Source of the DNA: an uncultured bacterium
Lineage (GTDB): Bacteria > Zixibacteria > MSB-5A5 > CAIYYT01
Assembly: GCA_963726455.1 (NCBI GenBank)
Contig: CAVSCK010000004.1
Coordinates: 992,001-1,056,000, forward strand
Direction: 5' to 3'
Length of the DNA stretch: 64,000 nt
Shown: piece by piece, positions 1 to 64,000 of the stretch
How the letters are laid out: every line of letters starts with the position of its first letter
How positions within the stretch are numbered: position 1 is the stretch's first letter
Program-made: the position numbers and the translations under genes
Notes under the pieces: generated by a model
The model's database searches: none
Seen by the model: the letters and a program-made list of their open reading frames with translations, nothing else
Told to the model about the DNA's origin: nothing

Positions 1-1555
1 TGCATCAATCCAACCGTCCGGGCCGGAATCCAGCGCCGCCCACGAGCTGCCATTCCATTTCGCAATTCGATTTGCGTCGCCGCCTCCTGCCGTCGTGAAA
101 CCACCGCCGACGATCAGGCAGCTATCGTACACCGTCATCGCGTTGATATCGTTATTTACGCCGCTACCCACCGGGGACCATGACACGCCGTCCCAAGCCG
201 CAATACGACTTGCCGCTGCGCCGTCCGCCTGCGTGAAAGCGCCGCCTGCGTATAACTTTCCGTCATATTCCGTCATCGCCCAAACTTTGTCGTTAAACCC
301 CGCGCCTAGCGCTGTCCACGCCGCGCCGTCCCAGGCAGCCACATGATTGGCGGCTTGACCACCCATCACGCGGAAAACTCCGGCCGCAATCAGTTTGCCA
401 CCATATTCCGCAAAACAATAGACCGGACCGTTCGCACCCAATCCCATCGCCGACCATGTGCTTCCCGTCCATGATCCGATATTCGCAACCGGTAATCCTC
501 CGGCCTCCGTGAGCCATCCGCCGGCTACCAGGTTCCCGCCAAAATCTGCCAAGGCCGCCACACCCCCTTTCGACACCGTACCGACTGCTTGCCACTGCAA
601 TCCATCCCACGTCAAAACGCAGTTTGGTGATTCGGCGCCTTCCGTCACGTCGCGTCCACCGGCTATCAATTGGCCATCATGAACTCTGAGCGCATATACC
701 GCTGTGAAAGCGCCGATCGTAATTCCGGGGCCAATCGCCGACCACGAACTTCCGTTCCAACTGGCGACGCATTTTGCCGTCAGATCGTTCGCCTTGGAAA
801 ACATTCCGCCCGCAATCAATCGCCCCTGATATGTCGTCAATGCCGCCACCGTGTTATTCATTCCCGTTCCCAACGCCGACCATGTGCTGCCGTTCCACGA
901 CGCAATTCGGTTCACTACAGTCGTTCCGGCTTGCAGGAAATTTCCGCCCGCAATCAGGCAGGTATCAAACGCTGTCACCGAATAAACCCGATCCGTAAGA
1001 CCCGAACCGACTGCCGACCACATGGCGCCATCCCAGGCGGCGATATGCAACGTCACGGAATCGCCCGCCGTCGTGAAGTCTCCTCCCGCAATCAGCTTGC
1101 CGCGATAAACCATGAGCGCCCGCACCGAACCGTTCATACCTGTGCCCAGAGTCGACCACGATGCTCCGTCCCACGCCGCGATATAATTCGAGGTCAATCC
1201 TCCGGCAGTCGTGAATTCGCCGCTGACTATCAGCTTGCTGTCAAACGTTGTTACTGCAAACACTCTGCCGTTCGTTCCGGCATTCGAGCGAATCCCATAC
1301 CGAACCGTTCCACGACGCGATATTGCGCGCTTGCACGCTTCCGGCAACTTTGAAATCACCGCCGGCGATTAACTCCACACCGTAATTACCAAGTGCCAGC
1401 ACCGGACCGTCAATGCCCTGAACGTTAAACCCCGACTGCCAATATTGATCATCCGGATTCGGAATGGCCTGCGCGGGATATGTCTGCGATACAACCAGAG
1501 CGCAAATAAGGGTCAGCCAGGTCCGCGCCGTCGATACGAGCTTCATTGTTCGCAT
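1..1555 (-). CDS. Secreted beta-propeller repeat protein (WDG/WNGxxW repeats); 3' end outside window; one apparent frameshift at ~1285
   Basis: Signal peptide MRTMKLVSTARTWLTLICALVV. After removing one base near 1285 the frame reads NAGTNGRVFAVTTFDSKLIVSGEFTTAGG... with repeated LIAGGxF...IAAWDGxxW units continuing toward the window edge. Confidence 0.75.
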
Positions 1556-1665
1556 AACTAATCCTTTAGTTGCGAGTTTGTTGCGTTTGCGACAAGATGC
1601 ATTCTGCATTCCTCTGATCACAACCACAATCACTTTCTATTCCATCCGCATCCGGATTCATCAAA

Positions 1666-2724
1666 TTACCATTTCAACCAGTAGCTCGTGCTATCCGGCA
1701 CGGCCACCTGCTTGCGTAATATCGTTCCCGATGAATAGTAAAACGTGAAATCATATTTCGTATCATCGGGCTGCAAATCACTGCTGGGAATCAGATCGAG
1801 AAACCAGTAGCCGGACGAATCCGTTGCTGTCGACACCGCGTAGGGCGACACTACTGCGCCTCCTGCCTGAAGGGGCGACTTGCCGATCCGTGCCGTCACG
1901 ACGACGCTTTCCAGTCCGCCGGCTCCCAACGTGTGCACATATCCATAGACGCGGCAGAGCGCCATATTGCTCGATTGTCCCGGCTCAAATCTACTCGCCC
2001 AGATCGTGTCACATCCTCCCGACGCCGCAACTGTGACTGGCTTGGGCAAGGTTCCGAAATCGTATCCAGTTAGATACGGCAGCACATGATACTCCGCTGC
2101 ATCCAGCGACAACAGCAATCGTCCATCGCTATTCGTTTCGCCGATGGCAGCAGTTGCCGACTCCTGCGAATTAAGCGCCCGCATAAACACTCCTTGCACC
2201 GCCGATTGTGTGGTCGACTCGAACGCGTAGAGAGTGCAGGCGTAGGCGCCCGTTCCCGTCCCAGTCAATCGTTGTGCCAATATACCCAACGTGTCCTTGA
2301 TCGAATCACTATCGACCGCCAACTTCGCCAGGTAGTCCCCCACTTCATCATCGATCACTTGATATCCGCCGACGGCTGCGCCTCGCCAGTCACCACCGAT
2401 CTTGACACGCACGTATACCCGATAATTCCCCAAAGTGGCCGAGGAATTCGCGCCGCGATAATGAATGTCATACCAGCCCTCGCGCACTCGGTAGAAATTC
2501 GATGCTGTCTGTGTCAGCGAGTCGACGAGGCCGTTTTCCGGGCTGTAACGCAACACAATTATACTATCGGCATCGGCGACACGTGGATAGAGCGTCGTAT
2601 CGAACGTGCAGAAAGTAACTACTACCGAATCACTTGCGCCGTTGCCGACGAATGGCGGCGTGACCCAAATTCCGGCACACGCTGTTCCAACAAGAAACAA
2701 CACCAGTACTAATATTGTCCTCAT
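1666..2724 (-). CDS. Secreted hypothetical protein with carboxypeptidase-regulatory/Ig-like domains; C-terminal domain resembles phage fibre anchor domains
   Basis: 352-aa ORF, RBS GGAG, signal peptide MRTILVLVLFLVGTACA; motifs GETNSDGR and TATDSSGYWFLDLIPSSDLQP. Confidence 0.7.
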   Translation of the reverse strand: MRTILVLVLFLVGTACAGIWVTPPFVGNGASDSVVVTFCTFDTTLYPRVADADSIIVLRYSPENGLVDSLTQTASNFYRVREGWYDIHYRGANSSATLGNYRVYVRVKIGGDWRGAAVGGYQVIDDEVGDYLAKLAVDSDSIKDTLGILAQRLTGTGTGAYACTLYAFESTTQSAVQGVFMRALNSQESATAAIGETNSDGRLLLSLDAAEYHVLPYLTGYDFGTLPKPVTVAASGGCDTIWASRFEPGQSSNMALCRVYGYVHTLGAGGLESVVVTARIGKSPLQAGGAVVSPYAVSTATDSSGYWFLDLIPSSDLQPDDTKYDFTFYYSSGTILRKQVAVPDSTSYWLKW

Positions 2725-2725
2725 T

Positions 2726-4225
2726 TTAGTCTCCTATCAGTCCCGAGCCGACAATCTCAAATCTCCGGCGCTGGGAATTCTGTCCAAAGCTTTCAAGTCT
2801 GACTGTCACGACCGGCCGATTGTTGATGACGCCATCGTCGGCTGCGTAGTAAATGATTTCCGCGTCATTGATTGCGCCTGCTTGATTGTTCCAGAAGTTA
2901 TGCCAGACCCAGCCATGATTCATCGTGGTGTCGATCAGCATGCGCTGTGCATACACCGGCGGGATTGTCCAGGTAATCACGCTTCCCGCTGCCGTGTTGC
3001 TGCGGCTCTGGTGTAACGAATCCAGCACCGTATCAACCACGTCACTGTTTATGCCCAATGCGCCGCCTTGATTCCAGGCGTAGCCAAGCCCGTCTTGTTT
3101 GTAGCGATATGTCCAGCAAACATAGTCAGTGTTTGTCTGCCCCGTGGCGCGTCCGCATTGCCAGAACTGCTTCAGCAACCTGATGCCGTTGGTTGATTCC
3201 CACAGCGAGTCATTCAGGTCCTTTGCGACTTGCTTGACCCTGGTTCGAATCCCAAACTGCTCCACCACGGGTGACGGCTGCCACAGCTTGCGTGACATCG
3301 CGTCATTCTTGATCTTCATTACGCTTACTTTCGCATCATAATCCCAGCCGGTATAGAGATCAGGCCAGGCGCCGTAGCTTTCGAGCGAATCGGCTCCGGA
3401 CGAGTTCTCGAAAAATGCATCTTCGATTTCCAGCCAGCCGGTGAAACAAGCGTTGTGCTCAATGAAGTAGTTACCGGTATCGCGCGCCGCCCACGCCACC
3501 GTGCGGTTGAAGATTGTAAAGAACTGGCACGAATCGCGCGACGTTCCCGTTACCGAAAACAATCCGAGAAACGCGCGCCGTCCTCTGGCGACATTGTTGC
3601 CGTCGCCGGTATTGATGATCGTTTCACCCGAATCGGCAACCGCCAGATGCACGAACGCGGTGTCGCCGGCATTATCTTTGTCGATGATCAGCGGCGTGAT
3701 ATCGTGGCAGGTATCGGGAAACGCCAGTCCGTAGATTCCAATGGAAGTCGAGGTCCACAACAGCACCGTGTCCTGCAAGACGCGCGTAATCCAGTGATTC
3801 CGATTTATCGCGCGGACATAACCCGCATTCTCCAGCGTCCTGCCGTTGGTGCCGTCGGAATTGACACCGAGATTGATCTCGTTCCAATTCTCCGACAACA
3901 GACTGACAAAACCGACGCGCGATCTCGCGATCGTGTCCGCGTTGGCCGATGGCGCCGGAATGGCGACCTCGTTGCCGCACCAGACCACAACGTCGAATGC
4001 CGTATCGAAATAGGCCGCAGTGCGCTGCGCCACCGAATCGGGCGTCAGCCAGCGCACGCTGTATTCGAGGTCGCTGCACAGCGCATTGTACAGCAACGTG
4101 TCGATTCCCTTGTTGGCAATGTTGGCGACGACCAGCCCGGCACGTTTGCCGACGGCGTTTGCGTCGACCGCAGTCGCCAGTATCACGGCGAGTGCTATTC
4201 CGAATCCGACGATGACTCTTCTGAT
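2726..4225 (-). CDS. Secreted hypothetical protein, C-terminal DNRLRE-like domain; probable non-canonical ATC start (first GTG at 4186)
   Basis: 486-aa ORF from GTG 4186; in-frame upstream IRRVIVGFGIALA completes a signal peptide and follows SD AAGGAGG; C-terminal ...NHGWVW...YYAADD...NRPVVTV. Confidence 0.7.
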   Translation of the reverse strand: MRRVIVGFGIALAVILATAVDANAVGKRAGLVVANIANKGIDTLLYNALCSDLEYSVRWLTPDSVAQRTAAYFDTAFDVVVWCGNEVAIPAPSANADTIARSRVGFVSLLSENWNEINLGVNSDGTNGRTLENAGYVRAINRNHWITRVLQDTVLLWTSTSIGIYGLAFPDTCHDITPLIIDKDNAGDTAFVHLAVADSGETIINTGDGNNVARGRRAFLGLFSVTGTSRDSCQFFTIFNRTVAWAARDTGNYFIEHNACFTGWLEIEDAFFENSSGADSLESYGAWPDLYTGWDYDAKVSVMKIKNDAMSRKLWQPSPVVEQFGIRTRVKQVAKDLNDSLWESTNGIRLLKQFWQCGRATGQTNTDYVCWTYRYKQDGLGYAWNQGGALGINSDVVDTVLDSLHQSRSNTAAGSVITWTIPPVYAQRMLIDTTMNHGWVWHNFWNNQAGAINDAEIIYYAADDGVINNRPVVTVRLESFGQNSQRRRFEIVGSGLIGD

Positions 4226-4464
4226 GATGACTCCTCCTTTGATGACAGCTCTTCGTTGCGCAGTTGATTGATCAACTCCCAGATTTTCTGGCGTTCTTCC
4301 TCCGGCAGCCGCAACTTCATTTTCAGTTCCAGCGCCTTCAAAAGGTCACCGACCCGGGGATTGATTTCCTTGCTGCGCAGTTCCTCAATGATCTTGTCCT
4401 GAATTTCCTCCAGAACTTCCAGATCACTCTTGCGTATCTTCGCGGTGTTGTCGCTTTCGGTCAC
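4195..4464 (-). CDS. Small helical protein, possible small-terminase-like
   Basis: 89 aa, RBS GGAGG, amphipathic helices with VGDLLKALELKMKL; in the capsid operon. Confidence 0.65.
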   Translation of the reverse strand: MTESDNTAKIRKSDLEVLEEIQDKIIEELRSKEINPRVGDLLKALELKMKLRLPEEERQKIWELINQLRNEELSSKEESSSEESSSDSE

Positions 4465-4465
4465 T

Positions 4466-4621
4466 CTATTGCGCCTCCAATGATGCTTCCAGCAACTCGC
4501 ACGCCGTCTTCCTGAATCGTTTGCAGCAGACCGGGCAGCGGCGAATCACGCCCTGGCTGTTGGCGAAAAACAGCGCGCCGCAATGCGGGCAGAGCACGCC
4601 GTGTAATGGTTCATTCATCAT
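4466..4621 (-). CDS. 51-aa zinc-ribbon protein (not in ORF track)
   Basis: MMNEPLHGVLCPHCGALFFANSQGVIRRCPVCCKRFRKTACELLEASLEAQ; two CxxC motifs; fills the gap between neighbours. Confidence 0.7.
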   Translation of the reverse strand: MMNEPLHGVLCPHCGALFFANSQGVIRRCPVCCKRFRKTACELLEASLEAQ

Positions 4622-4626
4622 GCAGT

Positions 4627-4998
4627 TCACCCCATTTCAATTATCAGCAGATCGACCGCGGCCACCTGTGTCGTCGGTGTCGCTTTGGCAAGCGCAAACG
4701 ACTTGTCGCCTTCGCTCCCCTGTACGACCACCGGAATGCCACCCTTGGCCAGCGGCAACACACGCGGGTTGGTCAGTTGCTCCGGCAGTTTGTTTCCCTT
4801 CACGTCGACCAGATTCCCGTAGTTAAGTTGCTGCACGGTTCCACCCAGGGCGACTTGAGCGTGCACGATTCGCTTGGACGCGCCCTCGGATTCAGTTACC
4901 ACGAAGTGCGGCTCAAAGGCGGAAATCGTGCCCCAGACATTCACGCCTGACACCCACCACATCTTCTTGCCGAGAAGTTGACTCAATGTGGTACTCAT
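4627..4998 (-). CDS. Hypothetical protein (possible head-completion component)
   Basis: 123-aa ORF overlapping the upstream stop, RBS GGAGG/AGGGA. Confidence 0.7.
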   Translation of the reverse strand: MSTTLSQLLGKKMWWVSGVNVWGTISAFEPHFVVTESEGASKRIVHAQVALGGTVQQLNYGNLVDVKGNKLPEQLTNPRVLPLAKGGIPVVVQGSEGDKSFALAKATPTTQVAAVDLLIIEMG

Positions 4999-5834
4999 TG
5001 TTCCCTGCCTCCTTTCACTGCCGTCGGCGTATTCAGGCCGCCGCGCGGTCCGGCGAAACGCGCCGCCAGTTGCAGTCCATCGGCGTGATATTTGTCCGCC
5101 AACTCGCGCCAGCCACGCGCAATTTCTGCCGCACCGACTCCGACCGATTCCAGCGCGGCCGCTGCTTTGCCCCGGCAGAGGAATGCCAGCGCCAGATAGG
5201 TCTCGGCCGTGATCAATGATTGATCTCCGGCGTCCTGGTAAGAAGGATCGATCAGCTTCAGCAACAAGTCGTCCGCGGCGGTGATCGCACTCGCGATCAG
5301 CGAGTCATCGGTGCCACCACTCTGAGTTTGATAATCGACGAACACACTCTGGCCATCTTCGATGACGCCGGCGTTAATGCGCCGAAGCGTTCCCTTTTCG
5401 TGATTGACGCTGTAGTCGACGCCTTCCGTGTAGACGCGATAGGCGTAATACCAGACCGCAACGGATGTATCGCTCGGAATACTGCCGGCGGTGATGCGGG
5501 CAAGTTTGCCGTCGGCGTGGTCAACATGGTAATCGACGTTCTCAGTGTAGATGGTTCCCAAGGAACTGTCGGAAGCAACTACCACGCTGTCTGGGATCAG
5601 ATCGCGATTCGCCAGAGTGACCGGCTGCGAAGTCAAAGCCAGGTTTTCGAACCGTGGCGTGCCGATCTCTTTCCCTTTCACTTTCACTGTGCCCTGCCTG
5701 AGATTGGCGTGCAGCAACGCCGACGGCGACGCCGCCAGCAATTGCACCGACACATCCGTGAAAGTGTCACGCGCCTCGCCAACCTGCGCGAGATATTGTC
5801 TGATGGTTTCGATATTCGTAAATGGCATCTTCAC
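4995..5834 (-). CDS. Head-tail connector/adaptor-like protein with two inserted virion-type beta-sandwich repeats
   Basis: N-terminal FTNIETIRQYL and C-terminal DDSLIASAITAADDLL...AETYLALAFL helices typical of gp6/gp15-type adaptors; two YTExVDYxVxHxxGxLxRI repeats between them. Confidence 0.6.
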   Translation of the reverse strand: MKMPFTNIETIRQYLAQVGEARDTFTDVSVQLLAASPSALLHANLRQGTVKVKGKEIGTPRFENLALTSQPVTLANRDLIPDSVVVASDSSLGTIYTENVDYHVDHADGKLARITAGSIPSDTSVAVWYYAYRVYTEGVDYSVNHEKGTLRRINAGVIEDGQSVFVDYQTQSGGTDDSLIASAITAADDLLLKLIDPSYQDAGDQSLITAETYLALAFLCRGKAAAALESVGVGAAEIARGWRELADKYHADGLQLAARFAGPRGGLNTPTAVKGGREQ

Positions 5835-5841
5835 ACCTCCC

Positions 5842-7266
5842 TTAGTTGTTCAGGAAATTGATTTCGGGTAACGGCGTAATCTGGCTGCCGATCGGCGCAG
5901 TTGTGAATGCGGAAGTCACGATCACCTTGATCCAGTAAGCATTGAGACCGATGATCGCCGTCTTCTGCCAGTCAGCCGGAGCGGACGCGGAATCGATCCA
6001 GAGCCGGACGCGCTGGGTGAGTTGATCGAAATGATATGCGCCTGACTGTGGTGTGAACTCCTGCCAGGTAGCGCCGTCGAAATATGCCCAGGTTACCGCG
6101 CCACCCGCGTCACCTGCCGTTGACAATATGAAATTGCAGGCAGAGAATTTGTCATCCGCGCCGAGACAGATTGCGTCCCCGACGGACTGAATCAATTTGG
6201 TAGAATCCAAGTGACGAACGTCAGCGACGGCGCTGCTGGCGGCTTCCGCAGTTAGTCCCTGATAGTCGGGGATACCGTTGGTGTCGTACAACAACACATA
6301 CTTGAAGCGCACGAATTCGCCGTTGAGATCGACTGCGGGCTCGAAGCCGACGCCGTTCTTGCGGCGATAACGCAACTCTGTCTGGCCGTCACCGAGCGAC
6401 GTTCCGAAAATCACATAGGGAGTTGCGCCATTGAACATCAGCAACGGCGCAATGACGGGATCGGCGCCGATCTCGTAGGAGGCGCTCCAGTTGGCGCCGT
6501 CGTATTCGATGTACCAGGTTTTTGCGCCTGCGTTGACGGCCACTCCGATAAGTGAACCCGATTCGGAGCAACGCGCCGAAAACGCATCCGACAGCGATGT
6601 TCCGGTGTAAATCGTGACTTCGGATTCCCAGAAGACGCCGCCGTTTGGTATGCGCCGGTATGCGAGTTTGGCGCCGCCGTCGGTGTAGATGCAATACACC
6701 CACGGTTGCAGATACACGAAGCAGCCGTAGCAGCCGCTCGAACCGACCGTCAATGCCTCGCCGGGATCGGCACTTCCGGCCCCCCAGAGTGTGCCTTCAA
6801 CGACAGAAGTCTTGGCGTGTAAGGTATAATTGCCGGTCGCAGAATCGTAACAAGTCCACGAGACCCAGAGCTTACCGGAGACGTCTTTCAGAATCGACGG
6901 AAAGTAGTTGTCCTTGTCATTGTAAATCGTGGCTTCCGCGCCGACGGTCCACACTCCTGCCGAAAACGATAGCTTGCGGAATAACAGGTCGAGCGTGGTC
7001 TCCGCTGTGAATGCGATATAGACGTTGCCGTCTGAGTCCATAGTTGCAGCGACAGGATAGTCGGCGGCGTTGGTGGCGATGGTCTGCGGAGTCGACCAGT
7101 CGGCATACGGCGGATCGGCACAGCTGAATTTGATCGTAGAGGGCGAGGCGGAATAGACAACGATCTGCCTGCCGGAATAGACGCCGGACGTGATCGTAAA
7201 CAACTTGCCGGTCGGTGTGTTACCCGCGCCGTAGAAGGCGGTCGATGTATCAATCAGATTTTGCAT
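5842..7266 (-). CDS. Beta-propeller (BNR-like) protein plus C-terminal beta-sandwich; putative virion surface protein
   Basis: ATG 7266 after GAGGA; blade-like motifs (ATMDSDGNVYIAF, PSILKDVSGKLWVSW); no signal peptide; directly after the capsid gene. Confidence 0.65.
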   Translation of the reverse strand: MQNLIDTSTAFYGAGNTPTGKLFTITSGVYSGRQIVVYSASPSTIKFSCADPPYADWSTPQTIATNAADYPVAATMDSDGNVYIAFTAETTLDLLFRKLSFSAGVWTVGAEATIYNDKDNYFPSILKDVSGKLWVSWTCYDSATGNYTLHAKTSVVEGTLWGAGSADPGEALTVGSSGCYGCFVYLQPWVYCIYTDGGAKLAYRRIPNGGVFWESEVTIYTGTSLSDAFSARCSESGSLIGVAVNAGAKTWYIEYDGANWSASYEIGADPVIAPLLMFNGATPYVIFGTSLGDGQTELRYRRKNGVGFEPAVDLNGEFVRFKYVLLYDTNGIPDYQGLTAEAASSAVADVRHLDSTKLIQSVGDAICLGADDKFSACNFILSTAGDAGGAVTWAYFDGATWQEFTPQSGAYHFDQLTQRVRLWIDSASAPADWQKTAIIGLNAYWIKVIVTSAFTTAPIGSQITPLPEINFLNN

Positions 7267-7320
7267 GGTTTCCTCTTCAGCGCAGGCCGCCACGATTGCG
7301 CGCGGCGGCCTGCAACAGCG

Positions 7321-8442
7321 TTAGAACGTATCGTCCAGCACCAGCGATGCTTCGTTGATAACTTTGGCGTACGCCACGGACTCGGAGATGACTGCTTCCT
7401 CGAATTTCTGTTCGATGATGCGGTCATATTCCACCACCAGCGGCTGACTGATGACTTCCTCAACCGCGAAGCGTGAATCCATGCCGACGATCAGGTCGGA
7501 CGGAATTTCGTCGCAACGCACCAGCTTGGCGCCCAGCGGCGAGCCCAGTTCGCCCGTCGACTGGAACTTGAATCCGGCGAGCGGATCCTTGAATTCAGTG
7601 AGCGTGAGAATCTGCCGCATCTTGCTCTTGTGGCAGAGAAGCGTGTTCATCTCGAACGGCGCAAACTCCGCCCAGAATTTGACCAGGTCGTCATAGTCGA
7701 AGGAGCCGGAAACATCGGTGTTGAACATCGCGGCGGCATTGTCGTTGCCGTCGCCGTTCTGCACGACGTCAGCCAGCAATGCCACCTTGTCCGACTGCAA
7801 CCGGAAGCCGAGGTACCAGAGCAGCACTTTGAATTGAGCCAGTGTGCGATGCCGCAGCGTGCGATACGACACCTTCAGCGCGATGCCGTATTCCGGCACG
7901 GTCACGGTCTTCTTCTGTTCGTTGACGACGAACTGCGGAATTTCAGCGCCCTCGGATATCGGTCGCAACGACAACCGGCTGTCGCCGGGGGTGATGTTGA
8001 GATAGAGCGGCGAATAGCGATTGGAGCCGATCACCGTCTGCGCGGCGGTGAGTTGATTGTATACTGGGCGCATCGCCATCCCTTTGCGGACCTCGCGCAT
8101 CACGAACTCCGGCAAGAGCGACGCGGCGGCGCGATAGAATGCTTCGACGGTGTCGGGAGTTCTGCCGTTGACGCGAATGCCGTGCACCGCGAGTTGTCTT
8201 TCGAAGGCATCGAGCGGCGCGCCAACCGGCGAGGGATCGTAGTCATCGCCTTCCAGCAGTTCGGTCAAGCTCAAGCCCCTGGCTTGCGCTTCGAGATAAG
8301 TGTCGCGCGTGATGTTGATCTTGCCGGCGCGGCTTAAATCGACGTTCGCCAGCCGCGTATCTTTGCCGGCAAATGCATCAAGATCAGGCGCCGTGAGATT
8401 CCAGAAGTTGTCCGGTATTTGTTTCAGGTTTTCTAATTCCAT
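7321..8442 (-). CDS. Major capsid protein (HK97 fold)
   Basis: 373 aa from ATG 8442 (RBS AAGGAG); motifs DAFERQL, LLPEF, ISEGAEIP, VVQNGDGN; canonical position after protease, scaffold and decoration genes. Confidence 0.85.
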   Translation of the reverse strand: MELENLKQIPDNFWNLTAPDLDAFAGKDTRLANVDLSRAGKINITRDTYLEAQARGLSLTELLEGDDYDPSPVGAPLDAFERQLAVHGIRVNGRTPDTVEAFYRAAASLLPEFVMREVRKGMAMRPVYNQLTAAQTVIGSNRYSPLYLNITPGDSRLSLRPISEGAEIPQFVVNEQKKTVTVPEYGIALKVSYRTLRHRTLAQFKVLLWYLGFRLQSDKVALLADVVQNGDGNDNAAAMFNTDVSGSFDYDDLVKFWAEFAPFEMNTLLCHKSKMRQILTLTEFKDPLAGFKFQSTGELGSPLGAKLVRCDEIPSDLIVGMDSRFAVEEVISQPLVVEYDRIIEQKFEEAVISESVAYAKVINEASLVLDDTF

Positions 8443-8524
8443 TCCTTCTCCTTTGCGGCCAGTCACGTTGACAGGCCATAGTTGATCGATTGCCAGGTAA
8501 TTGCTGCTCCCCTTGTGCACTGCC

Positions 8525-8947
8525 TCAATTGAGGAGCAGCGTGCAGTCGCTGGTGCCGTTAACCGACAACACCAGTCCGCGCGCGATATTGCCGCCGGCA
8601 GGATCGTTGCCGGTCAACGCTGGCGCTTGTTTGATTTTGCCGTCGGCGGCGCCGACGATGCTGTTGCCGATTACCGGATAGGTAGCTGCGATGGCGAGAG
8701 ACATCACGCCGGCTACCTGCACGGTCGCTTTGCGCTTGCCGTTGTCGGCATCAGTGAGAGTGAGCGCGATCAACTTACCGAGCACCTGTACCCCGTCGGT
8801 GGTAGCTTTGACCCGGTTGCCGGTACTCAGTTGAACGGCTTTGCCGATGTCAGCGTTCTTGAGGTCGTCGCTGCCGGCGGTTTGAGCGATGTCGAAGGTC
8901 AGATATAGCGCGCCGGTGGTTTCCAGATTTTGTTCACGTACTGCCAT
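8525..8947 (-). CDS. Head decoration/capsid cement protein
   Basis: 140 aa with DIGKAVQL...ATVQVAG...AADGKIK; immediately upstream of the capsid gene. Confidence 0.7.
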   Translation of the reverse strand: MAVREQNLETTGALYLTFDIAQTAGSDDLKNADIGKAVQLSTGNRVKATTDGVQVLGKLIALTLTDADNGKRKATVQVAGVMSLAIAATYPVIGNSIVGAADGKIKQAPALTGNDPAGGNIARGLVLSVNGTSDCTLLLN

Positions 8948-9000
8948 TGTGATCCTTTCCAGTCAGTTTGGTTCGCGTCGGTTTGTCGGCGAACCAATGG

Positions 9001-9396
9001 TTACACTTTGAACTCGGACGTCTTTTCTCCCCCGGCGGCCGCACCTGTCGGCTCTGTCTGCTTGCGGGAGAAGACGCGGTCGAATTCGGTTTCGATGTCC
9101 TGTTTGATTCGTTGCAGGTCGGCAAGGTCGGTCGTGTCGGCGGAGATTAAGCGTTCGACCAATGCGCTCGAACCGCCGGCGAGGCGGGCGATAGCGCGGG
9201 CTTTGCTGCAGAGCTCGTCTTTGAACAGTTGCACGAGGCGGTCGGCGATTGCCGCGCGCGCCTGCAGTGCCTGCAGAACCGTGACGGCGTTCTCAAGCTC
9301 AACGGCGAGTTGCTCGAAATCGATGTCGGCAAGTTGCGCCTGCTTGAGGCGTCCGGCGGTTTGCATGAGTGATTCAAACAGTTTGGTGAATTCCAT
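9001..9396 (-). CDS. Coiled-coil scaffold-like protein
   Basis: ATG 9396 after GAGGAGG; helical, low-complexity C-tail ending SEFKV; between protease and decoration genes. Confidence 0.6.
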   Translation of the reverse strand: MEFTKLFESLMQTAGRLKQAQLADIDFEQLAVELENAVTVLQALQARAAIADRLVQLFKDELCSKARAIARLAGGSSALVERLISADTTDLADLQRIKQDIETEFDRVFSRKQTEPTGAAAGGEKTSEFKV

Positions 9397-9437
9397 GATA
9401 TCCTCCTCTGAAGTTTCGTTGATAGAGATTGCGAGTG

Positions 9438-9761
9438 TCAACGTTCGTCACCGGGTAGCATTTGCAATTTGGCTTCAATGATGAGCAGTTGACGATGCAG
9501 GTCGTCGCGGACCTGTTGCAGTTCGGCTTTGGTGGCCATGCGTTCGGTCAGAATGGTTTCGATGCGCACCAGGCGGCTGTCGATAGTGGTCACCATGGCG
9601 GAGTCGGCCTTGGCGGCGATCTCCGATTTGAGGCCGTAGATGGTGGCGTGATAGGCGGTGACAATTCCCGCCACCGTCACGATCAGACCCAGCAGAAATC
9701 GCAACAGGTTTTCTTTGCGGAACAGCTCCGGCCTGTGGCTCGAATTAGACAGTCTGTTCAT
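9438..9761 (-). CDS. Single-TM plus coiled-coil protein (holin/XhlA-like architecture)
   Basis: 107 aa; TM LLRFLLGLIVTVAGIVTAY followed by heptad repeats. Confidence 0.6.
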   Translation of the reverse strand: MNRLSNSSHRPELFRKENLLRFLLGLIVTVAGIVTAYHATIYGLKSEIAAKADSAMVTTIDSRLVRIETILTERMATKAELQQVRDDLHRQLLIIEAKLQMLPGDER

Positions 9762-11559
9762 GTTGCATACTCCTTCTCAGCTTTCCGAACAACCAGATGG
9801 CGCGCTTGCCGAAATGCGTCTGCTCAATCGCATAGTGGCCGGACAACGAGGCGCCGGAAAGTTCAAGCGCAATCTTGTTGGGAGTGGATTGATCGAGGCC
9901 ATTGATCACACCCTGATCGACCAGAGCGACGCGACCGGAAGGACGTTCGCAATGTGGCGAGTTGTCGATTTGTTGGCATACCTGTCGATGTCCAACCGGC
10001 AGTGTTATGGGATTGCGTCCGCGCAGGCGCAGCACTGACACGCTGTCATCGTGATGAAGTTCGAGCCAGTAGTCGCCGCGGCTGTCGTGCAGCAGGCGGA
10101 AACGATTGTCGCCATTCGTCGGCTTCAGCTTGGTTGCGACAGATGCGAAGTCGGGGTAAGCGTCGCCGATGCAGAGATCGAGATAGACAAATCGATTCCG
10201 ATCATGCTTGTCAGGATGCACCACGATGATTTCGCCGGTGTGCAGGTGCGAGGTCTTTCCGATCAGACGATGACAAGTTGGCGTTTCAGTTTCAATGGAC
10301 GTTCTGAATTCGACAAAGTAGTTCGACTTCCCATTCGCTTGCGGCTCGATGACAACTTTGCCGCGCAATTGTTGCTGGTGACGAATCTCGAAGACCTGCG
10401 GCGCATCACTGCCGGCGAGATCGATAATGCGCATTCCTTCGCCACTCCCCTTGCTCGCGGCCTTGTGTTGCAGGTCAACGAAGCGGCAGCGATAATGAGC
10501 CAGCGGCGCAATCGATTGTGAACGAGTGAAACGCTTTGTGAGAATCGCCTTGCGTTCGATCAGTGAAAGTCGCGACAGATCGGCGCCATCCAGACGATAA
10601 AGATCGACCAGACTCAGAAAACAGCGCGGCTGCTTCCTTCCAGAGGAATACTCTCGCAACGTCTCAAGCGATAGACGGCTGGCGCCTTTTACCGGAATCA
10701 GTTGCGCCAGTACTCGGAAGTCGGCGACGCCAGATGAGCCGGTGAGTTCGTCCAGAATCGGATCGGTGAAACACGTGCCGTCAAGTTTCGTCGCCGTGAG
10801 TTTGCCGGCGCGCGAGTCGATATCGAGCCAGATGCCGTGATAGAGTGGCTCGATCAGAATTTCATCGAGTGGGGTTTTGAGTTTCGCAAGGTCAAAGAAG
10901 ACCTCGGCCCGCGAGCGCCAGAACGTGTCGGTTGAATCCGTGAAGTCGACATCGGCGGCCAGCGAACTCACGCGCGTGTTGGGGACGGCGCCACGATAGA
11001 CGAGCGAGACTTCCAGCACTTTTTCAATCTGCTTGTAGAAGTAGAATGCGCGTACCTCCCTGCCGCCAAGGCGAACGACTTCATTAAGGCGGTGCCGGCA
11101 ATGCCGCATATCTTCGCGACAGATGCAGCATTCCGGTTTGCCGTAAAGAAATCCGAGGGAACATTCTTTGTAGATGCCGGATTCGATGCCGGCCTTCAAC
11201 GTGTCGGCGTCGCGTTGATCGCGGTGCCAGTAGAACCAGGCCTGCAACCAGGGAGTGCCGTCGCGAGGAACAACTTCGCTTTTGAAGACGCGGCCGATCG
11301 GCAGTTCCTGTTTCTTGTGCCCAACCATGACCGGCGCATCGACGATCAGTTGTGCGAGTTGTGTCAACTCAGTGATCTCGAAACAGCCGCCCTGCAGGTT
11401 GACTTCGTTCGATGCCGCCTGCAAGAGGCCGAGATAGACGTTGTCGGCTGTGACCGATTGCGACGGCTGCACGACGCGGTTGATTTCATCGATAAGTTCC
11501 TGTCGATCGCCCAACTCACCGGCGGCTGAGATCGACAATGAACCAATAAGCTTTTCCAC
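9745..11559 (-). CDS. Prohead protease fused to degenerate ATP-dependent DNA ligase and LigD phosphoesterase-like domains
   Basis: GTG 11559 after GAGGAGG; protease motifs PVMVGH, PIGRVF, GIYKECSLGF...CCIC...C.H, LEVSLVYRGA; ligase-like IEPLYHG, DLYRLDGADLSRLSLIERKAIL, GEGM; PE-like LVDQG...LELSGASLSGHY...WLFGK. Confidence 0.75.
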   Translation of the reverse strand: MEKLIGSLSISAAGELGDRQELIDEINRVVQPSQSVTADNVYLGLLQAASNEVNLQGGCFEITELTQLAQLIVDAPVMVGHKKQELPIGRVFKSEVVPRDGTPWLQAWFYWHRDQRDADTLKAGIESGIYKECSLGFLYGKPECCICREDMRHCRHRLNEVVRLGGREVRAFYFYKQIEKVLEVSLVYRGAVPNTRVSSLAADVDFTDSTDTFWRSRAEVFFDLAKLKTPLDEILIEPLYHGIWLDIDSRAGKLTATKLDGTCFTDPILDELTGSSGVADFRVLAQLIPVKGASRLSLETLREYSSGRKQPRCFLSLVDLYRLDGADLSRLSLIERKAILTKRFTRSQSIAPLAHYRCRFVDLQHKAASKGSGEGMRIIDLAGSDAPQVFEIRHQQQLRGKVVIEPQANGKSNYFVEFRTSIETETPTCHRLIGKTSHLHTGEIIVVHPDKHDRNRFVYLDLCIGDAYPDFASVATKLKPTNGDNRFRLLHDSRGDYWLELHHDDSVSVLRLRGRNPITLPVGHRQVCQQIDNSPHCERPSGRVALVDQGVINGLDQSTPNKIALELSGASLSGHYAIEQTHFGKRAIWLFGKLRRSMQHEQTV

Positions 11560-11795
11560 TGTACCTCCTCGGGGCTTACCACATGCCCTCACTTATGTCC
11601 GCCATGTGGATTTATCCTCAAGAGCACTACAAAAATTCGGGGGCCCGTTGAAGACGTAAGTCGCTGTTGGGCAACAACGGGAAATGTGCACACGTTTGCG
11701 CAAGAAACCGGGTTGTTGCGGGTCGGATTTACCAGCAAAAATATTTTCGTGATGCTGGACAATGTGTTACGATGTTTTTGGGCTTGACAGGTCTG

Positions 11796-11810
11796 GGCAC
11801 GAGAGTTGCT
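11796..11810 (+). promoter_or_regulatory. sigma54 -24/-12 promoter for the PEP-CTERM gene
   Basis: GGCACGAGAGTTGCT matches GGCACG-N4-TTGC, 30 bp upstream of the start. Confidence 0.7.
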
Positions 11811-11840
11811 TGAGTATGTGTCGCAAGAAGGAGGAAATTC

Positions 11841-12176
11841 TTGGAACGTACAATGACTTATCTGAAGCTGCTCGGTATCCTGATCGGGATCGTGATGACG
11901 ATTCTCTGTTTGGGTTACACGAATGCCTACGGAATAACCGCTCCGCATTTTCTGATGAACAATCAGAACGGCGGCACGAACTCGACCGGCCTTACCAGTG
12001 GTGGCGACATAACTGACGAGGTCAGGATTCTGGGGGACAGATTCAATCAGGATAATCTGGACGGCACCAATTCGACCGGCGATGAAAAGAGTCCGCCGTC
12101 GATTCCGGAACCGGCGACGCTGATACTGTTGGGCACCGGTCTGGTTGGTGTCAAGCTGTTCAGACGGCGCCATTAG
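11841..12176 (+). CDS. Small PEP-CTERM sorting-domain protein
   Basis: Signal peptide; C-terminal IPEPATLILLGTGLVGVKLFRRRH; RBS AAGGAGG before TTG. Confidence 0.9.
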   Translation: MERTMTYLKLLGILIGIVMTILCLGYTNAYGITAPHFLMNNQNGGTNSTGLTSGGDITDEVRILGDRFNQDNLDGTNSTGDEKSPPSIPEPATLILLGTGLVGVKLFRRRH

Positions 12177-13504
12177 ATTTCACTCAGGCGAAAGCCGGGG
12201 CTGATTCCACGATTTGCAACAACTTTCGCCTGCCACAGCGCCAGCGCCAAAGCCATACAGGCATCGGCAGTGGTGTTTTCCTCCCAACTCAATTCACGTA
12301 ATTCCTCGGTAAACGACCAGTAGTCGTTGTTGGCCGTCGTCAATTCGATGGACGGAATGGCGACATTGCTCGATTCGAATTGCGATTGCAGATTCGTGAG
12401 CAACTCAGGTTTGGATTTCGGCGAGAAGATGAAGCCGATGGCTTTGATGTCCTGCAATTCCTGCAGTACGACATCGCCGGCGCCGGTGGCATCAATGATG
12501 GTGTCACCGCCGAATTCGCGTTGACGTTGGCGAATCGTTTCGAAGACGTTCGGCCAGTCGCGACGATGGAAGCGTTCGAGTTTGACGACTTGGTGCGGAC
12601 GCGTGGTGACATCGAGCGTAATGCCGACGGTATATGTCTGTTTGCGCGCGAGATCCCAGCCATGAATGTAGCGATGATGCGGTAGTTTCTCCGACATTCC
12701 GGTTGATTGCGACAGCGCCTGCTGAATGTACTCCTCCCCTAACACCGCATTTCCCGAATCGACGAACATGCCATAGATGTTTTGTTGAACGCGCGTTTGC
12801 GGCAGCGATTCGATTTTGGCGCAGAGGTATTCGCTGGAGAGAAAGGGATTGTCGGTTGATCTGCCGGAGTGAACATAGCCCGTATCAGGTTGCGATTGGA
12901 GTTCAAGATATTTGCGATGGAACCAATTGCGTCCGCGCGGAGTCGAGACCAGGTCGAGCATGCCCTTGCGGTCAGCGAGGCGCATAGTCAAGACTTCGTT
13001 GACGACATAGTCAGGATGCAACTCAAAGGCGACCTCGTCGAAATTGATGTAGTCGTAATCATGGCCGAGAATATGTTCGCCGCGATTCTGCGACGTGCGG
13101 GCCGTGATTTCGGCGCCGTTGCCGAGTTCGATTTTGGGATACGGCGTGTAGGTGACTTTGTCGACGAGCAACTCGACCAGCGATTTGCCTTTGATGAGAT
13201 TGAGGCAATTCGTGAAGATGATGTTGGCCTGATCCTGCGTGATGGAAACATTGAGCACTCGGTAACGGCCCGCGGAATCGAAGCGCGTGTCGCGATGGCG
13301 ATAGACGGCGCGGTGAATAATCTTGGCGGCCTGAATCGTTGATTTGCCCCAACGGTTGCCGGTCACGAGCAGGTTCTGACCGCAGGTTGAATTTGTCAGC
13401 CAGGCGGCTTGTCCCGGATGGGGATCGAGTTCGAGAAATTCGCGGCAGAAAAGCACGGGATCGGTGACGGCTTTTCGCCAGCGGCTGTGTTTACCTACGC
13501 GCAT
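12173..13504 (-). CDS. terL: Terminase large subunit
   Basis: Walker A TGNRWGKS, Walker B YINFDE, coupling motif STPRG, nuclease motifs GWDLA, IIDATG, ADACMALALA. Confidence 0.9.
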   Translation of the reverse strand: MRVGKHSRWRKAVTDPVLFCREFLELDPHPGQAAWLTNSTCGQNLLVTGNRWGKSTIQAAKIIHRAVYRHRDTRFDSAGRYRVLNVSITQDQANIIFTNCLNLIKGKSLVELLVDKVTYTPYPKIELGNGAEITARTSQNRGEHILGHDYDYINFDEVAFELHPDYVVNEVLTMRLADRKGMLDLVSTPRGRNWFHRKYLELQSQPDTGYVHSGRSTDNPFLSSEYLCAKIESLPQTRVQQNIYGMFVDSGNAVLGEEYIQQALSQSTGMSEKLPHHRYIHGWDLARKQTYTVGITLDVTTRPHQVVKLERFHRRDWPNVFETIRQRQREFGGDTIIDATGAGDVVLQELQDIKAIGFIFSPKSKPELLTNLQSQFESSNVAIPSIELTTANNDYWSFTEELRELSWEENTTADACMALALALWQAKVVANRGISPGFRLSEI

Positions 13505-13554
13505 AGGGTGACCTTTCTATTCTGTGAGACACAGGTGTTTCGATGGGACACGGA

Positions 13555-13890
13555 ACACACCCCTTGATCCCCTCTCGAGAGGGGAAAACAACAAACGGCT
13601 CATCTCGCGGCTGGAAAAGAGAGCGTCAAGACCGAAGCGGTTTTGATCTATAACTACTACACCTACGCGCATGGGCATGATAGATTGCCTCCTCCTGTCT
13701 TCGGACAATCAGGAATGTTTGACCTACGAGGCCTCTTGATGCAAGGCGCGTTACGAGAGGGACAAACAGGAATGTTTATCCTACCGAACTGCTCACACTT
13801 GCATACGCCGGCATAGATTCTATTACCCATTCGTACATCGCAACAAACTTCCCTCACCCCTAGCCCCTCTCCCAATGGGAGAGGGGAAGA
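13555..13890. repeat. Host REP-like palindrome cluster between portal and terL
   Basis: ACACCCCTTGATCCCCTCTCGAGAGGGGAA, GGACAAACAGGAATGTTTATCC and CCCTCACCCCTAGCCCCTCTCCCAATGGGAGAGGGG; same families as the intergenic clusters at 18.8-30.4 kb. Confidence 0.85.
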
Positions 13891-14021
13891 GGGTGTTGGG
13901 GGATGAAGTGCGGGGTGGTGTGAGGATGATGAGGGTGACATTGCTTCTCCTGACTAGACTAGCGATGGACGAGGGCTGCGTTTTCGCAGCGTCGCAGGTC
14001 GTCTATTCCATACTTGGCGGA

Positions 14022-15302
14022 TCACTGCATCCGTGACAGTTCGCGTAAGGCCTGATCGTGTGTGATCAGTTTGTTGTCGAGCTTGGTGATGATGTTTTCG
14101 AGCATGATCTTTTCGGCCTGGGCGCGGTCGGCGATGCCGATGGTGATGCGGTTGTCGAAATGAGAACGGACTTCGACATTGAATCCGAGGAGCGCCAGTT
14201 CAACGTTGGCAATCCAATCAATCAGCGATGCCGCCGCCTGCTGCACGGTGGCGACCTGCCGCTGCACGAGTTCATACTTGAACTCGGCCCAGTTGTGCGT
14301 GGTGCCATACGCGTAGCCGAGCATGAAGGGCGCGAGATTGGTGCCGGCGCAGATGTCCTCGATCATGGCCTTGTGGTTCATGTACCAAGCCGTCGACGCG
14401 GAAGATTTGGACGACGGGCCGATGTATTCGATCTTGACATCGTTCCAGGTGACCGGATTCTTGTCGGGGCCGAAGTCGTGCATCATCTCGACGGTGTCAT
14501 CGAAATAGGAATTGGCGCGGCGGTAATAGTCCTCTTCGGTTTCGTCGGCGCGGCGTTCCGGTGGCGTGAGTTGCACGTGAATGCGGTGGTAGCCGGAGCT
14601 GCGCATGGAGCGATGCATGTCATTGATCAGGGTTTGCTCGACGCGGGCGACGAAAGGAATCGAATGTAGCAGCGAGCGGCCGACAACATTGCCGGGTTGC
14701 GTGCCGAGACCGTAGTAGAAGATCGATTGGTCGTTGAGCGGGATTTTGTGTTCGTCGAAAGATTGATACAGCCGATGGTGGTCGCCCTCCTGCTCGACCG
14801 TGATGGACAACATATCCGCGAGCAGAAATCGTTCGACGCGATTGCGCGAGGGCGTAAGTTGCAGCTCGCCGCAGATGGCGCCGTCGGTGAAGAGTGATTC
14901 GAAAAATTGGAGTAGCAGTTCGCGAAAGCCGCCGCGCTTCATCAGCCCGTCGCGGAAAATGCGGGCATCAAGATCGGCAAGCGCCGTGCGGATACGGTCT
15001 TCCTCGGAAGCCGAGACATCGCCGACGACCTGGAAGTCATAGTCAGCAGCGCAGAGCCGCACCCAGGTCCAGACGACGGCGTTGAGAACGGGGACGTGGT
15101 CGCGCAGGAAACGGTAGAGCTGCCGCCGCGCGCGGTCGGTTTCGGCGGCGTCAACCGGAAGGCGGGGATTGAGTTCGAGGAATGAAGCGCGCAGCCGGGG
15201 GCGGGATTTGAGGCCCGCCGGTACGTCTAACTTGTTGGTCTTGCGCAGGTTCTCGTTGATTGTGGCATTGTTGCGCCGTTTTCGCCAAAAGTCTGTGATC
15301 AT
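14022..15302 (-). CDS. Phage portal protein
   Basis: 426 aa, RBS AGGAGG; LYRFLRDHVPVL, GRSLLHSIPF, ICAGTNLAPFMLG; adjacent to terL. Confidence 0.8.
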   Translation of the reverse strand: MITDFWRKRRNNATINENLRKTNKLDVPAGLKSRPRLRASFLELNPRLPVDAAETDRARRQLYRFLRDHVPVLNAVVWTWVRLCAADYDFQVVGDVSASEEDRIRTALADLDARIFRDGLMKRGGFRELLLQFFESLFTDGAICGELQLTPSRNRVERFLLADMLSITVEQEGDHHRLYQSFDEHKIPLNDQSIFYYGLGTQPGNVVGRSLLHSIPFVARVEQTLINDMHRSMRSSGYHRIHVQLTPPERRADETEEDYYRRANSYFDDTVEMMHDFGPDKNPVTWNDVKIEYIGPSSKSSASTAWYMNHKAMIEDICAGTNLAPFMLGYAYGTTHNWAEFKYELVQRQVATVQQAAASLIDWIANVELALLGFNVEVRSHFDNRITIGIADRAQAEKIMLENIITKLDNKLITHDQALRELSRMQ

Positions 15303-15376
15303 GTTTCGATAGTCCTCCTACTTATGGGGGCGACCAAGATTTTTGGTGTTCGGCGCTACAAAAATGCAAAAAGGAC

Positions 15377-15407
15377 TTGCGCGTCAACGCTGGCTTGATT
15401 ATATAAT
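15377..15407 (+). promoter_or_regulatory. Putative sigma70 promoter for a small RNA
   Basis: TTGCGC ... TATATAAT directly upstream of the 15419-15506 hairpin. Confidence 0.5.
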
Positions 15408-15410
15408 CAC

Positions 15411-15514
15411 CGGAAACCCGAGTGTTGTTGTTGGTTTAGACACAAGCCAAAAGCATTCAAAGATCTCCAACTTGTGTTCCCCGCAATAGCCAACACACAA
15501 CACTCGCTTTTTTT
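15411..15514 (+). ncRNA. Candidate ~100-nt small RNA (long interrupted hairpin followed by T7)
   Basis: CGAGTGTTGT/ACAACACTCG, TGTTGGTT/AGCCAACA and ACACAAG/CTTGTGT pair; TTTTTTT at 15508-15514; no ORF. Confidence 0.55.
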
Positions 15515-15698
15515 GCGTAAGCGCCGCACAAACTGCGATCAGCTAATCTCAAGCCACACAAACTCTTAGTGTTTTCGGGACAACATTTCTGTTTAGGTCA
15601 TGGGCGCAGTTACTGCTCTGCGTTGACTGCGCCGGAATGCCCCTCAGTTAAGAGCTTGTATTTCAGTCAGTTACGAAATGGCAAATAAGAGAAGTGCG

Positions 15699-15712
15699 GG
15701 CATGCAATTTGT
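15699..15712 (+). promoter_or_regulatory. sigma54-like promoter
   Basis: GGCATGCAATTTGT (one -12 mismatch), preceded by IHF-like TTTCAGTCAGTTA. Confidence 0.4.
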
Positions 15713-15723
15713 TAGAGTTAGGG

Positions 15724-16135
15724 GCAGAAATGGGTTGAACAAAACCGTGTCAAGGATCACAGTAATGTCAAACGACAACCTGTTTCTAACGAAGCGTTTT
15801 GCATTACCGATTGGTGGGGAGATCTAACGGGTCTCCTCACTGAAACTGAGGACCTAACCGCTAAAGTTGAGATGGCGGGAAGTTTCGTCAAAGCAGCGCA
15901 GTTTTGACATCGTAGTAATGTTGCTTCTTTGGGATTAGAATCGGGAGGATAATTGCGAGATTGTCCTCCCGGGATGAAAGTGAGATAGAGGACAACAGAG
16001 GACAGGGAGACAGAGTAACAAAGCCCGCAATTATTTTACATACCTACCTACAAGACCTTGAGTTACCGGGTTAGTAGTAACGACAAGTTGCTCAAGCAAG
16101 GCCGGATCCGAGCCCTCGGAGCCCGGCCTTGTTAT
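15724..16135 (+). ncRNA. Candidate structured RNA with a 20-aa sORF (15765-15827)
   Basis: Hairpins at 15830-15854, 15858-15878, 15887-15908 and 15942-15971; G-U pairs consistent only with the plus strand; sORF MSNDNLFLTKRFALPIGGEI after AAGGA. Confidence 0.4.
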
Positions 16136-16138
16136 TTT
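16097..16138. terminator. GC-rich hairpin, probable terminator
   Basis: CAAGGCCGG...CCGGCCTTG just downstream of the 16150 stop. Confidence 0.55.
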
Positions 16139-16149
16139 GGTGTAATCCC

Positions 16150-18651
16150 CTATTTGCAGGAGGCGCAGGGAGCGGGACCGCTCAGAAAAATGTAGTTCAC
16201 GAGGTAAACGGCGTCGGCAATCGTGATGGAACCATCGCAGTCGGCGTCAGCCGACGTTGACGCGGAAGTGCAGTCGAGGAAGATGTAGCATATGAGATAA
16301 ACAGCATCAGCGATGTTGACAGATGCATCAGCATTGGCGTCGCCGCAGTTTTGCGGAGGAAAGCCAGCGAACTTTGTGACGAAGGTTTCCTCACTATAAG
16401 GATGATGCGATCCCTGAAAAGGATTCAAAGTTGGAAAGTCGAAGGATTGTGTGTGTCCGGTGACATAAACATTTCCTTGACGATCTACGGCGATTCCAGA
16501 TCCCAGATCCTCACCCGATCCTCCAAGATGGGTGCTATAGATCAACTGATTACCGGTGCTGTTCAACTTGGTTACGAAGGCGTTGTAAATGCTCCCGTAC
16601 CACGAAAGTGGATTCTCAACTGGAAAATCCCATGACCAAGTCTGGCCAGTAACGTAGGCGTTCTGATCTTGATCGACGGCTATGCCGAATCCGACATCAT
16701 GACTTTCTCCTCCCAGGAATGTGCTATACTCCAAGCTGTCGCCTGTGCTACAAAGCTTGGTCACGAACGCATCTACAATACGGGGCCCCCACTGGAAGGG
16801 ATTTTGAATTGGAAAGTCCCAAGAATATGTGTATCCAGTTACATAGGCATGTCCGCCGAGATCTATAGCCAGAGCCCAAGGTTCGTCGTTATCGCTGCCT
16901 CCGAGGTAGGTGCCGTATATGAGATCGCTCCCATCACCGTCGAGCTTAACTACGAAAACATCGCTATAGCCTCGATTAAACGATTGGACAGGATTCATAG
17001 TGGGGAAATTGGTGGAAGTGGTAATGCCCGCCACGTAAACATAGCCCATGCTGTCGACTCCGATGCCCCGGCCGTCATCGCGGTCGTTGCCTCCCAGATA
17101 AGTGCTGAAGATCAAGTCGGAACCATCCGGAGAAAACTTCGCGACGAAGGCGTCCCGACTACCCCCTTGGAATATCGATTGGATGGCGTTGTCTGTGGGG
17201 AAATTCGTAGAATAGGCTGTGCCTGTTACGTAGGCACACCCATCACTGCTGACCGCGATGGAAGTACCTCTATCCATTCCCTCTCCGCCGAGGTAGGTGC
17301 TGTATACAAGACTGTCGCCTGATGAGACCATCCTAACGACGAATGCGTTTGTTGCTCCGCGCACAATTGATTGAAAAGCATTCCTTGTCGGGAAATCGCC
17401 TGAAGAGGTTACGCCAGTTACATACACGTCGCCACCGTCGGTCACGGCAATACTTGCCCCCCCGTCGTCCCCTTGCCCCCCTAAGCAGGTGCTGAAGATT
17501 AGAGTCCCTGTGGGGCTAAACTTTGCGATGTAAGCACTGGCGCGGAGGCTGTCTGGCACATGCTGGATTGCTTGCCTCTCTGGAAAATCAGGCGAATATG
17601 TTAATCCTGTTGTATATGAGTTTCCGTCCCTATCGGTTGCGATCCCCGAACCGAAATCTGCAGATTCCCCGCCGAGAAAGGTACTAAAGACAAGCTGTAC
17701 CCCGCGAGTACTCGGCTCCTTGGTGGTTGCCGAACTAGCTCGTGTGTCACAATCCCACGAAAGACTGCATTTGCCAGAAAGCAGGCCGAGGCGCGACGAA
17801 ACCAGGGATGATTTCATGTCGCCCCATTTGGTGGAAAGGATCTGGTTGCCTTCGGAATTGAGAGAGGTGGAGTCGGCGCCGTCGTAGGTGATTTTGATCT
17901 GCGCGAGGTCGGCATTGGGAGCGGCGATAAATTCGTAGGATGCCTGGTTGTTGACATCGCCGGAGAATTTGAGGTCGATGCCGGGATAGATATCTTTGAG
18001 AATGATTGATTCGTAGTTCGGGACGTTGGTGTGCCATTTCGTCGGGTCGTTGCCGAGGAAGTAGTTGCATTTGTATTCCAGGAGGCCAGCGGCGACGATT
18101 TCGGGATTGGGATTGGCGTTGACGAATTTGGCGGTGATGACGAGTTGGTCGATGGAGTCCGGGGAGGACACACCCCTTGGTCCCCTCTCAAGAGGGGAAA
18201 AAGGTGCGTCAAAACCGAAGCGGTTTTGACCTACCTCCCCTGCCCCGAATGATTCTGGATTCCCGCCTTCGCGGGAATGACGCGTGTCCGTGTCGCTGAA
18301 TGAGCCTGGATTCCCGCCTTCGCGGGTATGACGCGTGTCCGTGTCGCCGAATGAGCCCGGATTCCCGCCTTCGCGGGGATGACTCTCAAAGGAGTCGAAC
18401 GGGTCGGCAGATGCCGATGTGTTGACGCGGCGGATGAATTGGTAGGTGATGCCGTCTTTGGTGAACCACATTGTGGCACCGCCGGAGGTGGTGCGGAACA
18501 GGACACGGTCGTCCCATTGGCCCATGTTTTTGGTGTAGGCAAGTGGCATTTTGCTGAGAGACTGCGGAACTGACGCGTTGTTGGCGGCAAAAATGGAACC
18601 ACACAGGATGGTGATGACCAGTAATATGAGAATCGATATCAAGCGTGGCAT
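16150..18651 (-). CDS. Secreted SBBP (beta-propeller) repeat protein with C-terminal dockerin-like domain
   Basis: Signal peptide; NYFLGNDPTKW N-domain; ~8 YSTYLGG...IAVD..G.AYVTG.T.S.DFP repeats; CGDANADASVNIADAVYLI. Confidence 0.9.
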   Translation of the reverse strand: MPRLISILILLVITILCGSIFAANNASVPQSLSKMPLAYTKNMGQWDDRVLFRTTSGGATMWFTKDGITYQFIRRVNTSASADPFDSFESHPREGGNPGSFGDTDTRHTREGGNPGSFSDTDTRHSREGGNPESFGAGEVGQNRFGFDAPFSPLERGPRGVSSPDSIDQLVITAKFVNANPNPEIVAAGLLEYKCNYFLGNDPTKWHTNVPNYESIILKDIYPGIDLKFSGDVNNQASYEFIAAPNADLAQIKITYDGADSTSLNSEGNQILSTKWGDMKSSLVSSRLGLLSGKCSLSWDCDTRASSATTKEPSTRGVQLVFSTFLGGESADFGSGIATDRDGNSYTTGLTYSPDFPERQAIQHVPDSLRASAYIAKFSPTGTLIFSTCLGGQGDDGGASIAVTDGGDVYVTGVTSSGDFPTRNAFQSIVRGATNAFVVRMVSSGDSLVYSTYLGGEGMDRGTSIAVSSDGCAYVTGTAYSTNFPTDNAIQSIFQGGSRDAFVAKFSPDGSDLIFSTYLGGNDRDDGRGIGVDSMGYVYVAGITTSTNFPTMNPVQSFNRGYSDVFVVKLDGDGSDLIYGTYLGGSDNDEPWALAIDLGGHAYVTGYTYSWDFPIQNPFQWGPRIVDAFVTKLCSTGDSLEYSTFLGGESHDVGFGIAVDQDQNAYVTGQTWSWDFPVENPLSWYGSIYNAFVTKLNSTGNQLIYSTHLGGSGEDLGSGIAVDRQGNVYVTGHTQSFDFPTLNPFQGSHHPYSEETFVTKFAGFPPQNCGDANADASVNIADAVYLICYIFLDCTSASTSADADCDGSITIADAVYLVNYIFLSGPAPCASCK
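18169..18383. repeat. In-frame palindromic elements inside the CDS (three 51-bp-period units plus one second-family element)
   Basis: GGATTCCCGCCTTCGCGGGxATGAC three times at 51-bp period (HxREGGNP) and ACACCCCTTGGTCCCCTCTCAAGAGGGGAA (SPLERGPRGV). Confidence 0.9.
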
Positions 18652-18705
18652 GATGCCCTCCCGAGTTAGTTGGCCCGGTCAAGAGGAGAGATTTAATGTG
18701 TGAGT

Positions 18706-18733
18706 AAGATAGCGATAATAAATGGCATGTCAA
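18706..18733 (-). promoter_or_regulatory. sigma70 promoter of the first SBBP gene
   Basis: TTGACA-N16-TATCTT; near-identical copy at 21595-21622. Confidence 0.65.
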
Positions 18734-18789
18734 GAAGATTTGCGCGCTCACACCCGGTGGCAGTCGCGCGGGGAGACAGCTGAGATGCG

Positions 18790-19070
18790 TCAGGTCACAC
18801 CAATCGCCTCGCGGAGCGAGGCGATTGGCAAGACCTGACGCAACAGAAGAATGAGCCACGCAAATATCTTTCGACTAGTGGCAGGTCACAATTCCGCGCG
18901 ATGAGTAGTCTTGAGTCAAAGGACTTGTCGATCGGCGCGGAATCAGGACCTGCCACAACAAGGAGTGGTTGTTGAAGATTCGCGCGGTCCCTCACCCACG
19001 GCCATGCTAACATCTGAGGACATGCGCGCTCCCTCACCCCCTGCCCCTCTCCCACGGGGAGAGGGGAAAG
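18790..19070. repeat. REP-like palindrome cluster
   Basis: GTCAGGTCACAC...GACCTGAC and CCCTCACCCCCTGCCCCTCTCCCACGGGGAGAGGGG. Confidence 0.8.
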
Positions 19071-19092
19071 AGCAACAAAGCAATTAATTCAT

Positions 19093-21540
19093 TCACTTGC
19101 ACGAGGCGCAGGGGGCGGGACCGCCGGAGAAGATGTAGGCGATCAAGTAGACGGCGTCGGAGATGTCGACGGCCAAGTCGCAATTCGCGTCGCCTGCGGC
19201 TGATGGAATAGGAGCGGGACCGCCGGAGAAGATGTAGGCGATGAGATAGACGGCGTCGGAGATATCGACCGAACCGTCGGCGTTGACGTCGCCGCAAAGA
19301 TATGGAGCCGGAGGGCTAAGCTTGGTCACAAAAGCATCGTTAACGCCCTGATTTGCCTCAAAAGGACTCGAAGTCGGAAAGTTGGAGGATCCAGTCACGC
19401 CCGTCACATAGGCATTGCCAGTGCCATCGACCGAAATGCCGAATCCAATATCCCGTTGTAAACCATCCTCGTCGGCGCCGCCGAGGAAGGTGCTGTAGAT
19501 CAGAGTGCTGCCGGTACTAGAGAGCTCGAACACGACAATATCCTGGAAGCCCTGAAGCGTTGTCTGAAAGGGATTCAGAATCGGGAAGTTGGGAGAACTA
19601 GTCTCACCTGTCACATAGGCGTTGCCACTGCCATCGACCGCGATGCTGCGTCCAAAATCTCCGCCGAATCCACCGAGGTATGTGCTATAGATCAAGCTGT
19701 TGCCGAGACTGGAGAGTTTGGCCACAAAGATATCCACGATGCCACCCTGATACGTACCCTGATAGGGATTCAGAGTCGGGAAGTTGGCGGAACCAGTCAC
19801 GCCCGTCACAAAGGCACAGCCGTTGCCATCAAGTGCGATGTCATATCCCATGTCACCGACTCCGCTGGAAGGATCCACGCCGCCGAGGTATGTACTGTAA
19901 ATGAGGCTGTCGCCGTTACTGCACAGTTTGGTCACGAAAACATCCCAGCCTTGAATCGTCGCCTGAAACGGATTTAGAGTCGGGAAGTTGGACGAGCCAG
20001 TCATGCCCGTTACGTAGGCATAGCCACTGCCATCGATCGCGATGCCGCCCCCAGTCTCGTCGCCTCCTCCGCCGAGGTAGGTGCTGTAAATCAGACTGCT
20101 GCCGGAACTGGAGAGCTTGGTCACAAAGGCGTCAAAACCGCCATGATTCGTTCCCTGAAAGGGATTCAACGTCGGAAAGTCGGAAGACCCGGTCTTGCCG
20201 ATCACGTAGGCATTGCCGCTGCCATCGATCGCGATGTCCCCCCATCCGGCTTCTTCGATTCCCCCGCCACCGAGGTATGTGCTGTAGATCAGACTGTCGC
20301 CGCTACTGCTCAATTTGGTCACGAACGCGTCAGGGCCACCCTGGTCAACTTGATATGGATTCTGAGTGGGGAAGTCGGATGAACTAGTATAGCCCATCAC
20401 ATAGGCGTTGCCGCCGCCATCGATCGCGATGGCCTGTGCGTTATCGTAGTCCGCCCCACCGAGGAAAGTGCTGTAGATTAAGCTGCTGCCCGAACTGGAG
20501 AGCTTGACCACAAAAACATCCCTGGCGCCCTGAAACGTCGATTGAATCGGATCCTGAGTTGGGAAGTTGGGAGAATAGGTCCAGCCTGTCACATAGGCAT
20601 TGCCGCTGCCATCGACCGCAATGCCGTGCGCTTCATCCCAGAATATCCCCCCAAGATAGGTGCTATAGACCAACCCGACTGCGATAGCACCCGGCGCCTG
20701 CCGACTTGCGCCACTGGTTTCAAATCCGATCGTCTTCTCTGACAGTTGCGAGAAGCTGACTGTACCTGACAGAAAACTATTCGTGGGCGTTGTGATGGCT
20801 GCCGCCATGTCGCCCCATTTGGTTTTGAGGAGAAGTTGGCCGTCGGAATCGAGAGAGGTGGCGTCGGCGCCGTCGTAGGTGACTTTGACCTTTGAGAGGT
20901 CGGCATTGGGAGCGGCGATGAATTCGTAGGAGGCCTGATTGTTGACGTCGCTGGAGAATTTCAGGTCGATGCCGGGATAGATATCTTTGAGGGTGATCGA
21001 TTCGTAGTTCGGGACATCGGTGTGCCACTTTGTCGGGTCATTGCCGAGGAAGTAGTTGCATTTGTATTCCATGAGGCCAGCGGCGACGACTTCGGGATTG
21101 GGATTGGCGTCTACGAATTTGGCGGAGATGACGAGTTGGTCGATGGAGTCCGGGGAGGACACACCCCTTGGTCCCCTCTCAAGAGAGGAAAAAGCGTCCA
21201 TGGCAGAGGTTCTCCCAAGTGGGGATAGCGAAGCTTCCTGCCGCGAGCGAGCGAATGAGCCTGGATTCCCGCCTTCGCGGGAATGACCGAAGGCGGAATC
21301 GGCGGCGGTTTCGAAACGGCTGATGAATTGGTAGGTGATGCCGTCTTTCGTAAACCACATGGTCGCGCCGCCGGAAGTCGTGCAGAACAAGACGCGGTCG
21401 TCCCATTGGCCCATGTTCTTGGTGTAGGCCAGTGGCATTTTGTTAGAGGACTGCGGAACTTGTGCATTTGCAGCAGCGAAGATTGAACCACATAGAATAG
21501 TGGTGACGAGCAACGTGAGAATCGATATCAAGCGTGGCAT
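19093..21540 (-). CDS. Secreted SBBP repeat protein with dockerin-like domain (paralogue of 16150-18651)
   Basis: Near-identical N-terminus; same repeats; duplicated DISDAVYLIAYIFSGGPAP. Confidence 0.9.
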   Translation of the reverse strand: MPRLISILTLLVTTILCGSIFAAANAQVPQSSNKMPLAYTKNMGQWDDRVLFCTTSGGATMWFTKDGITYQFISRFETAADSAFGHSREGGNPGSFARSRQEASLSPLGRTSAMDAFSSLERGPRGVSSPDSIDQLVISAKFVDANPNPEVVAAGLMEYKCNYFLGNDPTKWHTDVPNYESITLKDIYPGIDLKFSSDVNNQASYEFIAAPNADLSKVKVTYDGADATSLDSDGQLLLKTKWGDMAAAITTPTNSFLSGTVSFSQLSEKTIGFETSGASRQAPGAIAVGLVYSTYLGGIFWDEAHGIAVDGSGNAYVTGWTYSPNFPTQDPIQSTFQGARDVFVVKLSSSGSSLIYSTFLGGADYDNAQAIAIDGGGNAYVMGYTSSSDFPTQNPYQVDQGGPDAFVTKLSSSGDSLIYSTYLGGGGIEEAGWGDIAIDGSGNAYVIGKTGSSDFPTLNPFQGTNHGGFDAFVTKLSSSGSSLIYSTYLGGGGDETGGGIAIDGSGYAYVTGMTGSSNFPTLNPFQATIQGWDVFVTKLCSNGDSLIYSTYLGGVDPSSGVGDMGYDIALDGNGCAFVTGVTGSANFPTLNPYQGTYQGGIVDIFVAKLSSLGNSLIYSTYLGGFGGDFGRSIAVDGSGNAYVTGETSSPNFPILNPFQTTLQGFQDIVVFELSSTGSTLIYSTFLGGADEDGLQRDIGFGISVDGTGNAYVTGVTGSSNFPTSSPFEANQGVNDAFVTKLSPPAPYLCGDVNADGSVDISDAVYLIAYIFSGGPAPIPSAAGDANCDLAVDISDAVYLIAYIFSGGPAPCASCK
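21159..21287. repeat. In-frame palindromic elements inside the CDS
   Basis: One HSREGGNP element and one SSLERGPRGV element in the same loop as in the paralogue. Confidence 0.85.
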
Positions 21541-21594
21541 GATGCCCTCCCGAGTTAGTTGGCCCGGTCAAGTTGAGAGATTTGATTTGTGAGT

Positions 21595-21622
21595 AAGATA
21601 GCGATAATGGGAGGCGTGTCAA
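21595..21622 (-). promoter_or_regulatory. sigma70 promoter of the second SBBP gene
   Basis: TTGACA-N16-TATCTT. Confidence 0.65.
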
Positions 21623-21644
21623 GAAGAAACGGATTGTCGCGGAA

Positions 21645-22130
21645 ATGGAGAAACAGGAATGTTCATCCTACTGGGCACCGATAGTGTGGCGAGGATGTGT
21701 TTTGAGAATTCGGGCGCTCCCTCACCCCCGACTTTGGCATACCTGTCAACGAAAAATGTTGATCGGGGGCCAACGGATTTACGCGCACCCTCACCCCCTG
21801 CCCCTCTCCCAATGGGCAAGGGGGGAATCGTCATTAATCGTGTCAGGTCACACACCCGACTTCGTCGTGCGCAGGACCTGACACAACAGAATGGACAAAC
21901 AGGAATGTTCATCCTACTGGGGCACTGATTGTGCGGCGAGGGTATATCGTGAGGACAGGCGCGCACCCTCACCCCCTGCTCTGCTAACTTCTGGCACGAA
22001 CATGGATGCGCTCCCTCACCCCCGACCCCTCTCCCAAAGGGAGAGGGGAGGAATGCTTGCGACGAGGAGGTTTCTTGCGGATTTGCGCGCGCCCTCACCC
22101 CCTGCCACTCTCTCAGTGGGAGAGGGGAGG
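21645..22130. repeat. Mosaic REP-like cluster
   Basis: Multiple CCCTCACCCC..CCCCTCTCCC..GGG.GAGGGG, ACAGGAATGTTCATCC and GTCAGGTCACAC.CCCGACTTCGTCGTGCGCAGGACCTGAC units. Confidence 0.9.
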
Positions 22131-22153
22131 AAGTTCGATGAGCAGTATTTTGA

Positions 22154-23135
22154 TTACTTGGCGGTCAGGGCCGTGGCGATGGTTTTCCAGTCGGCGGAGT
22201 GCAAGAATTCATAGAGACGCAGGGCGCTGACGGAGCCCCATTCATTCGGCGCAGGTTTGTCGGCATTAATATTATTGGAATAGCGGAAGCGGCATACGAT
22301 GAGTTGAATGGCTGAGCGCGGCAATGATGGGTCGCACCACTTCGGATTGATTTTGACGATCGGCTGGCCGAGGTCGCTTCCGATCGGCGCGACCGGTGGA
22401 GCATAAACATCTTTCTGGAAATAGCGCGCGGGGGCGCTGCGTTCCTCGGGCGACATTTTCGCAAGACCGTCCTTGTGGCCATTGACAATCATCGGAGACA
22501 TCTTGTCTTCAGGAGTCTCGTCCGCCAACTTCTGCCAGAAGCTTATCCAGTAGTTTGTTAATTCCTCGCGCGAGACCGGCACCCAGGGGATTTCGCCGTT
22601 GCGGCTGAGGATTATGATTTCATCGCCATTGTCATCACGGACCAAGGGAAACCCAGCGATATCGCCGGTGCGTTTCGGTTCAATAAAGAACTCAACTCCG
22701 GCATCGGTTTTGGCATAATTGTCAAGACCGCCCCGTGGGTTGTTCACGATGACTTCGATTTCGTCGGTCGGGAATTGAAAGAAGACTGGCTGATTGGTTT
22801 TCTTATCGCGGAAGCATGACTTCGAAAAGATATGAGCAAAAGCCGGTACCGGAACGCCCTTGGTCTTGGGGACGTAATCGTCGGCCCGCATGTAGCCATC
22901 AATCGACACACCTTTGGGAGGATTGAATTGCGGCGGCGCGATCAGCAGATCACGGAGTCGTTCAAGATTGGCGTTGAATGACGCGGCGTCCGCGGCGGCG
23001 AGACCGTACATTTTCGTATTCTGGCGGTCAACAGTGACCTTGACAGTGCCGGGATGATCGGGAAGATAATCGAATTCCGCCGCAAGTAGCGGCGACATGA
23101 GAAGTGCGGACAGATAGCACGATGAGTAGTTTCAT
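22154..23135 (-). CDS. Secreted hypothetical protein; apparent +1 indel in the signal peptide
   Basis: ATG 23135 after AGGAGG; removing one C gives MKLLIVLSVALLMSPLLAA joined to the 314-aa ORF. Confidence 0.7.
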
Positions 23136-23214
23136 TGACAGACCTCCTGATGACATTATGGGGTGTGAGTGTAGCAGTGTGTTAATGGAGTGGCAAGGAA
23201 TTTGTGGATGTACG

Positions 23215-23900
23215 CGCGCCCTCACCTTTCTTCTTGATGCAGGAGCGCACCCTCACCCCCGGCTCTGCTAGCTGCTGACACGAACATGGATGCGCTCCCT
23301 CACCCCCGGCCCCTCTCCCAAAGGGAGAGGGGGGAAGCGTCTTTGATCGCGTCAGGTCACACGCCCGACATCGTCGTGCGCAGGACCTGACACAACATGG
23401 ATGAAGAAGGCGCAATGCCGTGCGCGACCACTGTTTGAATCAAGGAGCAATCGGCCTGGATTCCCACTTTCGTGGGAATGACAACTTCGCGCATGCGGCT
23501 AGCGTCGGCAGATGGCGCGCACAGTGTGCCGTCAGGAAAGGATTCCTGACGGCGCCTAAACAGCTGACACGAACATGGGCGCGCTCCCTCACCCCCGGCC
23601 CCTCTCCCAAAGGGCGAGGGGAGAAGCGTCATTGATCGTGTCAGTTCACACGCCCGACTTCGTCGTGCGCAGGACCTGACACAACAGAAAGGACAAACAG
23701 GGAATGTTTATCCGGACTGGGGCACTGATAGTGCGGCGAGGATATTTCTTGAGGACTTGTGCGCTCCCTCACCCCCGGCCATGCTAACAGCTGACACGAA
23801 CAAGGGCGCGCTCCCTCACCCCCGGCCCCTCTCCCAAAGGGAGAGGGGGAAGCGACTCCATCGTCGGGACGCGGCAGGCGAGGACGACTGCAGGGCACGG
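23215..23900. repeat. Mosaic REP-like cluster
   Basis: At least five repeat families interleaved, including CTGGATTCCCACTTTCGTGGGAATGAC and GCCGTCAGGAAAGGATTCCTGACGGC. Confidence 0.9.
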
Positions 23901-24031
23901 GACAAGGTCTGCGCATGCAACTTTGAGTGTGCGGGATCGTTTATGAATGTAGTGTTGAATAAGTACGAAACAGTGACGTTGAATAAATACGAATTTGAAT
24001 TGCTCAACTGTATGCCGGATGCGATAATTCG

Positions 24032-24751
24032 GTGATGGCGGAAGGTTATTGGATCCGGGCGCTGGATTTGTGCCGGTACTATCGGCGGGCACACTATGAA
24101 GTGCGGGCATTGGATGGTGTGACACTCGGAATCGGCAAAGGGGATTTTGTCGGGATTGTCGGATCGTCGGGATGCGGCAAGTCGACGCTGCTCAATTTGC
24201 TGGCGGGACTCGACACACCCACCAACGGGCAGGTCGAGGTCGAAGGGCGCTCGTTGTTCGCGCAGACTCGCAGGGAATTGTCCGCCTACCGTGCCAAAAA
24301 GGTGGGGATGGTATTTCAGACATTCAATTTGATTTCGCATTACACCGCATTGCAGAACGTTGAAGCGGCACTTCTATTCGACGGCACGCCGCGACGTGAG
24401 CGACGTTCCCGCGCACTGGCGATTCTCGACCAACTAGGATTGTCCGGGCGAATTACGCATCGTCCAGCGGATCTGTCGGGAGGCGAACAGCAGCGCGTGG
24501 CCATTGCGCGCGCCATCGTGAAAAGACCGGAGGTGTTGTTCGCCGATGAGCCGACGGGCAATCTTGACCATGATAACGCGCAACAGATAGTCGAGTTGCT
24601 GGCAGAGTTGAATCGCAGCGGCTTGACGGTGGTGATGGTCACGCACAATATGGAATTGGCGAGGCAGTACGCACATCGGACGGTGCACATGAACTACGGC
24701 AAATTGGCTGAGGAAACGATAAATCCTGCTACTGGGGGGCCGCCCAAATGA
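24032..24751 (+). CDS. ABC transporter ATP-binding protein (LolD/MacB type)
   Basis: [35 protein letters not shown]. Confidence 0.95.
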
Positions 24752-26211
24752 AGTTTGTAGATTTCGTTTCGGTCTCGGCAGGAAATCTCTGGCGCATGAA
24801 GCTGCGGACGTTTTTGACGACCTCCGGAGTTGTGATCGCCATTGCCGCATTCGTGGCGATGCTGTCCTTCGGTGCCGGAAATCAGGAATATGTGTCCAGG
24901 CAGTTCGAGCAGTTGGGACTCTTCACGACGATGCAGGTGTTCCCCAAAACCAACTCCGGCAACAATGACACGGCGACAGTTGCGCCGCTTGATCAGGCGG
25001 CGTTGGACAAAATCGCCAAGGTCCCGGGCGTCAGATTGGCTTATCCATATGACGCCTTCCAAGTGCGCGCACAAATTGGAGATTCGAGCTCCACTACCAG
25101 GGCGCAGGCGCTGTCACAATCGGCAATCAGCACCAAGCTCTTTTCAAATATTCTGGCAGGCAAACCGTTTGACAATGACAGTGCGCGCCAGGCGCTGGTC
25201 ACGAGTGAGTATTTGCGAGAGCGCGGATTCAAGGCGCCCGACTCGCTGATCGGTTCACAGGTTGTGCTGACAGTCAGAGTATCGAGCATCGACAGCGGAT
25301 TGGCGTATGTGGTCGCGGACGGCCCACAGAGAGTTCGCGATTTGGTCGGGCGAATTTCGGCGGACTCGCTGCTGCGTTCGGCAGACTATCGCAGAATTCT
25401 ATTTCGCACGGAAGTCAACGACGCGCTGAGCCGATTCATCAAAGGATTTTTGAACGCCAGAGGAGAGATCAAGGATACGCTGACGATTTGTGGGATACTT
25501 GAAGAACGGCGGCTGGGACACCTCCGATCGGGATCGATAATGATTCCCGTGCAGACTGCGCGGCAATTCACCGGCAACGGTTTTACCGACGATCCCGCGA
25601 GCATTATCACGGCAATCAGTAGCGGCAATATATTTCCGTCAGCTGGCGGCGGCGGGAAGAACTATCCGCAAGTGACACTTGATCTCGATCCACACATCCT
25701 CTACAAGACCGTGAAGGATTCGGTCGAGGCGCTGGGGTTCAGGACATTCAGCTTCGCCGAACAGTTTGAGGAGATTCAGAAATTCTTTTTCTACTTCGAT
25801 CTGGCGCTGGGAGTGGTTGGTTTGATCGCGTTGATCACCGCATCACTGGGCATCATCAACACAATGGTGATGTCGATTCTGGAGAGGAAACGCGAGATCG
25901 GCGTGCTGAAATCGCTGGGCGCCGACGAACGAGATATTCGCTACTTGTTCCTTGCGGAATCCGGCGTGATCGGAGCGATCGGCGCTGCCACGGGGATTCT
26001 GTTCGGATGGTTGATAACGAGACTGGTTTCGGCCATCGCTCGCGCGATCATGATCAGTGAAGGCATACCGGAGACGGAATTGTTTGCGCTGCCGATCTGG
26101 CTGGTCGGAATCGCGCTGGCAATCGGGATTGGTGTCAGTCTCGTCGCGGGTTTGTATCCGGCGGCAAGAGCGGCGCATATTGATCCGGTGGAAGCGTTGA
26201 GGAACGAGTAG
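24748..26211 (+). CDS. ABC transporter permease (MacB/FtsX family)
   Basis: KLRTFLTTSGVVIAI, ERKREIGVLKSLGA, GLYPAARAAHIDPVEALRNE. Confidence 0.95.
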   Translation: MKFVDFVSVSAGNLWRMKLRTFLTTSGVVIAIAAFVAMLSFGAGNQEYVSRQFEQLGLFTTMQVFPKTNSGNNDTATVAPLDQAALDKIAKVPGVRLAYPYDAFQVRAQIGDSSSTTRAQALSQSAISTKLFSNILAGKPFDNDSARQALVTSEYLRERGFKAPDSLIGSQVVLTVRVSSIDSGLAYVVADGPQRVRDLVGRISADSLLRSADYRRILFRTEVNDALSRFIKGFLNARGEIKDTLTICGILEERRLGHLRSGSIMIPVQTARQFTGNGFTDDPASIITAISSGNIFPSAGGGGKNYPQVTLDLDPHILYKTVKDSVEALGFRTFSFAEQFEEIQKFFFYFDLALGVVGLIALITASLGIINTMVMSILERKREIGVLKSLGADERDIRYLFLAESGVIGAIGAATGILFGWLITRLVSAIARAIMISEGIPETELFALPIWLVGIALAIGIGVSLVAGLYPAARAAHIDPVEALRNE

Positions 26212-26216
26212 GAATC

Positions 26217-26680
26217 TCCCTCACCCGCTGCCCCCTCTCCCAAAGGGCGAGGGGGAGCAATGTCGTCAATCGTGTCAGGTCACACGCCCGACTTCGTCGT
26301 GCGCAGGACCTGACACAACAACCGACGCGGCAGGCGAGGACGACTGCCGCGCACGGAACACTGGACACAGGCGCGGACACACATTCCCTCACCCAGTGCT
26401 CTGCCAACACTAGATACAGGTTCAGACGGGCTCCCTCACCCGCTGCCCCCTCTCCCAAAGGGCGAGGGGGAGAAACACGCGTTCATCGTTGGGAGGCGGC
26501 AGGCGAGGACGACTGCCGCAGACAAAATGTGCTCCCTCAGCCCCGGCTCAGATAACACAGGACACAGGTTCAGACGCGCTCCCTCACCCCCGGCCCCTCT
26601 CCCAAAGGGCGAGGGGAGAAACGTTATTGATTGTGTCAGGTCACACGCCCGACTTCGTCGTGCGCAAGACCTGACACAAC
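26217..26680. repeat. Mosaic REP-like cluster
   Basis: Three CCCTCACCC..CCCCTCTCCCAAAGGGCGAGGGG, two GTCAGGTCACACGCCCGAC..., two GCGGCAGGCGAGGACGACTGCCGC. Confidence 0.9.
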
Positions 26681-26755
26681 TTTTTACTGAATTTTGTTGA
26701 AGGGAGACGTGGTATGGTGCAAGTGGAAACGGGAACGGTCGGAAGGCGTAGAAGT

Positions 26756-27262
26756 CTATTTGCCGAGTTTGAGTTTGAGGAATTCGCCAACGAGGATGGC
26801 AGCGGGATAGAGGACTTCCTCTTCAGTTTGAGCGTGGGCTTTGAGTTGTTCGGCGAAATGGACGTATTCCAGGCGGTCAGCGGTTCGGCCGGCGCTCGCG
26901 AGACTGTGAAGCGCGGCAATGATGGCCTGATGTTCCGTCAGCATTTCGGGGAGGTCGCGTTTGAGGCGCTCGGCCATGGCAATAATATCGTCGACATCAG
27001 ACAACGAACGACCTGCAATGAGATCGTCAAGCAAACCGAGCAATGGAAAGACGAACTGCTCCTCTTTGACAATGTGAGGTTGCAGCAGGCGATCAACGGC
27101 GGTGGCGGCCTCACCAATGAGGCCGGGCTCGCGCATGGCGTTCGCCAATTCGGCATGAATGTCCCGGTGTTCCAGTTTGAGTGACAGCGGAATTGATAGT
27201 TGTGGGTCGCGACCGGGCTGTTTGTCATCGAGCACTTGCTGGGAATCGTTCTTTTCGTTCAT
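26756..27262 (-). CDS. Hemerythrin/HHE cation-binding domain protein
   Basis: EHRDIH, PHIVKEE, EHQAI, HAQTEEEVLYP. Confidence 0.85.
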   Translation of the reverse strand: MNEKNDSQQVLDDKQPGRDPQLSIPLSLKLEHRDIHAELANAMREPGLIGEAATAVDRLLQPHIVKEEQFVFPLLGLLDDLIAGRSLSDVDDIIAMAERLKRDLPEMLTEHQAIIAALHSLASAGRTADRLEYVHFAEQLKAHAQTEEEVLYPAAILVGEFLKLKLGK

Positions 27263-27266
27263 AATC

Positions 27267-28610
27267 CTAGTATGCCATCCAGTTTCTACTTTCTCGTTTT
27301 AGCAAAAAGATGTGTTTCTCCCGGGTAGCCGTCTTGACGAGACTGCCGAGGAAACCGACGAACGTGATTTTCTGAATCAATGGCAGCGCCAGCCAACCGA
27401 CCGCCAGATGCCGGCCCAGACTGATCACTTCGCCGAGCATACGCGGGCGATATGATCTTCCGGCAGCGTGCACGGCGTCGGCATGAATGTTCTCCGCAAC
27501 CAGCCGCCCTTGTTGCAACGCAAACTGGGCGGCGGCGGGAACGGGGTCACCGGTAAAGGGATTGATCGCGAGCGCGCTGTCGCCAATGGCGTAGACGTAA
27601 GGATAGCCGTCGACTCGCAAAAATTGATCGACGATGACGCGACCCTGCGGGCCGGTTTTGATGCCGCTCTTCCCTATCAAGTCGCTGATACGAATTCCGC
27701 CAGTCCAGATCAGGCAACCGACTTTCAAGGTTTCACCAGTTGAGAAGGAAACCGTATCGGCAGAGCAATTGACAATCTTGGTGTCGGTGCGAATCTCCAC
27801 GTGTTTGGCGCCCAGTTTCTCAGCGACCTTCTCCGAGAGTGATTCACTCAGCGTCGGCGCAATGCGGCTACCGGCTTCGACGACGATGATTTCGAATTCA
27901 GTGCGATCGAGATGGCTCTCATGTGAGCAGCGTTCGACAAAGTCTGCCAGTTCACCCGCAAATTCGACCCCGGTCAGACCGCCGCCACCAATCACGAAGC
28001 GCAACAACTCGCGGCGACGTTCGCTATCAGGTTCCAGCGCGGCGCGCGCACACTGCTGTTTGATACTGTTGTAGATAGTCTGGGCGTCGTCAAGAGACTG
28101 AAGCGACAAAGAGTATTGTTCAAGACCTGGTATGTCGTAATAGTGAGTCTTGCTGCCGATGGCAATGACAAGATAATCAAAGGGAATTGTCTCGGCCTTA
28201 AGCTGAACCGATCTGCCGTCAAGATCAATCGCAGTGATGTTGCCCATGTGGAAGACGATGTTCTGTTTGCGAATGATGCGCTCGATGGGAATGGTGACCT
28301 GTGCATGACGGACGGCGGCTTCATGGAGCTGGGTCTTGAGCGTGTGGAACGGATTGCGGTCGATCAGATGAATCTGATAGCCCGGATTCTTGCGAAATAA
28401 CCGAGAGATGCGCAGAACCGCAGTCAATCCGCCATAGCCGGCGCCGAGCACGACGATGTTTCGAACCGAAGTTCGTGAAGGAACGTCGGTTGATGTTATC
28501 CGATGCACGGTCGACTGCAGGTCGAGAAATTCGGGGAGCAGTTCGGAAAAGAGTCGGCGATAGTGTTCGCGGGCGATCGGGTGCTCGTGAGCAGGATATT
28601 CTTTGTTCAT
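27267..28610 (-). CDS. ndh: Type II NADH dehydrogenase family FAD-dependent oxidoreductase
   Basis: IVVLGAGYGG, FVIGGGGLTGVEFAGEL, VYAIGD, AAQFALQQG. Confidence 0.85.
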   Translation of the reverse strand: MNKEYPAHEHPIAREHYRRLFSELLPEFLDLQSTVHRITSTDVPSRTSVRNIVVLGAGYGGLTAVLRISRLFRKNPGYQIHLIDRNPFHTLKTQLHEAAVRHAQVTIPIERIIRKQNIVFHMGNITAIDLDGRSVQLKAETIPFDYLVIAIGSKTHYYDIPGLEQYSLSLQSLDDAQTIYNSIKQQCARAALEPDSERRRELLRFVIGGGGLTGVEFAGELADFVERCSHESHLDRTEFEIIVVEAGSRIAPTLSESLSEKVAEKLGAKHVEIRTDTKIVNCSADTVSFSTGETLKVGCLIWTGGIRISDLIGKSGIKTGPQGRVIVDQFLRVDGYPYVYAIGDSALAINPFTGDPVPAAAQFALQQGRLVAENIHADAVHAAGRSYRPRMLGEVISLGRHLAVGWLALPLIQKITFVGFLGSLVKTATREKHIFLLKRESRNWMAY

Positions 28611-28943
28611 GAATTCGTCCAGGAAGCGATTGACAACTTGCCGCTGCGAAGAATCCGGTGCGGCGTGTTCGACACGCGAGGTTAGTCTGAACGGCTGAGC
28701 CCGAGCCCTCTGGCGGGCTCAGCCGTGTAGCTTTCTGATCTTTTGAAACGTCGGTGGCAGCGCGTTGCCGCGAATCGGTTTTCGTCGTCAAGCCCATCGA
28801 CGTCGGGCGGTAGTTCGTCATACTACTATACTACGTAATGAGGAAGTGCGGTGTGGAGTTTGAGGTAGTTGTGCAAGCTGTTAGAACCCAATAGCTTCTA
28901 AAATATGCTTGAGAATTTGTGGATTATACTTGAAGCGCCGTAA

Positions 28944-29765
28944 TTGATCGAGATGGCCTTTCTGTGGTTTGCGATTTTGGGATTAGTCGTAGGCGCTTAT
29001 GGGACTCTCATCGGCGTCGGTGGTGGATTCCTGCTGGTGCCGGTGCTGCTGTGGCTTTACCCGTACGAGTCGCCTGACATTATTGCGAGTATCTCCCTGG
29101 CGGTAGTGTTCTTCAATGCGGCTTCGGGATCGTTTGCCTATGCACGAATGGGGCGGGTTGAATTCAAGTCGGGATTCATGTTTGCAGCAGCGGCCTTGCC
29201 GGGGACAGTTTTGGGAGCGCTGTCGACTTCGTATTTGCCGCGCGGAACATTCGACGTCATCATCGGCTCCCTGCTGATTGTGGCATCGGTGTTTCTGCTG
29301 GTGCGGCCGCAAAACGACGAACACAAACAGCCAGCATCCGGCGGCAGGATGAAAGTGGTGCTGACCGATGCTAGCGGCGAAACGCATATCTTCTCTTATC
29401 ATCCCTGGATCGGTATCGGCCTGAGCTTCGCTGTCGGATATCTTTCGAGCATACTGGGTATCGGCGGTGGGATAATTCATGTGCCAGCGCTGGTGCACTT
29501 GCTGAACTTCCCGGTGCACATCGCGACCGCGACCTCGCATTTCATACTGGCGCTGATGGCGTTTAGCGGAAGCATGACGCATCTGCTGGAGGGAACATTG
29601 ACCGAGGGATTTGGGCGGATCATCCCGCTGGCAATCGGAGTAGTCATTGGCGCACAAATCGGGGCACGAATTTCGACGCGGATACATGGAAAGTGGATAA
29701 TACGCGGGTTGGCAGTGGCGTTGTTGTTTGTGGGGTTGAGGACGATGTGGGTGGTGTTCAGGTAG
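28944..29765 (+). CDS. Sulfite exporter TauE/SafE family protein
   Basis: GTLIGVGGGFLLVP and SILGIGGGIIHVP repeats; multiple TM helices. Confidence 0.9.
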   Translation: MIEMAFLWFAILGLVVGAYGTLIGVGGGFLLVPVLLWLYPYESPDIIASISLAVVFFNAASGSFAYARMGRVEFKSGFMFAAAALPGTVLGALSTSYLPRGTFDVIIGSLLIVASVFLLVRPQNDEHKQPASGGRMKVVLTDASGETHIFSYHPWIGIGLSFAVGYLSSILGIGGGIIHVPALVHLLNFPVHIATATSHFILALMAFSGSMTHLLEGTLTEGFGRIIPLAIGVVIGAQIGARISTRIHGKWIIRGLAVALLFVGLRTMWVVFR

Positions 29766-29799
29766 GGCAGCGCTTCTCATCCGCAGCTTTCGCGATTCG

Positions 29800-30380
29800 A
29801 CGAGCGCGCTCTCTCACCCCCGGCTTTCGCGATACGACCAGCGCGCTCCCTCACCCCCTGCCCCTCTCCCAAAGGGCGAGGGGAGGAAGTAGGAACCGAA
29901 GCGATTTTGACCCGCGTTTCTCACAAGAAGACAAACAAGGATGTTCATCCCACTGAGGTAGTTGTCGATGGTCGCGGCAGGCGAGGACGACTGCCGCGCA
30001 CGGGGGATTGACGCGCTCCCTCACCCATTAACCGTTCGGTCATTTGTCTGCTCGGTGGTATTCATGAGGATGGCGCGCTCCCTCACCCCTTGCTTTCGCG
30101 AACGACCAGCGCGCTCCCTCACCCCCGGCCCCTCTCCCAAAGGGCGAGGGGAGGAAGTCGGATAAACATTCCTGTTTGTCCCGTTCGGGCGCAAGATTCA
30201 ATTGAGGAGCAATGGACAAACAGGAATGTTCGTCCTACTGAGGTTGTTGTCGACAGTCGCGGCACAAGATGACCGGCGCGCTCCCTCACCCCCGGCCCCT
30301 CTCCCAAAGGGCGAGGGGAGGAAGTTGGGACCCAAGCCATATGATAGTCGCGGCAGGCGAGGACGACTGCCGCGCACGGG
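29800..30380. repeat. Mosaic REP-like cluster
   Basis: Same families as the other clusters. Confidence 0.9.
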
Positions 30381-30454
30381 GCGCGGGTTAAAGATAACAC
30401 GGCGGGCGTGTGCGGCGCCCGCCGGTTAGGGATTCAAACGATGCCTAGGTTAAC

Positions 30455-31111
30455 TCAGAACTGCGGGGCATCACCGTAAAAGAAATTCACTTTGTCAAGC
30501 GCGGCACGTAAGGCCAACTCGTCTTTGAGTTCCGCCTCAGGCGACCTCTTGCTCTTGTGCGGCTTCTCGATATCGGCTGCCTCTGCGGGAGTGCGCAGAG
30601 TGCTTTCGATCTTGGCTACGAAATCGGGCCAGGTGCGATGCACTTTGCTGGAGCCGTCATAAAGGAATTGCACGGTTTTGGCGGCCGATTTGGCAAGTAC
30701 CGACTGATCCATCTGTAAGTAGACAGAACGCGGCAACGGCAACAGAATTGCGACAAACAACACTGCACCGGCGATAATCCAACCACGAACAGCGCCGATC
30801 AACGCGCCGCCGTACTTATCTTTCTGGCCGAGGTTTTGCAGCGACACAAGTTTCTCTGCGATTCGTCCGGCCAATTTAAACAGGCCGTAGACGACACCGA
30901 GCACAATGATGTAGGCGATAATGGCGACCGCCAGCGGTGAGACGTCAATGGCGTTGGATACGCCGACTGCGACGAAATCAAGTTTACCGGTGGTAATCAC
31001 GAGCGCGGCACATAGGCCAAAGAAGGCCGCCAGTTCGCGGAGAAAGCCCTTTTTCGAACCGATTGCCAGGAACGTCACGACAAAAAGAAGCGCTATGGCA
31101 TTAAAGATCAT
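30455..31111 (-). CDS. cvpA: CvpA family membrane protein
   Basis: GSKKGFLRELAAF, DKYGGALIGAVRG; TM helices. Confidence 0.8.
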   Translation of the reverse strand: MIFNAIALLFVVTFLAIGSKKGFLRELAAFFGLCAALVITTGKLDFVAVGVSNAIDVSPLAVAIIAYIIVLGVVYGLFKLAGRIAEKLVSLQNLGQKDKYGGALIGAVRGWIIAGAVLFVAILLPLPRSVYLQMDQSVLAKSAAKTVQFLYDGSSKVHRTWPDFVAKIESTLRTPAEAADIEKPHKSKRSPEAELKDELALRAALDKVNFFYGDAPQF

Positions 31112-31122
31112 ACAACCCTCCG

Positions 31123-31244
31123 TGGGACATAAGCCGTTTCCCGCACCGCGGGAGGTTCTGCGCTTTAGTCCTCTCGGCCTGCCGCTCGAGAGAGCTCACT
31201 TTCCTTCTAAGCCGGTCCTGAAGTACGAGACCGGAACTTACCCA
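31123..31244 (-). ncRNA. Candidate structured cis-regulatory RNA in the cvpA leader
   Basis: Closing stem TGGG-TAAGTT/GGCTTA-CCCA enclosing hairpins CCGGTC/GACCGG, TCTCG/CGAGA and TCCCGC/GCGGGA; ends just before the RBS. Confidence 0.4.
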
Positions 31245-31375
31245 ATCTTTGCCGCCCACGCGAAAAGCATTCAAAAACAGCGAAGGCCGCATTTTGAGGA
31301 AAAGTAAGAAATGTTTAAAACATAGAGCAAGGGGAATTTGAATTGAGGAATTTGGGATAGTTTGGCGGGGATTTG

Positions 31376-31564
31376 GCGCCGTCAGGAATCCAGAGGTTGC
31401 CCCAAGAGTTCTGTTCGGTCAGTTTTCGGGAGGCGCCGGTTCACAATTTCGCGCTGAGGAATCAATTGTATCAATGGCTTGCGAAAGGACCGCGCGAAAT
31501 CAGGAACCGGCGCAACAGCGTTTATGCTACTTGTGGGACAACCTCTGGATTCCTGACGGCGCGG
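31376..31564. repeat. REPIN/MITE-like long imperfect palindrome
   Basis: Terminal inverted repeat GCGCCGTCAGGAATCCAGAGGTTG and inner inverted GCGCCGGTTC/GAACCGGCGC; short hairpin versions at ~23527, ~35646 and ~36896. Confidence 0.7.
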
Positions 31565-31848
31565 AGAACTCGGAACGGGGAACGCGGAGCGGAGAGAGCT
31601 AGCGCACTCTTCTGTGCGGCTACTGCGCAGCAGGTAATGAAGCCGAGTATATCTATGTCCATTTTTCGGGCAGCGCTTTAGTTTGGCGAAACTTTGCCGA
31701 TCAAATAGGTAGCACAGAAGTGCGCATAAGCGTAGCGGGGGCTCCAGGAATTGTTGTTTGCGGCACGCGGTGACGGCACGATTACTGTGTCGCGTGGTCG
31801 CGGGAAGCTCGATTTCTTGAACAATCGGGGGCGGAGGTGTCATTTCCG

Positions 31849-32247
31849 ATGTTGCCGAACGAAATCCACACAGATGGGGTTAGAATTGGGGGCGAGTCGC
31901 CTGAGGCGTTCGATTATTCAGGTGCGCTTGAGTTGGTCGAGGGGGACGGCGGCCTGCTGGCAGAGCTGGTGACCTTGTTCAAGGAAGAAAGCTCTGGAAT
32001 CATGGAGCAGTTGGCGGCTGCGGTAACGTCCGGAGATGCTGAAGGTCTTCGCAAAACTGCGCACCGGCTTAAGGGAGCATCCGCCAATGTCGGCGGCATG
32101 CAGATTCGGGCTTCGGCAGCGGCGCTGGAGGCAATGGGAGCGGCTCGAAATCTTAAGGGCGCGGCTGGAATAGTCGGGCAAATCGATCAGCAACTACAGA
32201 TGTTCAATCAGAAGACGGCATTCCTGTCAGAAGTTGGCGGGAAATGA
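31849..32247 (+). CDS. Hpt (histidine phosphotransfer) protein
   Basis: AHRLKGASANVGG. Confidence 0.9.
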   Translation: MLPNEIHTDGVRIGGESPEAFDYSGALELVEGDGGLLAELVTLFKEESSGIMEQLAAAVTSGDAEGLRKTAHRLKGASANVGGMQIRASAAALEAMGAARNLKGAAGIVGQIDQQLQMFNQKTAFLSEVGGK

Positions 32248-32975
32248 TGATAGTTGTGGTGGACGATGAATTAACCTCGCGTCGCTTGCTGGGGGGCACT
32301 CTCAGAAAGCATCACTATGAAGTCGTGGAATTAACCAACGGCAAAGAAGCGCTCGATTTCCTACAGGGACATGGTACAGTCGACCTGATTGTTTCTGATG
32401 TGATCATGCCGGAGGTGGACGGATTCGACATGCTGCGATTTCTCAAGGCGGACGAGAGATTCAAGAAGATTCCGGTGGTCTTGACGACTTCGCTCAATGA
32501 CAATGAGTCGGTTATGAAGGGTATCGAACTGGGCGCCGTCGGCTATGTGACCAAGCCGGTCGTGGGCGCAGTGCTGCTGGCCAAAGTTGAGAAGATACTT
32601 TCCCCTCAGCGATCCCGCGTCCTGGTGGTGGCAACCGAGCCGGCGATGCGAAATGCCATCATGCAGGTGGTGGAGCGTTGTGGCTTTGCAGTATTGGATG
32701 TCGGTAACGGCGAAGAAGCGGTGATGATATTGCGATCGCACAAGGTGTCGGCGGTCATATCCGATTCGACGTTGCCGGGAATGTCGGGAATTGACCTGCT
32801 GCGGTCGATCAAGAAAGACCATACCGGACTGCCGGTGCTGCTAATGACGGGCAACCATAGCCAATTCAGCGCACGCGAATTGTTACGCGCGGGCGCGGAC
32901 GATTATATCACCAAGCCGTTTCATAATGTCGAGATCATCAGAAAACTGAGTTCAGTGACAGGACAGACGCTGTAA
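32244..32975 (+). CDS. Response regulator with two receiver domains
   Basis: VVDD...DLIVSDVIMP...YVTKP and AVISDSTLPGMSG...DDYITKPF. Confidence 0.9.
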   Translation: MMIVVVDDELTSRRLLGGTLRKHHYEVVELTNGKEALDFLQGHGTVDLIVSDVIMPEVDGFDMLRFLKADERFKKIPVVLTTSLNDNESVMKGIELGAVGYVTKPVVGAVLLAKVEKILSPQRSRVLVVATEPAMRNAIMQVVERCGFAVLDVGNGEEAVMILRSHKVSAVISDSTLPGMSGIDLLRSIKKDHTGLPVLLMTGNHSQFSARELLRAGADDYITKPFHNVEIIRKLSSVTGQTL

Positions 32976-33399
32976 TCTTCCCTAGTCAAAGCTGAACCTG
33001 TTTTGACGTACTCTTGCCTCGGGTGGGAGACCGCGCCGAACTCTCAATAGCCGAAACATCACAGACAGCATCAGAATAAGATACCCGTTCCACGCCTCGC
33101 TGCCGGCGAAGCACGTTCATACAATCTATCTCCCCTGCGTTGCCGGTTGCCAGTGACGATTGGTCACGAATTACTTCCGTGGCATAAATTGATACAATAC
33201 AGAACTTTTCCGCTATGATGTTGAGCATAATAAGGGGCTTGACTTCTTCTGTCTTGACAGTGTCGAAGACTTCAGTTAGATTAGCTTTAGATTAACACAA
33301 AGCAGATTAAGAATTGAGAGCCGGGTGATGAAGTCGTATCCGCTTTCATGTTCAGGGGGAAAAGTCCGTCCTTTGACATTTATCACGCAGGAGTAACAT

Positions 33400-35607
33400 A
33401 TGAAGTACATTGGTAGAACCTGGGTTATCGTATGGGTTTTGATGGCCGTGTGGTCGTCATACTCATACGGCGCGATTCCGTTATCAGTAAACTATCAAGG
33501 GCGGCTTACCGATGCGGTGGGTGCGCCGGTTAACGACACGGTTGACCTGGCCTTCTTCATTTGCGCTGATTCTCTTTGCGCAACGCAGCTTTGGACGGAG
33601 TCGCACCGAGGCGTTATCGTCAATAACGGACTCTTCGACGTGTTGCTGGGTCGATACATTCCGATTCAGGCCGCCGTCTTTGATGGTTCGGTGCGCTTTC
33701 TATCTGTCTCGTTGGGCAGTGGATCGGTAACGACGCACCGACTTGCCCTCACCAGTGTCGGCTATGCATACAAAGCGTTGAACGCCGACACGGCCAATTA
33801 TGCCAAGAGTGGTGGCGGAGTGGACTGCGCCGACTGCAACGAAGTTTTTGTCAATGTCGCCGGACCGGATAGCGTTTACACTACCACCGGCACCGCGTTT
33901 CTGGGAAAGTCGGCGGGAAGCAGTGGCTCGGACATGGTCGGTGTAAAGGGCAACGCGTCCAATAGCTCTGGCTACGCCTATGGCGGACTGTTCACTACAT
34001 CAAATGCCGGGACGTCCTTGCACGTCGGAGTCAAGGGGGACGCACAAGGCGCTTCCGCCGGCGATGTTTACGGTGTGCAGGGCTGGGGCAACAATACTTC
34101 CACCGGCGGCGCTTATGGCGGATATTTCAACTCGACGACTAACGGTACGGGCGTTCATTACGGGCTTTACACGAAGGGCTGGGGCAACTCTTCCTCGGCC
34201 ACTTACGGACTGAGTGCCGAAGCTGCCAGCGCGGGATCCGGCCCAGTTTACGGCGCGGCAATAAGTGCCGCCACTGGCGGTACCGGCATACACTTCGGGG
34301 CTTACGTCACATCGGAGGCATCAACTTCCAACACGATATACAGTGTTTGGGGCGAGGCGAGCAATACATCCACCGGTCCCGCTTACGGGGGAAACTTTAG
34401 AGCCACCTCTTCGGGAACAGGAACCCATTATGCCATAAATGGAAATGCCTACAGTGCTTCCGCAAGCGATGCCTATGGATCCAAGGGTTATGCTTCCAGC
34501 ACTTCAAGCGGTGACGCCTACGGCGGCTACTTCTCAACCTCCGTTTTCGGAACCGGAGTTCATTATGCCATGAAAGCGGACGGTTACGGTGGATCCGCCA
34601 GCCCGGTTCACGGGGTTAACGGACGAGCAGAGAATACTTCGAATGGCACAGTGTATGCAGGTCTGTTTACGGCAGCTTCGACGGGGACGGGATCGCATTA
34701 CGGAAGCTACGCGCAAAGCGGAGCAGCGTCCGCGGCTAGTTCATATGGTGCGCTGGGTACGGCTTCCAATAGTTCGACGGGGGACGTGTTTGGCGTCTCT
34801 GGTACTGCGACCAGCACGTCATCGGGTGATACACACGGCGGATATTTTTCGACTTCGAACACCGGCACGGGGGCTCATTTCGGCGTGGTTGGGCGCGGCT
34901 ACAATGATGACGCCACCGACTGTATTGGTGTTTATGGCTACGCGGCCAATACTGGTACCGGAGGAGCATTAGCGGGCTATTTCGTTGCGGCAAATGAAGG
35001 AACCGGACGGATAATTGGCGTCTATGGTGAAGCGGCTCCCCGCCCGGGCTACTCCTGGGCCGGCTGGTTTCAGGGGAACCTTGGTGCGGACAATGACCTC
35101 TTTGTCAATGGAAGCAAGAGCGCAGCCGTTCAGACTGCCAAGGGGGAATACCGTGCTCTGTATAGTCAGGAATCGCCCGAGATCTGGTTTGAAGATTTCG
35201 GAGAAGGTCAGCTAATCAACGGAAGAATGCATATCGAGCTTGATCCTGTCTACCTGCAAACGGTAACGATAGATGCCAGGTATCCGATGAAAGTATTCGT
35301 GCAACTGGAGGGAGATTGCGGCGGCGTGTATGTTCAGAAGGGCACAACCGGTTTTGATGTGAACGAGCTTAAGGGCGGGAACAGTAATGTGCCATTCTCT
35401 TATCGAGTCGTAGCAAAGCGCAAGGGCTATGAGGACAAGAGATTGCCGATCCTGGAAGGTTATGCGCCCGACAAAATTCGAGCCAGCAGCGCGGCAATTC
35501 AGGCCAGGTCGGAGGCCAGCCGCGTGAAAATGGACGCGGACGCACAACGTGCGGCCACAGAAAATAAGGCGGCGATGGAGACGAAGGCGCCTCCGGCTGA
35601 AGAATAG
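33400..35607 (+). CDS. Secreted fibre-like protein with Gly/Ser-rich 15-aa repeats
   Basis: Signal peptide, VNYQGRLTD N-domain, ~25 YGxxG-type repeats, C-domain ESPEIWFEDFGEGQL...FSYRVVAKRKGYE. Confidence 0.8.
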   Translation: MKYIGRTWVIVWVLMAVWSSYSYGAIPLSVNYQGRLTDAVGAPVNDTVDLAFFICADSLCATQLWTESHRGVIVNNGLFDVLLGRYIPIQAAVFDGSVRFLSVSLGSGSVTTHRLALTSVGYAYKALNADTANYAKSGGGVDCADCNEVFVNVAGPDSVYTTTGTAFLGKSAGSSGSDMVGVKGNASNSSGYAYGGLFTTSNAGTSLHVGVKGDAQGASAGDVYGVQGWGNNTSTGGAYGGYFNSTTNGTGVHYGLYTKGWGNSSSATYGLSAEAASAGSGPVYGAAISAATGGTGIHFGAYVTSEASTSNTIYSVWGEASNTSTGPAYGGNFRATSSGTGTHYAINGNAYSASASDAYGSKGYASSTSSGDAYGGYFSTSVFGTGVHYAMKADGYGGSASPVHGVNGRAENTSNGTVYAGLFTAASTGTGSHYGSYAQSGAASAASSYGALGTASNSSTGDVFGVSGTATSTSSGDTHGGYFSTSNTGTGAHFGVVGRGYNDDATDCIGVYGYAANTGTGGALAGYFVAANEGTGRIIGVYGEAAPRPGYSWAGWFQGNLGADNDLFVNGSKSAAVQTAKGEYRALYSQESPEIWFEDFGEGQLINGRMHIELDPVYLQTVTIDARYPMKVFVQLEGDCGGVYVQKGTTGFDVNELKGGNSNVPFSYRVVAKRKGYEDKRLPILEGYAPDKIRASSAAIQARSEASRVKMDADAQRAATENKAAMETKAPPAEE

Positions 35608-35842
35608 CAGACACGCGATAAAACGATTCCCGCGTGGGATACGCCGCGCCGCCAGGAATGGATTCCTGACGGCGCGGTTGTTTGTGGGAGTCGACACATA
35701 GTGGTGTTCGATGAGCGCGGCACAGTACTTACTTCTCACAGGATCGATTGGGTTTGCGGCCGCGTAATGTGATTGCGATGAAAAGGCGGCAGACGTAATA
35801 TGTAAGAGTCACCGGCAATTTGACCAGGAAGGACAATGCAAA

Positions 35843-36322
35843 ATGACAGATGTGGAATTGCTGAGGCACACGGTTGCCACTCTCGCCTATCGCGCGGCCA
35901 AGACTATGCGAGGGGCGCCGGAATCATTTGCTTCGTTTATGCCCGGACCGAAATCGCAGACACCGCTGCAAATCGTGGCGCATATGGGCGACCTGTTTGA
36001 CTGGGCGCTGACAATGATCTCGGGAGAGCCGAAGTGGAATTCGTCGACACCAAAGGATTGGAAGTCGGAATGCGCGCGATTCTTTGCGGCGCTGAAGAAG
36101 TTCGATAATGCTCTGGCCTCGGGAGAGACATTACACTACGAATTGACGCGCATTTTTCAGGGGCCGATTGCTGATGCGCTGACGCACACCGGACAGTTGG
36201 CGATGTTGCGCCGCTTGTCGGGATCGCCGATGAAGGGAGAGAGCTACAATCGCGCTGAGATAGTGATCGGACGCGTGGAATTCGAACAGACGCCGCCGAA
36301 TCCGAAGTATGAGTTTGACTGA
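35843..36322 (+). CDS. DinB-like protein
   Basis: IVAHMGD...THTGQLAMLRR. Confidence 0.7.
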   Translation: MTDVELLRHTVATLAYRAAKTMRGAPESFASFMPGPKSQTPLQIVAHMGDLFDWALTMISGEPKWNSSTPKDWKSECARFFAALKKFDNALASGETLHYELTRIFQGPIADALTHTGQLAMLRRLSGSPMKGESYNRAEIVIGRVEFEQTPPNPKYEFD

Positions 36323-36741
36323 TGGCCCTCAGCGCATTTGATGACAAGTCACGGCCGCCGCAGGAAAAGGAGTTGGCGGCGATGTTGGGAGAGTCTTCCA
36401 CGCTTTGGAGCAATCTGCAGCAGTCGATCGTCGCGAAATTCTCCCCTGTCACCGTTGAGTGGGGATACGCGAGCAAGACCACCGGCTGGGGTCTGCGGCT
36501 CAAACATGAAAAGCGTGCGGTCGTGTATATGACCCCTTGCAAGGGTTATTTCCTGGCTTCCTTTGCACTGGGCGAAAAGGCAATCACGCAAATTCACGAG
36601 GCAGAACTTCCCGAAGCCATCCTTACAGTGATCGACAGCGCGCCGAAGTATGCCGAGGGCCGAGGCGTGCGGATTGAAGTGAGAACGGCGGCAGATGTTC
36701 GGAGTATTGAGAAGATTGCGGAAATCAAGATGAGGAGTTGA
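36322..36741 (+). CDS. DUF3788-like protein
   Basis: EWGYASKTTGWGLRLK...YAEGRGVRIEV. Confidence 0.65.
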   Translation: MALSAFDDKSRPPQEKELAAMLGESSTLWSNLQQSIVAKFSPVTVEWGYASKTTGWGLRLKHEKRAVVYMTPCKGYFLASFALGEKAITQIHEAELPEAILTVIDSAPKYAEGRGVRIEVRTAADVRSIEKIAEIKMRS

Positions 36742-36970
36742 GGGGACGGCGAGGGGGTCAGAACTTCGTCAATTATGATTCGCAGGAATACGGTGGGCGT
36801 GGAAACCAATCCCCTACGCGGGGATTCTCAGTGCCGGCGTGGGTGATGAAAAGATGAATCCACTCGTTGAAGAACGATGGCCAGTGTCCTCAATTCCGTC
36901 AGGAAGGGGTTCCTGACGGCGCGGTTACTGACCGGGCGATGACTGACGGCGCGGTTCCAAGATGCTAAAC

Positions 36971-36998
36971 AAAAACGGCGGAACGAGGGTTCCGCCGT
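36971..36998 (-). terminator. Rho-independent terminator of rpsU-yqeY
   Basis: CGGCGGAAC-CCTC-GTTCCGCCG followed by TTTTT on the minus strand. Confidence 0.8.
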
Positions 36999-37019
36999 GT
37001 CGTGATGTCAAACGAGATG

Positions 37020-37466
37020 CTAATTCGATAATTTCAGCGCGATCAGTTGGCGAATCTTGTTGCCATCCGCCTGCCCTTTGACTTTGGGCATGATCGCTTT
37101 CATAACTTTGCCAAGGTCGGCGGGCGTAGTTGCACCCGTTTCCAGGATCGTGGCACTGACGATCTCCGCGAGTTTGTCATCCGACAACTGTTGCGGCAGG
37201 TAGCCGGTGATGATTTCGAGCTCACCGGTTTCCTTGGTGACGAGATCGTCCCGTCCACCCTGCTGGAATTGCTGGATCGAATCACGCCGCCGCTTGGCGG
37301 CAGAAGCCAGCACACCGATCATATCTTCATCGGTGAGCGGCTCCTTTTTGTCGATCTCTTTGTACTTGATGTCCGACTTCAGCCCCCTAATAACTTCCGT
37401 CCTGAGTTTGTCCCCCTTCTTGAGGGAGACTATGAGGTCAGAATTTAGGGTATCAAGAAGAGACAT
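37020..37466 (-). CDS. yqeY: GatB/YqeY domain protein
   Basis: KRRRDSIQQF..GGRDDL...YLPQQLS...DLGKVM; follows rpsU. Confidence 0.9.
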   Translation of the reverse strand: MSLLDTLNSDLIVSLKKGDKLRTEVIRGLKSDIKYKEIDKKEPLTDEDMIGVLASAAKRRRDSIQQFQQGGRDDLVTKETGELEIITGYLPQQLSDDKLAEIVSATILETGATTPADLGKVMKAIMPKVKGQADGNKIRQLIALKLSN

Positions 37467-37467
37467 C

Positions 37468-37659
37468 TTAGTCTTCCCTACTGTAGCGGCGGGCTTTACG
37501 CTTGGCCGCATTCAGCTTGCGTTTCTTGCGTTCCGACGGTTTCTCGAAATGCTGGTGCTTTTTGATGTCGGACAGAATGCCGCTTTTCTCGCACAGCTTA
37601 TTGAAGCGTCTCAACGCTTTTTCGAAAGACTCGTCATCGCGAACTTTGACTCCTGTCAA
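37468..37659 (-). CDS. rpsU: 30S ribosomal protein S21
   Basis: ESFEKALRRFNK...HFEKPSERKKRK. Confidence 0.95.
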   Translation of the reverse strand: MTGVKVRDDESFEKALRRFNKLCEKSGILSDIKKHQHFEKPSERKKRKLNAAKRKARRYSRED

Positions 37660-37811
37660 GTATGGCTCGACCTCCTCTCAATGCCGGCAAAATTGTTAGC
37701 CCCGTACTCTTCCGGTACGAATATATCGACCGCTCAAAGTGGTGTCAACAGCATTCTCGAAAAAGAATTCTACCTAATTCACTGACAGACAACGGGAAAG
37801 GATTACGATAG

Positions 37812-37842
37812 AAAGAGGGCCGCCGATTTTGCGGCGACCCTC
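37812..37842 (-). terminator. Probable terminator
   Basis: GAGGGTCGCCGC...CGGCGGCCCTCTTT on the minus strand. Confidence 0.6.
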
Positions 37843-37880
37843 GTCAGCAGAATCGTCTGGGAAGCATCAAGCGCGTCGCT

Positions 37881-38732
37881 TTACGCACAGTGCGGCACCG
37901 GGCCCCCTGCGAAAATGTATTGTATCAAATAGACGGCATCGGAGATATCGACTGCGCCATCGCCATTGGCGTCTCCCTTGCCATTGGGAATGACACAGGT
38001 GGCCGGCGCAGCCCCGCCGGCAAATATATACTGAATCAAGAAGACGGCGTCGGAGATGTCGATGCCGCCGTCGCTGTTGGCATCGCCACAACTGGTACAT
38101 TGAGGGGCGCCATTGACGAAGATCGTGTCGAACATGACCGTCGGATGGAACTCACAATGGTACGGAAACGGCCCGAATCCATCGGATACGTGAAAGACCA
38201 CCTGGAAGAACTGCCCGATACTCGCCAATGTCGGAGAATTCCACGCTTTGGGTGAGCTCGGGTCGGAAGTTGTCGTGTGCGTTCCGCTGGCCCAGGACCA
38301 GACTACGGTGTCACCCTGGTTTATTGTGGTATGAGGCGGAGTAAAGGCGAAATCGCCGACCTTGATGAGGTGAATTGACGAGGGGTAATTCACGAAAATG
38401 GTATCCATCATGGCCAGCGGATGAACTGAGCAGTGATAAGGAAAAGGTCCCGGGCCATCGGCAAGGGTAAACACAACGTCGAAGAATTGGCCGGGCGAAG
38501 TCAGGAGCGGGGAATTCCAACTCTTGACGGAGCTGAGGTCGGAAGTGGAAGTGTGCTGAATACCACTGGAATATGCCCAGCGCACGGTGTCTCCGGGAGA
38601 GACGTGCGTTTTTGCGGGTGTAAAGAAGAAATTACCAACATTGACTACGTGAATTACGGCAGCAGCGGGGGTGGCCATTGCCAGCAGCAGTGCTGCAATG
38701 ATGCCGGCGAAGCGCATGCACCCTTGTCTCAT
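37881..38732 (-). CDS. Secreted protein with two cupredoxin (plastocyanin-like) domains and a dockerin-like domain
   Basis: ATG 38732 after AAGGAG; type-1 Cu ligands H...YHCSVHPLAM and H...YHCEFHPTVM; CGDANSDGGIDISDAV. Confidence 0.85.
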   Translation of the reverse strand: MRQGCMRFAGIIAALLLAMATPAAAVIHVVNVGNFFFTPAKTHVSPGDTVRWAYSSGIQHTSTSDLSSVKSWNSPLLTSPGQFFDVVFTLADGPGPFPYHCSVHPLAMMDTIFVNYPSSIHLIKVGDFAFTPPHTTINQGDTVVWSWASGTHTTTSDPSSPKAWNSPTLASIGQFFQVVFHVSDGFGPFPYHCEFHPTVMFDTIFVNGAPQCTSCGDANSDGGIDISDAVFLIQYIFAGGAAPATCVIPNGKGDANGDGAVDISDAVYLIQYIFAGGPVPHCA

Positions 38733-38955
38733 GTTTTCTCCTTCCGTGTGCAATCGGCTGTGGCGGGACGCGGCGCAAACGCCAATTCCATTGCCAGTTG
38801 GCACCTATCGTCGGCCGCCTGCAAGGTGTTGTTAGTTTCGCAACGCATCGCTCAGGCGGTGCCGTCGCGTCTGTCGGAATCGAGTTCCGGCAGTTTTTGA
38901 CAACTGATACAGAAACTGTTACGTCAGTTAGCTAGATTATCCACAATGAATTCTG

Positions 38956-38970
38956 AGAACTTACGTGCCA
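38956..38970 (-). promoter_or_regulatory. sigma54-like promoter upstream of the cupredoxin gene
   Basis: TGGCACGTAAGTTCT (imperfect -12). Confidence 0.35.
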
Positions 38971-39008
38971 ATTCCGAAGAAAGTCTGTGGACGAGTGGTG
39001 CAGGCCGG

Positions 39009-40412
39009 TCAGTCGGTGCGAGAGGAATTGCTTTGGCGAAGATAGTTCATGGCGGGGTTGGAGATGACGAATTTGTATTTGCCGGAGTCGGTGCGGTTGA
39101 TCTGTTCGACCAGTTCGACCGACACTTTGAATTGATTCTGAAAGCAGTCTCGATAAGCGGCGGCGATGATGGACGGGTCGTGGCGGCGGTCGAAGGTTTC
39201 GCGCGGAATGACGCGGATGACCAAATCATCAACGGAGGTCTGCTCCAATTGGATGCGTTTGTATTTCCCCGGGCAGGCGCGTTCAATGACGGGAATGATC
39301 TGGGGCGCCATCAAGCCATTGCGGGTTAGCAGAAGATCCTTCCCCCTGCCACCGATCACTTCCATTGCCTCGAAATTGCGTGAAGCGCCGTCGGGATAGC
39401 CGCGCGAAACTCCAAAATCTTCGGTGTGATAACGGATCATGGGAAACGCGTAGTTCTGGAGTGACGTCGTAATGATATCGCCGGGTGACTGCCCTGCCGA
39501 ATGTCCGTCAGGGCCGAGAAATTCGACATAACAATATTCGGAATTGATATAAAGGTTGCCGTCCATTAGTTCGCCGGCCGAGACGGTGTTTTCACGATTG
39601 CCGTAATATTGAATGATATGGGTGCCAAAGAAAGACGCGATCAGGTCGCGGTATTCGGGATACAGTTTCTCGCCCACGCTGATGACGACTGGAATATGTA
39701 TGGGTGAAAGATTTTGCTGACGGAAGTACTCAATCAGAATGGCAGCGTTGGCGGGTTGGCAATAAAGCAAACGCGGCTTAAATTTGCGCAGCCGGGCGTA
39801 GATACGCGGACAGTTTTCGAGAGTAACACTGCGCGAATCGATGAGGAGTGCATTCTCGTTAAAATCAATCGGCATGTCTTTGGGGTCACGGACAAATTTC
39901 AAAGGCACCGTGAGCTGCGCACGGCGATCACGGAAACGGTAGCCGATGTTGAGAAAATGCCGCCAAACGATGGCGCGACGATATTCTTCGAGATATTCCG
40001 AACGGTAAGTGGTGAGGCCGTCACGTGTGGTGGCACTGGTCGTGGTCGGTATGGGATGGAAGCGTTCGAACTCGTCGGAGCGGAGTTCGACGTTGTGTGC
40101 GGCAACGTCTTCCTTGTGCAACACGGGAAGCTGCTCGAAGTCGGCCGGCGTCTTGATGTCCGACGGGTGGAGACCGAGAGCATGAAAACTGCGGTGATAA
40201 TACGGGACATGCTCGTAAGCGTAATCGAGGAGGGCCCGGAGTTGTTGCCACTGAAAATCGGCCAGTTCTTCGCGGGTACTATGTTGATGTTCGTTGAGAA
40301 ACCGAAGTAACCGACGAAACTCGCCGCCATATTTCACTGGCAGCGGCAACAACGTGTGCCGGAACCGGCGCAGCGTTCCGAAGAGGTTCATCTTTGTCGA
40401 ATAGGCAGGCAA
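39009..40412 (-). CDS. Phenylacetate-CoA ligase / CapK-like adenylate-forming protein
   Basis: AYEHVPYY, YYGNRE, FPMIRYHTED, GGRGKD, RTDSGKYK. Confidence 0.85.
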   Translation of the reverse strand: MPAYSTKMNLFGTLRRFRHTLLPLPVKYGGEFRRLLRFLNEHQHSTREELADFQWQQLRALLDYAYEHVPYYHRSFHALGLHPSDIKTPADFEQLPVLHKEDVAAHNVELRSDEFERFHPIPTTTSATTRDGLTTYRSEYLEEYRRAIVWRHFLNIGYRFRDRRAQLTVPLKFVRDPKDMPIDFNENALLIDSRSVTLENCPRIYARLRKFKPRLLYCQPANAAILIEYFRQQNLSPIHIPVVISVGEKLYPEYRDLIASFFGTHIIQYYGNRENTVSAGELMDGNLYINSEYCYVEFLGPDGHSAGQSPGDIITTSLQNYAFPMIRYHTEDFGVSRGYPDGASRNFEAMEVIGGRGKDLLLTRNGLMAPQIIPVIERACPGKYKRIQLEQTSVDDLVIRVIPRETFDRRHDPSIIAAAYRDCFQNQFKVSVELVEQINRTDSGKYKFVISNPAMNYLRQSNSSRTD

Positions 40413-40873
40413 GTACGAGTGACCTCCATGTATGTACTATTTATCGGCCGGCCAGCCCGATTTGCGCACTCGACGTGCCGCACTGTCACTAAGACGTCGA
40501 CTACCGACCGGTGCGAGTTTGCTTGACAAGAAATATAACCTATGATGGAAGTTGACGAACGGATTTTCTGTCGGCACTCAAAATTGGGCCGGCGGCATGT
40601 CACCATACCGCCGGTTTCCTACCCCCGCCTCCGTAACGCCCCCGGACGGACTTTTGAGGTTATTCAGCCAGTCGCGCTGAGGTTCCAATCATCGCAACCG
40701 CTTTCAGCCAGAGTAAAAGCAATCCGTGTGCCCGACGTGACATGCAGGCAGAAACGCACCTAATTCACGTTTGGATCGACGGTTTTGATTCCTTAAATGT
40801 GAAGCTTAATCAGGGATGTCGTAAACCTGCCACAAATGCGGTGTCTGCTTGTGGCAAAAATGCGTCAAATGAG

Positions 40874-42250
40874 CTACGAGATGTCTTTGAGTTGGTATTC
40901 GTTGATCAGTTTGTAAAGGTGGGTGCGGTCGATTTGCAGCACTTCGGCGGCCCTGACCACGCGCCCCTGGGCGAGATTCAGGGCTTTGATGATACACTCG
41001 CGGCGAAACTCCCTGGTCATGTCGTCCAGAGAGCGCAGGACGGCGCCTTTTTCGATCCAGAAATTGCCGAGCATGGCTTTGAGTTCATCGACACCGATTT
41101 CCGGTGAACTGGACAGAATCACTATTCGCTCGATGGTGTTCTCTAACTCACGGACGTTTCCGGGCCATTGATATTCGAGCAGGAGATTGACGGCCTCGGG
41201 CGCCAGACGACGGGCGTAGCCATTGCACTGCCGGGATTTGATCTCAGTAAAATGAGCCGCAAGCACGGGTATGTCCTGCTTGCGAGCACGCAACGGAGGA
41301 AGTTCAAGTTCGATTACTTTCAGGCGATAGAGCAGGTCTTCGCGGAACTTGCCATCCTTGACAAGTGAGCCCAGATCCTGATTGCTGGCGGCAACAATAC
41401 GAATATTGCAGCGGTGATTCTCGTTGTCGCCGACACGGCGATATTCGCGCTCCTGAATCAGGTGCAGCAGCTTGGCCTGTAGTGCGAGCGAGGCGTTGGT
41501 AATTTCGTCGAGAAACAGTGTGCCGCCTTCGGCCTCCTCGACAAGGCCGGCGCGATCAGCCAGAGCGCCTGTAAATGCTCCTTTGCGATGACCGAACAGT
41601 TCGCTTTCTGCGAGAGTGTCAGCCAAAGTTCCGGAGTCGATGCAGACGAATTTAGCCTCGCGACGGCGACTGTGGTAATGTATTTGCCGCGCGACGAGTT
41701 CCTTGCCGGTTCCGCTTTCGCCGGTGATCAGAACGACGCTGTCGCTGGGGCCGACACGTTGTATTTGTTCTCGCAGCGTACCGATCGCCGGACTGCTGCC
41801 GATGATTTCATATTTCCGGCGAATTTCGTTGAGGAATGAGCGATTCTCGCGTTTCAAGCGACCGCTTTCGATGGCGTTGCCGATCGTTACCATCGTCTTG
41901 TCGCGCTCGGCCAATTTGTCCAGATAGTCGAAAGCGCCTAGTTTCGTGGCTTCAATAGCGGTTGGAATTGAACCCTGGCCGGTCAGCATCACAACCGGAA
42001 GCAACGGATCAACAGCTTGAATGGCGCGCAGGACATCGACACCGTTCTTATCGCCATGCCCCCAGTCGAGATCGAGAGTCACGAGATCGTATTCGCGCTC
42101 GGCGACTGACTTCGCCACCTTGTCGATGTCGGTGATCACGTCGGCATCGTATCCCCTATTGACCAGCATCTGCCGAAAGCCATTGGCGAACGCCGGTTCA
42201 TTGTCGGCGACGAGAATCAAGCCCTTGCTTTTGGCGGCATTGTCAATCAT
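40874..42250 (-). CDS. NtrC-family sigma54-dependent response regulator
   Basis: Receiver domain, GESGTGKE, ESELFGH, GAFTGA, WPGNVREL, C-terminal HTH. Confidence 0.95.
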   Translation of the reverse strand: MIDNAAKSKGLILVADNEPAFANGFRQMLVNRGYDADVITDIDKVAKSVAEREYDLVTLDLDWGHGDKNGVDVLRAIQAVDPLLPVVMLTGQGSIPTAIEATKLGAFDYLDKLAERDKTMVTIGNAIESGRLKRENRSFLNEIRRKYEIIGSSPAIGTLREQIQRVGPSDSVVLITGESGTGKELVARQIHYHSRRREAKFVCIDSGTLADTLAESELFGHRKGAFTGALADRAGLVEEAEGGTLFLDEITNASLALQAKLLHLIQEREYRRVGDNENHRCNIRIVAASNQDLGSLVKDGKFREDLLYRLKVIELELPPLRARKQDIPVLAAHFTEIKSRQCNGYARRLAPEAVNLLLEYQWPGNVRELENTIERIVILSSSPEIGVDELKAMLGNFWIEKGAVLRSLDDMTREFRRECIIKALNLAQGRVVRAAEVLQIDRTHLYKLINEYQLKDIS

Positions 42251-44793
42251 CGGTCGGAATCTCCATTGACCGGAAGCTTCACGGTGAAGCGAGTGCCCTC
42301 TTGGGGGCGACTCACGACATCGATTTGACCGCCGTGGTTTTCGACAATTTCCTTCACCAGTGCCAGTCCCACGCCGGTCCCCCCTGCCTTGCTGAAACCG
42401 GGCTGAAATATTCGTTCCAGATCAGACGCGTCGATGCCGATGCCGGTATCTTCAACCACGATTTCAATCATCCTCCTCGAACTTCCCAAGGGCAAAACAT
42501 CTGCCAAGCCCGTCCTTATTGTGAGTTTGCCCCCGGCTTTCATCGCGAACACTGCATTGGATAACAGGTTATCTATCAATTCGCGAATCTGGCCGGGATC
42601 AACGTCGATTGACGGCAGGTGATCTTGTTGCATTCTTGCGACAGTAAGATTCTCTTTGGGGTTTGCCAGATACGGCTCGACGGCACGATCCACCAAAGCG
42701 TTGACATCGCAAGACATCAACTCGGGTTTTCTGATGGAGGAGAATCGCAGGATCTTGCCGGCGGTTTCGGCAGTCTCCCGAATTTGATTCTTTACGGCGG
42801 GAAGATAGTCAGTCAGAACAAACTCGCGTGCGGTTGGATCAAGGCGTCGGTCCTCTTCGAGGTTTTCGAGATAAAGTCGCGCGGTCGCAAGATTGCCTTT
42901 GAGTTTGTGCAGCCAACGCTGTGCCGCCTCGCCCAATACGACCTTGCGCTGCCAGTCGGCGCGGCTCGTAATGTTCTCGATCAATACCACCTTGCCGAGG
43001 AACTTGTTGTTGCGGTCGATGCGAGGATAGGTGGCCACCAACAAATTCGCCGTGGCGCCGTCGACGTCAATCTCGACTTGATCCTGCAATGACTTCAGAG
43101 GTTGTTCGAAGGACTTGTCAATCTGACGCGACACCGGTGCAGCAGCCTTACTCAGAATCTCCCGATACGACCGCTGATGGCGGTTTTGCGGCGACAGCAA
43201 GTGTTTGACCAGCGCGTGATCATTGACATAGGTGACGTGCCCCTTGCGGTCGAGCACGAGCACCAGTGAGTCAACTTTATCGAGACCGGGCAATCCGGCG
43301 GCAGCGAGATACAAACGTCTGAACCACCGAAACGACCAGAATCCGAAAGACACAACAACAAGCGCAATAAGGATGGCCAGATGCCACTGGTATCTGGCAT
43401 ACCAATATTCCAGCAGTGGCCGCTTGGTGATCGAGAGCAGACTATAGGCGTTGCCATCGCGAACGGCGGTGAATCCTGCCAGACCGGAAGTGTCAATGTT
43501 AGCGGCATTTTCATTGGGGACGGCAACGGCGAGCAATTCGAAGTTCGAGTCAAGAACGGCATAACGATTGGTTCCGCTCAGGGCGACAATCTCGGGGTGT
43601 TTGTCGTGATTGAGGTCGGCCACGGTGAAGATTGCCACACCACCGACGCGGGAAATAGCCCGGAGGTCAGTGCCCAGCCGCAGCAAGTAAGGCTCGTTAT
43701 CATTGCTGACGTATACGAGGATGCTGCGGGTTCCGGACGTTGAATCGACGAACGCTTTCAGGTCAATACCAGTGCCGGGAAACTGCTCCGAACTGGTGAG
43801 GAGGTTTCCGGACTCGATATCGAAGCACTTGGCCGAAATGCTATGACTAGTTGGCTCATCCTGATGGTGGAAACCAACCACGGCTTCAGACACACCGTCA
43901 CCGTTGACATCCATGACAAGCAGGGGCGCGCCCCAGAAGGCCTCGCAGGCGGTGTGCCGCCATCTTTCTTTCCCGTTGATATCCACGCAAACGACATATC
44001 CATTCTTGCTGGTCATGTCATTGGAGGACGTGTAGGCGTTGCCGCTGGCATTGGTGGTAAATACGAAGACAGTTGCGCCGGAGGCCAATCGCACTGTCGA
44101 AAACGCAGGTCGGCCGACAGCATCCGCTACCGGAAAGAGCCAGATTTGTTTCTGGTTTTTCAGGTCATAGGCGATAACGGCGCGTTCGAAGGCGCTATCC
44201 GGTTTGACTGAGCGGCTATAGATCAGGTCTTTGTAGCCGTCGCCGTTGACATCTATCGTTGTCAAGGGGGTGATGGTCAGGTCATGGAAATAGCCGGCGG
44301 GATCTAGATTCTTGCCAATCGCAGCGACGACGAAAGTTGTATCCGTGGAACTGCTTAAGCTGTCATATGCGACGATCTCTAAGAACGCGGTATCGCCGTG
44401 TGTTCTGACCATGACGATGTCATCCGCCGGCGAACCGATGCAATCCAGATAATCGACAAACCATTGGTGCGCCCAGGCATCGGGGCCGTTGTATTGGAAA
44501 AGTGCGTGTCCAGTCAGTGGACTGTCATAAGCTATCACGGCACTCTTCCACATGCAGTTCGGAACCGGGTGGGAGAATGAGGCCAGATACTCGGGCCGGC
44601 CATCGCCGTTAATGTCGCTGGCGGTGAACTCAAGGTCGGGAGGTTGCATCGGGCGGACGAAGTCGAGGCGATACGGCAGCCGGTCGCCCGGAGTGGACAT
44701 GTCAAGGTGCTTCACGACCTCGGCGGACGCGACGGATGCACCGGTAATTACCAGAACAGCAACGACTCTGATGAAATTATAGCTTCGAAGAAT
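42247..44793 (-). CDS. Sensor histidine kinase with extracellular FG-GAP-like repeats; probable ATT start
   Basis: DINGDG/DVNGDG repeats, one TM, H-box WLHKLK, NLLSNA, DTGIGI, GTGVGL; signal peptide only if started at ATT 44793. Confidence 0.85.
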   Translation of the reverse strand: MLRSYNFIRVVAVLVITGASVASAEVVKHLDMSTPGDRLPYRLDFVRPMQPPDLEFTASDINGDGRPEYLASFSHPVPNCMWKSAVIAYDSPLTGHALFQYNGPDAWAHQWFVDYLDCIGSPADDIVMVRTHGDTAFLEIVAYDSLSSSTDTTFVVAAIGKNLDPAGYFHDLTITPLTTIDVNGDGYKDLIYSRSVKPDSAFERAVIAYDLKNQKQIWLFPVADAVGRPAFSTVRLASGATVFVFTTNASGNAYTSSNDMTSKNGYVVCVDINGKERWRHTACEAFWGAPLLVMDVNGDGVSEAVVGFHHQDEPTSHSISAKCFDIESGNLLTSSEQFPGTGIDLKAFVDSTSGTRSILVYVSNDNEPYLLRLGTDLRAISRVGGVAIFTVADLNHDKHPEIVALSGTNRYAVLDSNFELLAVAVPNENAANIDTSGLAGFTAVRDGNAYSLLSITKRPLLEYWYARYQWHLAILIALVVVSFGFWSFRWFRRLYLAAAGLPGLDKVDSLVLVLDRKGHVTYVNDHALVKHLLSPQNRHQRSYREILSKAAAPVSRQIDKSFEQPLKSLQDQVEIDVDGATANLLVATYPRIDRNNKFLGKVVLIENITSRADWQRKVVLGEAAQRWLHKLKGNLATARLYLENLEEDRRLDPTAREFVLTDYLPAVKNQIRETAETAGKILRFSSIRKPELMSCDVNALVDRAVEPYLANPKENLTVARMQQDHLPSIDVDPGQIRELIDNLLSNAVFAMKAGGKLTIRTGLADVLPLGSSRRMIEIVVEDTGIGIDASDLERIFQPGFSKAGGTGVGLALVKEIVENHGGQIDVVSRPQEGTRFTVKLPVNGDSDR

Positions 44794-44986
44794 AGTCTGC
44801 TCCCTCTCGACGAAAGGCCAGACTCAATATACTAAAATCGGCAGCGTTGTCAAGGATGGGACATGCTGGTGGAGACAGTTCCTGGCGAGGAAACAGCGCC
44901 CCTCGTTACAAATGGCCGGAAATCCTGTAATAGATTTCCGGCCTGGGTATTAGAGCATCGGACAGCTTGCTAGCGGAAGTTGTCCG

Positions 44987-47531
44987 CTACTTGCACGCCC
45001 CACAGGGAGCGGGGCCGCCTGCGAAGATATATTGAATCAGATAGACCACGTCTGAGATATCAACAGACCCATCGCAGTTGGCGTCGCCGGCTGCAATCGG
45101 ATTCGGAGCGGGTCCACCGCTGAAGATGTACTGAATTAAGAAGACAGCGTCAGAGATGTCGATGGCGCCGTCACCGTTGGCGTCGCCGCAAATGTAGGAA
45201 GGCACGACCTCGACATCGAGAATCGTGAACGATATCGGGTCCACCTTGGCGCCGTTGTCCCCGCACATCCTGGTGTGAGTAACACCGAAGAGTCTGGTGC
45301 CCGGTACTTCCGTACTGATACTCAGGTAGTCAATCTGAAGATTCGAAACACCTTGGGCCGCCCAAGTCCACCGGACGCCGTTGGGTGAGGCCGTGAAGTC
45401 ATAGTCGGCTGACGCGACCACACTTGCGGGTTTGCCAGTAGTTGAACCCTTGAAGCCGGTCGGGTAGACGCCCTTGGGGGTCTCCACGATATAGCCGAGG
45501 CCAGTGGTGCCGGCGACGATGCGCGAGTATACTTGCGAGCCGTTGTTAAAGGCCTTGATGGTAGAGGTGCCCGCAGCCGAGGCAACCGCCAGGTTCCAGT
45601 TGTTGGCAGCGGCTTTGGTCATGGAAATACGCATACTGAGCGAGTCCGGGTGAGTAGGCGTGGCGAAGAAGAACTCCGTGCCGAGTGACGCGCTCACCGG
45701 CAGAGCGCCGATTGGGTCGGGGTTTGCGATCGTAATGGACCATATACCGTCATCTTTGTCTGCTTGTGCCGCTACGCCGTCGGAGCCACTGGGACCGATG
45801 TTGCCAACGACCAATGTCGTCTCGACCGGCGTAACGGTGGCGTTGCCGAGTGGGGTTACCATAGCATCACCGTAGCCGAAGGAGCAGGTCTCGGAAGCGA
45901 TCGTCAGGGAGTCCATTTGTTGCGCGTAGATTCCGACACTGCTCAGACCTGTGCAACTGACGTCGATGTTCGTGCTGATACTCAGGTAGTCAATTTGAAG
46001 ATTCGAAACGCTGTGCCCCGCCCACGTCCAGCGGACGCCGTTGGGTGAAGCGGTGAAGTCGTAATCTGATGATGCGACTACACTCGCGGGCTTGCCGCTT
46101 GTACTACCCTTGAAGCCGACCGGGTAGATGCCTTTGGCGGTCTCGACGACATACCCGAGACCGGTGGCGCCGCCGGCAGAGGTCGCATAGACCTGAGTGC
46201 CGTTATTGAAGGCTTTCACACTGCAAGCGGCCGCACTCGACTGAACCGCCAGATTCCAGGTGTTGGCAGCGGCTTTGGTTTGGGATATGGACATGGTGAA
46301 AATTCGGCCTGTGATCGGAATGGGGAAGCTGAATTCAGTTTCCAGTGCCGCACCCGCCGGCAATATATCGCCCTGATCAGGATTCCGTAACTCTCCGCGC
46401 CAGACGATAGTAGACGGCGGGCTGGAGATAGCATCGGGGATGTCTACAGTAACCCCGTCGGGAGTCATGTCGGCGGTGAAGCGGGTGACAGTCAACTGGC
46501 CCCCGCTCACGCCAAGGCAGGTCGTCCCGGCAGAGACATGTTCCAAGCCAAAGATGTTCACAGTATCCGGCCGCGGTGAAGGAATTGGGTTACACGGGCC
46601 GGGCACTGGATAGCCGCCGTACGGGACGAAGGCGCTAAGGCCGTACGTGAAGTAGTTTTGATAGACTTTGATATCCATCGTGTCAATAATGCCGTCACCA
46701 TTCAGGTTGCAGTTATAAATGACGGCAGGGACCGGGCCGCAACCATTGATAAAGGCTGCAAGGTAGGACAAATCAGCGACCGTCAGGCCAATGCCATTGT
46801 TGTCGGCATCGGCGTTGGCGTAACAGATCGGGCTGCATAGATTGGCCTTTATGAGAAAGTTGTAATCGGGTCCGGCGTCATCGGCAAAGCGGTACCAGAG
46901 ACCTCCAGCGTAATAGCAGGAGCGACCGTAGTCGGTGGTGCCGCTGTCACTAAGGATTGACTCCCAGTCAATTGTCCCGCTGGTAGAGATTCCGATATGA
47001 AAATCAGCGGAGAAGACCAGTTGATCTGCTGCAAACGAGACCACGGTAGGAGTGGGGTACTTATTGTATGAACCGGGGGGCAATTTCCGCGAGGAAAGAA
47101 GTGACCCCGGAAGTCCGAAATTATCCGAATAGATGGAGATCTTCACCGTGTCATTACCCCATGCACCGTCCCCGTGATCATAGAAATAAACTGTGGCGGT
47201 CTTTCAGTGTGTCCTGCGAGATCGGGGAAAAGCGCATAGAGAGTGACGTCATTGCGCCGGTCGGTATCGGGAAATAGAACGCCGGATTACCTGCGTAACT
47301 CAGAGTCGAGCAGGGAAATGATGCGGCGCCCAGAGCCGAACTGAGCGGCGATCCTTTGCCCACCTGTTCGAACATGCCCCCTGGCTGGGGTGCGGATGGC
47401 GCGCTACCTCCGAAGATGCCGGAAGAGAGCATTAGACTGACCACCAGCACAATCGGGATGAAAACCGAATTCCTTTTTGTTGTTCCCTGGATTACTGAGA
47501 CCTGTGGGCCCGCGCCTTCTCGCCTTTTCAT
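44987..47531 (-). CDS. Large secreted protein with internal ~120-aa duplication and two dockerin-like domains; apparent indel at ~47202
   Basis: ATG 47531 after GGAGG; removing one base joins QDTLK to TATVYFYDHGDGAWGNDTVKISIY; duplicated GFKGSTxGKPASVVASxDYDFTASPNGVRWTW. Confidence 0.75.
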
Positions 47532-47929
47532 GTGTGACCTCCGAAAATTAGTTAATACGGTTGTTCGAGATTTCGTTTTCAAGGGATTATGAAAAGCTAA
47601 TTGACCTCGCTTGATGTCTGAGCGGTCCCCAATCATTCTCCGAACATTCGGAGCGTTCCCGTCGTCCCTTACTGAAAGCACATTTCAGTCCGACGTCGAC
47701 GCATTGCTGCCGTTACCGGTCGTCGGGATACGACTACCGGGCAGACCCCTGTGATGCTGTGAAAAGCGAAGTTGTGGTGATCTCAGGTCTGCGACTTCCA
47801 AGAAGCCGGACTCGTAATCAAAATCACCCAAGCTCTGATTTTCTGATTTACGCAATTAACCTAAGTAATGAACGTCTGTTTGTCAACCTATTTTGCCATG
47901 TTCTGGAAGATTATCTGCTAGAATTGAAG

Positions 47930-47947
47930 AAAGCCGGTGAAGGGACT
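47930..47947. repeat. att core (left junction)
   Basis: AAAGCCGGTGAAGGGACT, identical to 62244-62261 (tRNA-Thr 3' end). Confidence 0.92.
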
Positions 47948-48026
47948 GCACACATTAATGCACTTTCAATTCCCCTGTCGATCAAAATAGTTTCGAAAAG
48001 GCGAATAGCGTAGTATCGTCGCGCTG

Positions 48027-48572
48027 ATGATAGTGCGAACACGACAGCGACCGCAAAATGAGCCTGAGCGGCCGTGGATACTGGCTACTCACAAAGGCGA
48101 TTACGGAAAGTTGCTTCTCGCAGCGCGGCCATTCCAGAAGTCACTTTGTATAGTCCGGCCCGCCATCAAGAGGACGTCACCAAGAATTTCCTATGAGCCG
48201 CTCTATTTCGATTATGTCTTCCTGAGAGCATTGTCGGGCAGCCTGTTTGTCACGATCAAACACCTTCCGGTAAAGGTAGTCTGCTTGGGCGACAAGACTC
48301 TGTCGATCACACAGGCGGAAATGGATAAGATCACTGAGATTACTCGGACTCTCGCCTATCAAGCCGCTCACCCACCGGGGGCGCAAGAATTTGTACAGGA
48401 ACACAAGGGCAAGCAGGTCACCATCACCGGCGGCTCGGCGTGCGGAATGTCCGGTATCGTCGATTCTGAGGCCAGCACGCGGGACGTGTTTGTCAGGATC
48501 GCGGGCCTGCGAATACGGGTGCCGATGGACAGGTTGGATGTTGAGACTGTTGGCGTAACGTCTTCCCCTTGA
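48027..48572 (+). CDS. NusG paralogue (NGN plus KOW) antitermination factor
   Basis: EPLYFDYVFLR (cf. PLFPGYVFV) and KOW GKQVTITGGSACGMSGIV. Confidence 0.7.
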   Translation: MIVRTRQRPQNEPERPWILATHKGDYGKLLLAARPFQKSLCIVRPAIKRTSPRISYEPLYFDYVFLRALSGSLFVTIKHLPVKVVCLGDKTLSITQAEMDKITEITRTLAYQAAHPPGAQEFVQEHKGKQVTITGGSACGMSGIVDSEASTRDVFVRIAGLRIRVPMDRLDVETVGVTSSP

Positions 48573-49016
48573 GCCTTCTGCCGCTTCTCTACGATTATGC
48601 CCTTATTGATGTACCCGTTGTTTCTGAACGATTCTTCGCCTTTTTAGGTGTCAACTTTGTCAAATTTGCGATACGCTTGTCTCTGTTACTTCTCTGCTTA
48701 TCAGTGCTCATGTCGAATTATCCGGGGCGTCCGGCAGTTGTCCGATGGAATCGGACGACTTACACAAATTCCCCGCGAATCATTGTTAATTCGTTGTTCT
48801 CAATGCCTTCCTGAAGGCGGCATTTTCCCCACCAAAACAACAGCATAGCATTGACATTTATCTCTCCTAGCCTGATATTGAGGTCACGTTCACGAAGTAG
48901 AGCACAAATCTAATTGCAGTCTGGAAGCTGATCACGTCCAGGCGCAACTCCTCTGAGTGCGCAGAGTGTCCTGCTGGAACCTCAGCCGCAAAGACCGAAG
49001 GGAGACAATAAAAATC

Positions 49017-49562
49017 ATGTTGGGAAAGATACTGATTGCGGCGGTATTGACGTTTTGGCTGCCAGCCGTCGGCGGGAATCTCACAGTCACGGTGGATACT
49101 GGCATGGCCTTGAACGGCGGCTTATCCAGCCTAAACTTTCATAGCCGACTCAGCGTGTTGAAGATCGTAATTAATGATGATGCTTGCCCTGCCCAATTGA
49201 CAGAAGCGGGCCTGTGGCCGAACAACAATAAGGTTGACTTTCTGTTCTCGACCACCGGCAAACTAACTTCACTGGATAGCATCGATGCTGTTGACATCAC
49301 ATTCCTCGCCTATGATTATTTTGACCGTGCTATACTGAGATTCGCGACGCCAGAAGCATTCTCCCTGTCGCCCGGTAAGGAGATGGATATTGGCAAGCTA
49401 ATGGGGCAAGTCGTCAACGAACGTCAAAGAAGACTATTATTCAAGTCTGTCACCTTTGTTTCTGCAATCAGAAGAAAGGACGGAAGCCTTTGGTTCGCAG
49501 ACGAATCAGCAATCATTGCGCTCGTCAAATCGCTGAATCTCGAATTTCCAACGCAAAACTAA
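49017..49562 (+). CDS. Secreted hypothetical protein
   Basis: Signal peptide MLGKILIAAVLTFWLPAVG; upstream TTGACA promoter at 48851. Confidence 0.65.
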   Translation: MLGKILIAAVLTFWLPAVGGNLTVTVDTGMALNGGLSSLNFHSRLSVLKIVINDDACPAQLTEAGLWPNNNKVDFLFSTTGKLTSLDSIDAVDITFLAYDYFDRAILRFATPEAFSLSPGKEMDIGKLMGQVVNERQRRLLFKSVTFVSAIRRKDGSLWFADESAIIALVKSLNLEFPTQN

Positions 49563-49578
49563 AATTGGAGAATCAATC

Positions 49579-49959
49579 ATGTTCAAGAGATTTTCGCTGA
49601 TCAGTCTTGTCGCAATTCTGTCATTGTTGTTCGCCTGCACCGGCAAACAAGGGCCGACGGGGCCGCAAGGTGATAAGGGCGATCCGGGCGATCCGGGGAC
49701 GGGAACTCGAATTGTCTATCAAAGTACCGCACCCGCAAACAGCCAGCAGTTTGTCGTGATGATCCCAGAGATTGACACCCACGATATGCCGTCAGTCACC
49801 GCGTATACCGCCACGACAACTTATCCGAACTCTTGGTTTCCAATTCCGTTGTATGTTTCTGGCGGGCCGGACTTGGGCGCATGTTTCATCGTTGAAACCG
49901 GAAAGGTTACGCTCGTGAATTGCAGCGGCCTTCTCTACAAGATTGTCATTGTGATCTGA
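49579..49959 (+). CDS. Lipoprotein with short collagen-like repeat
   Basis: Lipobox LLFAC, then GKQGPTGPQGDKGDPGDPG. Confidence 0.8.
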   Translation: MFKRFSLISLVAILSLLFACTGKQGPTGPQGDKGDPGDPGTGTRIVYQSTAPANSQQFVVMIPEIDTHDMPSVTAYTATTTYPNSWFPIPLYVSGGPDLGACFIVETGKVTLVNCSGLLYKIVIVI

Positions 49960-50108
49960 TGCGCGTTTGCCGGTGATCCTGGAGGTCAATACTGACTTGA
50001 CGATGGAAATGAGTTGCCCCTTGCCCGGCGGAAGACTCTGAAAATAAATAAAGAAAACTAAAGGTTTTTAGTTGCGTCGCCGATGACATTTGCGTATATT
50101 GGGTGAGA

Positions 50109-50291
50109 ATGAAAACAGGCACAACCGCGAAATCAGATCGGCAGCTTATCAACTTCGAGATTGAACCAGAGCTGAAGGCACGTCTTGAAACTCAGGCCAA
50201 GAGGGAGCATCGCACTCTCAGCGGTCTAGTAAAGCATATCATTCTGTCGTACTTGGAGTCTCGGGAAAGCGAGAAGAAACGTAGCAGATAA
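50109..50291 (+). CDS. Ribbon-helix-helix (Arc/CopG-like) DNA-binding protein
   Basis: LINFEIEPELKARLETQAKREHRTLSGLVKHII. Confidence 0.75.
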   Translation: MKTGTTAKSDRQLINFEIEPELKARLETQAKREHRTLSGLVKHIILSYLESRESEKKRSR

Positions 50292-50379
50292 GTAAACGGC
50301 GATGCAGACCAGGCACGGTCTACACCGCCTTTGAGAGGCTCAAATGAGCCAGTACACAGTATAACTTGAGAGGTATCAA

Positions 50380-50757
50380 ATGACAACCCGCAAATCTACA
50401 ATCCCCGCCAACGGTCACAAAGACTCGAACCCGTTCCTTACCGATGAAGAGCAGAGACAAGCTATCAGTGGCCTCCAACTCGCTTCATTTGGTCTCGAAG
50501 AGGCAGCGAAATTTGAGAAGCTGGTGGAAGACAGGAGGCGCAATCCCAACTGGCAAAAGGAATTCAAACCCGCTCCCACCCAGCCGTCAAATAGAGAGCT
50601 CCGCAAGTTTCTCAGAGGGAATGAGAGACGTCGTTTCGACGGGGCTATCTCGAAGATGGATTCAGCGATAAGACTGATGAGGGGCAGCAGCGGTCTCCTG
50701 TCGCAATACAGGGAACTCGCCACTAAGAGAATGAATCAGGCCGGAGGCGCGCTGTGA
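50380..50757 (+). CDS. Hypothetical protein
   Basis: 125 aa, RBS GAGG, overlaps the next start (GTGA). Confidence 0.6.
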   Translation: MTTRKSTIPANGHKDSNPFLTDEEQRQAISGLQLASFGLEEAAKFEKLVEDRRRNPNWQKEFKPAPTQPSNRELRKFLRGNERRRFDGAISKMDSAIRLMRGSSGLLSQYRELATKRMNQAGGAL

Positions 50758-51695
50758 ATTCAAGTATTACTCAGACCACTCTGCCGAGCACTAACAGTGT
50801 CGGCTTTCAGCAGCTTATCGATGCTTTTCTGTCCCGCCGAAGTCGAGAGACTCGGCGGGCTTACTCAAAGGACTTGGCCGACTTCGCGACGTATCTTGAA
50901 GTCGCTGACAATGAAACTGCCCTACTGCGGCTCGTGTCCAGTGGCCAAGGACAAGCGAATTCGATGGTCATGGGTTACAAGACGGCGCTGATCGAAGGCG
51001 GCAAATCGCCGAACACGGTCAACCGCCGACTGGCAACCTTGCGCTCGGCCGTCAAGTTAGCAATCACGCTCGGACTTGTGAACTGGACAATAAGCATCGA
51101 AAACGAGCGAGTCGAAGCCTATCGGGACACGACCGGGCCAGGCATTGAGGGATTCAGGAAACTACTCAGGTATTCGGCTCTTTCGGCACCGCCCTTTATG
51201 GGATCTCGGAATACCGCAATTCTGCGGTTATTGTTCGACCTGGCGCTTCGGCGCGGAGAAGTTGCCCAACTCGACTTGGCCGACTTGGACATCGACAACG
51301 GCACTATTCAGGTCATTGGCAAAGGTCGGAGCCAGAAAGCCACTCTGACACTGCCAGCGGCAACATGCGGGGCTTTGAGAGCTTGGCTCATGGTCAGAGG
51401 CGCCCAACCGGGGCCGCTGTTTAGGAACTTTGACCGGGCGCGCAAAGGCAACCGGCTGACCGACGGTGGAATTTACCGGATGGTGCGAAACCTGGGGCGC
51501 AAGATCGGTTTGGTAGTCCGACCTCACGGCTTGCGCCATGCCGCGATCACAAAGGCGCTTGACCTCACCGGCGGCAACGTCCGTAGCGTGCAAAAGTTCT
51601 CCCGACACCGGAACATGCAGACCTTAATGGTCTATGACGACAACAGACAGAATCTCGCCGGTACAGTCTCAAATCTGATTGCCGAGGCGGTTTAA
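50754..51695 (+). CDS. Tyrosine recombinase (XerC/D-like resolvase)
   Basis: LRRGE, GKGR, RPHGLRH, SRHRN...VYD catalytic motifs. Confidence 0.9.
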   Translation: MNSSITQTTLPSTNSVGFQQLIDAFLSRRSRETRRAYSKDLADFATYLEVADNETALLRLVSSGQGQANSMVMGYKTALIEGGKSPNTVNRRLATLRSAVKLAITLGLVNWTISIENERVEAYRDTTGPGIEGFRKLLRYSALSAPPFMGSRNTAILRLLFDLALRRGEVAQLDLADLDIDNGTIQVIGKGRSQKATLTLPAATCGALRAWLMVRGAQPGPLFRNFDRARKGNRLTDGGIYRMVRNLGRKIGLVVRPHGLRHAAITKALDLTGGNVRSVQKFSRHRNMQTLMVYDDNRQNLAGTVSNLIAEAV

Positions 51696-51760
51696 ATTCG
51701 GTAGAATATGAGCACGGAAACCATCATTATCAGGCTCATATTCAGCCGGGGAAGTGAACT

Positions 51761-51994
51761 ATGAGTAGCGTTTACATGACCACAGCACAAGCCGCCGAGC
51801 GCCTGCAATACAGTTATAGCCACTTCGTGAGGGTCTTATTGCCAAAGTTGCCGGGCGTCATCAGAAATGGCAAGAATGGCGCTTATCGAATTCCCGTCGC
51901 GTCGTTGGTCGAATTTGAACGAAAGCATTTGGTCACTCACAACCCGGATTCGAAACCAGCAGCCTTTCGAGGGGGCACTGAGCAGAAGGAATAA
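51761..51994 (+). CDS. Excisionase-like HTH protein (possible recombination directionality factor)
   Basis: YMTTAQAAERL...GAYRIP. Confidence 0.7.
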   Translation: MSSVYMTTAQAAERLQYSYSHFVRVLLPKLPGVIRNGKNGAYRIPVASLVEFERKHLVTHNPDSKPAAFRGGTEQKE

Positions 51995-52020
51995 TCAAGA
52001 GACATTCAAGTGGCTCAATA

Positions 52021-53400
52021 TTAGCTCCCAGCATTGGGTGACCTGAGAATTCTCTCCAGCTTCCGCCTGCTGATCCCCAACGCCCTCATAGTCGCACTCT
52101 TGTTGCCGTTATTCTTTTCCATGACAGCCGTCACAAAACGCTGTTCGAGCGTCACGATCGGCCAATTAGTATCAGCAACAAAACGGTGTGTGGGAGCGAT
52201 CTTATTGGGCTCGGCGATGGTTTGAGTCCCTTCAAAATTCATTGCCCACTTGGAACCGTATCTTCGAAAGAAATCGAGGGGACTTTCATCCGGGATATAA
52301 GTATCGAGCGGATTCTCGTGAATCTTTCGTTTGGCCGCTTTGATGAGGAACTTCTCTGCGAGCAGACGATAATCCTTCTCGCCAAAAGCGAGTATTGTTT
52401 CTCTACTCCACGCCCACTTCTTGAGTGTGCTCCGGTCAATGAACGAAAGTTGCCATCGGAAGGGATTCAGTCCAGCGAAACTTATGTCGGCCGCAAGCCA
52501 TCTTTCGGAGAAATACTCCCCCCCGAAGTAAGTGTCGGCATCGAGAAACCAACTGTAATTTCCTCGCCAGTGCTTCCACATAGGATGAGACCAGCGATGC
52601 CTATCGATACAGATATATCTCAGTACTTCATTCTTCAACTGCCGCACGTTGCCCTCCCATTCGTTCATCAGAAGTATGTGGACCAGAGCAGCCGGAAATA
52701 GGTCTATTCTTGCGATCTTCTCGTCGGCGCAAAATTCGTCGCAGAAATGCAGGAATAACTCTACCGCGTCAAGTCTTCTGTTTCTAAGGGGTTCCACTTC
52801 TATCTTCAATGGAAATCGCCAATACAGATCAGGACGGATTCCATATCTCCAGTCGTCTTCATTATTTCCTGTGGTGACACCACCACCGGCGTTCTTGACC
52901 GGCCGATTTGTTGCCGCAATGATTCGGCAATCAGACTTCTTGATTTCTGGAGACCCGAGTTTGTGGTATTCGCCCGACTCTATGAAACGGAGGATTTCTC
53001 CCTGAACCGACGAATCCAATCCGCCTATTTCATCGATAAAAAGAGTGCCTCCATTCGCCTCGAATACGAGGCCTTCCCTGTTCTCGGCACCAGTGTAAGC
53101 CCCTTTCTTGCATCCGAAAATCTGGCCGTGCGCCAACTGAGGATTTCCCTGAAAGTCGTACGAATTTACCGGCAGAATTCTTCCGCCTCGATTTCGGTCA
53201 CTCTTCTCATGCAAAAGATGCGCGACAACTTCTTTGCCAACACCCGACTCCCCCACGATCAGCACCGGCTCCCGCCGCGGAGCGTAAAGCTCGACATCGC
53301 CGCGCACTTGAGTCGTCGGTCCACTGCTACCGATCATCTTCTGTCTGGATACTTGGGTTTTCTCGGGTTGAACCGTCACTTCATTATGTGCGTTTTGCAT
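52021..53400 (-). CDS. sigma54 enhancer-binding protein lacking an N-terminal sensor domain
   Basis: MIGSS at residue ~22, GESGVGKE, GAYTGA, LFIDEIG, WEGNVRQL, long aromatic insert, Fis-type HTH GNKSATMRALGISRRKL. Confidence 0.85.
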   Translation of the reverse strand: MQNAHNEVTVQPEKTQVSRQKMIGSSGPTTQVRGDVELYAPRREPVLIVGESGVGKEVVAHLLHEKSDRNRGGRILPVNSYDFQGNPQLAHGQIFGCKKGAYTGAENREGLVFEANGGTLFIDEIGGLDSSVQGEILRFIESGEYHKLGSPEIKKSDCRIIAATNRPVKNAGGGVTTGNNEDDWRYGIRPDLYWRFPLKIEVEPLRNRRLDAVELFLHFCDEFCADEKIARIDLFPAALVHILLMNEWEGNVRQLKNEVLRYICIDRHRWSHPMWKHWRGNYSWFLDADTYFGGEYFSERWLAADISFAGLNPFRWQLSFIDRSTLKKWAWSRETILAFGEKDYRLLAEKFLIKAAKRKIHENPLDTYIPDESPLDFFRRYGSKWAMNFEGTQTIAEPNKIAPTHRFVADTNWPIVTLEQRFVTAVMEKNNGNKSATMRALGISRRKLERILRSPNAGS

Positions 53401-53500
53401 AATATGGTTCCTTTAGCTTAAGCATTTCGCTAAGGCCAAGCTAACACAAGTTAATAATAACGCAATCACTTTCTTCCAGACATCAGCATAATCCTTTGCA

Positions 53501-53547
53501 CATCAAGCAGTTATTTACGCGCCTTCCGGTTTGGCTCGGCTCTTGCT
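53501..53547 (+). promoter_or_regulatory. IHF-like site plus sigma54 -24/-12 promoter of the rightward satellite operon
   Basis: CATCAAGCAGTTA (53501-53513) and TGGCTCG-GCTC-TTGCT (53532-53547). Confidence 0.7.
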
Positions 53548-53583
53548 ATACATACGGGAATGAAGCGATCCAAAGGAGATAAG

Positions 53584-53796
53584 ATGAATCAGTTTCGCTT
53601 GAAAAGAGTGCGGCTGGGGTTGACCCAGTACGACCTGTGGAGGGAGACCGGCATACCGCAATCTCGGATTTCGCTACTCGAACGCGGCTTCTACGAATTG
53701 AAGCCAGACGAAGACGAGAGGCTGAGATCGGTGTTGAAGATGCGCCCTCGGACTCCCAAAAATGACAAAACATCACTTGGCGCAACGGCTGCGTGA
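53584..53796 (+). CDS. XRE-family HTH protein
   Basis: RVRLGLTQYDLWRETGIPQSRISLLERG; RBS AAGGAG. Confidence 0.85.
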   Translation: MNQFRLKRVRLGLTQYDLWRETGIPQSRISLLERGFYELKPDEDERLRSVLKMRPRTPKNDKTSLGATAA

Positions 53797-54002
53797 ACTT
53801 GAGGAACCCAGTGCCGCGACAAAGGCCACAGACGAAAGTGAATGTCAACCTCGGGACACCTAACCCAGACGGCCTTGCTCTGCTTGTCAACTTCGTTTCG
53901 ACCCGACTCGTGGTATCGATTCTCCAAAGTAACCAAGAACACAACCAAGAGGGCGACACCGTTGGGAGCCCTTCACCGGAAAGGAGTTCACAACGTGTGT
54001 AG
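53793..54002 (+). CDS. Hypothetical protein
   Basis: 69 aa, GTGA overlap with the XRE gene. Confidence 0.45.
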   Translation: MNLRNPVPRQRPQTKVNVNLGTPNPDGLALLVNFVSTRLVVSILQSNQEHNQEGDTVGSPSPERSSQRV

Positions 54003-54213
54003 CAAACTCGATTCGTTCAAAGAGTTTGTCCTCCGAGGTCACAAGTTAATCAGCGAGGGACAGGCCGACAAAGCTTTGTCTCTTGCATTCTGTCTACTCG
54101 ACAGCTTGGGCAATGTGGCGTTTCGCGAACAGGAACCTAAGAGAGCGTGCGTTTCCAAAAGCGTGCAGCCTTCGAATTCGAAACGAATTAACCAAATACA
54201 AAGGAAGAGGTAA
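53995..54213 (+). CDS. Hypothetical protein
   Basis: GTG after AAGGAG; 72 aa. Confidence 0.5.
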   Translation: MCSKLDSFKEFVLRGHKLISEGQADKALSLAFCLLDSLGNVAFREQEPKRACVSKSVQPSNSKRINQIQRKR

Positions 54214-54217
54214 AACG

Positions 54218-54667
54218 ATGACAGGCGAGATCAAGGTACTCGGACAAAAGCCAGTTCAAGTCAGCTTGGCAGGACAGGAATTCACCATCTATCCGGCGAC
54301 ACACTATCGGATGAATCAGATCCTTGAGTGCGCCGCAACGGCGAGAGCAAATTCGGAAGCCATGCGCAAAGCAGAGGAGACCGAAGATGCGGCAATCAAA
54401 GCGCGGGGCGAAGAAATCCCCATCAGACCACTCAAGTCGACGCCGGTCGATTACGGAATTCTCCGGCTTATCTGCAAGGCTCCAGACACTTTCGAGAACA
54501 GCAAATTGGTTGAAGGCAAGGTTCCCGCTGTACTGACCAACGAATTCTGGAGCCAGCAAGTCCAGACGGCGGAAATAGCGGGCTTATTCGAGGTCTTTGT
54601 GTCCCTGCTTGACATCGACAAGCTCATTAAGAACGCTCTCTCACTCGTGGGACAGACCCGTGTGTAG
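54218..54667 (+). CDS. Tail assembly chaperone-like protein
   Basis: ATG after GAGG; VQVSLAGQEFTIYP N-terminus; immediately upstream of the tape measure gene. Confidence 0.55.
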   Translation: MTGEIKVLGQKPVQVSLAGQEFTIYPATHYRMNQILECAATARANSEAMRKAEETEDAAIKARGEEIPIRPLKSTPVDYGILRLICKAPDTFENSKLVEGKVPAVLTNEFWSQQVQTAEIAGLFEVFVSLLDIDKLIKNALSLVGQTRV

Positions 54668-54715
54668 CCCCATGACAGAAGATGACTCGGATTTTCCAAA
54701 AAACTTGGAGCGTAA

Positions 54716-57504
54716 ATGCCCGGTGTAGTTGACATCCTGAAATATGTGTTGGAGCTGGACTCCGGCCAACTCAAAGCCGAAGCGAAACAATCCGACACAA
54801 TAATCAACCAGTTGTCAGGCACAATCAAGGGCGCGCTTGTTGGCGCATTGGGTGCCGCCGCTGTTGGTTTCGCTACGGTCAAGATCGGCGAATTTCTGAA
54901 AGATGCCACCCTGACGGCGGCACGTACCGAAGTGTTGGGAACTGTCTTGCATCAGGTCGGCAAGGTGGCGGGTGAATCAAGCGGATATCTTGACGGCTTA
55001 GCCGACAAGGTTGAGGCGCTAGGGGTCACTACCCAAGCAAGTCGCACTCTGCTTATTCGACTGATGCAGTCTCATCTTGACCTTGCCTATGCCGTGAAGA
55101 TTGCGACAGTTGCGCAAGACTTAGCCGTAGTCGCTGATCAGAATTCCTCTGAGGCCGCCGAAGGAATTACGATAGCAATTGCCAAAACCGATGTTGAGCT
55201 GTTGCGGCAATATGGTATCGTCATTAACGCAGAGCGACTATTCAAACAGTACGCCCAGACAATCAATAAATCAGCGTCCGAACTTTCCGATCTCGACCGT
55301 CGCACGGCGATTGCTAACGAGGTATTTCGCCAAGGGGCTGCCTCCGCTGGTACTTACGAAGCGGCAATGGCTGATGTCGGCAAGCAGATAACATCAATGC
55401 CTCGATACGTCGAGGAGATGAAGAACGCTCTCGGAAAGGGGTTTCTCCCCCTGCTCGCTGACATTGTGCATTTACTTCGCGACGCCACAGTCGGCCTTAC
55501 CGATTTTCTGACACCGGCGACAGAACTAAAAACAGCCGAACTAAACAAACTACAGTCAGAATTTAGCAAGATCACTGGAATCTTACCTGACTTGGTAAAG
55601 GAATTTGTAAATCTATCCACCAAGACAAGACTCACCAACACCGAACAAGATCGGCTCCTTACCATTCAGCAACAGATCGCCGCGCTCGCTCCCGGCTATA
55701 TCACAGCACTCAACGATGAGGGTATGGCGCTCGACCTTAACGCCAAATCCTTAGCCAACTACACCGGATTGCGCAAGGAACAGATTGAAACTATTAAGAA
55801 TGATCTGATTTCAGCACTGTTAGCGGAGGAGGAGGCACAAGATCGCGCCAACAAGAAGAACCTTGCTGCGATTGAGAATTTCAAGAAGATAGCCGCTTCG
55901 AACAAAGCTGCTGGTGTTAAGGTTGGCTATGGCATCCCAGGCCAAATCAATGAGATAGTGATCGAATTGTCGAAGGGCATCCAGCGCTCACTTGAATTAC
56001 AACAGCGCATCGCGGCACTTGGAAGCGAGGGGAGGATGCTGCCAAGAAAATTGAGAAGATACCAGAAGACCTGAAAATCGAGATCAAATTCGGCAGCGAG
56101 AACTTGTCCTCCGCCGAGGAGCAGATAAAGCGCATTCAGTCATTAGTCGAGGCGGTTCAATCCCAATTCGGCGACCAAGGGATTACGCCCGATAGCGACA
56201 AGTTGATTGCGGCATTGCGGTCACTTATCAATTCGGAAGCGGCGATGCTTTCGACCGATGCCCAGAGGATTATCATTGACGCACTCAACAAGGCGCGGGA
56301 CAACCAACGCAGTGATGCTAAGTCGAAATCCGATCAGGAGCGATATTACAAGGACATACAGGAGAGCGAAGCCAATGCAGCGAAAGATCGCCTCAATGAC
56401 ATAGAAAAGGAAAAGCGGGCGCGTGTAAATGCAGCCGTCGATGTCGCTGACGCCCTTGGTTATGCCGCTACCAATTTCTTTGGTCTCTTCGATGAAGGTA
56501 TTGCCCGAATCGCCTCGAATCTCAGTAACGCGATCAGTGGCGCAATTTCTGGATTCTCACAAGGCGGAGTTGCCGGGATTGCCGGAGCTATCGGCTCGAT
56601 TCTTTCAGGATTCGCTTCCCTTTTCAGCGGTGGAGCGGACAAGATTGTCGTGTCGCAATACGAATTGATCGAAGCCATCGAAAATTGGGAGTCTACCATT
56701 GAGACATTGACGCCAAAAGAAAAAACCGCGCAACAAGAGATGGCCGAACTCGGTATTGAGGCGGCCAGCAGATTAATGGGCAACGGTTGGGACTGGAATC
56801 AGATTGTGGCACTGCTCAGACCCCTATTTGAATCTGTCGGGTTATCCATTCCACAAGGCATTACATATGAGCAATTTCTTGGTTGGGGAAATGACATCAT
56901 CGCGGACATTGGCGCATCAAATGCACAAACGACCGCTGAATTGAAAGCGGATAATGCCGCGTCGCGCAGGGAACTTGTTCTGAGTCAAAAGACGGGAACT
57001 GACGCGCTTGAGACCATCGCCGATCTTGATAAACTCTATGCCTTGAGCCCCGAGGAATTGCATGCTCTCTATGAAGAAACGATGGCGAAGTTTGGTGACA
57101 AAATGTCAGATAGCGACAGAATCAACACACAGGCATTGATTAACGATTACCACAGAGGAGAGGCTGAGCGAGCGCAGAGCGGGGCCGGAGCCGAGCAGAC
57201 TCAGGCGTCCCGCTCGATTCAGAAAATAACCGAACGCCAGGTCGACTCGCTCATTTCCGCGTTGTCCACCATCGACCTGCACATAACCGAGGGCATACAG
57301 AAATTGCTCGATGGCATCCGCAACACGACTAACAGGACAACCATGAATGCGGCGGCGACTATCGAAGTGGCGGTAATCAACGCGGGTGTAATCAACACGG
57401 GGTCGATCAGAGTAGCGGGATCGATGAGTGGCAATAATGGCGCATCGGCGAATACGAAGCAATTACTTACTGTCGAATCACGCAGCCTAGGTAGGAGGGT
57501 GTAA
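54716..57504 (+). CDS. Tape measure protein (~930 aa), split by a 1-bp indel at ~56030
   Basis: TMP domain AARTEVLG...AQDLAVVADQNSSEA...GTYEAAM...GKQITSMPRY; one extra G in GAGGGGAGG gives GSEGEDAAKKIEKIPEDL, in frame with 56104-57504. Confidence 0.85.
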
Positions 57505-57556
57505 GGCATGTCATCGGAAGCAAACACAGCGTGTGCGAGAATCACCGGAGTTGACT

Positions 57557-57985
57557 GTGTCTAACCGCGCAAAAATGACACCTGAAAAAAGAGAGACGTT
57601 CCTCGCTACGCTTGAGACTACGGGAGGGCAGATAACAAAGGCATGTAAGGCCTGTGCTGTTTCGCGCGACGTAATCTATCGACTTCGCAAAAGTGATGAA
57701 CAATTCGGGAAAGACTTCGAAGCCGCACTCGACAAAGGCATTGACCTGCTCGAAGCGGAATGCAAGCGGCGCGCATTTGAAGGCGTTCCCAAACCCGTGT
57801 TCTATAAAGGCAAAGAGTGCGGGATCATTCAGGAATACTCCGATACACTTGCGATCTTCCTGATGAAGGCTCACCGGTCGAAGTACAAAGAGAAATTCCT
57901 ACTGACTGGTGAAGGCGGCGGCGCAGTCAAAGTCCTCGTTGAATATGTGAACAAACCCAATGGAGTGTATCGTGAAGTGTGTTGA
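57557..57985 (+). CDS. terS: Terminase small subunit
   Basis: HTH FLATLETTGGQITKACKACAVSRDVIYRLRK plus RRAFEGVPKPVFYKG...YSDTLAIFLMKAH. Confidence 0.75.
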   Translation: MSNRAKMTPEKRETFLATLETTGGQITKACKACAVSRDVIYRLRKSDEQFGKDFEAALDKGIDLLEAECKRRAFEGVPKPVFYKGKECGIIQEYSDTLAIFLMKAHRSKYKEKFLLTGEGGGAVKVLVEYVNKPNGVYREVC

Positions 57986-58397
57986 CCTCAAGACAGTTTT
58001 CGGACGGAGATACAAGATTGCTGCTGATCCCTCGGCCGGGGCCCGCAACGTCGATCCGTGGTACTGGACTATCCCCTGCCGGCGCGGCGAAATCTATCCC
58101 TATGGCGGCGACTTCCTTTGTGCCTCGGTACGAAATGGGGCGGTTTCCAAGTCGATGCGCTCCTGGCCCGAGCTGACGGTTTTGCAGGACGCCGACGACG
58201 AGACAGTCTTCAAGTTTCACGTCAACAACTTCGAAAAGGTAGCTCAGGCCGTGGGTGCCAAGAAACGGCGGCGAATGTCAGTCGAGACCATGAAGAAAAT
58301 TGGTGCAGACACGGCGTACGTGACGCCAAACGGGGGTGAATTTCAACGATCTCCCCAAGGGGCGAGTGATTTGACACGGGGGGCAGTTCGTGTATGA
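57960..58397 (+). CDS. Hypothetical protein
   Basis: 145 aa, overlaps both neighbours; DPWYWTIPCRRGEIYPYGG. Confidence 0.65.
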   Translation: MECIVKCVDLKTVFGRRYKIAADPSAGARNVDPWYWTIPCRRGEIYPYGGDFLCASVRNGAVSKSMRSWPELTVLQDADDETVFKFHVNNFEKVAQAVGAKKRRRMSVETMKKIGADTAYVTPNGGEFQRSPQGASDLTRGAVRV

Positions 58398-59022
58398 TTT
58401 AGACACCCTAAAGGCCGGCGTCACCATCGAGAACATCCTTGACGATTTCGGGATTGCCCACCGCCATCACAGGGCAGCCTGTCCCGTTCACCGTGGCGAC
58501 AATAGGTCTGCTTTCAGCTTCAACGATGAGGCTTTCTACTGCCACACCCAAGGATGCAAGGGCGGCGTTATCGACCTGGTCATGGCTCTGGCCGGGACTG
58601 ATTTCAGGGGCGCGCTGGACTATCTGGCTCGCAAGAAGGGAATCGCGAATGATTTCGGAATCACCGGGACGACTCAGTTTACAAGGAGTCTGCCTGACAA
58701 TTCTGATCCATTCAGGGAAGAAAGGAAACGGCTCTCACCAAAAGACTATGTGGAGTTGCTTTGTATGGCCGACGATCTTAACCGCGCTGAATCCGACCTC
58801 GCCGAATGCAGGAGTAACATTGGCACACTGACCGCCCAATTATCCCAACTTATCCACCTCAAGAGGCGGAAACAGATTGCCAAATCGCTGTACTACTTGA
58901 ACACACAGAAGATCGACGACAACCGGCTCGCACTGTTCGACGAGCAGGAAGCACAACTCAACTACAAGGTCAAAGAGATAAAGCGGCAAATCAGCGAGTT
59001 CAGGAAGAAGGTAAGGCAATGA
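58390..59022 (+). CDS. CHC2 zinc-finger (DnaG-type zinc-binding domain) protein without TOPRIM
   Basis: ACPVHRGDN...FYCHTQGCKGGVIDLV, then coiled coil. Confidence 0.8.
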   Translation: MYDLDTLKAGVTIENILDDFGIAHRHHRAACPVHRGDNRSAFSFNDEAFYCHTQGCKGGVIDLVMALAGTDFRGALDYLARKKGIANDFGITGTTQFTRSLPDNSDPFREERKRLSPKDYVELLCMADDLNRAESDLAECRSNIGTLTAQLSQLIHLKRRKQIAKSLYYLNTQKIDDNRLALFDEQEAQLNYKVKEIKRQISEFRKKVRQ

Positions 59023-60263
59023 TTAGCGACTGCGAAATTGACGCCGAGTTTTGCCAAGAGACCGACGCTGACATCGACCTGACGATACCCGAATCCGGCT
59101 TTCTCCTGAAATATTACAACCTAATCTGCCCTATCACAGAGGCGCCTGAAGTCTACCATCTGTTTATGGGAATGTCTTTGATCGCCGGTGTCCTCGGGCG
59201 CAAAGTGTTTCTCGACTGGACGGCTTACAAGATTTACCCGAACCTGTATATCATCCTGGTCGGCGCGTCTTCAGCAATCAAGAAATCGACGTCAATCAAC
59301 CAAGCCCGACCGTTTCTTAACGCCGTCGATCCCAACCTGATCTTTCCAAATGAATTCTCGAATGAAGCTTTCTTGGAGCTCCTTGTCACTCAGCCGCAAG
59401 GTTCGCTGTTCTGGGATGAATTCGGCGGCGTGCTCGCGACATTCGAGCGTTCGTACATGTCCGGTACCAAAGAAATGCTGACCTCGATGTTTGACTGTCC
59501 GAGTGACTATCGACGGTTGCTCAAAGGCAACGCCAAGAGCAAAGAGTCGGGCAAGGTCGTTATCATCCGGGAACCGTACATCAATATCGCCACTACTTCA
59601 ACCCTTGAGTGGCTCGTCAATCGGATCAAGGAACAGGATATCAAGTCGGGTTTCCTGGCTCGATTTGTCTACGTGCCCGGTAAAGAGCCGAGCAAACGAC
59701 TTTCGCGCCCGCCCAAATTAGATCAGAAGTTGAGGTCCGAAATCATCATGGAGTTGAAGGCTATTCGAGAGATTTCGGGCGAAGCGGAACTCACTGACGA
59801 CGCGTTTCTGTACTATGACACCTGGTACAACGGTGTCTTTGATCAGATACAGAAGGGCGACAATCGCGACAAGCTCTCCCCTTTCTTTAGCCGGCTACTG
59901 GTCTACGCTCTCAAATTCGCCCTGATCTACCAAGTGTCCGAAGATCACTCGCTGACAATTCAGGAACACAACATGATCAGGGCGTGTCAGTTGGTCGACT
60001 TCCTCAAGCGCAACATCAAAGACATGGTCGAAAATGAACTGGTTTTTGGTGTGGACGCCATTCAGTTGAAGAGAGTGTTGGAAGTCATCAAGTCAGAGGG
60101 TGCGATTGAACGGAGCAAACTTTTCACGCGAGTGAACTATCGAAAAGACATTCTCAACCGACTCATCGATACCCTTCTTGAGCAGGAACAGATTTCGGTT
60201 TCTCGGGAACAGTGGCACAAGGGGAAGAAGCCGAGAACGATTTACACCTATAACGGTAAGTGA
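59019..60263 (+). CDS. DUF3987 (YfjI-like) P-loop helicase-like protein
   Basis: NLYIILVGASSAIKKST, WDEFG, SGFLARF; C-terminal winged helix. Confidence 0.8.
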   Translation: MISDCEIDAEFCQETDADIDLTIPESGFLLKYYNLICPITEAPEVYHLFMGMSLIAGVLGRKVFLDWTAYKIYPNLYIILVGASSAIKKSTSINQARPFLNAVDPNLIFPNEFSNEAFLELLVTQPQGSLFWDEFGGVLATFERSYMSGTKEMLTSMFDCPSDYRRLLKGNAKSKESGKVVIIREPYINIATTSTLEWLVNRIKEQDIKSGFLARFVYVPGKEPSKRLSRPPKLDQKLRSEIIMELKAIREISGEAELTDDAFLYYDTWYNGVFDQIQKGDNRDKLSPFFSRLLVYALKFALIYQVSEDHSLTIQEHNMIRACQLVDFLKRNIKDMVENELVFGVDAIQLKRVLEVIKSEGAIERSKLFTRVNYRKDILNRLIDTLLEQEQISVSREQWHKGKKPRTIYTYNGK

Positions 60264-60293
60264 CAACCACTTAGGGCGCTTGAAAGGAAATCA

Positions 60294-60528
60294 AAACTTT
60301 GGTAAATTTAGATAAACTTCGCGAAATGGTATGTTATGCGCAGACAATGAGTTACCATATAACTTCTAAACTACTAACTACTACTACTACTACTACAGGG
60401 GGCGCTGACTCACCTGAAATCAAAGGGAAAAAGAGGGAGAGATGCAAGAAGTTGTCGAAGTTTAGAAGTTTACACCTAAACCCTTTTATCTAATTACGAT
60501 ACCTATTCGCGAACATTTGCGAAGTTTA
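60294..60528. other. Putative replication origin: convergent AAACTTC/GAAGTTT iterons around a (CTA)n tract
   Basis: Heptamers at 60294, 60314, 60360 and inverted at 60448, 60457, 60465, 60521. Confidence 0.55.
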
Positions 60529-60626
60529 CGACTGCTTCTGTTGCCCACTTGGACTCGGGGAAACAAGTTGCCAAAGACCTTTAGGGCGCATACTGTGACA
60601 CCGACTACCGAAAGGAATAACAGACG

Positions 60627-62372
60627 ATGAAGTGCGCCGTCTATGCCCGGTACAGCTCCGACATGCAGAAACAGACCAGCATCGAAGATCAGGTGCGGGA
60701 GTGTCGGCAGTTCATCGAGCACAGACAGTGGGAAGTTGCCGACGGCCGGGTGTACTCTGACTACGCCATCAGTGGAGCTGATATCAACCGCACGGGTTAC
60801 CAGGCACTCAAGGCAGACGCATACAAGAAACTGTTTGCCTGCATCGTAGTTGACGACTTATCGCGACTCGGAAGGGACGCCGGAGAAGCAATCCAAATCT
60901 ACGGGGAATTGACTGCCTATGGAGTTAACATCGTCTCTGTGTCGGATGGAATCGAAACGGCTTCATCTTCTTCGAAGATTCCCTACTACTTCAAGAGCAT
61001 TGCCAACGAACTCTTTCTGGATGAACTGAAGGCCAAGATCGTTCGCGGTCTCAAAGGTCAAGTCTCTCGCGGTTACTCTGCCGGCGGCCGGACCTACGGC
61101 TACTACTCCGAGCCGGAACTTGTTCCGGGTGGCGGCGCTGACAAATTCGGCAGACCTCGGCGGCACGGGGTTAAGATCAAAATCAATGAGAAAGAAGCGG
61201 AAGTCGTGCGAATGATCTTCCGACTCCGCGCCGATGGTCTTGGACAACGTGCGATTGCCACTCGCCTGAATGAACTGAAAATCCCTTCCCCATTTGCACA
61301 CGTCGACCACTTTAGCGGAACTTGGTCGCCCGACACGGTACGCCACATGTTGCAACAGCGGAGATATATCGGCGACTGGACTTGGAACAAGAGCCGGTCT
61401 CTCAAGAAGAATCCTCTCGGTAAGCGAATTGTCAGAGAGAAGACAGTCGACCAATGGATTGAACACGTCGACGAATCATTGCGGATCATTCATCAAGATT
61501 TGTGGGACGCTGTACTGGCGACATTTGCAGACAAAGAAACACGATTGCGGTTCACGCCGGGGCCGAAAGGTGTCTATCTCTTGGGTGGGCTGCTTAAGTG
61601 TTCTCGCTGCGGATCGTCACTTGTCGGAATGAAATCGAAAGGATGGACTGCCTATGTGTGCAGCGGCAACAGAAGTAAAGGCAAGGTGTACTGTCCAGCC
61701 TCACACCGACTACCGCTCATCGAGGCTGACTCCGGAGTTCTGCAAGGCTGCAAAGAAATTCTGTTTTCTGATGAAACACTCGCATTGATTTCACGCCAAG
61801 TCAACGAAGCGTTGGCGACTATCGAGAAGCAGACTCCCAAGCGGCGAGATCGCTTAGCGAGAAGACTCAACACTCTTGACACGTCCATTGAGCGCCTACT
61901 TGATTTTGCGGAGACTGAACCGAGTAGTCCTGCTCTTGGTGAACGCCTACGGACTCTGGAAGCGGAAAAGCGCACTGTCCAGGCCGAACTTGATGCACTC
62001 AAAACCGAAACCCGTAGGACTAACCGACTGTCCGAAGAGTTCATCAAGGCCAGTCTGCAAGGGCTCCTACCTGCCGTGAGCGCTGACGAAAGCAGCCGCC
62101 AGGAGCTGAAATTCATCCTCAGCAAGATGTTTCCGGAAAAATTGTCTGTCACGATTCGCGAAAAAAATGGCTATGTTGAGTTTGGCGTGCTTGGTAACCT
62201 AATGCCCCTCAATATCCTTCCGAAGGCTTCTGCGTTAATGTATAAAGCCGGTGAAGGGACTCGAACCCCCGACCAGCTGATTACAAATCAGCTACTCTAC
62301 CAACTGAGTTACACCGGCTTAAGAAATCTGCCTGCCCGTTTCAAGTACCGTCACTCCGACGCGCAGGATTAG
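60627..62372 (+). CDS. Large serine recombinase (integrase); C-terminus reads through att and antisense to tRNA-Thr
   Basis: YARYSS, DDLSRLGRD, recombinase domain, zinc ribbon CSRCGS...YVC. Confidence 0.95.
   Translation: MKCAVYARYSSDMQKQTSIEDQVRECRQFIEHRQWEVADGRVYSDYAISGADINRTGYQALKADAYKKLFACIVVDDLSRLGRDAGEAIQIYGELTAYGVNIVSVSDGIETASSSSKIPYYFKSIANELFLDELKAKIVRGLKGQVSRGYSAGGRTYGYYSEPELVPGGGADKFGRPRRHGVKIKINEKEAEVVRMIFRLRADGLGQRAIATRLNELKIPSPFAHVDHFSGTWSPDTVRHMLQQRRYIGDWTWNKSRSLKKNPLGKRIVREKTVDQWIEHVDESLRIIHQDLWDAVLATFADKETRLRFTPGPKGVYLLGGLLKCSRCGSSLVGMKSKGWTAYVCSGNRSKGKVYCPASHRLPLIEADSGVLQGCKEILFSDETLALISRQVNEALATIEKQTPKRRDRLARRLNTLDTSIERLLDFAETEPSSPALGERLRTLEAEKRTVQAELDALKTETRRTNRLSEEFIKASLQGLLPAVSADESSRQELKFILSKMFPEKLSVTIREKNGYVEFGVLGNLMPLNILPKASALMYKAGEGTRTPDQLITNQLLYQLSYTGLRNLPARFKYRHSDAQD
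62244..62261. repeat. att core (right junction)
   Basis: AAAGCCGGTGAAGGGACT, identical to 47930-47947. Confidence 0.92.
62246..62318 (-). tRNA. tRNA-Thr(TGT)
   Basis: GCCGGTGTAACTCAGTTGGTAGAGTAGCTGATTTGTAATCAGCTGGTCGGGGGTTCGAGTCCCTTCACCGGCT; cloverleaf, anticodon TGT, CCA not encoded. Confidence 0.97.
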
Positions 62373-62464
62373 ACGCAATATTTACGGGACAACGCCGGAG
62401 TTGTCAACCGGAATTTGACAAGAAGTCGCTTCGGGTCGCAAACACCTGGACGAAAGTTCTGCGG

Positions 62465-63796
62465 TTACTTGCGGGACTTGGAGCTACCGGCGACATCGGG
62501 CGCCTTGACGGGTTCGAGTTGCAGTGATTTGACTGTCACTCCCCCACCGACTGTTGAGACCGCAACATAGATCGCCTGGCATTTGGCGGGGTCAATTGGC
62601 TGCAACCAGCGTTGATGCGCATTAGAAATCGGATGCAGGCGCAACAGGGAGCCGTCGATTGACTGCTGCACGACGTAAGGATAATTTTGGAAGATGGGTG
62701 CCTCCGTCGCAATCGTGACGGTGTCGCCGTTTCGTTGCAGTTTGACGACGGGAGGCGGTTCACGTCGAATTTCCAGAACACCGCGCATCGCTTCGGTAGC
62801 AGTGGCAAAAACATATTTGATGTCTTTGGCTCTGAATTCGTCCTGCAGAGTCCCGAGCAGTTGGCTGTATGTGAATACAATGTCGGAGAATGAATGGACT
62901 GGCACGGACAGGATTTGGTCGCGGCCGGCGGCTATTCCGGCCTCGATCTCGGCGACATTTTGAGGACGGATACGAACGGCGAGCGATCTGGTGATTGCGC
63001 GATGCAAGTTGCCTGATCGTTGATAGTCGCCAGAATCGGGATGATACGGAAACCAATCTCGCGTGGCACGTGACCAGTCGTAGGCATTGCCGCCGCAGGT
63101 CGAGGTATCACTCTTGATAGTGCGGCCGGGAGGCATGCTGGAAAAATCGAACGGCACAACATTTTCCAACCAGCGAGAGAAATCATTGTTTTCCCAGCCC
63201 CAACCCGAACGGAAGCTGAGCGGAAAGAAACCCTGATCCACAACCAGCTCGTTCAGGCCGCTTTCGCACATGCCGATGTCGGTGAAACCGTCGTAGTTCG
63301 AACCGTTGAAAGTGAGAATTTGCGTCCAATAGGTGGTGCGCTGGCCGGCCTCCTCGCACTCGATCCAGGCGGTGTTGTGAAAATGCCAGGCGATTTCGTC
63401 CTCCCAGTCTTTCATCTCTTTGGAGAAGTTCAGCAGTTCCTGATAGACAGCGGCACAACCGACAGTCTCGCAAAGTTGCTCGGAGGTCAGCGCAAACCAG
63501 GTGAGTTTGGGGCGGTGTCCCTCGCTATCGATGAATGGCTCGCGCCAGGTTTTGGCCATGGTTCTGGCGACATAGCCGGAGTCGGGCTCGCTGACGAAAT
63601 TTGCAAATTCGACCTGTCCGCGCCGGGTGCCGCCATCCATTCGTAACGGTTCAGTGTCAACGGACAGCACGATGTAAACAGTCGGTTTTTTCGCGGGATT
63701 ACCGGGAGCAGAATCCGCCGTCAACTGCGCGGTTGATGTAACTGCAAGCGCAGCAGACAAACACAAGTAACGACCGTGTAGAACAAGTTTACGCAT
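62465..63796 (-). CDS. Secreted protein, polysaccharide-deacetylase/NodB-like fold
   Basis: Signal peptide from MRKLVLHG; VLSVDTE, WHFH, SFRSGW. Confidence 0.6.
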   Translation of the reverse strand: MRKLVLHGRYLCLSAALAVTSTAQLTADSAPGNPAKKPTVYIVLSVDTEPLRMDGGTRRGQVEFANFVSEPDSGYVARTMAKTWREPFIDSEGHRPKLTWFALTSEQLCETVGCAAVYQELLNFSKEMKDWEDEIAWHFHNTAWIECEEAGQRTTYWTQILTFNGSNYDGFTDIGMCESGLNELVVDQGFFPLSFRSGWGWENNDFSRWLENVVPFDFSSMPPGRTIKSDTSTCGGNAYDWSRATRDWFPYHPDSGDYQRSGNLHRAITRSLAVRIRPQNVAEIEAGIAAGRDQILSVPVHSFSDIVFTYSQLLGTLQDEFRAKDIKYVFATATEAMRGVLEIRREPPPVVKLQRNGDTVTIATEAPIFQNYPYVVQQSIDGSLLRLHPISNAHQRWLQPIDPAKCQAIYVAVSTVGGGVTVKSLQLEPVKAPDVAGSSKSRK

Positions 63797-63892
63797 GTTG
63801 CCCCGGATGTCATTTGCGAGCGCGTCTGCAATCCGCATTTGCGGATCGGCAAACGCGTTCTCCGACATAAGAGAACCTTGTTTACTTCGACG

Positions 63893-64000
63893 TCAAAATT
63901 CAGCCCGCCCGATCTGCGCTTTATCGGAACGACCGAAGTCATCTTGCGCTCCCTGTTTGTTCGAGCCACCCAGGTTTGGGAGCGCTACGATATATATTGG
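63893..64000 (-). CDS. 3' end of a gene, possibly a family 2 glycosyltransferase
   Basis: Open frame PIYIVALP...AEF*; PIYIV resembles the RPxYxV end of ArnC/GtrB-type enzymes. Confidence 0.3.
   Translation of the reverse strand, partial: PIYIVALPNLGGSNKQGAQDDFGRSDKAQIGRAEF

Follow-up and report, generated by a model that had tools for sequence, protein, structure and literature searches.

The window analysed here, that is, the whole stretch of 64,000 nucleotides, carries a module of phage-like head and DNA-packaging genes at positions 1666-15302, on the minus strand, covering ~14 kb. The initial annotation had listed open reading frames (ORFs) for portal, terminase large subunit (TerL), protease, scaffold, decoration, capsid and adaptor proteins; all were located on this strand at the coordinates below, and every named gene was uninterrupted.

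14022..15302, minus: portal protein, 426 aa (phrog_3753, E 1.7e-21, and two more portal PHROGs)
13505..14021: portal/TerL spacer with two copies of a genome-dispersed palindrome, at 13569 and 13864
12173..13504, minus: TerL, 443 aa (phrog_2, E 1.3e-30)
11841..12176, plus: small PEP-CTERM exported protein, convergent with TerL (PF07589, E 5e-7, 30 bits, cut-off 20.7)
9745..11592, minus: 615-aa protein; N-terminal ~210 aa prohead-protease-like, C-terminal ~400 aa variable with no assigned role
9438..9761, minus: 107-aa protein with, by sequence, an N-terminal hydrophobic helix and a coiled coil
9001..9441, minus: 146-aa helical protein, probable scaffold
8525..8947, minus: 140-aa virion or decoration protein (phrog_4588, E 6.7e-8)
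7321..8520, minus: major capsid protein, HK97-type (phrog_3922, E 1.3e-63; PF25209, 27.1 bits, cut-off 27)
5842..7293, minus: 483-aa protein with a beta-propeller and a C-terminal beta-sandwich (AF2 model, pLDDT 89.9, pTM 0.85)
4995..5834, minus: 279-aa gp6-like head-to-tail adaptor with an inserted Ig-like beta domain (AF2 fold, pLDDT 84.8)
4627..4998, minus: 123-aa orphan protein, p123 (38 of 41 loci, 14 invariant columns)
4195..4464, minus: 89-aa acidic coiled-coil protein, p89 (33 of 41 loci, 14 families)
2726..4186, minus: 486-aa orphan protein, p486 (by tblastn in 6 of 40 loci, only in families f1 and f9, that is, the window's own family and one other)
1666..2724, minus: 352-aa exported protein at the end of the conserved block, with a signal peptide and two conserved C-terminal beta-sandwich domains

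Judged by sequence and fold, the products include a portal, a TerL with intact ATPase and nuclease motifs, and proteins of the prohead-protease-like, decoration, HK97-type capsid and gp6-like adaptor types. The Walker A, Walker B and STP coupling motifs of TerL, together with its four nuclease Asp residues, were invariant in 32 of 32 aligned orthologues. The palindromes said to split the portal and TerL genes are indeed dispersed, and the spacer palindrome (CCCCTCTC..GAGAGGGG) has 21 occurrences in the genome. The 92-aa ORF at 13663-13941, whose translation runs through the palindrome, is probably not a gene. The convergent PEP-CTERM gene described between the TerL and protease genes was also found, and a PEP-CTERM-type gene lies on the opposite strand of the same gap at 17 loci of 5 families. 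The 194-aa minus-strand ORF at 11589-12173 is probably a shadow ORF.

For the 615-aa protein, phrog_16951 matched 17 of 17 members, and the Pfam S78 model gave no match. Comparison with the gene that occupies this position in a complete phage (L068, an IMG/VR contig) yielded an hhalign probability of 98.9 (E 1.6e-17), and the phage counterpart also matches head-maturation-protease PHROGs. Furthermore, the invariant H92 and S145 line up with H65 and S114 of HK97 gp4, and the N-terminal domain contains a CxxC..C.H insert. Given the homology to the phage gene and the aligned catalytic residues, the N-terminal ~210 aa are likely protease-like. The 107-aa protein was found in 35 of 41 loci and 15 families by ORF clustering; its PHROG matches were weak, the best being 'minor head protein' (E 2e-4). 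The 146-aa protein, encoded just upstream of the decoration and capsid genes, had no family match in Pfam or PHROGs and clustered with the 615-aa protein, of which it forms the C-terminal part in some genomes (e.g., L025); its position, helical sequence and fusion to the protease in some relatives make it a probable scaffold. The decoration protein was present in 41 of 41 loci, and the phrog_4588 gene directly precedes the capsid gene in L068 also. Since orthologues of the capsid protein have ~370 aa, its true start is probably near residue 27.

The 483-aa propeller protein, found in 40 of 41 loci, best matched the Photorhabdus PLL/PHL lectins in structure (Z 26.8, rmsd 2.4 over 279 aa), followed by PL25 ulvan lyase (Z 25.8) and a putative neuraminidase (Z 24.0). 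Foldseek also returned sialidase structures with carbohydrate-binding modules (CBM), and a BFVD search matched phage structural proteins. On its predicted structure, the protein is a candidate lectin or glycan-lyase-like fibre, spike or nozzle. The adaptor was recovered in 39 of 41 loci, and in a wide VIA-align search its top 9 rows were all chains of phage neck or portal-tail assemblies, including the Mu neck (Z 9.3), HK97 gp6 (Z 8.7, 91 of 96 aa aligned) and the adaptors of SU10, GP4 and Pa223; its Ig-like insert matches Ig-like domains of tail proteins. The orphan p123, which is possibly a head-closure protein as judged from position, had no match in Pfam, PHROGs, PDB sequences or Atlas. 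Searches of Pfam and PHROGs gave no informative family match for p89 and no family match for p486. The module had been said to continue into signal-peptide genes; its last gene, detected in 35 of 41 loci, does start with a signal peptide here and in nearly all of 32 orthologues, as judged by eye. The C-terminal ~200 aa of this 352-aa protein are conserved (16 invariant columns), and its PDB profile matches were Ig-like repeats of NOMO (E 3.9e-5) and an adhesin domain (E 0.012).

Only host genes were found in the ~20 kb on either side of the module, including those for Lon, a helicase, a CDP-alcohol phosphatidyltransferase, dockerin beta-propeller proteins, an ABC transporter, TauE and a response regulator; Lon adjoins the module in another genus as well. 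Neither the module nor its flanks held a recognisable integrase gene, or one for replication, lysis, sheath, tube, tape measure or baseplate, consistent with the initial annotation, which saw none for integration, replication, lysis, tail tube, sheath or tape measure. Neither an att site, a tRNA target nor a regulatory gene was found for the locus, window positions 1-30000 contain no tRNA, and no small terminase (TerS) was recognised in the module.

The same genes were sought in other Zixibacteria and proved near-universal rather than patchy. Of 285 genomes, 256 carried the capsid gene (189 of the 198 of high quality), in most cases as a single match, and 261 carried TerL (190 of the 198). Internal stops were rare among the matches listed, with one in the capsid gene and two in TerL. 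Capsid identity dropped with kinship, from 85% within the genus to ~73% for a second genus of the family and 57-65% beyond the family. The gene order portal, TerL, protease, decoration, capsid, propeller, adaptor, p123, p89 and exported protein, with further genes after the protease and after p89, was conserved in 40 loci of 16 families, and unbiased ORF clustering of 41 loci recovered the same gene set. In that clustering the portal was found in 33 of 41 loci, many of the misses being loci that end at a contig edge. Families f11 (0 of 2 genomes) and f12 (0 of 1) lacked the module, as did some complete genomes, G121 (98% complete) among them. Note that some families have host genes inserted within the module, and that in one closed genome the capsid gene and TerL lie 110 kb apart. 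In some lineages, module genes are spread over several loci.

Tree congruence was scored on family labels, not against a species tree, and on this measure the capsid tree (54 rows, 16 families) had 15 family-label changes, the minimum possible, as compared with a mean of 35.5 in shuffles, of which 0 of 200 were as low as 15. The TerL and portal trees had 11 changes each, again the minimum, and 0 of 200 shuffles were as low. Selection was estimated from the pair L041/L004 (dS 0.22-0.41), the sole unsaturated pair, all others being dS-saturated; in this pair, dN/dS was 0.06-0.21 for eight module genes, far below 1 and not neutral. The values were 0.064 for the portal, 0.068 for the capsid, 0.091 for TerL and 0.09-0.21 for the five others, including 0.09 for the 146-aa and 0.11 for the 107-aa protein; that of the PEP-CTERM gene was 0.84. 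Furthermore, when 5 genomes were compared, the capsid protein was in all 5 better conserved than Lon, its neighbour.

With respect to origin, when the library was clustered at 50% identity, the Zixibacteria capsid formed one full-length cluster; the next clusters reached no more than 40% identity, had few members (1-8) and came from scattered taxa. Close homologues lie in the same host-flanked syntenic module of other Zixibacteria and not within complete prophages. Among complete phages, the nearest one found, L068, has a capsid ~38% identical and a contractile tail. Like other contractile-tailed phages with PHROGs 16951, 4588 and 3922, it shares with the module the order of protease-like, decoration and capsid genes; its TerL and portal belong to the same PHROGs, and its protease-like domain is homologous, as described above. 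On the other hand, L068 has TerS, Neck1, sheath, tube and tape measure, none of which was recognised in the Zixibacteria module, where the propeller protein, the Ig-insert adaptor, the orphan proteins and the exported protein stand in their place.

The near-universal distribution, which was decisive, together with synteny, congruence and low dN/dS, indicates, at the level of sequence, that the module is a vertically inherited, selected, phage-derived head and packaging set and not a decaying prophage. The earlier proposal of a host-retained DNA-packaging system is supported by distribution, dN/dS and homologue context, with the particle and its packaging inferred. With a probability of roughly 75%, we consider that the set was acquired once by the ancestor of the sampled Zixibacteria and has from then on passed down vertically as one single-copy module in the chromosome, under purifying selection, domesticated and most likely put to a use like that of gene transfer agents (GTAs).

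The initial annotation had further called the module tail-less. Pfam sheath, tape-measure, TTP_1 and Baseplate_J models had no match in the window's genome (100% complete), although a divergent short tail would escape this search of four families in one genome. The claim stands for long-tail parts only, and the gp6-like adaptor and the propeller leave room for a short tail or fibres. Indeed, p123, p89, p486 and the C-terminal part of the 615-aa protein could be tail parts. We therefore weighed, as a tentative alternative, whether the adaptor, the propeller and one or more of the orphans p123, p89 and p486 make up a short podovirus-like tail, and thus a complete, domesticated, short-tailed GTA-like particle able to deliver DNA. 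In size the adaptor equals those of podoviruses, and its matches to them (GP4 Z 8.7, Pa223 Z 8.6, SU10 Z 8.2, Carin-1 Z 7.1) are about as good as that to HK97 gp6; the propeller gene adjoins the adaptor gene in 39-40 of 41 loci; and T7-like tails need just an adaptor, a nozzle and fibres, according to the accessible part of PMC12407071. The second-best Foldseek match of the propeller was a chain of the LME-1 phage portal-tail complex (E 1.8e-10); however, beta-propellers resemble each other generically, and VIA-align re-ranking placed lectins and glycan lyases best, with the LME-1 chain absent among the 50 rows listed. Furthermore, no orphan module protein matched any tail, TerS or lysis PHROG, and the nearest complete phage relative is contractile-tailed.

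Capsid-forming PICIs (cf-PICIs) have capsid, portal, terminase and head-tail connector genes of their own and none for a tail, in which the module is like them. Module capsids might accordingly borrow the tails of infecting phages, or block phage assembly, and be kept for hijacked-tail transfer or for defence. The conserved adaptor, and the set of head, packaging and adaptor genes without a tail, correspond to the gene content known for cf-PICIs (compare 10.1101/2025.02.11.637232). However, cf-PICIs, as mobile satellites, carry genes for integrase, regulation and replication and show patchy spread across species, whereas the module has none of these mobility genes recognised, nor an att site or tRNA target, and its single-copy locus, conserved chromosomal context and trees following host taxonomy are the opposite of a mobile satellite. 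A need for particular helper tails is also hard to square with conservation over at least 16 families, and we regard this explanation as improbable.

The suggestion of a nanocompartment or another structural use of a DNA-free shell draws on the genus of G028 and G029, which keeps the capsid, decoration, adaptor and portal genes and in which no canonical TerL was found, a poor fit with an essential packaging role, and on the long variable C-terminal part of the protease-like protein. Encapsulins, likewise, are HK97-type shell proteins encoded and maintained by the host; to our knowledge, however, they have no portal, terminase, prohead protease or adaptor, all of which have conserved counterparts in the module. 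Because the portal and a TerL with all checked catalytic residues invariant are conserved with the capsid in ~90% of genomes, the nanocompartment-like reading finds no support, and we consider such a shell very unlikely.

Reading the locus as an ordinary prophage remnant, cryptic or decaying, or as a temperate phage that is active and common in the phylum, deserves hardly any credence: the head genes do match PHROG families, and one IMG/VR record labels a module-bearing contig as viral, but that contig represents the same chromosomal locus, with the PEP-CTERM gene inside and part of a dockerin-domain gene at its end, and this reading is already contradicted, at the sequence level, by the distribution and selection data, namely a near-universal, single-copy ~14 kb locus with stop-free ORFs, low dN/dS, invariant catalytic motifs and family labels monophyletic in three gene trees, and without recognised replication, integration, lysis or tail genes.

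Under the preferred reading of a domesticated, GTA-like module, the scaffold, protease, portal and capsid proteins would assemble a procapsid, which the protease would mature and into which TerL would pump DNA and cut it. Because no small terminase was recognised, host DNA would be expected to be packaged with little sequence specificity. An adaptor ring, perhaps with p123, would then close the portal, and the propeller protein may sit at the neck or on the shell and bind or cut a surface glycan. Given that tube, sheath, tape-measure and baseplate genes were not recognised, such a particle would be either tail-less or equipped with a short stub only.

The head-tail cluster of RcGTA, the GTA of Alphaproteobacteria, includes tail tube, tape measure and baseplate genes; in the module, none of these and no small terminase was recognised, and its host belongs to a different, uncultured phylum. 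Both are host-chromosomal sets of phage-derived structural genes without integration or replication genes, and genes of RcGTA-type systems, too, are split over several loci in some lineages. The RcGTA adaptor is of the same fold class (6tba chain 2A, Z 7.2), and the likeness found is one of gene content, inheritance and adaptor fold. GTAs are vertically inherited over a large clade and kept under selection, according to the accessible parts of PMC5721377 and PMC10883770, as the module appears to be. The most likely use of the module would be to export and transfer host DNA among kin, or to protect it. No published account of this Zixibacteria module was found in the literature. Nearly all Zixibacteria thus appear to hold one inherited, intact set of phage genes for building a capsid and filling it with DNA, without recognisable long-tail genes, and this set has the look of a new type of virus-like particle that belongs to its host.

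The phage-derived genes between positions 1666 and 15302 form a self-contained module of about 14 kb, carried by a genome of five contigs with a completeness score of 100%. Every real gene in this interval except one lies on the minus strand. The features are given below in order of transcription, proteins being named by their length in residues (p615, p107 and so on).

14022-15302, minus: portal (phrog_3753, E = 1.7e-21), first in transcription order
517-nt spacer between portal and TerL, with two of the genome's 21 copies of a palindrome
12173-13504, minus: large terminase TerL (phrog_2, E = 1.3e-30)
11841-12176, plus: convergent PEP-CTERM gene (PF07589, 30 bits)
9745-11592, minus: 615-aa protein, p615 (phrog_16951)
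9438-9761, minus: 107-aa protein with a membrane helix and a coiled coil, p107
9001-9441, minus: 146-aa helical protein, p146
8525-8947, minus: 140-aa virion/decoration protein (phrog_4588)
7321-8520, minus: major capsid protein (phrog_3922, E = 1.3e-63; PF25209)
after the capsid gene, minus: p483, p279, p123, p89 and p486, in that order
gene end at 1666, minus: 352-aa protein with a signal peptide, p352
left flank, host genes: dockerin beta-propeller protein, CDP-alcohol phosphatidyltransferase, LVIVD/dockerin protein, Lon, helicase
right flank, host genes: two SBBP/dockerin proteins, ABC transporter, FtsX, oxidoreductase, TauE, CvpA, response regulator

This gene map bore out every part of what the initial annotation had observed at the locus, namely the genes themselves, the palindrome-bearing spacer, the convergent PEP-CTERM gene and the host flanks. 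The product of the convergent gene qualifies as a PEP-CTERM protein, a kind defined by a C-terminal PEP motif, a transmembrane helix and a basic tail, as PF07589 matched residues 87-110 of its 111 at 30 bits (cut-off 20.7). When the module and about 20 kb on its left and on its right were scanned with Pfam and PHROGs, no genes for replication, integration or spread were found, and there was no tRNA in positions 1-30000. The ~850 nt upstream of the portal gene (15303-16149) are without an ORF of at least 60 aa on both strands and could be a control region of the module; no promoter was found there by consensus scan, and the promoter/terminator scan returned fewer sites than shuffled sequence did. 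Note that six copies of the palindrome (CCCCTCTC..GAGAGGGG), out of 21 in the genome, are clustered in the window, no more than 10 kb apart (13569, 13864, 19044, 22026, 23310 and 23826). The flanking dockerin beta-propeller gene on the left (positions 1-1633, running on to G000:C4:991269 of the same contig) looks frameshifted, as a 130-aa ORF (1241-1633) in a different frame, with a signal peptide and the start of a propeller repeat, overlaps the beginning of the main ORF of 696 aa. On the other side, the N-terminal part of the SBBP/dockerin protein at 16150-18651 contains peptide repeats in tandem (..REGGNPGSF.DTDTRH..), suggesting insertion of a DNA repeat into the coding sequence.

The module was near-universal in the phylum, as the initial annotation had suggested looking for. 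The capsid gene was found in 256 of 285 phylum genomes (189 of 198 high-quality ones, and 119 of 130 genera), usually with one match each, and TerL at E <= 1e-20 in 261 of the 285 and 190 of the 198. Capsid identity to the window's protein fell from 85% within the genus to about 73% in another genus of the family and 57-65% beyond the family. Among the best 120 database proteins five carried organism names, and all five were Zixibacteria. Both the capsid and TerL genes were absent in families f11 (0/2) and f12 (0/1), and in a few near-complete genomes such as G121 (98%).

We compared gene order in 40 loci from 16 families, located by tblastn with the window's proteins. The common order was portal, TerL, the protease-like protein, p107, p146 (in some), decoration, capsid, p483, p279, p123, p89 and an exported protein. 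Decoration and capsid genes were present in all 40 loci, p483 in 39, p615 and p279 in 38 each, p123 in 37, portal and p352 in 32 each, TerL in 31 and p89 in 28, many of the misses being cuts at contig ends. All-against-all ORF clustering of 41 loci, which is independent of the window's proteins, recovered the identical conserved set. Departures from the common order were seen: p123 and p279 are reversed in four families, host genes are inserted within the module in some lineages, and the parts are dispersed in family f13, where a host SBBP gene separates the capsid/p483 block from the adaptor (L026 and L044). In the closed genome G207 (contig C1), TerL (1180822-1182096) and capsid (1290074-1291198) are 110 kb apart. 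Host genes upstream of the portal are common to three families, and Lon adjoins the module in a second genus too.

Several further features recur around these loci. A small PEP-CTERM gene occupies the TerL/protease gap in 17 loci of five families, and a 250-290 aa PEP-CTERM protein is encoded upstream of the portal in eight loci of four families (e.g., L059:15532-16287). In 19 loci of 10 families the gene for the exported protein is followed, on the same strand, by one for a single-pass membrane protein of about 105 aa (e.g., L025:1347-1661 and L027:2256-2570); this protein is missing from the window's genome and has no match in Pfam or PHROGs. A holin-like label given to the small membrane protein c15 from its topology was withdrawn because no holin family matched. 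Genus g9 (G028, with locus L025, and G029) has retained genes for portal, protease, decoration, capsid and adaptor and has no canonical TerL, the only trace being a 322-aa ORF elsewhere in the genome with a weak phrog_2 match (E = 2e-5); its p483 ORF is reduced to 311 aa. An 11-kb contig catalogued as viral (L004, IMGVR_UViG_3300027896_005586) carries a close relative's chromosomal module. Its capsid is 84% identical, one of its ends holds a fragment of a dockerin-domain gene, the PEP-CTERM gene lies inside, and it is probably a false virus call.

The gene trees followed host taxonomy. The capsid tree (54 rows, 16 families) required 15 changes of family label, the minimum possible, against a mean of 35.5 after shuffling with none of 200 shuffles as low, where congruence is measured on taxonomic labels rather than on a species tree and related genomes are non-independent. 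For each of the 11 families with at least two rows, a single branch separated its rows from all others. The trees of TerL and of the portal, each of 32 rows and 12 families, likewise required the minimum of 11 changes (0/200 shuffles as low). dN/dS values come from the single unsaturated pair of loci, L041 and L004 (dS 0.22-0.41; the other six pairs were saturated, and a p615 value among them that reflected misaligned codons was discarded), and were 0.064 for portal, 0.091 for TerL, 0.068 for capsid, 0.09 for p146, 0.11 for p107, 0.18 for both p615 and p483 and 0.21 for decoration; the small PEP-CTERM gene was fast-evolving at 0.84. The Walker A, Walker B and STP motifs and the four nuclease aspartates of TerL were invariant in 32 of 32 sequences. 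In five genomes, capsid identity to the window (73, 57, 62, 57 and 62%) exceeded that of the neighbouring housekeeping protease Lon (71, 44, 42, 47 and 35%) every time, Lon having paralogues and one of the Lon matches being partial. These data fit a module acquired once, long ago, and since then inherited vertically and selected for function. The alternative of a decaying prophage, against which the initial annotation had already argued in favour of host retention, is contradicted by the distribution, the congruent trees and the dN/dS range of 0.06-0.21.

Regarding origin, the Zixibacteria capsids form one full-length cluster in a library clustered at 50% identity, and the next capsid clusters are at most 40% identical, have 1-8 members and come from scattered organisms, e.g., a Hinthialibacter MAG and Sporanaerobacter. 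Identities in the phage collection reached no more than 33-37% for the capsid and 24-28% for TerL; its nearest records were unannotated gut contigs that have only portal and capsid in common with the module, and a search with P0124 returned no viral contig. A complete contractile-tailed phage contig of 55 kb from IMG/VR (L068) has a Sporanaerobacter-type capsid and the order TerS, TerL and portal, then the trio phrog_16951, phrog_4588 and phrog_3922, and then a Neck1 protein, a tail sheath and a tape measure. From these shared genes we conclude that the head genes of a tailed phage lineage gave rise to the module, and that present-day members of this lineage have long contractile tails.

The N-terminal ~210 aa of p615 are conserved across families, with H92, S145 and E194 invariant and a CxxC..C.H motif. 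By hhalign this protein matched the L068 gene in the same position (probability 98.9, E = 1.6e-17), which itself also matches head-maturation-protease PHROGs. The match to HK97 gp4 was weak (E = 0.0058) and placed H92 on H65 and S145 on S114, which we take to be the catalytic residues of HK97 gp4. The Pfam Peptidase S78 family (PF04586) had no match in the genome even at E <= 10 and in none of 17 p615 members, and the protease domain profile found nothing convincing among PDB sequences. On these alignments we call p615 protease-like rather than an established S78 member. Apparent in-frame stops in two p615 orthologues proved to lie upstream of the real start codon. In some genomes p146 is the C-terminal part of the protease-like protein, a fusion that fits a scaffold, and p146 is the probable scaffold. 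A signal peptide, judged by eye, is present in nearly all of 32 orthologues of p352, whose C-terminal part consists of two conserved beta-sandwich domains; a particle that assembles in the cytoplasm is unlikely to incorporate this exported protein. Pfam and PHROGs were uninformative for p123, p89, p146, p486, p352 and the C-terminal part of p615, and p123, p89, p486 and that part of p615 had no detectable relatives of known function; p123 also had no Atlas match. Profiles of p483, p279, p123, capsid and portal found nothing convincing among PDB sequences.

Structural models were obtained for the two proteins encoded after the capsid. The p483 model (pLDDT 89.9) is a beta-propeller with a C-terminal beta-sandwich, whose best structural matches were Photorhabdus lectins (Z 26.8), ulvan lyase and glycoside hydrolases; Foldseek also returned sialidase structures with a CBM, a chain of the LME-1 portal-tail complex and phage structural proteins. 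The model of p279, the putative adaptor (pLDDT 84.8), has an N-terminal helix and a C-terminal helical bundle, and between them an inserted beta domain that resembles Ig-like domains in tail proteins. In a library-wide structural search its top nine rows were all phage neck or portal-tail chains with Z of 8.2-9.3, including Mu (9.3), HK97 gp6 (8.7) and the podophage adaptors GP4, Pa223 and SU10; such scores are middling for helical folds, and the weight of the result lies in the consistency of the matches. Neck, connector or portal-tail chains of phages made up 22 of the best 50 rows and spanned both ends of the model, and the RcGTA adaptor scored Z 7.2. At the sequence level p279 had no Pfam match and no similarity to HK97 gp6, hhalign found nothing between p279 or p123 and HK97 gp6, gp7 or the post-capsid genes of L068, and the Atlas gave p279 only weak leads to connector families (0.85-0.89).

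These results bear on the tail. Across the window's genome there was no match to the Pfam sheath, tape-measure, TTP_1 and Baseplate_J models, and no PHROG for tail, small-terminase or lysis functions matched any module protein. Within the reach of these four family models, this genome's lack of a long tail is thus well supported. The initial description as tail-less holds in that sense, across the whole genome, and is limited to long tails. The putative adaptor and the propeller protein could, together with orphan proteins, make up a short and divergent tail stub, though this is rather doubtful.

Among known systems the closest are GTAs. Like them, the module consists of phage-like structural genes in a chromosome without genes for its own replication, integration or spread, and its distribution, its three gene trees (scored on taxonomic labels) and its dN/dS of 0.06-0.21 indicate vertical inheritance with purifying selection over the host clade. 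Alphaproteobacterial GTAs bear, according to two studies, a signature of vertical inheritance with selection for function (PMC5721377, PMC10883770). The module shows a like signature of single acquisition, vertical inheritance and selection. GTA particles take up largely random pieces of host DNA, too short to hold their own gene set, and deliver them to recipient cells through a tail. In the window's genome the putative adaptor and the propeller protein are present and none of the four tail families was matched, and no small terminase was recognised in the module or its flanks by Pfam or PHROGs. The module, known here from its genes, may resemble a GTA head in its working; we did not file it as a GTA, on account of the defining features of tail, random packaging and transfer. 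Capsid-forming PICIs and similar phage satellites have an integrase, att sites and regulatory/replication genes and are mobile and patchy, whereas none of these genes was found in the module or about 20 kb on either side, and the module is near-universal and single-copy and follows taxonomy; it is not a satellite of this type because it shows neither mobility genes nor mobile behaviour. The nanocompartment-like label of the initial annotation was dropped, since an encapsulin is an HK97-fold shell without portal or terminase and the module conserves both, with TerL motifs invariant in 32/32 sequences.

Taken as a whole, the module is a candidate domesticated phage particle system of independent origin, phylum-wide and with a parts list of head and neck only. 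To our knowledge, domesticated phage particles (GTAs) are few, each confined to one lineage and all tailed. A literature search on Zixibacteria with capsid, gene transfer agent or terminase, at the level of titles and abstract starts and supplements aside, showed nothing apparent on the module, and a looser search gave unrelated prophage papers only.

As a tentative reading, to which we assign a probability of roughly 0.3, the whole phylum would have kept since its early radiation a tail-less capsid that fills with DNA, is sealed by the adaptor and bears glycan-binding propeller proteins. It would serve as a vehicle for DNA export or protection whose contents are taken up by kin without injection, e.g., after binding to a polysaccharide matrix. 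Against a simple packaging role stand genus g9, which keeps the capsid genes with no canonical TerL, and the lineages that lost the whole module. If the proposed vehicle is real, it would add a new class to the virus-like particles owned by their hosts, one that differs from every tailed GTA.

The module is conserved in about 90% of 285 species-level genomes of an uncultured phylum, and its combination of head, packaging motor, adaptor and lectin-like propeller without a long tail is unusual. At least one public contig with the module is already catalogued as viral. If DNA-filled particles form, surveys of viromes and VLP fractions would include host DNA from the Zixibacteria module, and gene exchange among the Zixibacteria of sediments and soils would have a vehicle of its own.

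Follow-up and report, generated by a model that had tools for sequence, protein, structure and literature searches.

What is a mobile island that carries a phage tape measure, a putative tail assembly chaperone and a small terminase, and no other virion gene? This question is raised by a 14.3-kb island at 47930-62261 of the 64-kb stretch of DNA analysed here (the window), which an initial annotation had taken for a new type of phage satellite under sigma-54 control, redirecting packaging and substituting the tail core of its helper. We examined its boundaries and genes (Table 1), its relatives and its likeness to known satellites.

Boundaries and replication genes of the island

The island is bounded by an exact 18-bp direct repeat, AAAGCCGGTGAAGGGACT, which occurs exactly twice in the window; none of 100 shuffles gave two or more matches, even with three mismatches allowed. 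The right copy forms the 3' end of a tRNA-Thr(TGT) gene, and G+C is 0.47-0.53 across most of the island versus 0.55-0.59 in the flanks. The segment is an integrative element that carries replication genes of its own and sits in the 3' end of tRNA-Thr.

Table 1 Features of the island, with positions in the window
Feature	Position	Strand	Evidence
attL, left copy of 18-bp repeat	47930..47947	.	exact repeat
NusG/UpxY-like protein (weak); cargo or antitermination factor	48027..48572	+	NCBIfam UpxY, 3.8e-7, 30 bits vs cut-off 100
Hydrophobic 81-aa frame	48569..48814	+	no family match; one frame with NusG-like gene in sister copy
201-aa protein, N-terminal hydrophobic stretch, cargo	48957..49562	+	no family match
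126-aa lipoprotein-like protein, short collagen-like G-x-y run	49579..49959	+	tail-fibre PHROGs, short matches, residues 20-53 only
Arc/CopG-like ribbon-helix-helix regulator	50103..50291	+	phrog_582, 8.4e-6; phrog_7325, 1.5e-5 (frame 50052-50288)
125-aa protein overlapping tyrosine recombinase start	50380..50757	+	no family match
Xer-like tyrosine recombinase	50754..51695	+	PF00589 Phage_integrase, 2.6e-20; SAM-like N-terminal domain, 3e-5; XerC/XerA models ~1e-28
HTH_17 (excisionase/AlpA-like) candidate	51761..51994	+	PF12728, 2.6e-4, 21.7 bits, under Pfam cut-off of 27
Sigma-54 activator (bEBP)	52021..53400	-	PF00158, 3.2e-38; AAA_lid_14; HTH_8, 5e-5
Sigma-54-type promoter TGGCTCGGCTCTTGCT (GG-N10-GC), directed at rightward operon	53532..53547	+	one mismatch to TGGCACG-N4-TTGCW
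XRE-type HTH regulator, first gene of rightward operon	53585..53796	+	phrog_8, phrog_3 ~5e-5; NCBIfam Y4mF-type HTH, 2.7e-4
Uncertain 123-aa frame between XRE gene and chaperone candidate, putative gene	53842..54213	+	no family match
Tail assembly chaperone candidate	54218..54667	+	synteny; 30% identity to L099 gene; Atlas likeness
Tape measure, N-terminal 452-aa frame	54716..56074	+	homologues match tape-measure PHROGs; collinear with L099
Tape measure, C-terminal 466-aa frame (open from 55996)	56104..57504	+	collinear with L099
Small terminase subunit, Sf6 type, likely start 57557	57533..57985	+	phrog_4044, 2.4e-35
145-aa protein between terminase and primase	57960..58397	+	no family match; Atlas neighbours: unnamed viral and Planctomycetota clusters, 0.94-0.95
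CHC2 zinc-finger primase-like protein	58390..59022	+	PF01807, 3.9e-7; primase PHROGs
DUF3987 primase/helicase-type replication protein	59019..60263	+	PF13148, 5.3e-13; phrog_14296, 4.9e-30
Repeat-rich 364-nt spacer, possible origin	60264..60626	.	short direct and inverted repeats, (ACT)n run, low G+C 0.47
Large serine recombinase, likely integrase	60627..62372	+	PF00239 Resolvase, PF07508 Recombinase, PF13408 Zn_ribbon_recom; phrog_95, 1.1e-85
attR, right copy of 18-bp repeat	62244..62261	.	exact repeat
tRNA-Thr(TGT), integration target	62245..62319	-	ARAGORN; Rfam tRNA, 70.1 bits

The frame of the large serine recombinase crosses attR and continues into the antisense of the tRNA, and its 3' end adjoins a tRNA gene in the window and in two of the related islands described below (L093 and L095). 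The tyrosine recombinase, 56% identical to its L093 counterpart, is a candidate resolvase, invertase or second integrase. At the left end, the NusG-like frame and the 81-aa frame that follows it are fused into one of 262 aa in the sister copy described below. No gene or remnant of capsid, portal, large terminase, tube or lysis functions was found in the 21 main ORFs or in 100 further frames (stop-to-stop, at least 55 aa, both strands), and the only matches among the latter were an Arc/CopG-like frame and the XRE frame.

The initial annotation is thus borne out on the exact att boundaries and on the absence of these virion genes. Its integrase and resolvase are confirmed as recombinases by family matches, and so are its replication genes, CHC2 and DUF3987; its Xis-like gene is a weak HTH_17 match below the cut-off, and what it called an origin is a repeat-rich spacer.

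Tail and packaging genes in a putative sigma-54 operon

The rightward genes abut or overlap, as first described, the junctions from the chaperone candidate to the DUF3987 gene being +48, +28, -26, -8 and -4 nt (gaps positive, overlaps negative). The tape measure is identified through its homologues, which match tape-measure PHROGs down to 4.4e-21. It is split into two open frames in this assembly, collinear with residues 7-351 and 546-878, respectively, of the undivided 932-aa tape measure encoded by a phage contig (L099), whereas the near-identical copy from another assembly has one 929-aa frame, in which residues 1-439 correspond to the N-terminal and 464-929 to the C-terminal frame. The frame changes at a G-run right after ...AALGSEG, near 56030, and the break is a single difference in G-run length from the sister.

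The chaperone candidate is 30% identical over 153 aa (3.4e-11) to the ORF directly upstream of the L099 tape measure, and 'tail assembly chaperone' is the cluster closest to it in the Atlas (score 0.92, a language-model likeness). It matched no curated family, and fold searches gave at best a Foldseek E of 0.025 in BFVD, nothing in PDB and VIA Z scores of at most 4.2. The pairing of chaperone and tape measure claimed initially therefore stands for the tape measure, here in two frames, while the chaperone is a candidate by synteny, sequence identity and language-model likeness.

The small terminase is as initially called, and PF20901 is present in many of its homologues. In L098, the sole locus scanned against PHROGs, the homologue lies directly ahead of large terminase, portal, scaffold and major head genes, and in 75 of the 76 IMG/VR loci with room for it, a frame of at least 300 aa follows directly downstream. 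In the island it is followed by replication genes and not by a large terminase. An orphan small terminase is a hallmark of PICI-type satellites.

The activator has no N-terminal sensor domain: its AAA+ core starts at residue 22 and carries a GAYTGA loop, followed by about 150 residues with no assigned domain and a Fis-type HTH. It matches NorR, RtcR and PspF models at 1e-41 to 1e-49, every one under its cut-off. A 184-nt spacer separates the activator from the XRE gene and contains the sigma-54-type motif, 37 nt ahead of the XRE start; AAGGAG precedes the ATG of the XRE gene. Similar sites, read by eye, stand at the equivalent place in L095 and L096, 41-46 nt ahead of the XRE start. Motifs of this kind are not above chance in the window (8 found versus 11.7 expected at up to two mismatches), and what supports the putative promoter is its position and its recurrence in relatives. 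The host genome carries rpoN, which together with the activator and these sites supports the proposed sigma-54 control.

Relatives of the island and rival readings

Relatives of the backbone were found in four sister genomes (L093-L096), all of them small islands with other replication modules and cargo. A serine recombinase of 40-49% identity is common to all four; the tyrosine recombinase (in L093), the activator (31-37%) and CHC2 with DUF3987 (39-43%; CHC2 at 39% in L093 and L094, DUF3987 at 43% in L094) occur in varying combinations. Chaperone, tape measure and small terminase are absent from all four, and no structural gene is present. Defence-type cargo is found among them, namely type I restriction HsdR in L095 and DUF6602 in L093 and L096.

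Judged by these shared genes, the island is a member of a small-island family within the same bacterial family, whose backbone comprises an att-side serine recombinase (probably the integrase), an Xer-like tyrosine recombinase, a sensor-less activator and a predicted sigma-54 operon. The operon, with the XRE gene first and the replication genes inside, is apparently driven by the sigma-54 promoter, and the activator is transcribed away from it. The three phage genes, i.e., the chaperone candidate, the ~929-aa tape measure and the Sf6-type small terminase, appear to be additions to the operon in this member. Membership of the backbone family does not by itself make an element a satellite, and the phage genes could have been acquired recently, with no selection for them.

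Relatives of the tape measure and of the terminase lie in phage-like contigs, and the two examined closely are full phages. Except for the L099 chaperone, the tape-measure relatives have no further gene in common with the island, and the terminase relatives have no other. The possibility raised at the outset, that the relatives are full prophages from which the island derives by one deletion, does not agree with the backbone relatives, which are small islands with no structural genes. Because these four sisters lack all three phage genes, we take the island not to be a deleted prophage. A single deletion from the phage map was also considered and ruled out, as it cannot give the order tape measure, terminase, primase.

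The only other copy of the gene set is near-identical (~99% at the protein level) and lies on a 13,847-bp contig. Its gene calls are fragmented (serine recombinase 193, tyrosine recombinase 188, activator 142 and DUF3987 290 aa), indicative of indels in one or both assemblies or of decaying copies. No diverged example was found in GTDB species genomes, IMG/VR, JGI metagenomes or 284 other genomes of the class, so the initial expectation of a second example holds for one near-identical copy and fails for a diverged one. Among these 284 genomes, the small terminase occurs in none and the tape measure in two, at 31% and 21% identity. The host genome, 100% complete by markers, has no match to TerL_ATPase, Terminase_6N, HK97 capsid or Phage_portal, and against 1,728 phage ORFs it shows no cluster of matches outside the tape measure. 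Among the host and class genomes searched, no helper lineage is in sight.

We give about even credence to the reading that the island is a phage satellite of the recently described tail-swapping kind. A satellite is probable because the island has its own replication genes together with tape measure, chaperone and small terminase, yet no capsid genes. The initial proposal of a satellite is thus supported in part, by the bounded element, its replication genes, a small terminase with no large one, a full-length tape measure beside a chaperone-like gene and the lack of other virion genes, and is weakened by the failure to find a helper. Its further claim of a new satellite type has been overtaken by the available accounts of PLEs (PMC12987554) and EPIPs (PMC12822802). 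PLEs (Nature 2026) have been shown to replace the tape measure, chaperone and hub of the helper; deletion of tmp lowers their transduction by 96-99.9%, and their own tape measure was shown inside tails otherwise made of helper parts (PMC12987554).

As a satellite, the island would respond to infection by a siphovirus-type helper, upon which the activator would switch on the sigma-54 operon and the element would excise and replicate via its own primase and helicase. Its small terminase would bring the large terminase of the helper to element DNA, and by analogy with PLEs its chaperone and tape measure would enter tails built with the tube, tip and fibres of the helper. Because no capsid-resizing gene is in sight, about three copies of the element (43 kb) may fill a normal head.

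Alternatively, the element could be a genuine mobile member of the backbone family in which chaperone, tape measure and terminase are passively captured phage DNA, roleless and starting to decay. Consistent with this, the three genes are missing from the four backbone relatives, the gene set occurs in one lineage only, this assembly has the tape measure in two frames, and neither host nor class shows a helper or related prophage. Yet the genes sit inside the operon, between regulator and replication genes, with tight spacing and overlaps; the sister tape measure is whole at 929 aa, the break here coming down to one G-run; and chaperone and tape measure are retained as a pair in phage order. 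The orphan small terminase is the PICI-type hallmark noted above, and tail-core and packaging regions would have to be captured separately and joined with no other phage DNA. We therefore consider passive capture unlikely.

The defence-type cargo of the relatives suggests another role, in which foreign tape measure, chaperone and small terminase act as decoys that poison an infecting phage at both tail assembly and packaging, aborting its yield, with no need for the island itself to be packaged. Proteins encoded by islands or prophages that interfere with tail assembly are described (PMC11364771, PMC10884400), and in PLE11 a tail-assembly inhibitor is described alongside the element's own tape measure (PMC12987554). 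However, the tail-assembly inhibitors of those accounts are small dedicated proteins and not full-length tape measures (PMC11364771, PMC10884400), the satellite tape measure of PLEs is reported to serve transduction (PMC12987554), and the island is, as predicted from its genes, fully equipped for excision and replication. Decoys as the main role thus seem distinctly improbable, although defence and satellite lifestyles are compatible and not exclusive.

Descent from a temperate siphovirus prophage, by deletion of the head, tail and lysis genes, would account for the prophage-typical tRNA site, recombinases, XRE regulator, replication genes, terminase and tape measure, but is highly improbable given the compact genes, the lack of any trace of lost genes in the 100 extra frames, a gene order that departs from the L098/L099 phage map, the recurrence of the backbone in small islands free of structural genes, and tape-measure and terminase relatives that share no further gene with the island except the L099 chaperone.

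Comparison with known satellites

Read as a satellite, the island resembles P4 in being tRNA-integrated, in relying for replication on a primase/helicase that is broadly of the P4-alpha/DUF3987 kind and in possibly carrying an antitermination-type factor, the weakly matching NusG-like gene; we recognised no sid, psu, delta or cos features in it. P4 itself is not known to carry terminase or tail genes. With PICIs and SaPIs, the island shares a size of ~14 kb, att repeats, divergent regulators in mid-element, a primase/helicase module followed by a likely origin, and a small terminase of its own with neither large terminase nor capsid or lysis genes, whereas no cpm-, ppi- or rpp-like gene was recognised. 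The PICI switch is a repressor (Stl) or AlpA and not a sigma-54 activator, and PICIs usually integrate by means of one tyrosine recombinase, encoded at the end of the element. We know of no PICI described with a tape measure or chaperone. The features that define PICIs are reportedly those set out by de Sousa et al. 2023 and Fillol-Salom et al. 2018.

The likeness to PLEs, as far as their published account goes, lies in the satellite size, a large serine recombinase, adjacent tmp and tac, and the lack of tube, sheath or fibre genes. Compared with PLEs by their description, the island has no recognised baseplate-hub-like gene, RepA-type initiator or capsid-remodelling gene; it carries a small terminase of its own and, as a second recombinase, a tyrosine one, and it has a tRNA as its target and sigma-54 control. 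The PLE helpers of that account are myoviruses, while relatives of the island tape measure occur in siphovirus-like contigs.

The EPIPs of Mycolicibacterium aichiense (bioRxiv Dec 2025) are likewise small satellites with small terminase, tape measure, serine integrase and HTH regulator, and their authors connect the tape measure with altered tail length (PMC12822802). In that account, EPIPs come from an actinobacterial host, carry head-to-tail adaptor, stopper and scaffold/capsid-type genes, and were recovered as particles, their helper prophage being known. The island, known from its genes, differs from what is described there in having replication genes and sigma-54 control, no head-tail genes and no helper found.

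As far as these accounts go, satellites with a tape measure and chaperone of their own are thus already known from PLEs (Nature 2026) and, for the tape measure, from EPIPs (preprint 2025). The freshest part of the island is its sigma-54 control, which is mainly what would set it apart among tail-swapping satellites.

An island inserted into a tRNA-Thr gene

The island is a 14.3-kb insertion into a tRNA gene. The 18-mer AAAGCCGGTGAAGGGACT occurs as two exact copies in the window, with no third copy there at up to three mismatches, and two matches arose in none of 100 shuffles. The right-hand copy (attR) forms the 3' end of a tRNA-Thr(TGT) gene (ARAGORN; Rfam, 70.1 bits), and the G+C content falls from 0.55-0.59 in the flanks to 0.47-0.53 across most of the island. 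Because the repeat, the tRNA-Thr end and the drop in G+C coincide with the boundaries drawn in the initial annotation, its coordinates are correct. A search for the empty site in three genomes of the genus and two of the family returned none; homologues of the flanking genes occurred together in a single genome (G014), on different contigs.

To call genes, the 21 main ORFs were scanned against Pfam, PHROGs and NCBIfam and their translations read, and a further 100 stop-to-stop frames of at least 55 aa on both strands were scanned in addition. Capsid, portal, large terminase, tube, baseplate and lysis families had no match in either the 21 ORFs or the 100 extra frames. These scans confirm the lack of other virion genes that was first read from the sequence.

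The left part of the island encodes a weakly NusG/UpxY-like protein and three small proteins without an assigned family. The NusG/UpxY-like frame and a hydrophobic 81-aa frame are separate and overlapping here, whereas they form a single 262-aa frame in a near-identical copy of the island on a contig of another assembly (the sister copy), and there is therefore an indel at the junction in one of the two assemblies. One of the three small proteins, lipoprotein-like and with a collagen-like run, is probably cargo. Rightward of the small proteins follow an Arc/CopG-like regulator and a 125-aa protein without an assigned family, and the tyrosine recombinase is followed by an HTH_17 protein whose match lies below the Pfam cut-off. 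In the rightward operon, an uncertain 123-aa frame comes after the XRE gene, and the small terminase is followed by a 145-aa protein without an assigned family, a CHC2 zinc-finger protein and a DUF3987 protein, with overlaps of 26, 8 and 4 nt between consecutive genes from the terminase to DUF3987.

A 364-nt repeat-rich spacer of low G+C separates the DUF3987 gene from the serine recombinase and contains an (ACT)n trinucleotide run and several short inverted repeats; it could be an origin or a regulatory region of the recombinase. About 37 codons of the serine recombinase beyond attR are read from the antisense strand of tRNA-Thr (62244-62319), and excision would give the enzyme an altered C-terminal tail, encoded by the left end of the island. 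A scan for sigma-70 promoters and terminators gave no signal above shuffles.

Features of the island and their positions in the window
Feature	Position (nt)	Remark
Left copy of the 18-mer (attL)	47930-47947	exact
NusG/UpxY-like frame and hydrophobic 81-aa frame	48027-48814	
Lipoprotein-like protein with collagen-like G-x-y run GPTGPQGDKGDPGDPGTG	49579-49959	tail-fibre PHROG matches short, spurious-looking
Xer-like tyrosine recombinase	50754-51695	
Sigma-54 activator	52021-53400	strand opposite to the rightward operon
-24 GG/-12 GC promoter-type motif TGGCTCGGCTCTTGCT	53532-53547	one mismatch to consensus
XRE regulator	53585-53796	head of the rightward operon
Tail assembly chaperone candidate, 149 aa	54218-54667	rightward operon
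Tape measure, two long helical frames	54716-56074 and 56104-57504	rightward operon
Small terminase	57533-57985	rightward operon
(ACT)n run	60372-60397	spacer after the DUF3987 gene
Large serine recombinase	60627-62372	frame crosses attR into the antisense of tRNA-Thr
Right copy of the 18-mer (attR)	62244-62261	exact
tRNA-Thr(TGT)	62245-62319	minus strand

Tape measure, chaperone candidate and small terminase

In the window assembly the tape measure is read as two frames of 452 and 466 aa, preceded by the chaperone-like gene, and the 452-aa frame alone gave weak family matches (phrog_4211, 6.1e-4; TMP_2, 0.036). Seven homologues, found among proteins of 248-791 aa, are 28-35% identical in our alignment (A1), and three of the eight sequences comprising these and the query matched phrog_58, the best at 4.4e-21. 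IMG/VR held 481 relatives, the best of which lies on L099, the contig of an ordinary phage that encodes portal, protease, major head and minor tail proteins; its tape measure is a single 932-aa frame whose residues 7-351 resemble the first window frame and residues 546-878 the second. On the 13,847-bp sister contig the tape measure is one 929-aa protein, residues 1-439 of which equal the first window frame with one difference and residues 464-929 the second with seven. The frame change in the window falls directly after ...AALGSEG, where the G run is one base shorter than the sister protein needs. Since both frames match one sister protein and the break between them is this single base of the G run, the gene is, by this comparison, a full-length tape measure, and its interruption here would be either an assembly indel or a mutation of very recent date. 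On the sister contig, the genes called as frame-changed fragments are those for the serine recombinase (193 aa), tyrosine recombinase (188 aa), activator (142 aa) and DUF3987 (290 aa), and the simplest reading of the frame breaks in the two copies would be indels in both assemblies. The sister copy, about 99% identical in protein, cannot count as an independent example.

A tblastn search of 50,697 phage records with the 929-aa tape measure gave no match, PDB sequence searches with this protein or the small terminase returned nothing meaningful, and no tube or tail-tip gene was found around the tape measure among the island ORFs and extra frames. Tail length follows a rule of about 0.15 nm per tape-measure residue, by which a protein of this size would, as a rough estimate, correspond to a tail of about 140 nm.

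We regard the 149-aa protein, whose stop codon lies 48 nt ahead of the tape-measure start, as a candidate tail assembly chaperone because of its synteny with and homology to a gene of the L099 phage: it is 30% identical (3.4e-11) to the ORF at 9342-9836 that directly precedes the L099 tape measure. The Atlas cluster closest to it bears the name tail assembly chaperone (score 0.92), and ten relatives were found among 1.84 billion cluster representatives. Neither the candidate nor 12 relatives matched a Pfam or PHROG family, the alignment yielded no matches when scanned over JGI metagenomes and IMG/VR, and a PDB sequence search returned only a chance match. The structure model reached a pLDDT of 80.3 from 13 sequences (56 from four). 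With this model, Foldseek found nothing at E ≤0.001 in PDB or BFVD, the best BFVD row having an E of 0.025 and named chaperones occupying eight of the top 50 rows at E 0.2-0.9; VIA gave a best Z of 4.2, with YqbN (3klu) at Z 3.8 (rmsd 5.4, 87 aligned). On L099 itself, two genes before the chaperone (7574-9345) match glycosyltransferase-type PHROGs (9e-24 and 6.3e-4) at the place where a major tail protein is expected.

The small terminase matches phrog_4044 (2.4e-35) along 138 of its 150 residues. PF20901 is present in many of the 140 homologues; the island protein itself stays below the threshold of this family, and a PF20901 search of the class matched two of 285 genomes, the host's own gene not being among them. 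On the phage contig L098, genes for a large terminase (phrog_2, 1.2e-21), portal, scaffold and major head come directly after the terminase homologue, and of the 76 IMG/VR terminase loci that extend 1.5 kb or more downstream, 75 have a frame of at least 300 aa beginning within 600 nt of the homologue. The sole relative without a large frame directly downstream, L274, looks like a piece of a phage and carries a 492-aa frame after another 1.4 kb. Downstream of the island gene, the window has replication genes and no large terminase, and from this gene order we read the gene as an orphan small terminase. Its relatives sit in contigs of 33-45 kb, a size that three island copies (43 kb) would, on a rough estimate, fit.

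Backbone family and predicted sigma-54 control

A DNA search of 40 related genomes with a 19-kb query found no copy of the island, the only matches being the tRNA, dockerin-type repeats and recombinase pieces. Related islands were found at four loci in sister genomes. In the first (L093), a serine recombinase (49% identity) abuts a tRNA-Thr gene and is followed by DnaB, a DnaD-like protein, a primase zinc finger (39%), a 695-aa protein, a tyrosine recombinase (56%) and DUF6602, and the second (L094) combines a serine recombinase with DUF3987 (43%) and a zinc finger. In the third (L095), the serine recombinase abuts tRNA-Met, and then come a replication-O protein, an XRE gene, an activator and a type I restriction subunit; the fourth (L096) carries a tyrosine recombinase, DUF6602, an activator, an XRE gene, a replication-O protein and a serine recombinase. 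Structural and packaging genes are absent from all four, and their far ends were not found within the sequence examined. Because these loci share parts in the absence of such genes, the backbone defines a family of small islands whose replication modules and cargo are exchangeable, and of which only the window member, compared with these four, holds the three phage genes. Defence-type genes occur in the relatives, namely the type I restriction R subunit at 12722-15862 of L095, and DUF6602 lies beside the tyrosine recombinase at 13490-14254 of L093 and 454-1209 of L096; this gene content suggests that the family carries defence cargo. Since the 3' end of the serine recombinase touches a tRNA gene in three islands (the window, L093 and L095), the evidence points to this enzyme as the integrase, while multimer resolution or DNA inversion may be the task of the Xer-like enzyme.

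The activator contains an AAA+ sigma-54 interaction domain (PF00158, 3.2e-38) whose core begins at residue 22, with no receiver or sensor domain ahead of it. By Pfam scan and translation, the protein then shows a GAYTGA loop, about 150 residues without an assigned domain and a Fis-type HTH; in activators of this class, the GAFTGA-type loop contacts sigma-54. The motif TGGCTCGGCTCTTGCT lies within the 184-nt spacer facing the activator, 37 nt upstream of the XRE start; a good ribosome-binding site precedes that start. Read by eye, L095 has GGCAC-N5-TTGCA 46 nt and L096 GGCAT-N5-TCGCA 41 nt before the corresponding XRE start. Sigma-54-like motifs across the window were not above chance (8 found versus 11.7 expected at up to two mismatches), so the case for the promoter rests on its position and recurrence. 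The host possesses rpoN (PF04552, 2.8e-58, contig C5), and the rightward operon is predicted to be under sigma-54 control. Searching the phage-record collection with the activator matched 63 records, mostly bacterial-looking. One of them, MT835853.1 (L264, 1-16402; a 16.4-kb unannotated 'Bacteriophage sp.'), was considered as a phage with a sigma-54 activator and set aside, since its dense overlapping ORFs look chromosomal.

Host, helper and the satellite reading

The host genome, 100% complete by markers and in 5 contigs, gave no match to TerL_ATPase, Terminase_6N, HK97 capsid or Phage_portal, for which control genomes were positive. When 1,728 ORFs from about 160 phage-like loci were compared with it, only the tape-measure region matched. 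Of 284 other genomes from the class, none gave a match to the terminase and two gave one to the tape measure (31% and 21% identity). Any helper would, as judged from these genomes, be a phage from outside the host. In the same genome, about 190 nt at 45003-45200 of the window, in the 3' part of a dockerin-domain gene (44987-47146), encode a C-terminal dockerin-type segment that recurs at 70-79% identity in many places of the host genome and in most related genomes; it resembles a C-terminal domain for sorting or anchoring that is widespread in the host's group.

The initial annotation had proposed a phage satellite. The observation behind it is confirmed, and the reading itself, drawn from gene content alone, fits the anatomy; we consider it plausible and give it an even chance. 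That the chaperone, tape measure and terminase are inert captured phage DNA seems unlikely to us, and that they act as defence decoys a little more so. A deleted prophage, the alternative of full-prophage relatives that the initial annotation had itself raised, is very improbable, because the backbone recurs in L093-L096 as small islands without structural or packaging genes, and because, apart from the L099 chaperone and a weak serine recombinase match at another locus (L058), none of 240 tape-measure loci from GTDB genomes, IMG/VR and JGI metagenomes, nor any of 80 loci with terminase relatives, shares another island gene. A second, diverged example of the gene set was not found among these tape-measure and terminase loci either.

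As a satellite, the island resembles PICIs in lying within the 10-18 kb range, in its att repeats, integrase and replication module and in having no capsid or lysis genes, and its orphan small terminase would be the packaging-hijack-type gene. It differs from them in that there is no Stl-type repressor or AlpA master regulator, the divergent pair consisting instead of the sigma-54 activator and the XRE gene. A full-text literature search returned no paper linking sigma-54, RpoN or enhancer-binding proteins with phage satellites or PICIs.

The available portion of a recent paper (PMC12987554, Nature 2026) describes PLEs as encoding a tape measure, chaperone and baseplate hub that replace those of the helper in chimeric tails, with deletion of tmp cutting transduction by 96-99.9%. 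Tail-core substitution by satellites was shown only in 2026, in the PLEs of Vibrio cholerae; predicted tmp genes in other putative satellites, which the authors left untested, are mentioned in the discussion and in the Extended Data Fig. 10 legend. EPIP satellites, according to the available part of a preprint (PMC12822802), carry a small terminase, a tape measure and a serine integrase. Tail-core substitution had initially been put forward as a new satellite type; because these sources, as far as available, show it for PLEs and report a tape measure in EPIPs, it is already described. As in the PLEs of PMC12987554, the island has a large serine recombinase and a tmp-tac pair, but, in a comparison of features rather than of sequence, no hub-like (BhuB) family match in any frame. 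Set against the available descriptions of both PLEs and EPIPs, it has no recognisable hub, no head-tail genes, another replication module, a tRNA target and predicted sigma-54 control. By the features compared, the island thus appears to share a way of working with PLEs and EPIPs and to be a member of neither.

A wider reading can be offered tentatively, and we doubt that it holds as a whole. The island would be the first satellite outside Vibrio and actinobacteria to replace the helper's tail core and packaging specificity at once, and the first induced via a sensor-less sigma-54 activator, not a repressor, with the 150-residue segment of the activator sensing a helper protein. The sigma-54-switched islands, with a serine recombinase beside a tRNA gene, varied replication modules and defence cargo, would form a new lineage of phage-responsive elements, of which this member turned satellite by gaining three phage genes.

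The chaperone and tape-measure pair known from PLEs stands here by an orphan small terminase, in an unrelated island of a distant bacterial group. If the phage genes are inert, the case still illustrates how a non-phage island acquires phage parts. The regulatory side may be of more weight than the tail genes: a family of small islands with the main operon under a predicted sigma-54 promoter and an activator of its own suggests that mobile elements can answer phage infection by way of an activator.

Follow-up and report, generated by a model that had tools for sequence, protein, structure and literature searches.

A 14.3-kb island integrated at about 47948-62243 of the window (the whole 64,000-nucleotide stretch of DNA that was analysed), between 18-bp direct repeats at a tRNA-Thr gene, carries the gene of an intact sensor-less bEBP and, diverging from it, an operon that is probably gated by sigma-54. 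Sigma-54 logic is the most likely control of this operon because a near-consensus -24/-12 promoter heads its XRE, TerS and replication genes and because the intact bEBP gene lies divergent to it. The first-pass annotation had proposed such logic for the whole element, and the arrangement of the genes supports it at the level of sequence. Combined with the mechanism set out below, a sigma-54/bEBP-gated island operon is the best explanation of the region and one that we consider rather likely; the evidence comes from a single instance of this bEBP/promoter layout. Coordinates of the features are collected in Table 1.

Table 1 Features of the island and its borders, with positions in the window.
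Feature	Position	Strand	Remark
Left 18-bp direct repeat (att) AAAGCCGGTGAAGGGACT	47930..47947	+	Island border
NusG/UpxY-like antiterminator candidate, 181 aa	48027..48572	+	Weak; in the island's left part
XerC/D-like tyrosine recombinase, 313 aa	50754..51695	+	Phage_integrase 73.3 bits; phrog_1 3.1e-29
Small HTH_17 (excisionase/AlpA-class) protein	51761..51994	+	Convergent with the bEBP gene
Sensor-less bEBP, 459 aa	52021..53400	-	AAA+ sigma-54 activation domain, lid, 152-aa segment, Fis-type HTH
Candidate enhancer (UAS), TTAGC-N11-GCTAA dyad and third GCTAA 11 bp on	53413..53444	.	Inverted repeat
Sigma-54-type -24/-12 promoter TGGCTCGGCTCTTGCT	53532..53547	+	GG 53533-34, GC 53545-46
XRE-family HTH protein, 70 aa	53584..53796	+	First operon gene; HTH_3 24.6 bits, cut-off 23
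Two small ORFs, 72 aa (53995-54213) and 149 aa (54218-54667)	53995..54667	+	No family match
452-aa protein, weakly tape-measure-like	54716..56074	+	Sub-threshold matches
466-aa protein	56104..57504	+	No phage match; Pfam sub-threshold
TerS, 150 aa	57533..57985	+	phrog_4044, 2.4e-35
145-aa ORF	57960..58397	+	No Pfam or PHROG match
CHC2 zinc-finger primase-like protein, 210 aa	58390..59022	+	Zn_ribbon_DnaG 30.2 bits, cut-off 24.9
DUF3987 primase/helicase-type replication protein, 414 aa	59019..60263	+	49.3 bits (Pfam)
Large serine recombinase, 581 aa	60627..62372	+	phrog_95, 1.1e-85
Right 18-bp repeat (62244-62261) in the 3' end of tRNA-Thr(TGT)	62244..62319	-	Rfam tRNA 70.1 bits

The domains of the bEBP were assigned with Pfam. 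Sigma54_activat matches residues 22-171 (131.5 bits against a cut-off of 20.2), AAA_lid_14 matches residues 206-268 and HTH_8, marginally, residues 418-450 (23.4 bits against 22). No N-terminal sensor domain was found with Pfam, the AAA+ profile beginning at residue 22, and an in-frame extension at the N-terminus is impossible because no start codon precedes 53400 on this side of the upstream stop in this frame. The L1 loop (residues 100-105) reads GAYTGA, a form frequent among the matches to this protein. The earlier description of an AAA+ bEBP with a GAYTGA loop and neither receiver nor GAF domain is thus borne out. All the columns that are invariant in an alignment of 45 bEBPs are kept, including G50, G53, G55 and K56, T103, G104 and A105, D123, R159, T164 and N165, and G250, N251 and R253, and the catalytic motifs (Walker A and B, sensors I and II and the arginine fingers) are in place. 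In the PDB it matched 35 bEBP sequences, down to 9.8e-39. A tyrosine at this position of the loop occurs naturally in HrpS, which is active and in which Y85F is a gain-of-function exchange, according to the part of PMC3105312 that deals with HrpS.

The nearest relatives found are P0002 (451 aa, from a Zixibacteria MAG), which is 36% identical to the bEBP over residues 22-392, and P0013 (519 aa). Both share with it the loop, in the form (N/G)AYTGA, and the distinctive motifs LLM(N/S)(E/D)W-GNVR and DL(Y/W)-R; in both, too, a long tail follows the AAA+ lid and leads to an HTH-like C-terminus. P0002 likewise lacks an N-terminal sensor, its Walker A lying at about residue 34, whereas P0013 differs by about 80 extra N-terminal residues. 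When relatives of the bEBP alone were sought in 185,579 species-representative genomes, 32 pattern matches were obtained and none was related. A profile of the three sequences run on genome contigs recovered at least 601 stretches, at least 594 of them relatives; the best 80 of these at least 594 are all generic bEBPs with 33-41% identity, and only in two among those 80 (L026 and L045) does the match extend to residue 452. Searched by tblastn, phages gave 63 records with none covering 80% or more of the bEBP, and none of 2566 plasmid records reached that coverage either; the stretch 52000-54300 had no blastn match in phages. One candidate phage relative, an 'UNVERIFIED' virome scaffold (L081), was rejected: the match starts 177 codons into a 510-aa ORF, so that the protein is not a sensor-less bEBP, and this ORF is preceded by one of 857 aa, the two being probably a bacterial two-component pair.

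The sigma-54 -24/-12 consensus is TGGCACG-N4-TTGCW. In the 183-bp gap 53401-53583, and diverging from the bEBP gene, the site TGGCTCGGCTCTTGCT agrees with this consensus, which may not be the uncultivated lineage's own, at 11 of 12 positions. The XRE ATG follows its -12 GC at a distance of 38 bp, and transcription of the XRE-headed operon would start near 53558. Sites with at most one mismatch to the consensus number three in the window against 0.59 expected; when GG and GC are fixed and at least 11 of the 12 positions must agree, two are left, TGGCTCGGCTCTTGCT and a site at 11795 that falls within an ORF on the opposite strand. The core TGGC-N7-TTGC occurs seven times in the window (2.95 expected) and, by comparison with the ORF lists, TGGCTCGGCTCTTGCT alone among the seven is intergenic and followed by a gene of its own orientation. 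These counts uphold the claim, made previously, of a sigma-54 promoter facing the bEBP. The chance of a site with at most one mismatch on the correct strand of the gap is 0.59 x 183/128000, or about 8e-4. As a positive control we scanned the neighbourhoods of 80 generic bEBPs, the best of the at least 594 relatives, again with GG and GC fixed and agreement required at 11 or more of the 12 positions. These 829,538 bp contain 32 sites, distributed over 25 of the 80 loci, against a mean of 4.4 in mononucleotide shuffles, an enrichment of about 7-fold. Neither strand of 53401-53583 yielded a call of a sigma-70-like promoter.

The candidate enhancer is located about -145 to -114 from the putative start, a typical enhancer distance, and overlaps the leader and the ribosome-binding site of the bEBP gene. 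The exact TTAGC-N11-GCTAA dyad is unique in the window, as a pattern chosen post hoc, and the TTAGC/GCTAA cluster may be the enhancer to which the bEBP binds. Many sigma-54 promoters, though not all, have an IHF site between enhancer and promoter. An IHF-like site had also been annotated ahead of the operon here and has to be withdrawn. The exact IHF consensus WATCAANNNNTTR occurs four times in the window and never in 53401-53583, and with up to two mismatches the window contains 413 matches against 381 expected, so that the IHF-like site does not exceed chance.

A sigma-54 promoter without an ATPase activator has essentially no basal activity, so the element would be shut off very tightly with no need of a repressor. 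In the mechanism that we propose, the long rightward operon would be transcribed from the sigma-54 promoter at 53532-53547, which the sigma-54 holoenzyme alone would be unable to open. The bEBP would bind the candidate enhancer about 115-145 bp upstream (TTAGC-N11-GCTAA-N6-GCTAA, overlapping its own leader), form an AAA+ ring, touch sigma-54 through the GAYTGA loop and spend ATP to open the promoter. With no sensor at the N-terminus of the bEBP, the choice between on and off would have to be made through the 152-aa domain, through an inhibitor in trans or through the amount of bEBP made. The operon should then depend on rpoN, and dependence on the rpoN of its host would be the price of this design for the element. 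The gene itself is absent from the 64-kb window; the host very probably has sigma-54 because the flank encodes a canonical NtrC-type bEBP with a histidine kinase (40874-44715) and contains a second -24/-12-like site (GGGCACACGGATTGCT) in the intergenic region downstream of that bEBP.

The first of the three possible sites of decision is the segment between the lid and the HTH. It comprises 152 aa (about residues 266-417), against a median of 43 aa for this linker in 116 bEBPs (5 of 121 proteins were left out of the comparison, lacking the lid motif that delimits the linker). It ranks first of the 116 both for aromatic content (18.4%, median 4%) and for Trp content (6.6%), and the Trp/Phe-rich insert of about 150 aa that had been noticed before the HTH is therefore real. 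By all searches made, the segment appears to be an orphan without detectable homologue. A word-based search with residues 262-418 yielded 154 candidates, none at E <= 1e-3, and a HMMER scan of 1.84 billion representatives returned a single match, a 142-aa fragment (P0122) with 99% identity, which could reflect a gene broken in another copy or merely a poor other assembly. With E-values up to 10 allowed, phmmer found no match to the segment in the PDB and Pfam gave DUF6531 alone, at 0.77. Pairwise comparisons with the tails of P0002 and P0013 were not significant (E = 0.089 and 1.1).

It is a real possibility, though not the one that we favour, that the sigma-54/bEBP pair is genuine and the segment is not a sensor, control being exerted through the level of the bEBP or through an inhibitor in trans. 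In that case the aromatic-rich segment would be a spacer with a role in structure or oligomerisation, an early operon product could act as a PspA- or HrpV-style feedback inhibitor and the promoter of the bEBP gene would perhaps be helper-dependent. Such control has precedents: PspF is regulated in trans by PspA and HrpS by HrpV, as described in the sections of PMC3105312 on these proteins, and in Gram-negative PICIs the helper phage controls the activator AlpA by way of its expression (PMC6092414). Linkers of 150-180 aa are moreover found in P0002, P0013 and P0061, all without a receiver domain, in the match list of the bEBP, and the overlap of the candidate enhancer with the bEBP leader would make autoregulation possible. 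Against this, an aromatic content that is the highest of 116 resembles a folded domain more than a spacer, no PspA- or HrpV-type family was recognised by Pfam or PHROG among the proteins of the operon or of the island, several small ORFs of which have no assignment, and no promoter of the bEBP gene itself was identified in 53401-53583.

Behind the promoter the genes follow in the order XRE, four unknowns, TerS, one unknown, primase-like and DUF3987. They are close-packed or overlapping through 60263, and no terminator-like sites were found in the gaps of the operon up to this position. The XRE gene is preceded by AAAGGAGA, and the starts of the 72-aa and 149-aa ORFs were chosen by their ribosome-binding sites. 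Among phages TerS has matches in 148 records, at about 35% identity, and in 122 of these the match spans 80% or more of the query. The 210-aa CHC2 protein matches several PHROG primase families and the DUF3987 protein matches phrog_14296 (4.9e-30) and the helicase family phrog_5311 (7e-18). Of the gene labels assigned earlier, those of XRE, TerS, primase-like, helicase-like and integrase could be retained, but the tape-measure label has only sub-threshold matches and the chaperone label has no support in Pfam or PHROG. For the tape-measure candidate, the 452-aa protein, these are phrog_4211 at 6e-4 and Pfam TMP_2 at 0.036, and tblastn against phage tape-measure genes gave 2e-4 to 8e-4 over 20-29% of the query. 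A 363-bp gap separates the DUF3987 gene from that of the serine recombinase, whose ORF extends over the tRNA gene together with the right-hand att repeat.

The context of the island (att repeats, size, low GC, TerS, replication module) proved stronger than the first-pass annotation had it. The 18-bp repeat has exactly two copies in the window at up to three mismatches, against 0.04 expected, the tRNA-Thr(TGT) gene (62245-62319) is intact and the GC content is 51.2% in the island versus 55.1% in the host flank. Judged by the families matched, the island has a PICI-like phage satellite gene set, with recombinases, the HTH_17 protein, a replication module and TerS. Two of the assignments are below cut-off, that of the HTH_17 protein (PF12728, 2.6e-4, 21.7 bits against 27) and that of the 181-aa antiterminator candidate (NF033644 UpxY, 3.8e-7, 30.2 bits against 100). 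Five core components of PICIs have been listed, namely an integrase, a regulator of the alpA, merR or stl type, a primase-replicase, a capsid-morphogenesis gene and TerS (PMC10085698); the island contains the integrase, the primase-replicase module and TerS. Its status as a satellite is not established because no capsid-remodelling genes were detected and the match to an alpA/merR/stl-class regulator stays below the cut-off. Pfam and PHROG revealed no capsid, portal or large terminase in the island, several ORFs of which have no assignment. The operon may be the induction programme of the island, and the island may depend on a helper. Portal, TerL and major head genes occur about 33 kb from the island in a prophage-like block (1-15.3 kb) that could be such a helper.

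Accordingly we also considered that the regulatory module is real and that the island is a decayed prophage or another integrative island, in which the bEBP drives cargo such as a stress or anti-phage response. We regard this as unlikely. The lack of a capsid-morphogenesis gene and the sub-threshold alpA-class regulator speak for it, the weakly tape-measure-like 452-aa protein would suit a prophage remnant, the 466-aa protein has a partial PADLOC match to LeoBC (6e-6) and the two different recombinases suggest a composite history. However, TerS, the primase-like gene and the DUF3987 gene stand in one tight co-directional string behind the promoter, the element is 14.3 kb long with att repeats and tRNA intact, and a possible helper is at hand in the prophage-like block.

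The most far-reaching form of the sigma-54 explanation, which we hold to be quite unlikely, is that the Trp-rich domain detects a helper-phage protein or an infection signal and, through the bEBP, unlocks the replication and packaging of the satellite. The action of a helper-phage or stress factor on the insert, as suggested in the first-pass annotation, is speculative. If the sensing reading were true, the island would be the first sigma-54-gated satellite, as far as the literature searched reaches, and the protein would be, to our knowledge, the first bEBP with a sensor between the ATPase and the DNA-binding domain.

It is very unlikely, finally, that the -24/-12 match is fortuitous, the operon being transcribed from a sigma-70-type promoter that escaped recognition, with a bEBP that acts elsewhere or is inactive: such matches do arise by chance, as the 11/12 site inside the ORF at 11795 indicates, the consensus used may not follow the promoter conventions of this uncultivated lineage and the HTH_8 match is marginal, but the chance of about 8e-4 on the correct strand of the gap with an intact bEBP gene adjoining, the roughly 7-fold enrichment of such sites around bEBP genes and the absence of any sigma-70-like call in the gap argue against it.

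Satellites and prophages are usually silenced by repressors (Stl, CI) or induced by small sigma-70-type activators (AlpA). Since activator-based induction is known for Gram-negative PICIs, the new point in the sigma-54/bEBP-gated operon is its implementation with sigma-54 and a bEBP and not activation as such. No sigma-54/bEBP control of satellites or phages was described in the literature searched, that is, outside subscription journals and preprint supplements. If confirmed, the sigma-54-gated operon would stand as a third regulatory design among phage satellites, whose range would then take in a poorly known lineage, and its activator would be a compact protein that has no sensor but a new domain, the ligand of which might be a phage component. 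If the island is decayed or the insert does not sense, what is left is a mobile island with a divergent bEBP/sigma-54 pair of the ordinary kind.

Among regulators on mobile elements, RteB of the conjugative transposon CTnDOT is NtrC-like; a paper searched on this point has no passage on NtrC or sigma-54. A close parallel in gene layout is given by pspF, which is divergent from the sigma-54 promoter that PspF activates and whose own promoter is overlapped by the enhancer. PspF, like the bEBP described here, has no N-terminal sensor, and PspF chains in the PDB match the AAA+ part of our protein (e.g. 2vii_A, 2.1e-29, residues 20-263). The bEBP is nevertheless not a PspF equivalog (TIGR02974, 140.3 bits against a cut-off of 443.55). 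It differs from PspF by the additional 152-aa orphan segment, no PspA-like gene was detected in the island, and the target operon encodes mobile-element functions whereas the psp operon encodes envelope-stress proteins. In the part of PMC3105312 devoted to them, sensor-less bEBPs of the PspF/HrpS type consist only of AAA+ and HTH domains, PspF being without cis-acting regulatory domains and inhibited by PspA; the 152-aa extra segment sets our bEBP apart from this architecture. HrpS, in the same account, resembles it in being sensor-less and in the natural Tyr of its GAFTGA-type loop, and the HrpR/HrpS pair of Pseudomonas syringae is encoded on a horizontally acquired island and controlled in trans by HrpV and HrpG. 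HrpRS, which also works with a foreign sigma-54 (PMC3105312), is however a hetero-hexamer, whereas here a single gene carries an inserted segment and, measured against that account, no counterpart of HrpV or HrpG is known.

The PADLOC RtcR_PspF models match the AAA+ part of the bEBP (3.4e-53), the RtcR profile only over positions 154-399 of 481. RtcR, a regulator of RNA repair encoded on the chromosome, carries a CARF-type sensor at its N-terminus. Its activation in Salmonella is tied to genes of the Gifsy-1 prophage, so that a prophage determines the expression of a bEBP-dependent operon, in the part of PMC9879122 that bears on it, and the Htm preprint describes a lytic-phage protein structurally similar to bEBPs. 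With Gram-negative PICIs the island shares a size of about 10-15 kb, an integrase, a primase-replicase and TerS (PMC10085698), and it differs from them by a serine recombinase next to the att site and by an apparently Zixibacteria-like host, one protein of which has its best named relative at 63% identity. Induction of these PICIs depends on the element-encoded activator AlpA and not on a master repressor, with AlpA expression in turn dependent on the helper phage (PMC6092414). AlpA is a small HTH activator of the sigma-70 type, whereas the divergent regulator of the island is an AAA+ sigma-54 activator.

We propose that the operon running from the XRE gene to the DUF3987 gene is probably sigma-54-dependent and opened by the adjacent bacterial enhancer-binding protein (bEBP), a reading drawn from sequence in which this pair would be the main on-switch of the island because the operon holds packaging and replication genes. 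The bEBP, bound ~115-145 bp upstream, would open the promoter, and the off state would be intrinsic, since the sigma-54 holoenzyme is intrinsically unable to open a promoter.

The first-pass annotation had described a leftward AAA+ bEBP with a GAYTGA loop and neither receiver nor GAF domain, and the Pfam domains, the loop sequence and the position of the start codon agree with this. The Sigma-54 interaction domain covers residues 22-171 (131.5 bits, cut-off 20.2), the AAA+ lid residues 206-268 and a Fis-type HTH_8 residues 418-450 (23.4 bits, cut-off 22). With the AAA+ profile beginning at residue 22, and no start codon between the upstream stop and 53400, neither a receiver or GAF domain nor another sensor fits at the N-terminus. 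All bEBP columns invariant in a 45-sequence alignment are kept, including the Walker A lysine K56, D123, R159, T164/N165 and G250/N251/R253. The sigma-54-contacting loop reads GAYTGA, which is frequent in the bEBPs retrieved by our search, and HrpS is active with a natural Tyr at this position (PMC3105312). The named NCBIfam bEBP equivalogs all match over the AAA+ core only and far under cut-off (PspF, 140.3 against 443.55 bits), and PDB sequence matches are restricted to residues ~20-267.

The Trp/Phe-rich insert of ~150 aa noted before the HTH was borne out by comparison with 116 of 121 bEBPs, five being left out because they lack the lid motif that delimits the linker. The lid-to-HTH segment is 152 aa (median 43 aa), and its aromatic content (18.4%, median 4%) and Trp content (6.6%) are the highest of the 116; none of the others had a folded-looking domain there, and to our knowledge no other bEBP is known to have one. 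The insert had no match in the PDB and no meaningful match in Pfam at E up to 10, and none of the 154 candidates from a word search confined to its sequence proved to be a relative. With HMMER, run in full against 1.84 billion representatives, the only match was P0122, a 142-aa fragment of 99% identity and evidently this gene as sampled in a different data set. P0122 is the sole other public trace of the bEBP in the searches made; it begins at the residue matching Met275, has two internal differences and departs from the bEBP past about residue 410, a pattern suggestive of either the same island in a frameshifted or broken version, or an assembly of lower quality. The database matches listed included a host protein from this window but not the full-length bEBP. 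Over the whole protein, the nearest relative is P0002 (451 aa), assigned by its source to a Zixibacteria MAG (36% identity over residues 22-392); it likewise lacks an N-terminal sensor and has a long tail and an HTH-like C-terminus. A second relative, P0013 (519 aa), shares the long tail and HTH-like end but differs by ~80 extra N-terminal residues. Pairwise, the insert alone had no significant similarity to the tail of P0002 (E = 0.089) or that of P0013 (E = 1.1).

The insert may act as a sensor, as the annotation had supposed. On a par with this, and by analogy, the bEBP may be controlled through its expression, for which AlpA of Gram-negative PICIs (a class of phage satellites) offers a precedent (PMC6092414). 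It may also be controlled by a trans-acting inhibitor, as are the bEBP targets of PspA and HrpV (PMC3105312).

The 18 nt at the 3' end of the tRNA-Thr gene recur exactly at 47930-47947 (two copies, 0.04 expected), and these repeats bound an island of 14.3 kb with a GC content of 51.2%, against 55.1% in the host flank. Within the operon, the genes from 54213 to 60263 overlap or are separated by at most 48 bp, and no terminator-like site was found in the gaps. The gene order annotated earlier stands for XRE, TerS, primase-like, helicase-like and integrase genes; the tape-measure label had sub-threshold similarity only.

Features of the prophage-like block and of the island
Feature	Position	Strand	Remarks
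Ig-domain tail-like protein	4995-5834	-	
Major head protein	7321-8520	-	phrog_3922 at 1.3e-63
Virion protein	8525-8947	-	
Large terminase (TerL)	12173-13504	-	
Portal	14022-15302	-	
NusG/UpxY-like antiterminator candidate	48027-48572	+	First gene at island left end; 3.8e-7, below cut-off
XerC/D-like tyrosine recombinase	50754-51695	+	In island, outside operon
Small HTH_17 protein			In island, outside operon
bEBP ORF	52021-53400	-	459 residues
XRE HTH protein	53584-53796	+	First gene after promoter
Two small ORFs			Second and third in order, after XRE gene; function unassigned
452-aa protein			After the two small ORFs; tape-measure similarity sub-threshold only
466-aa protein	56104-57504		No assigned function
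Small terminase (TerS)			After 466-aa gene; phrog_4044 at 2.4e-35; 148 phage records; well supported
145-aa protein			After TerS; no assigned function
CHC2 zinc-finger primase-like protein			After 145-aa gene
DUF3987 primase/helicase-type protein			Last of operon, after primase-like gene
Large serine recombinase	60627-62372	+	Split from operon by 363-bp gap
tRNA-Thr(TGT) gene, intact	62245-62319	-	

It is unlikely that the island is instead a decayed element, or one other than a satellite, with a bEBP that serves to express cargo. PMC10085698 lists five core components of PICIs: of these the island has integrase, primase-replicase and TerS, the alpA-class regulator has a sub-threshold match and no capsid morphogenesis component was detected; neither capsid, portal nor large terminase was found within the island. 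Residues 8-205 of the 466-aa protein partially match the PADLOC model LeoBC (6e-6, profile positions 323-527 of 601), the only hint of defence-type cargo in the island. A prophage-like block of structural genes (1-15302, reverse strand), which lies ~33 kb from the island and runs past the left end of the window, is a candidate helper phage; the island proteins resemble nothing there.

A single pair of att repeats encloses two unrelated recombinases, one a tyrosine and the other a large serine enzyme, and the island may be a composite of a left (47948 to ~52000) and a right module (52021 to 62243). At codons 540-545 the serine recombinase ORF crosses the right att repeat, and it reads through the opposite-strand tRNA-Thr gene. 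In the excised circle its C-terminus would differ (566 aa instead of 581, last 21 residues changed), so that the integration state could alter the recombinase. The NusG/UpxY-like gene may add a second, processivity-based layer of control.

A sigma-54-type motif facing the rightward genes, as first reported, was recovered as TGGCTCGGCTCTTGCT at 53532-53547, which agrees with the -24/-12 consensus at 11 of the 12 specified positions, its GG and GC being canonically spaced. The ATG at 53584, itself preceded by AAAGGAGA, is 38 bp downstream of the -12 GC, and no sigma-70-like promoter was called within the 183-bp bEBP-XRE gap. A chance match is improbable. The core TGGC-N7-TTGC occurs seven times in the window (2.95 expected), and comparison with the ORF lists showed that only this one is intergenic and ahead of a co-oriented gene. 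Three sites in the window have at most one mismatch to the consensus (0.59 expected), and two match at least 11/12 positions with GG and GC fixed, the other, at 11795, being inside an ORF of the opposite strand. Under this latter criterion, 80 generic bEBP neighbourhoods (829,538 bp) used as positive control gave 32 sites at 25 of the 80 loci, against 4.4 in shuffles. Upstream, at 53413-53444 (roughly -145 to -114 relative to the inferred start), a TTAGC-N11-GCTAA dyad, unique in the window as an exact match, is followed one helical turn on by a third GCTAA and overlaps the leader of the bEBP gene; picked post hoc, it is a candidate enhancer. The IHF-like site reported alongside was not upheld, as the gap holds no exact consensus and matches with up to two mismatches occur in the window at chance rate (413, 381 expected).

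The host very likely has sigma-54, because its flank (40874-44715, reverse strand) encodes a canonical REC-AAA+-HTH bEBP of NtrC type with an FG-GAP histidine kinase, and a -24/-12-like site, GGGCACACGGATTGCT, lies at 40718-40733 on the same strand in the 460-bp intergenic region downstream of this pair, ahead of a gene for a 467-aa protein without family match. Together these look like a classical chromosomal sigma-54 unit; rpoN is absent from the 64-kb window. The best named relative of the host bEBP-region protein is a Zixibacteria MAG protein (63% identity). A second, weaker -24/-12-like site, CGGCACGTCGAGTGCG, lies at 40465-40480 in the same region. Several large secreted-type proteins of the window carry dockerin type I domains (16150-21540, 37881-38804 and 44987-47146), among them two with DUF7948 and SBBP beta-propeller repeats, one with a plastocyanin-like domain and a 719-aa protein with internal direct repeats of 300 and 84 nt.

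The PspF gene is divergent from its sigma-54 target, and the island pair shares this classical layout of a sensor-less bEBP. The lack of a sensor in PspF is described in PMC3105312. Our literature search found no description of a satellite-like element with a bEBP and a sigma-54 promoter as divergent regulatory node, the nearest item being a preprint on a protein of a lytic phage whose structure resembles that of bEBPs. Such a node, predicted here from the sequence of one instance, would be a further form of satellite induction via an activator, which is already known from AlpA.
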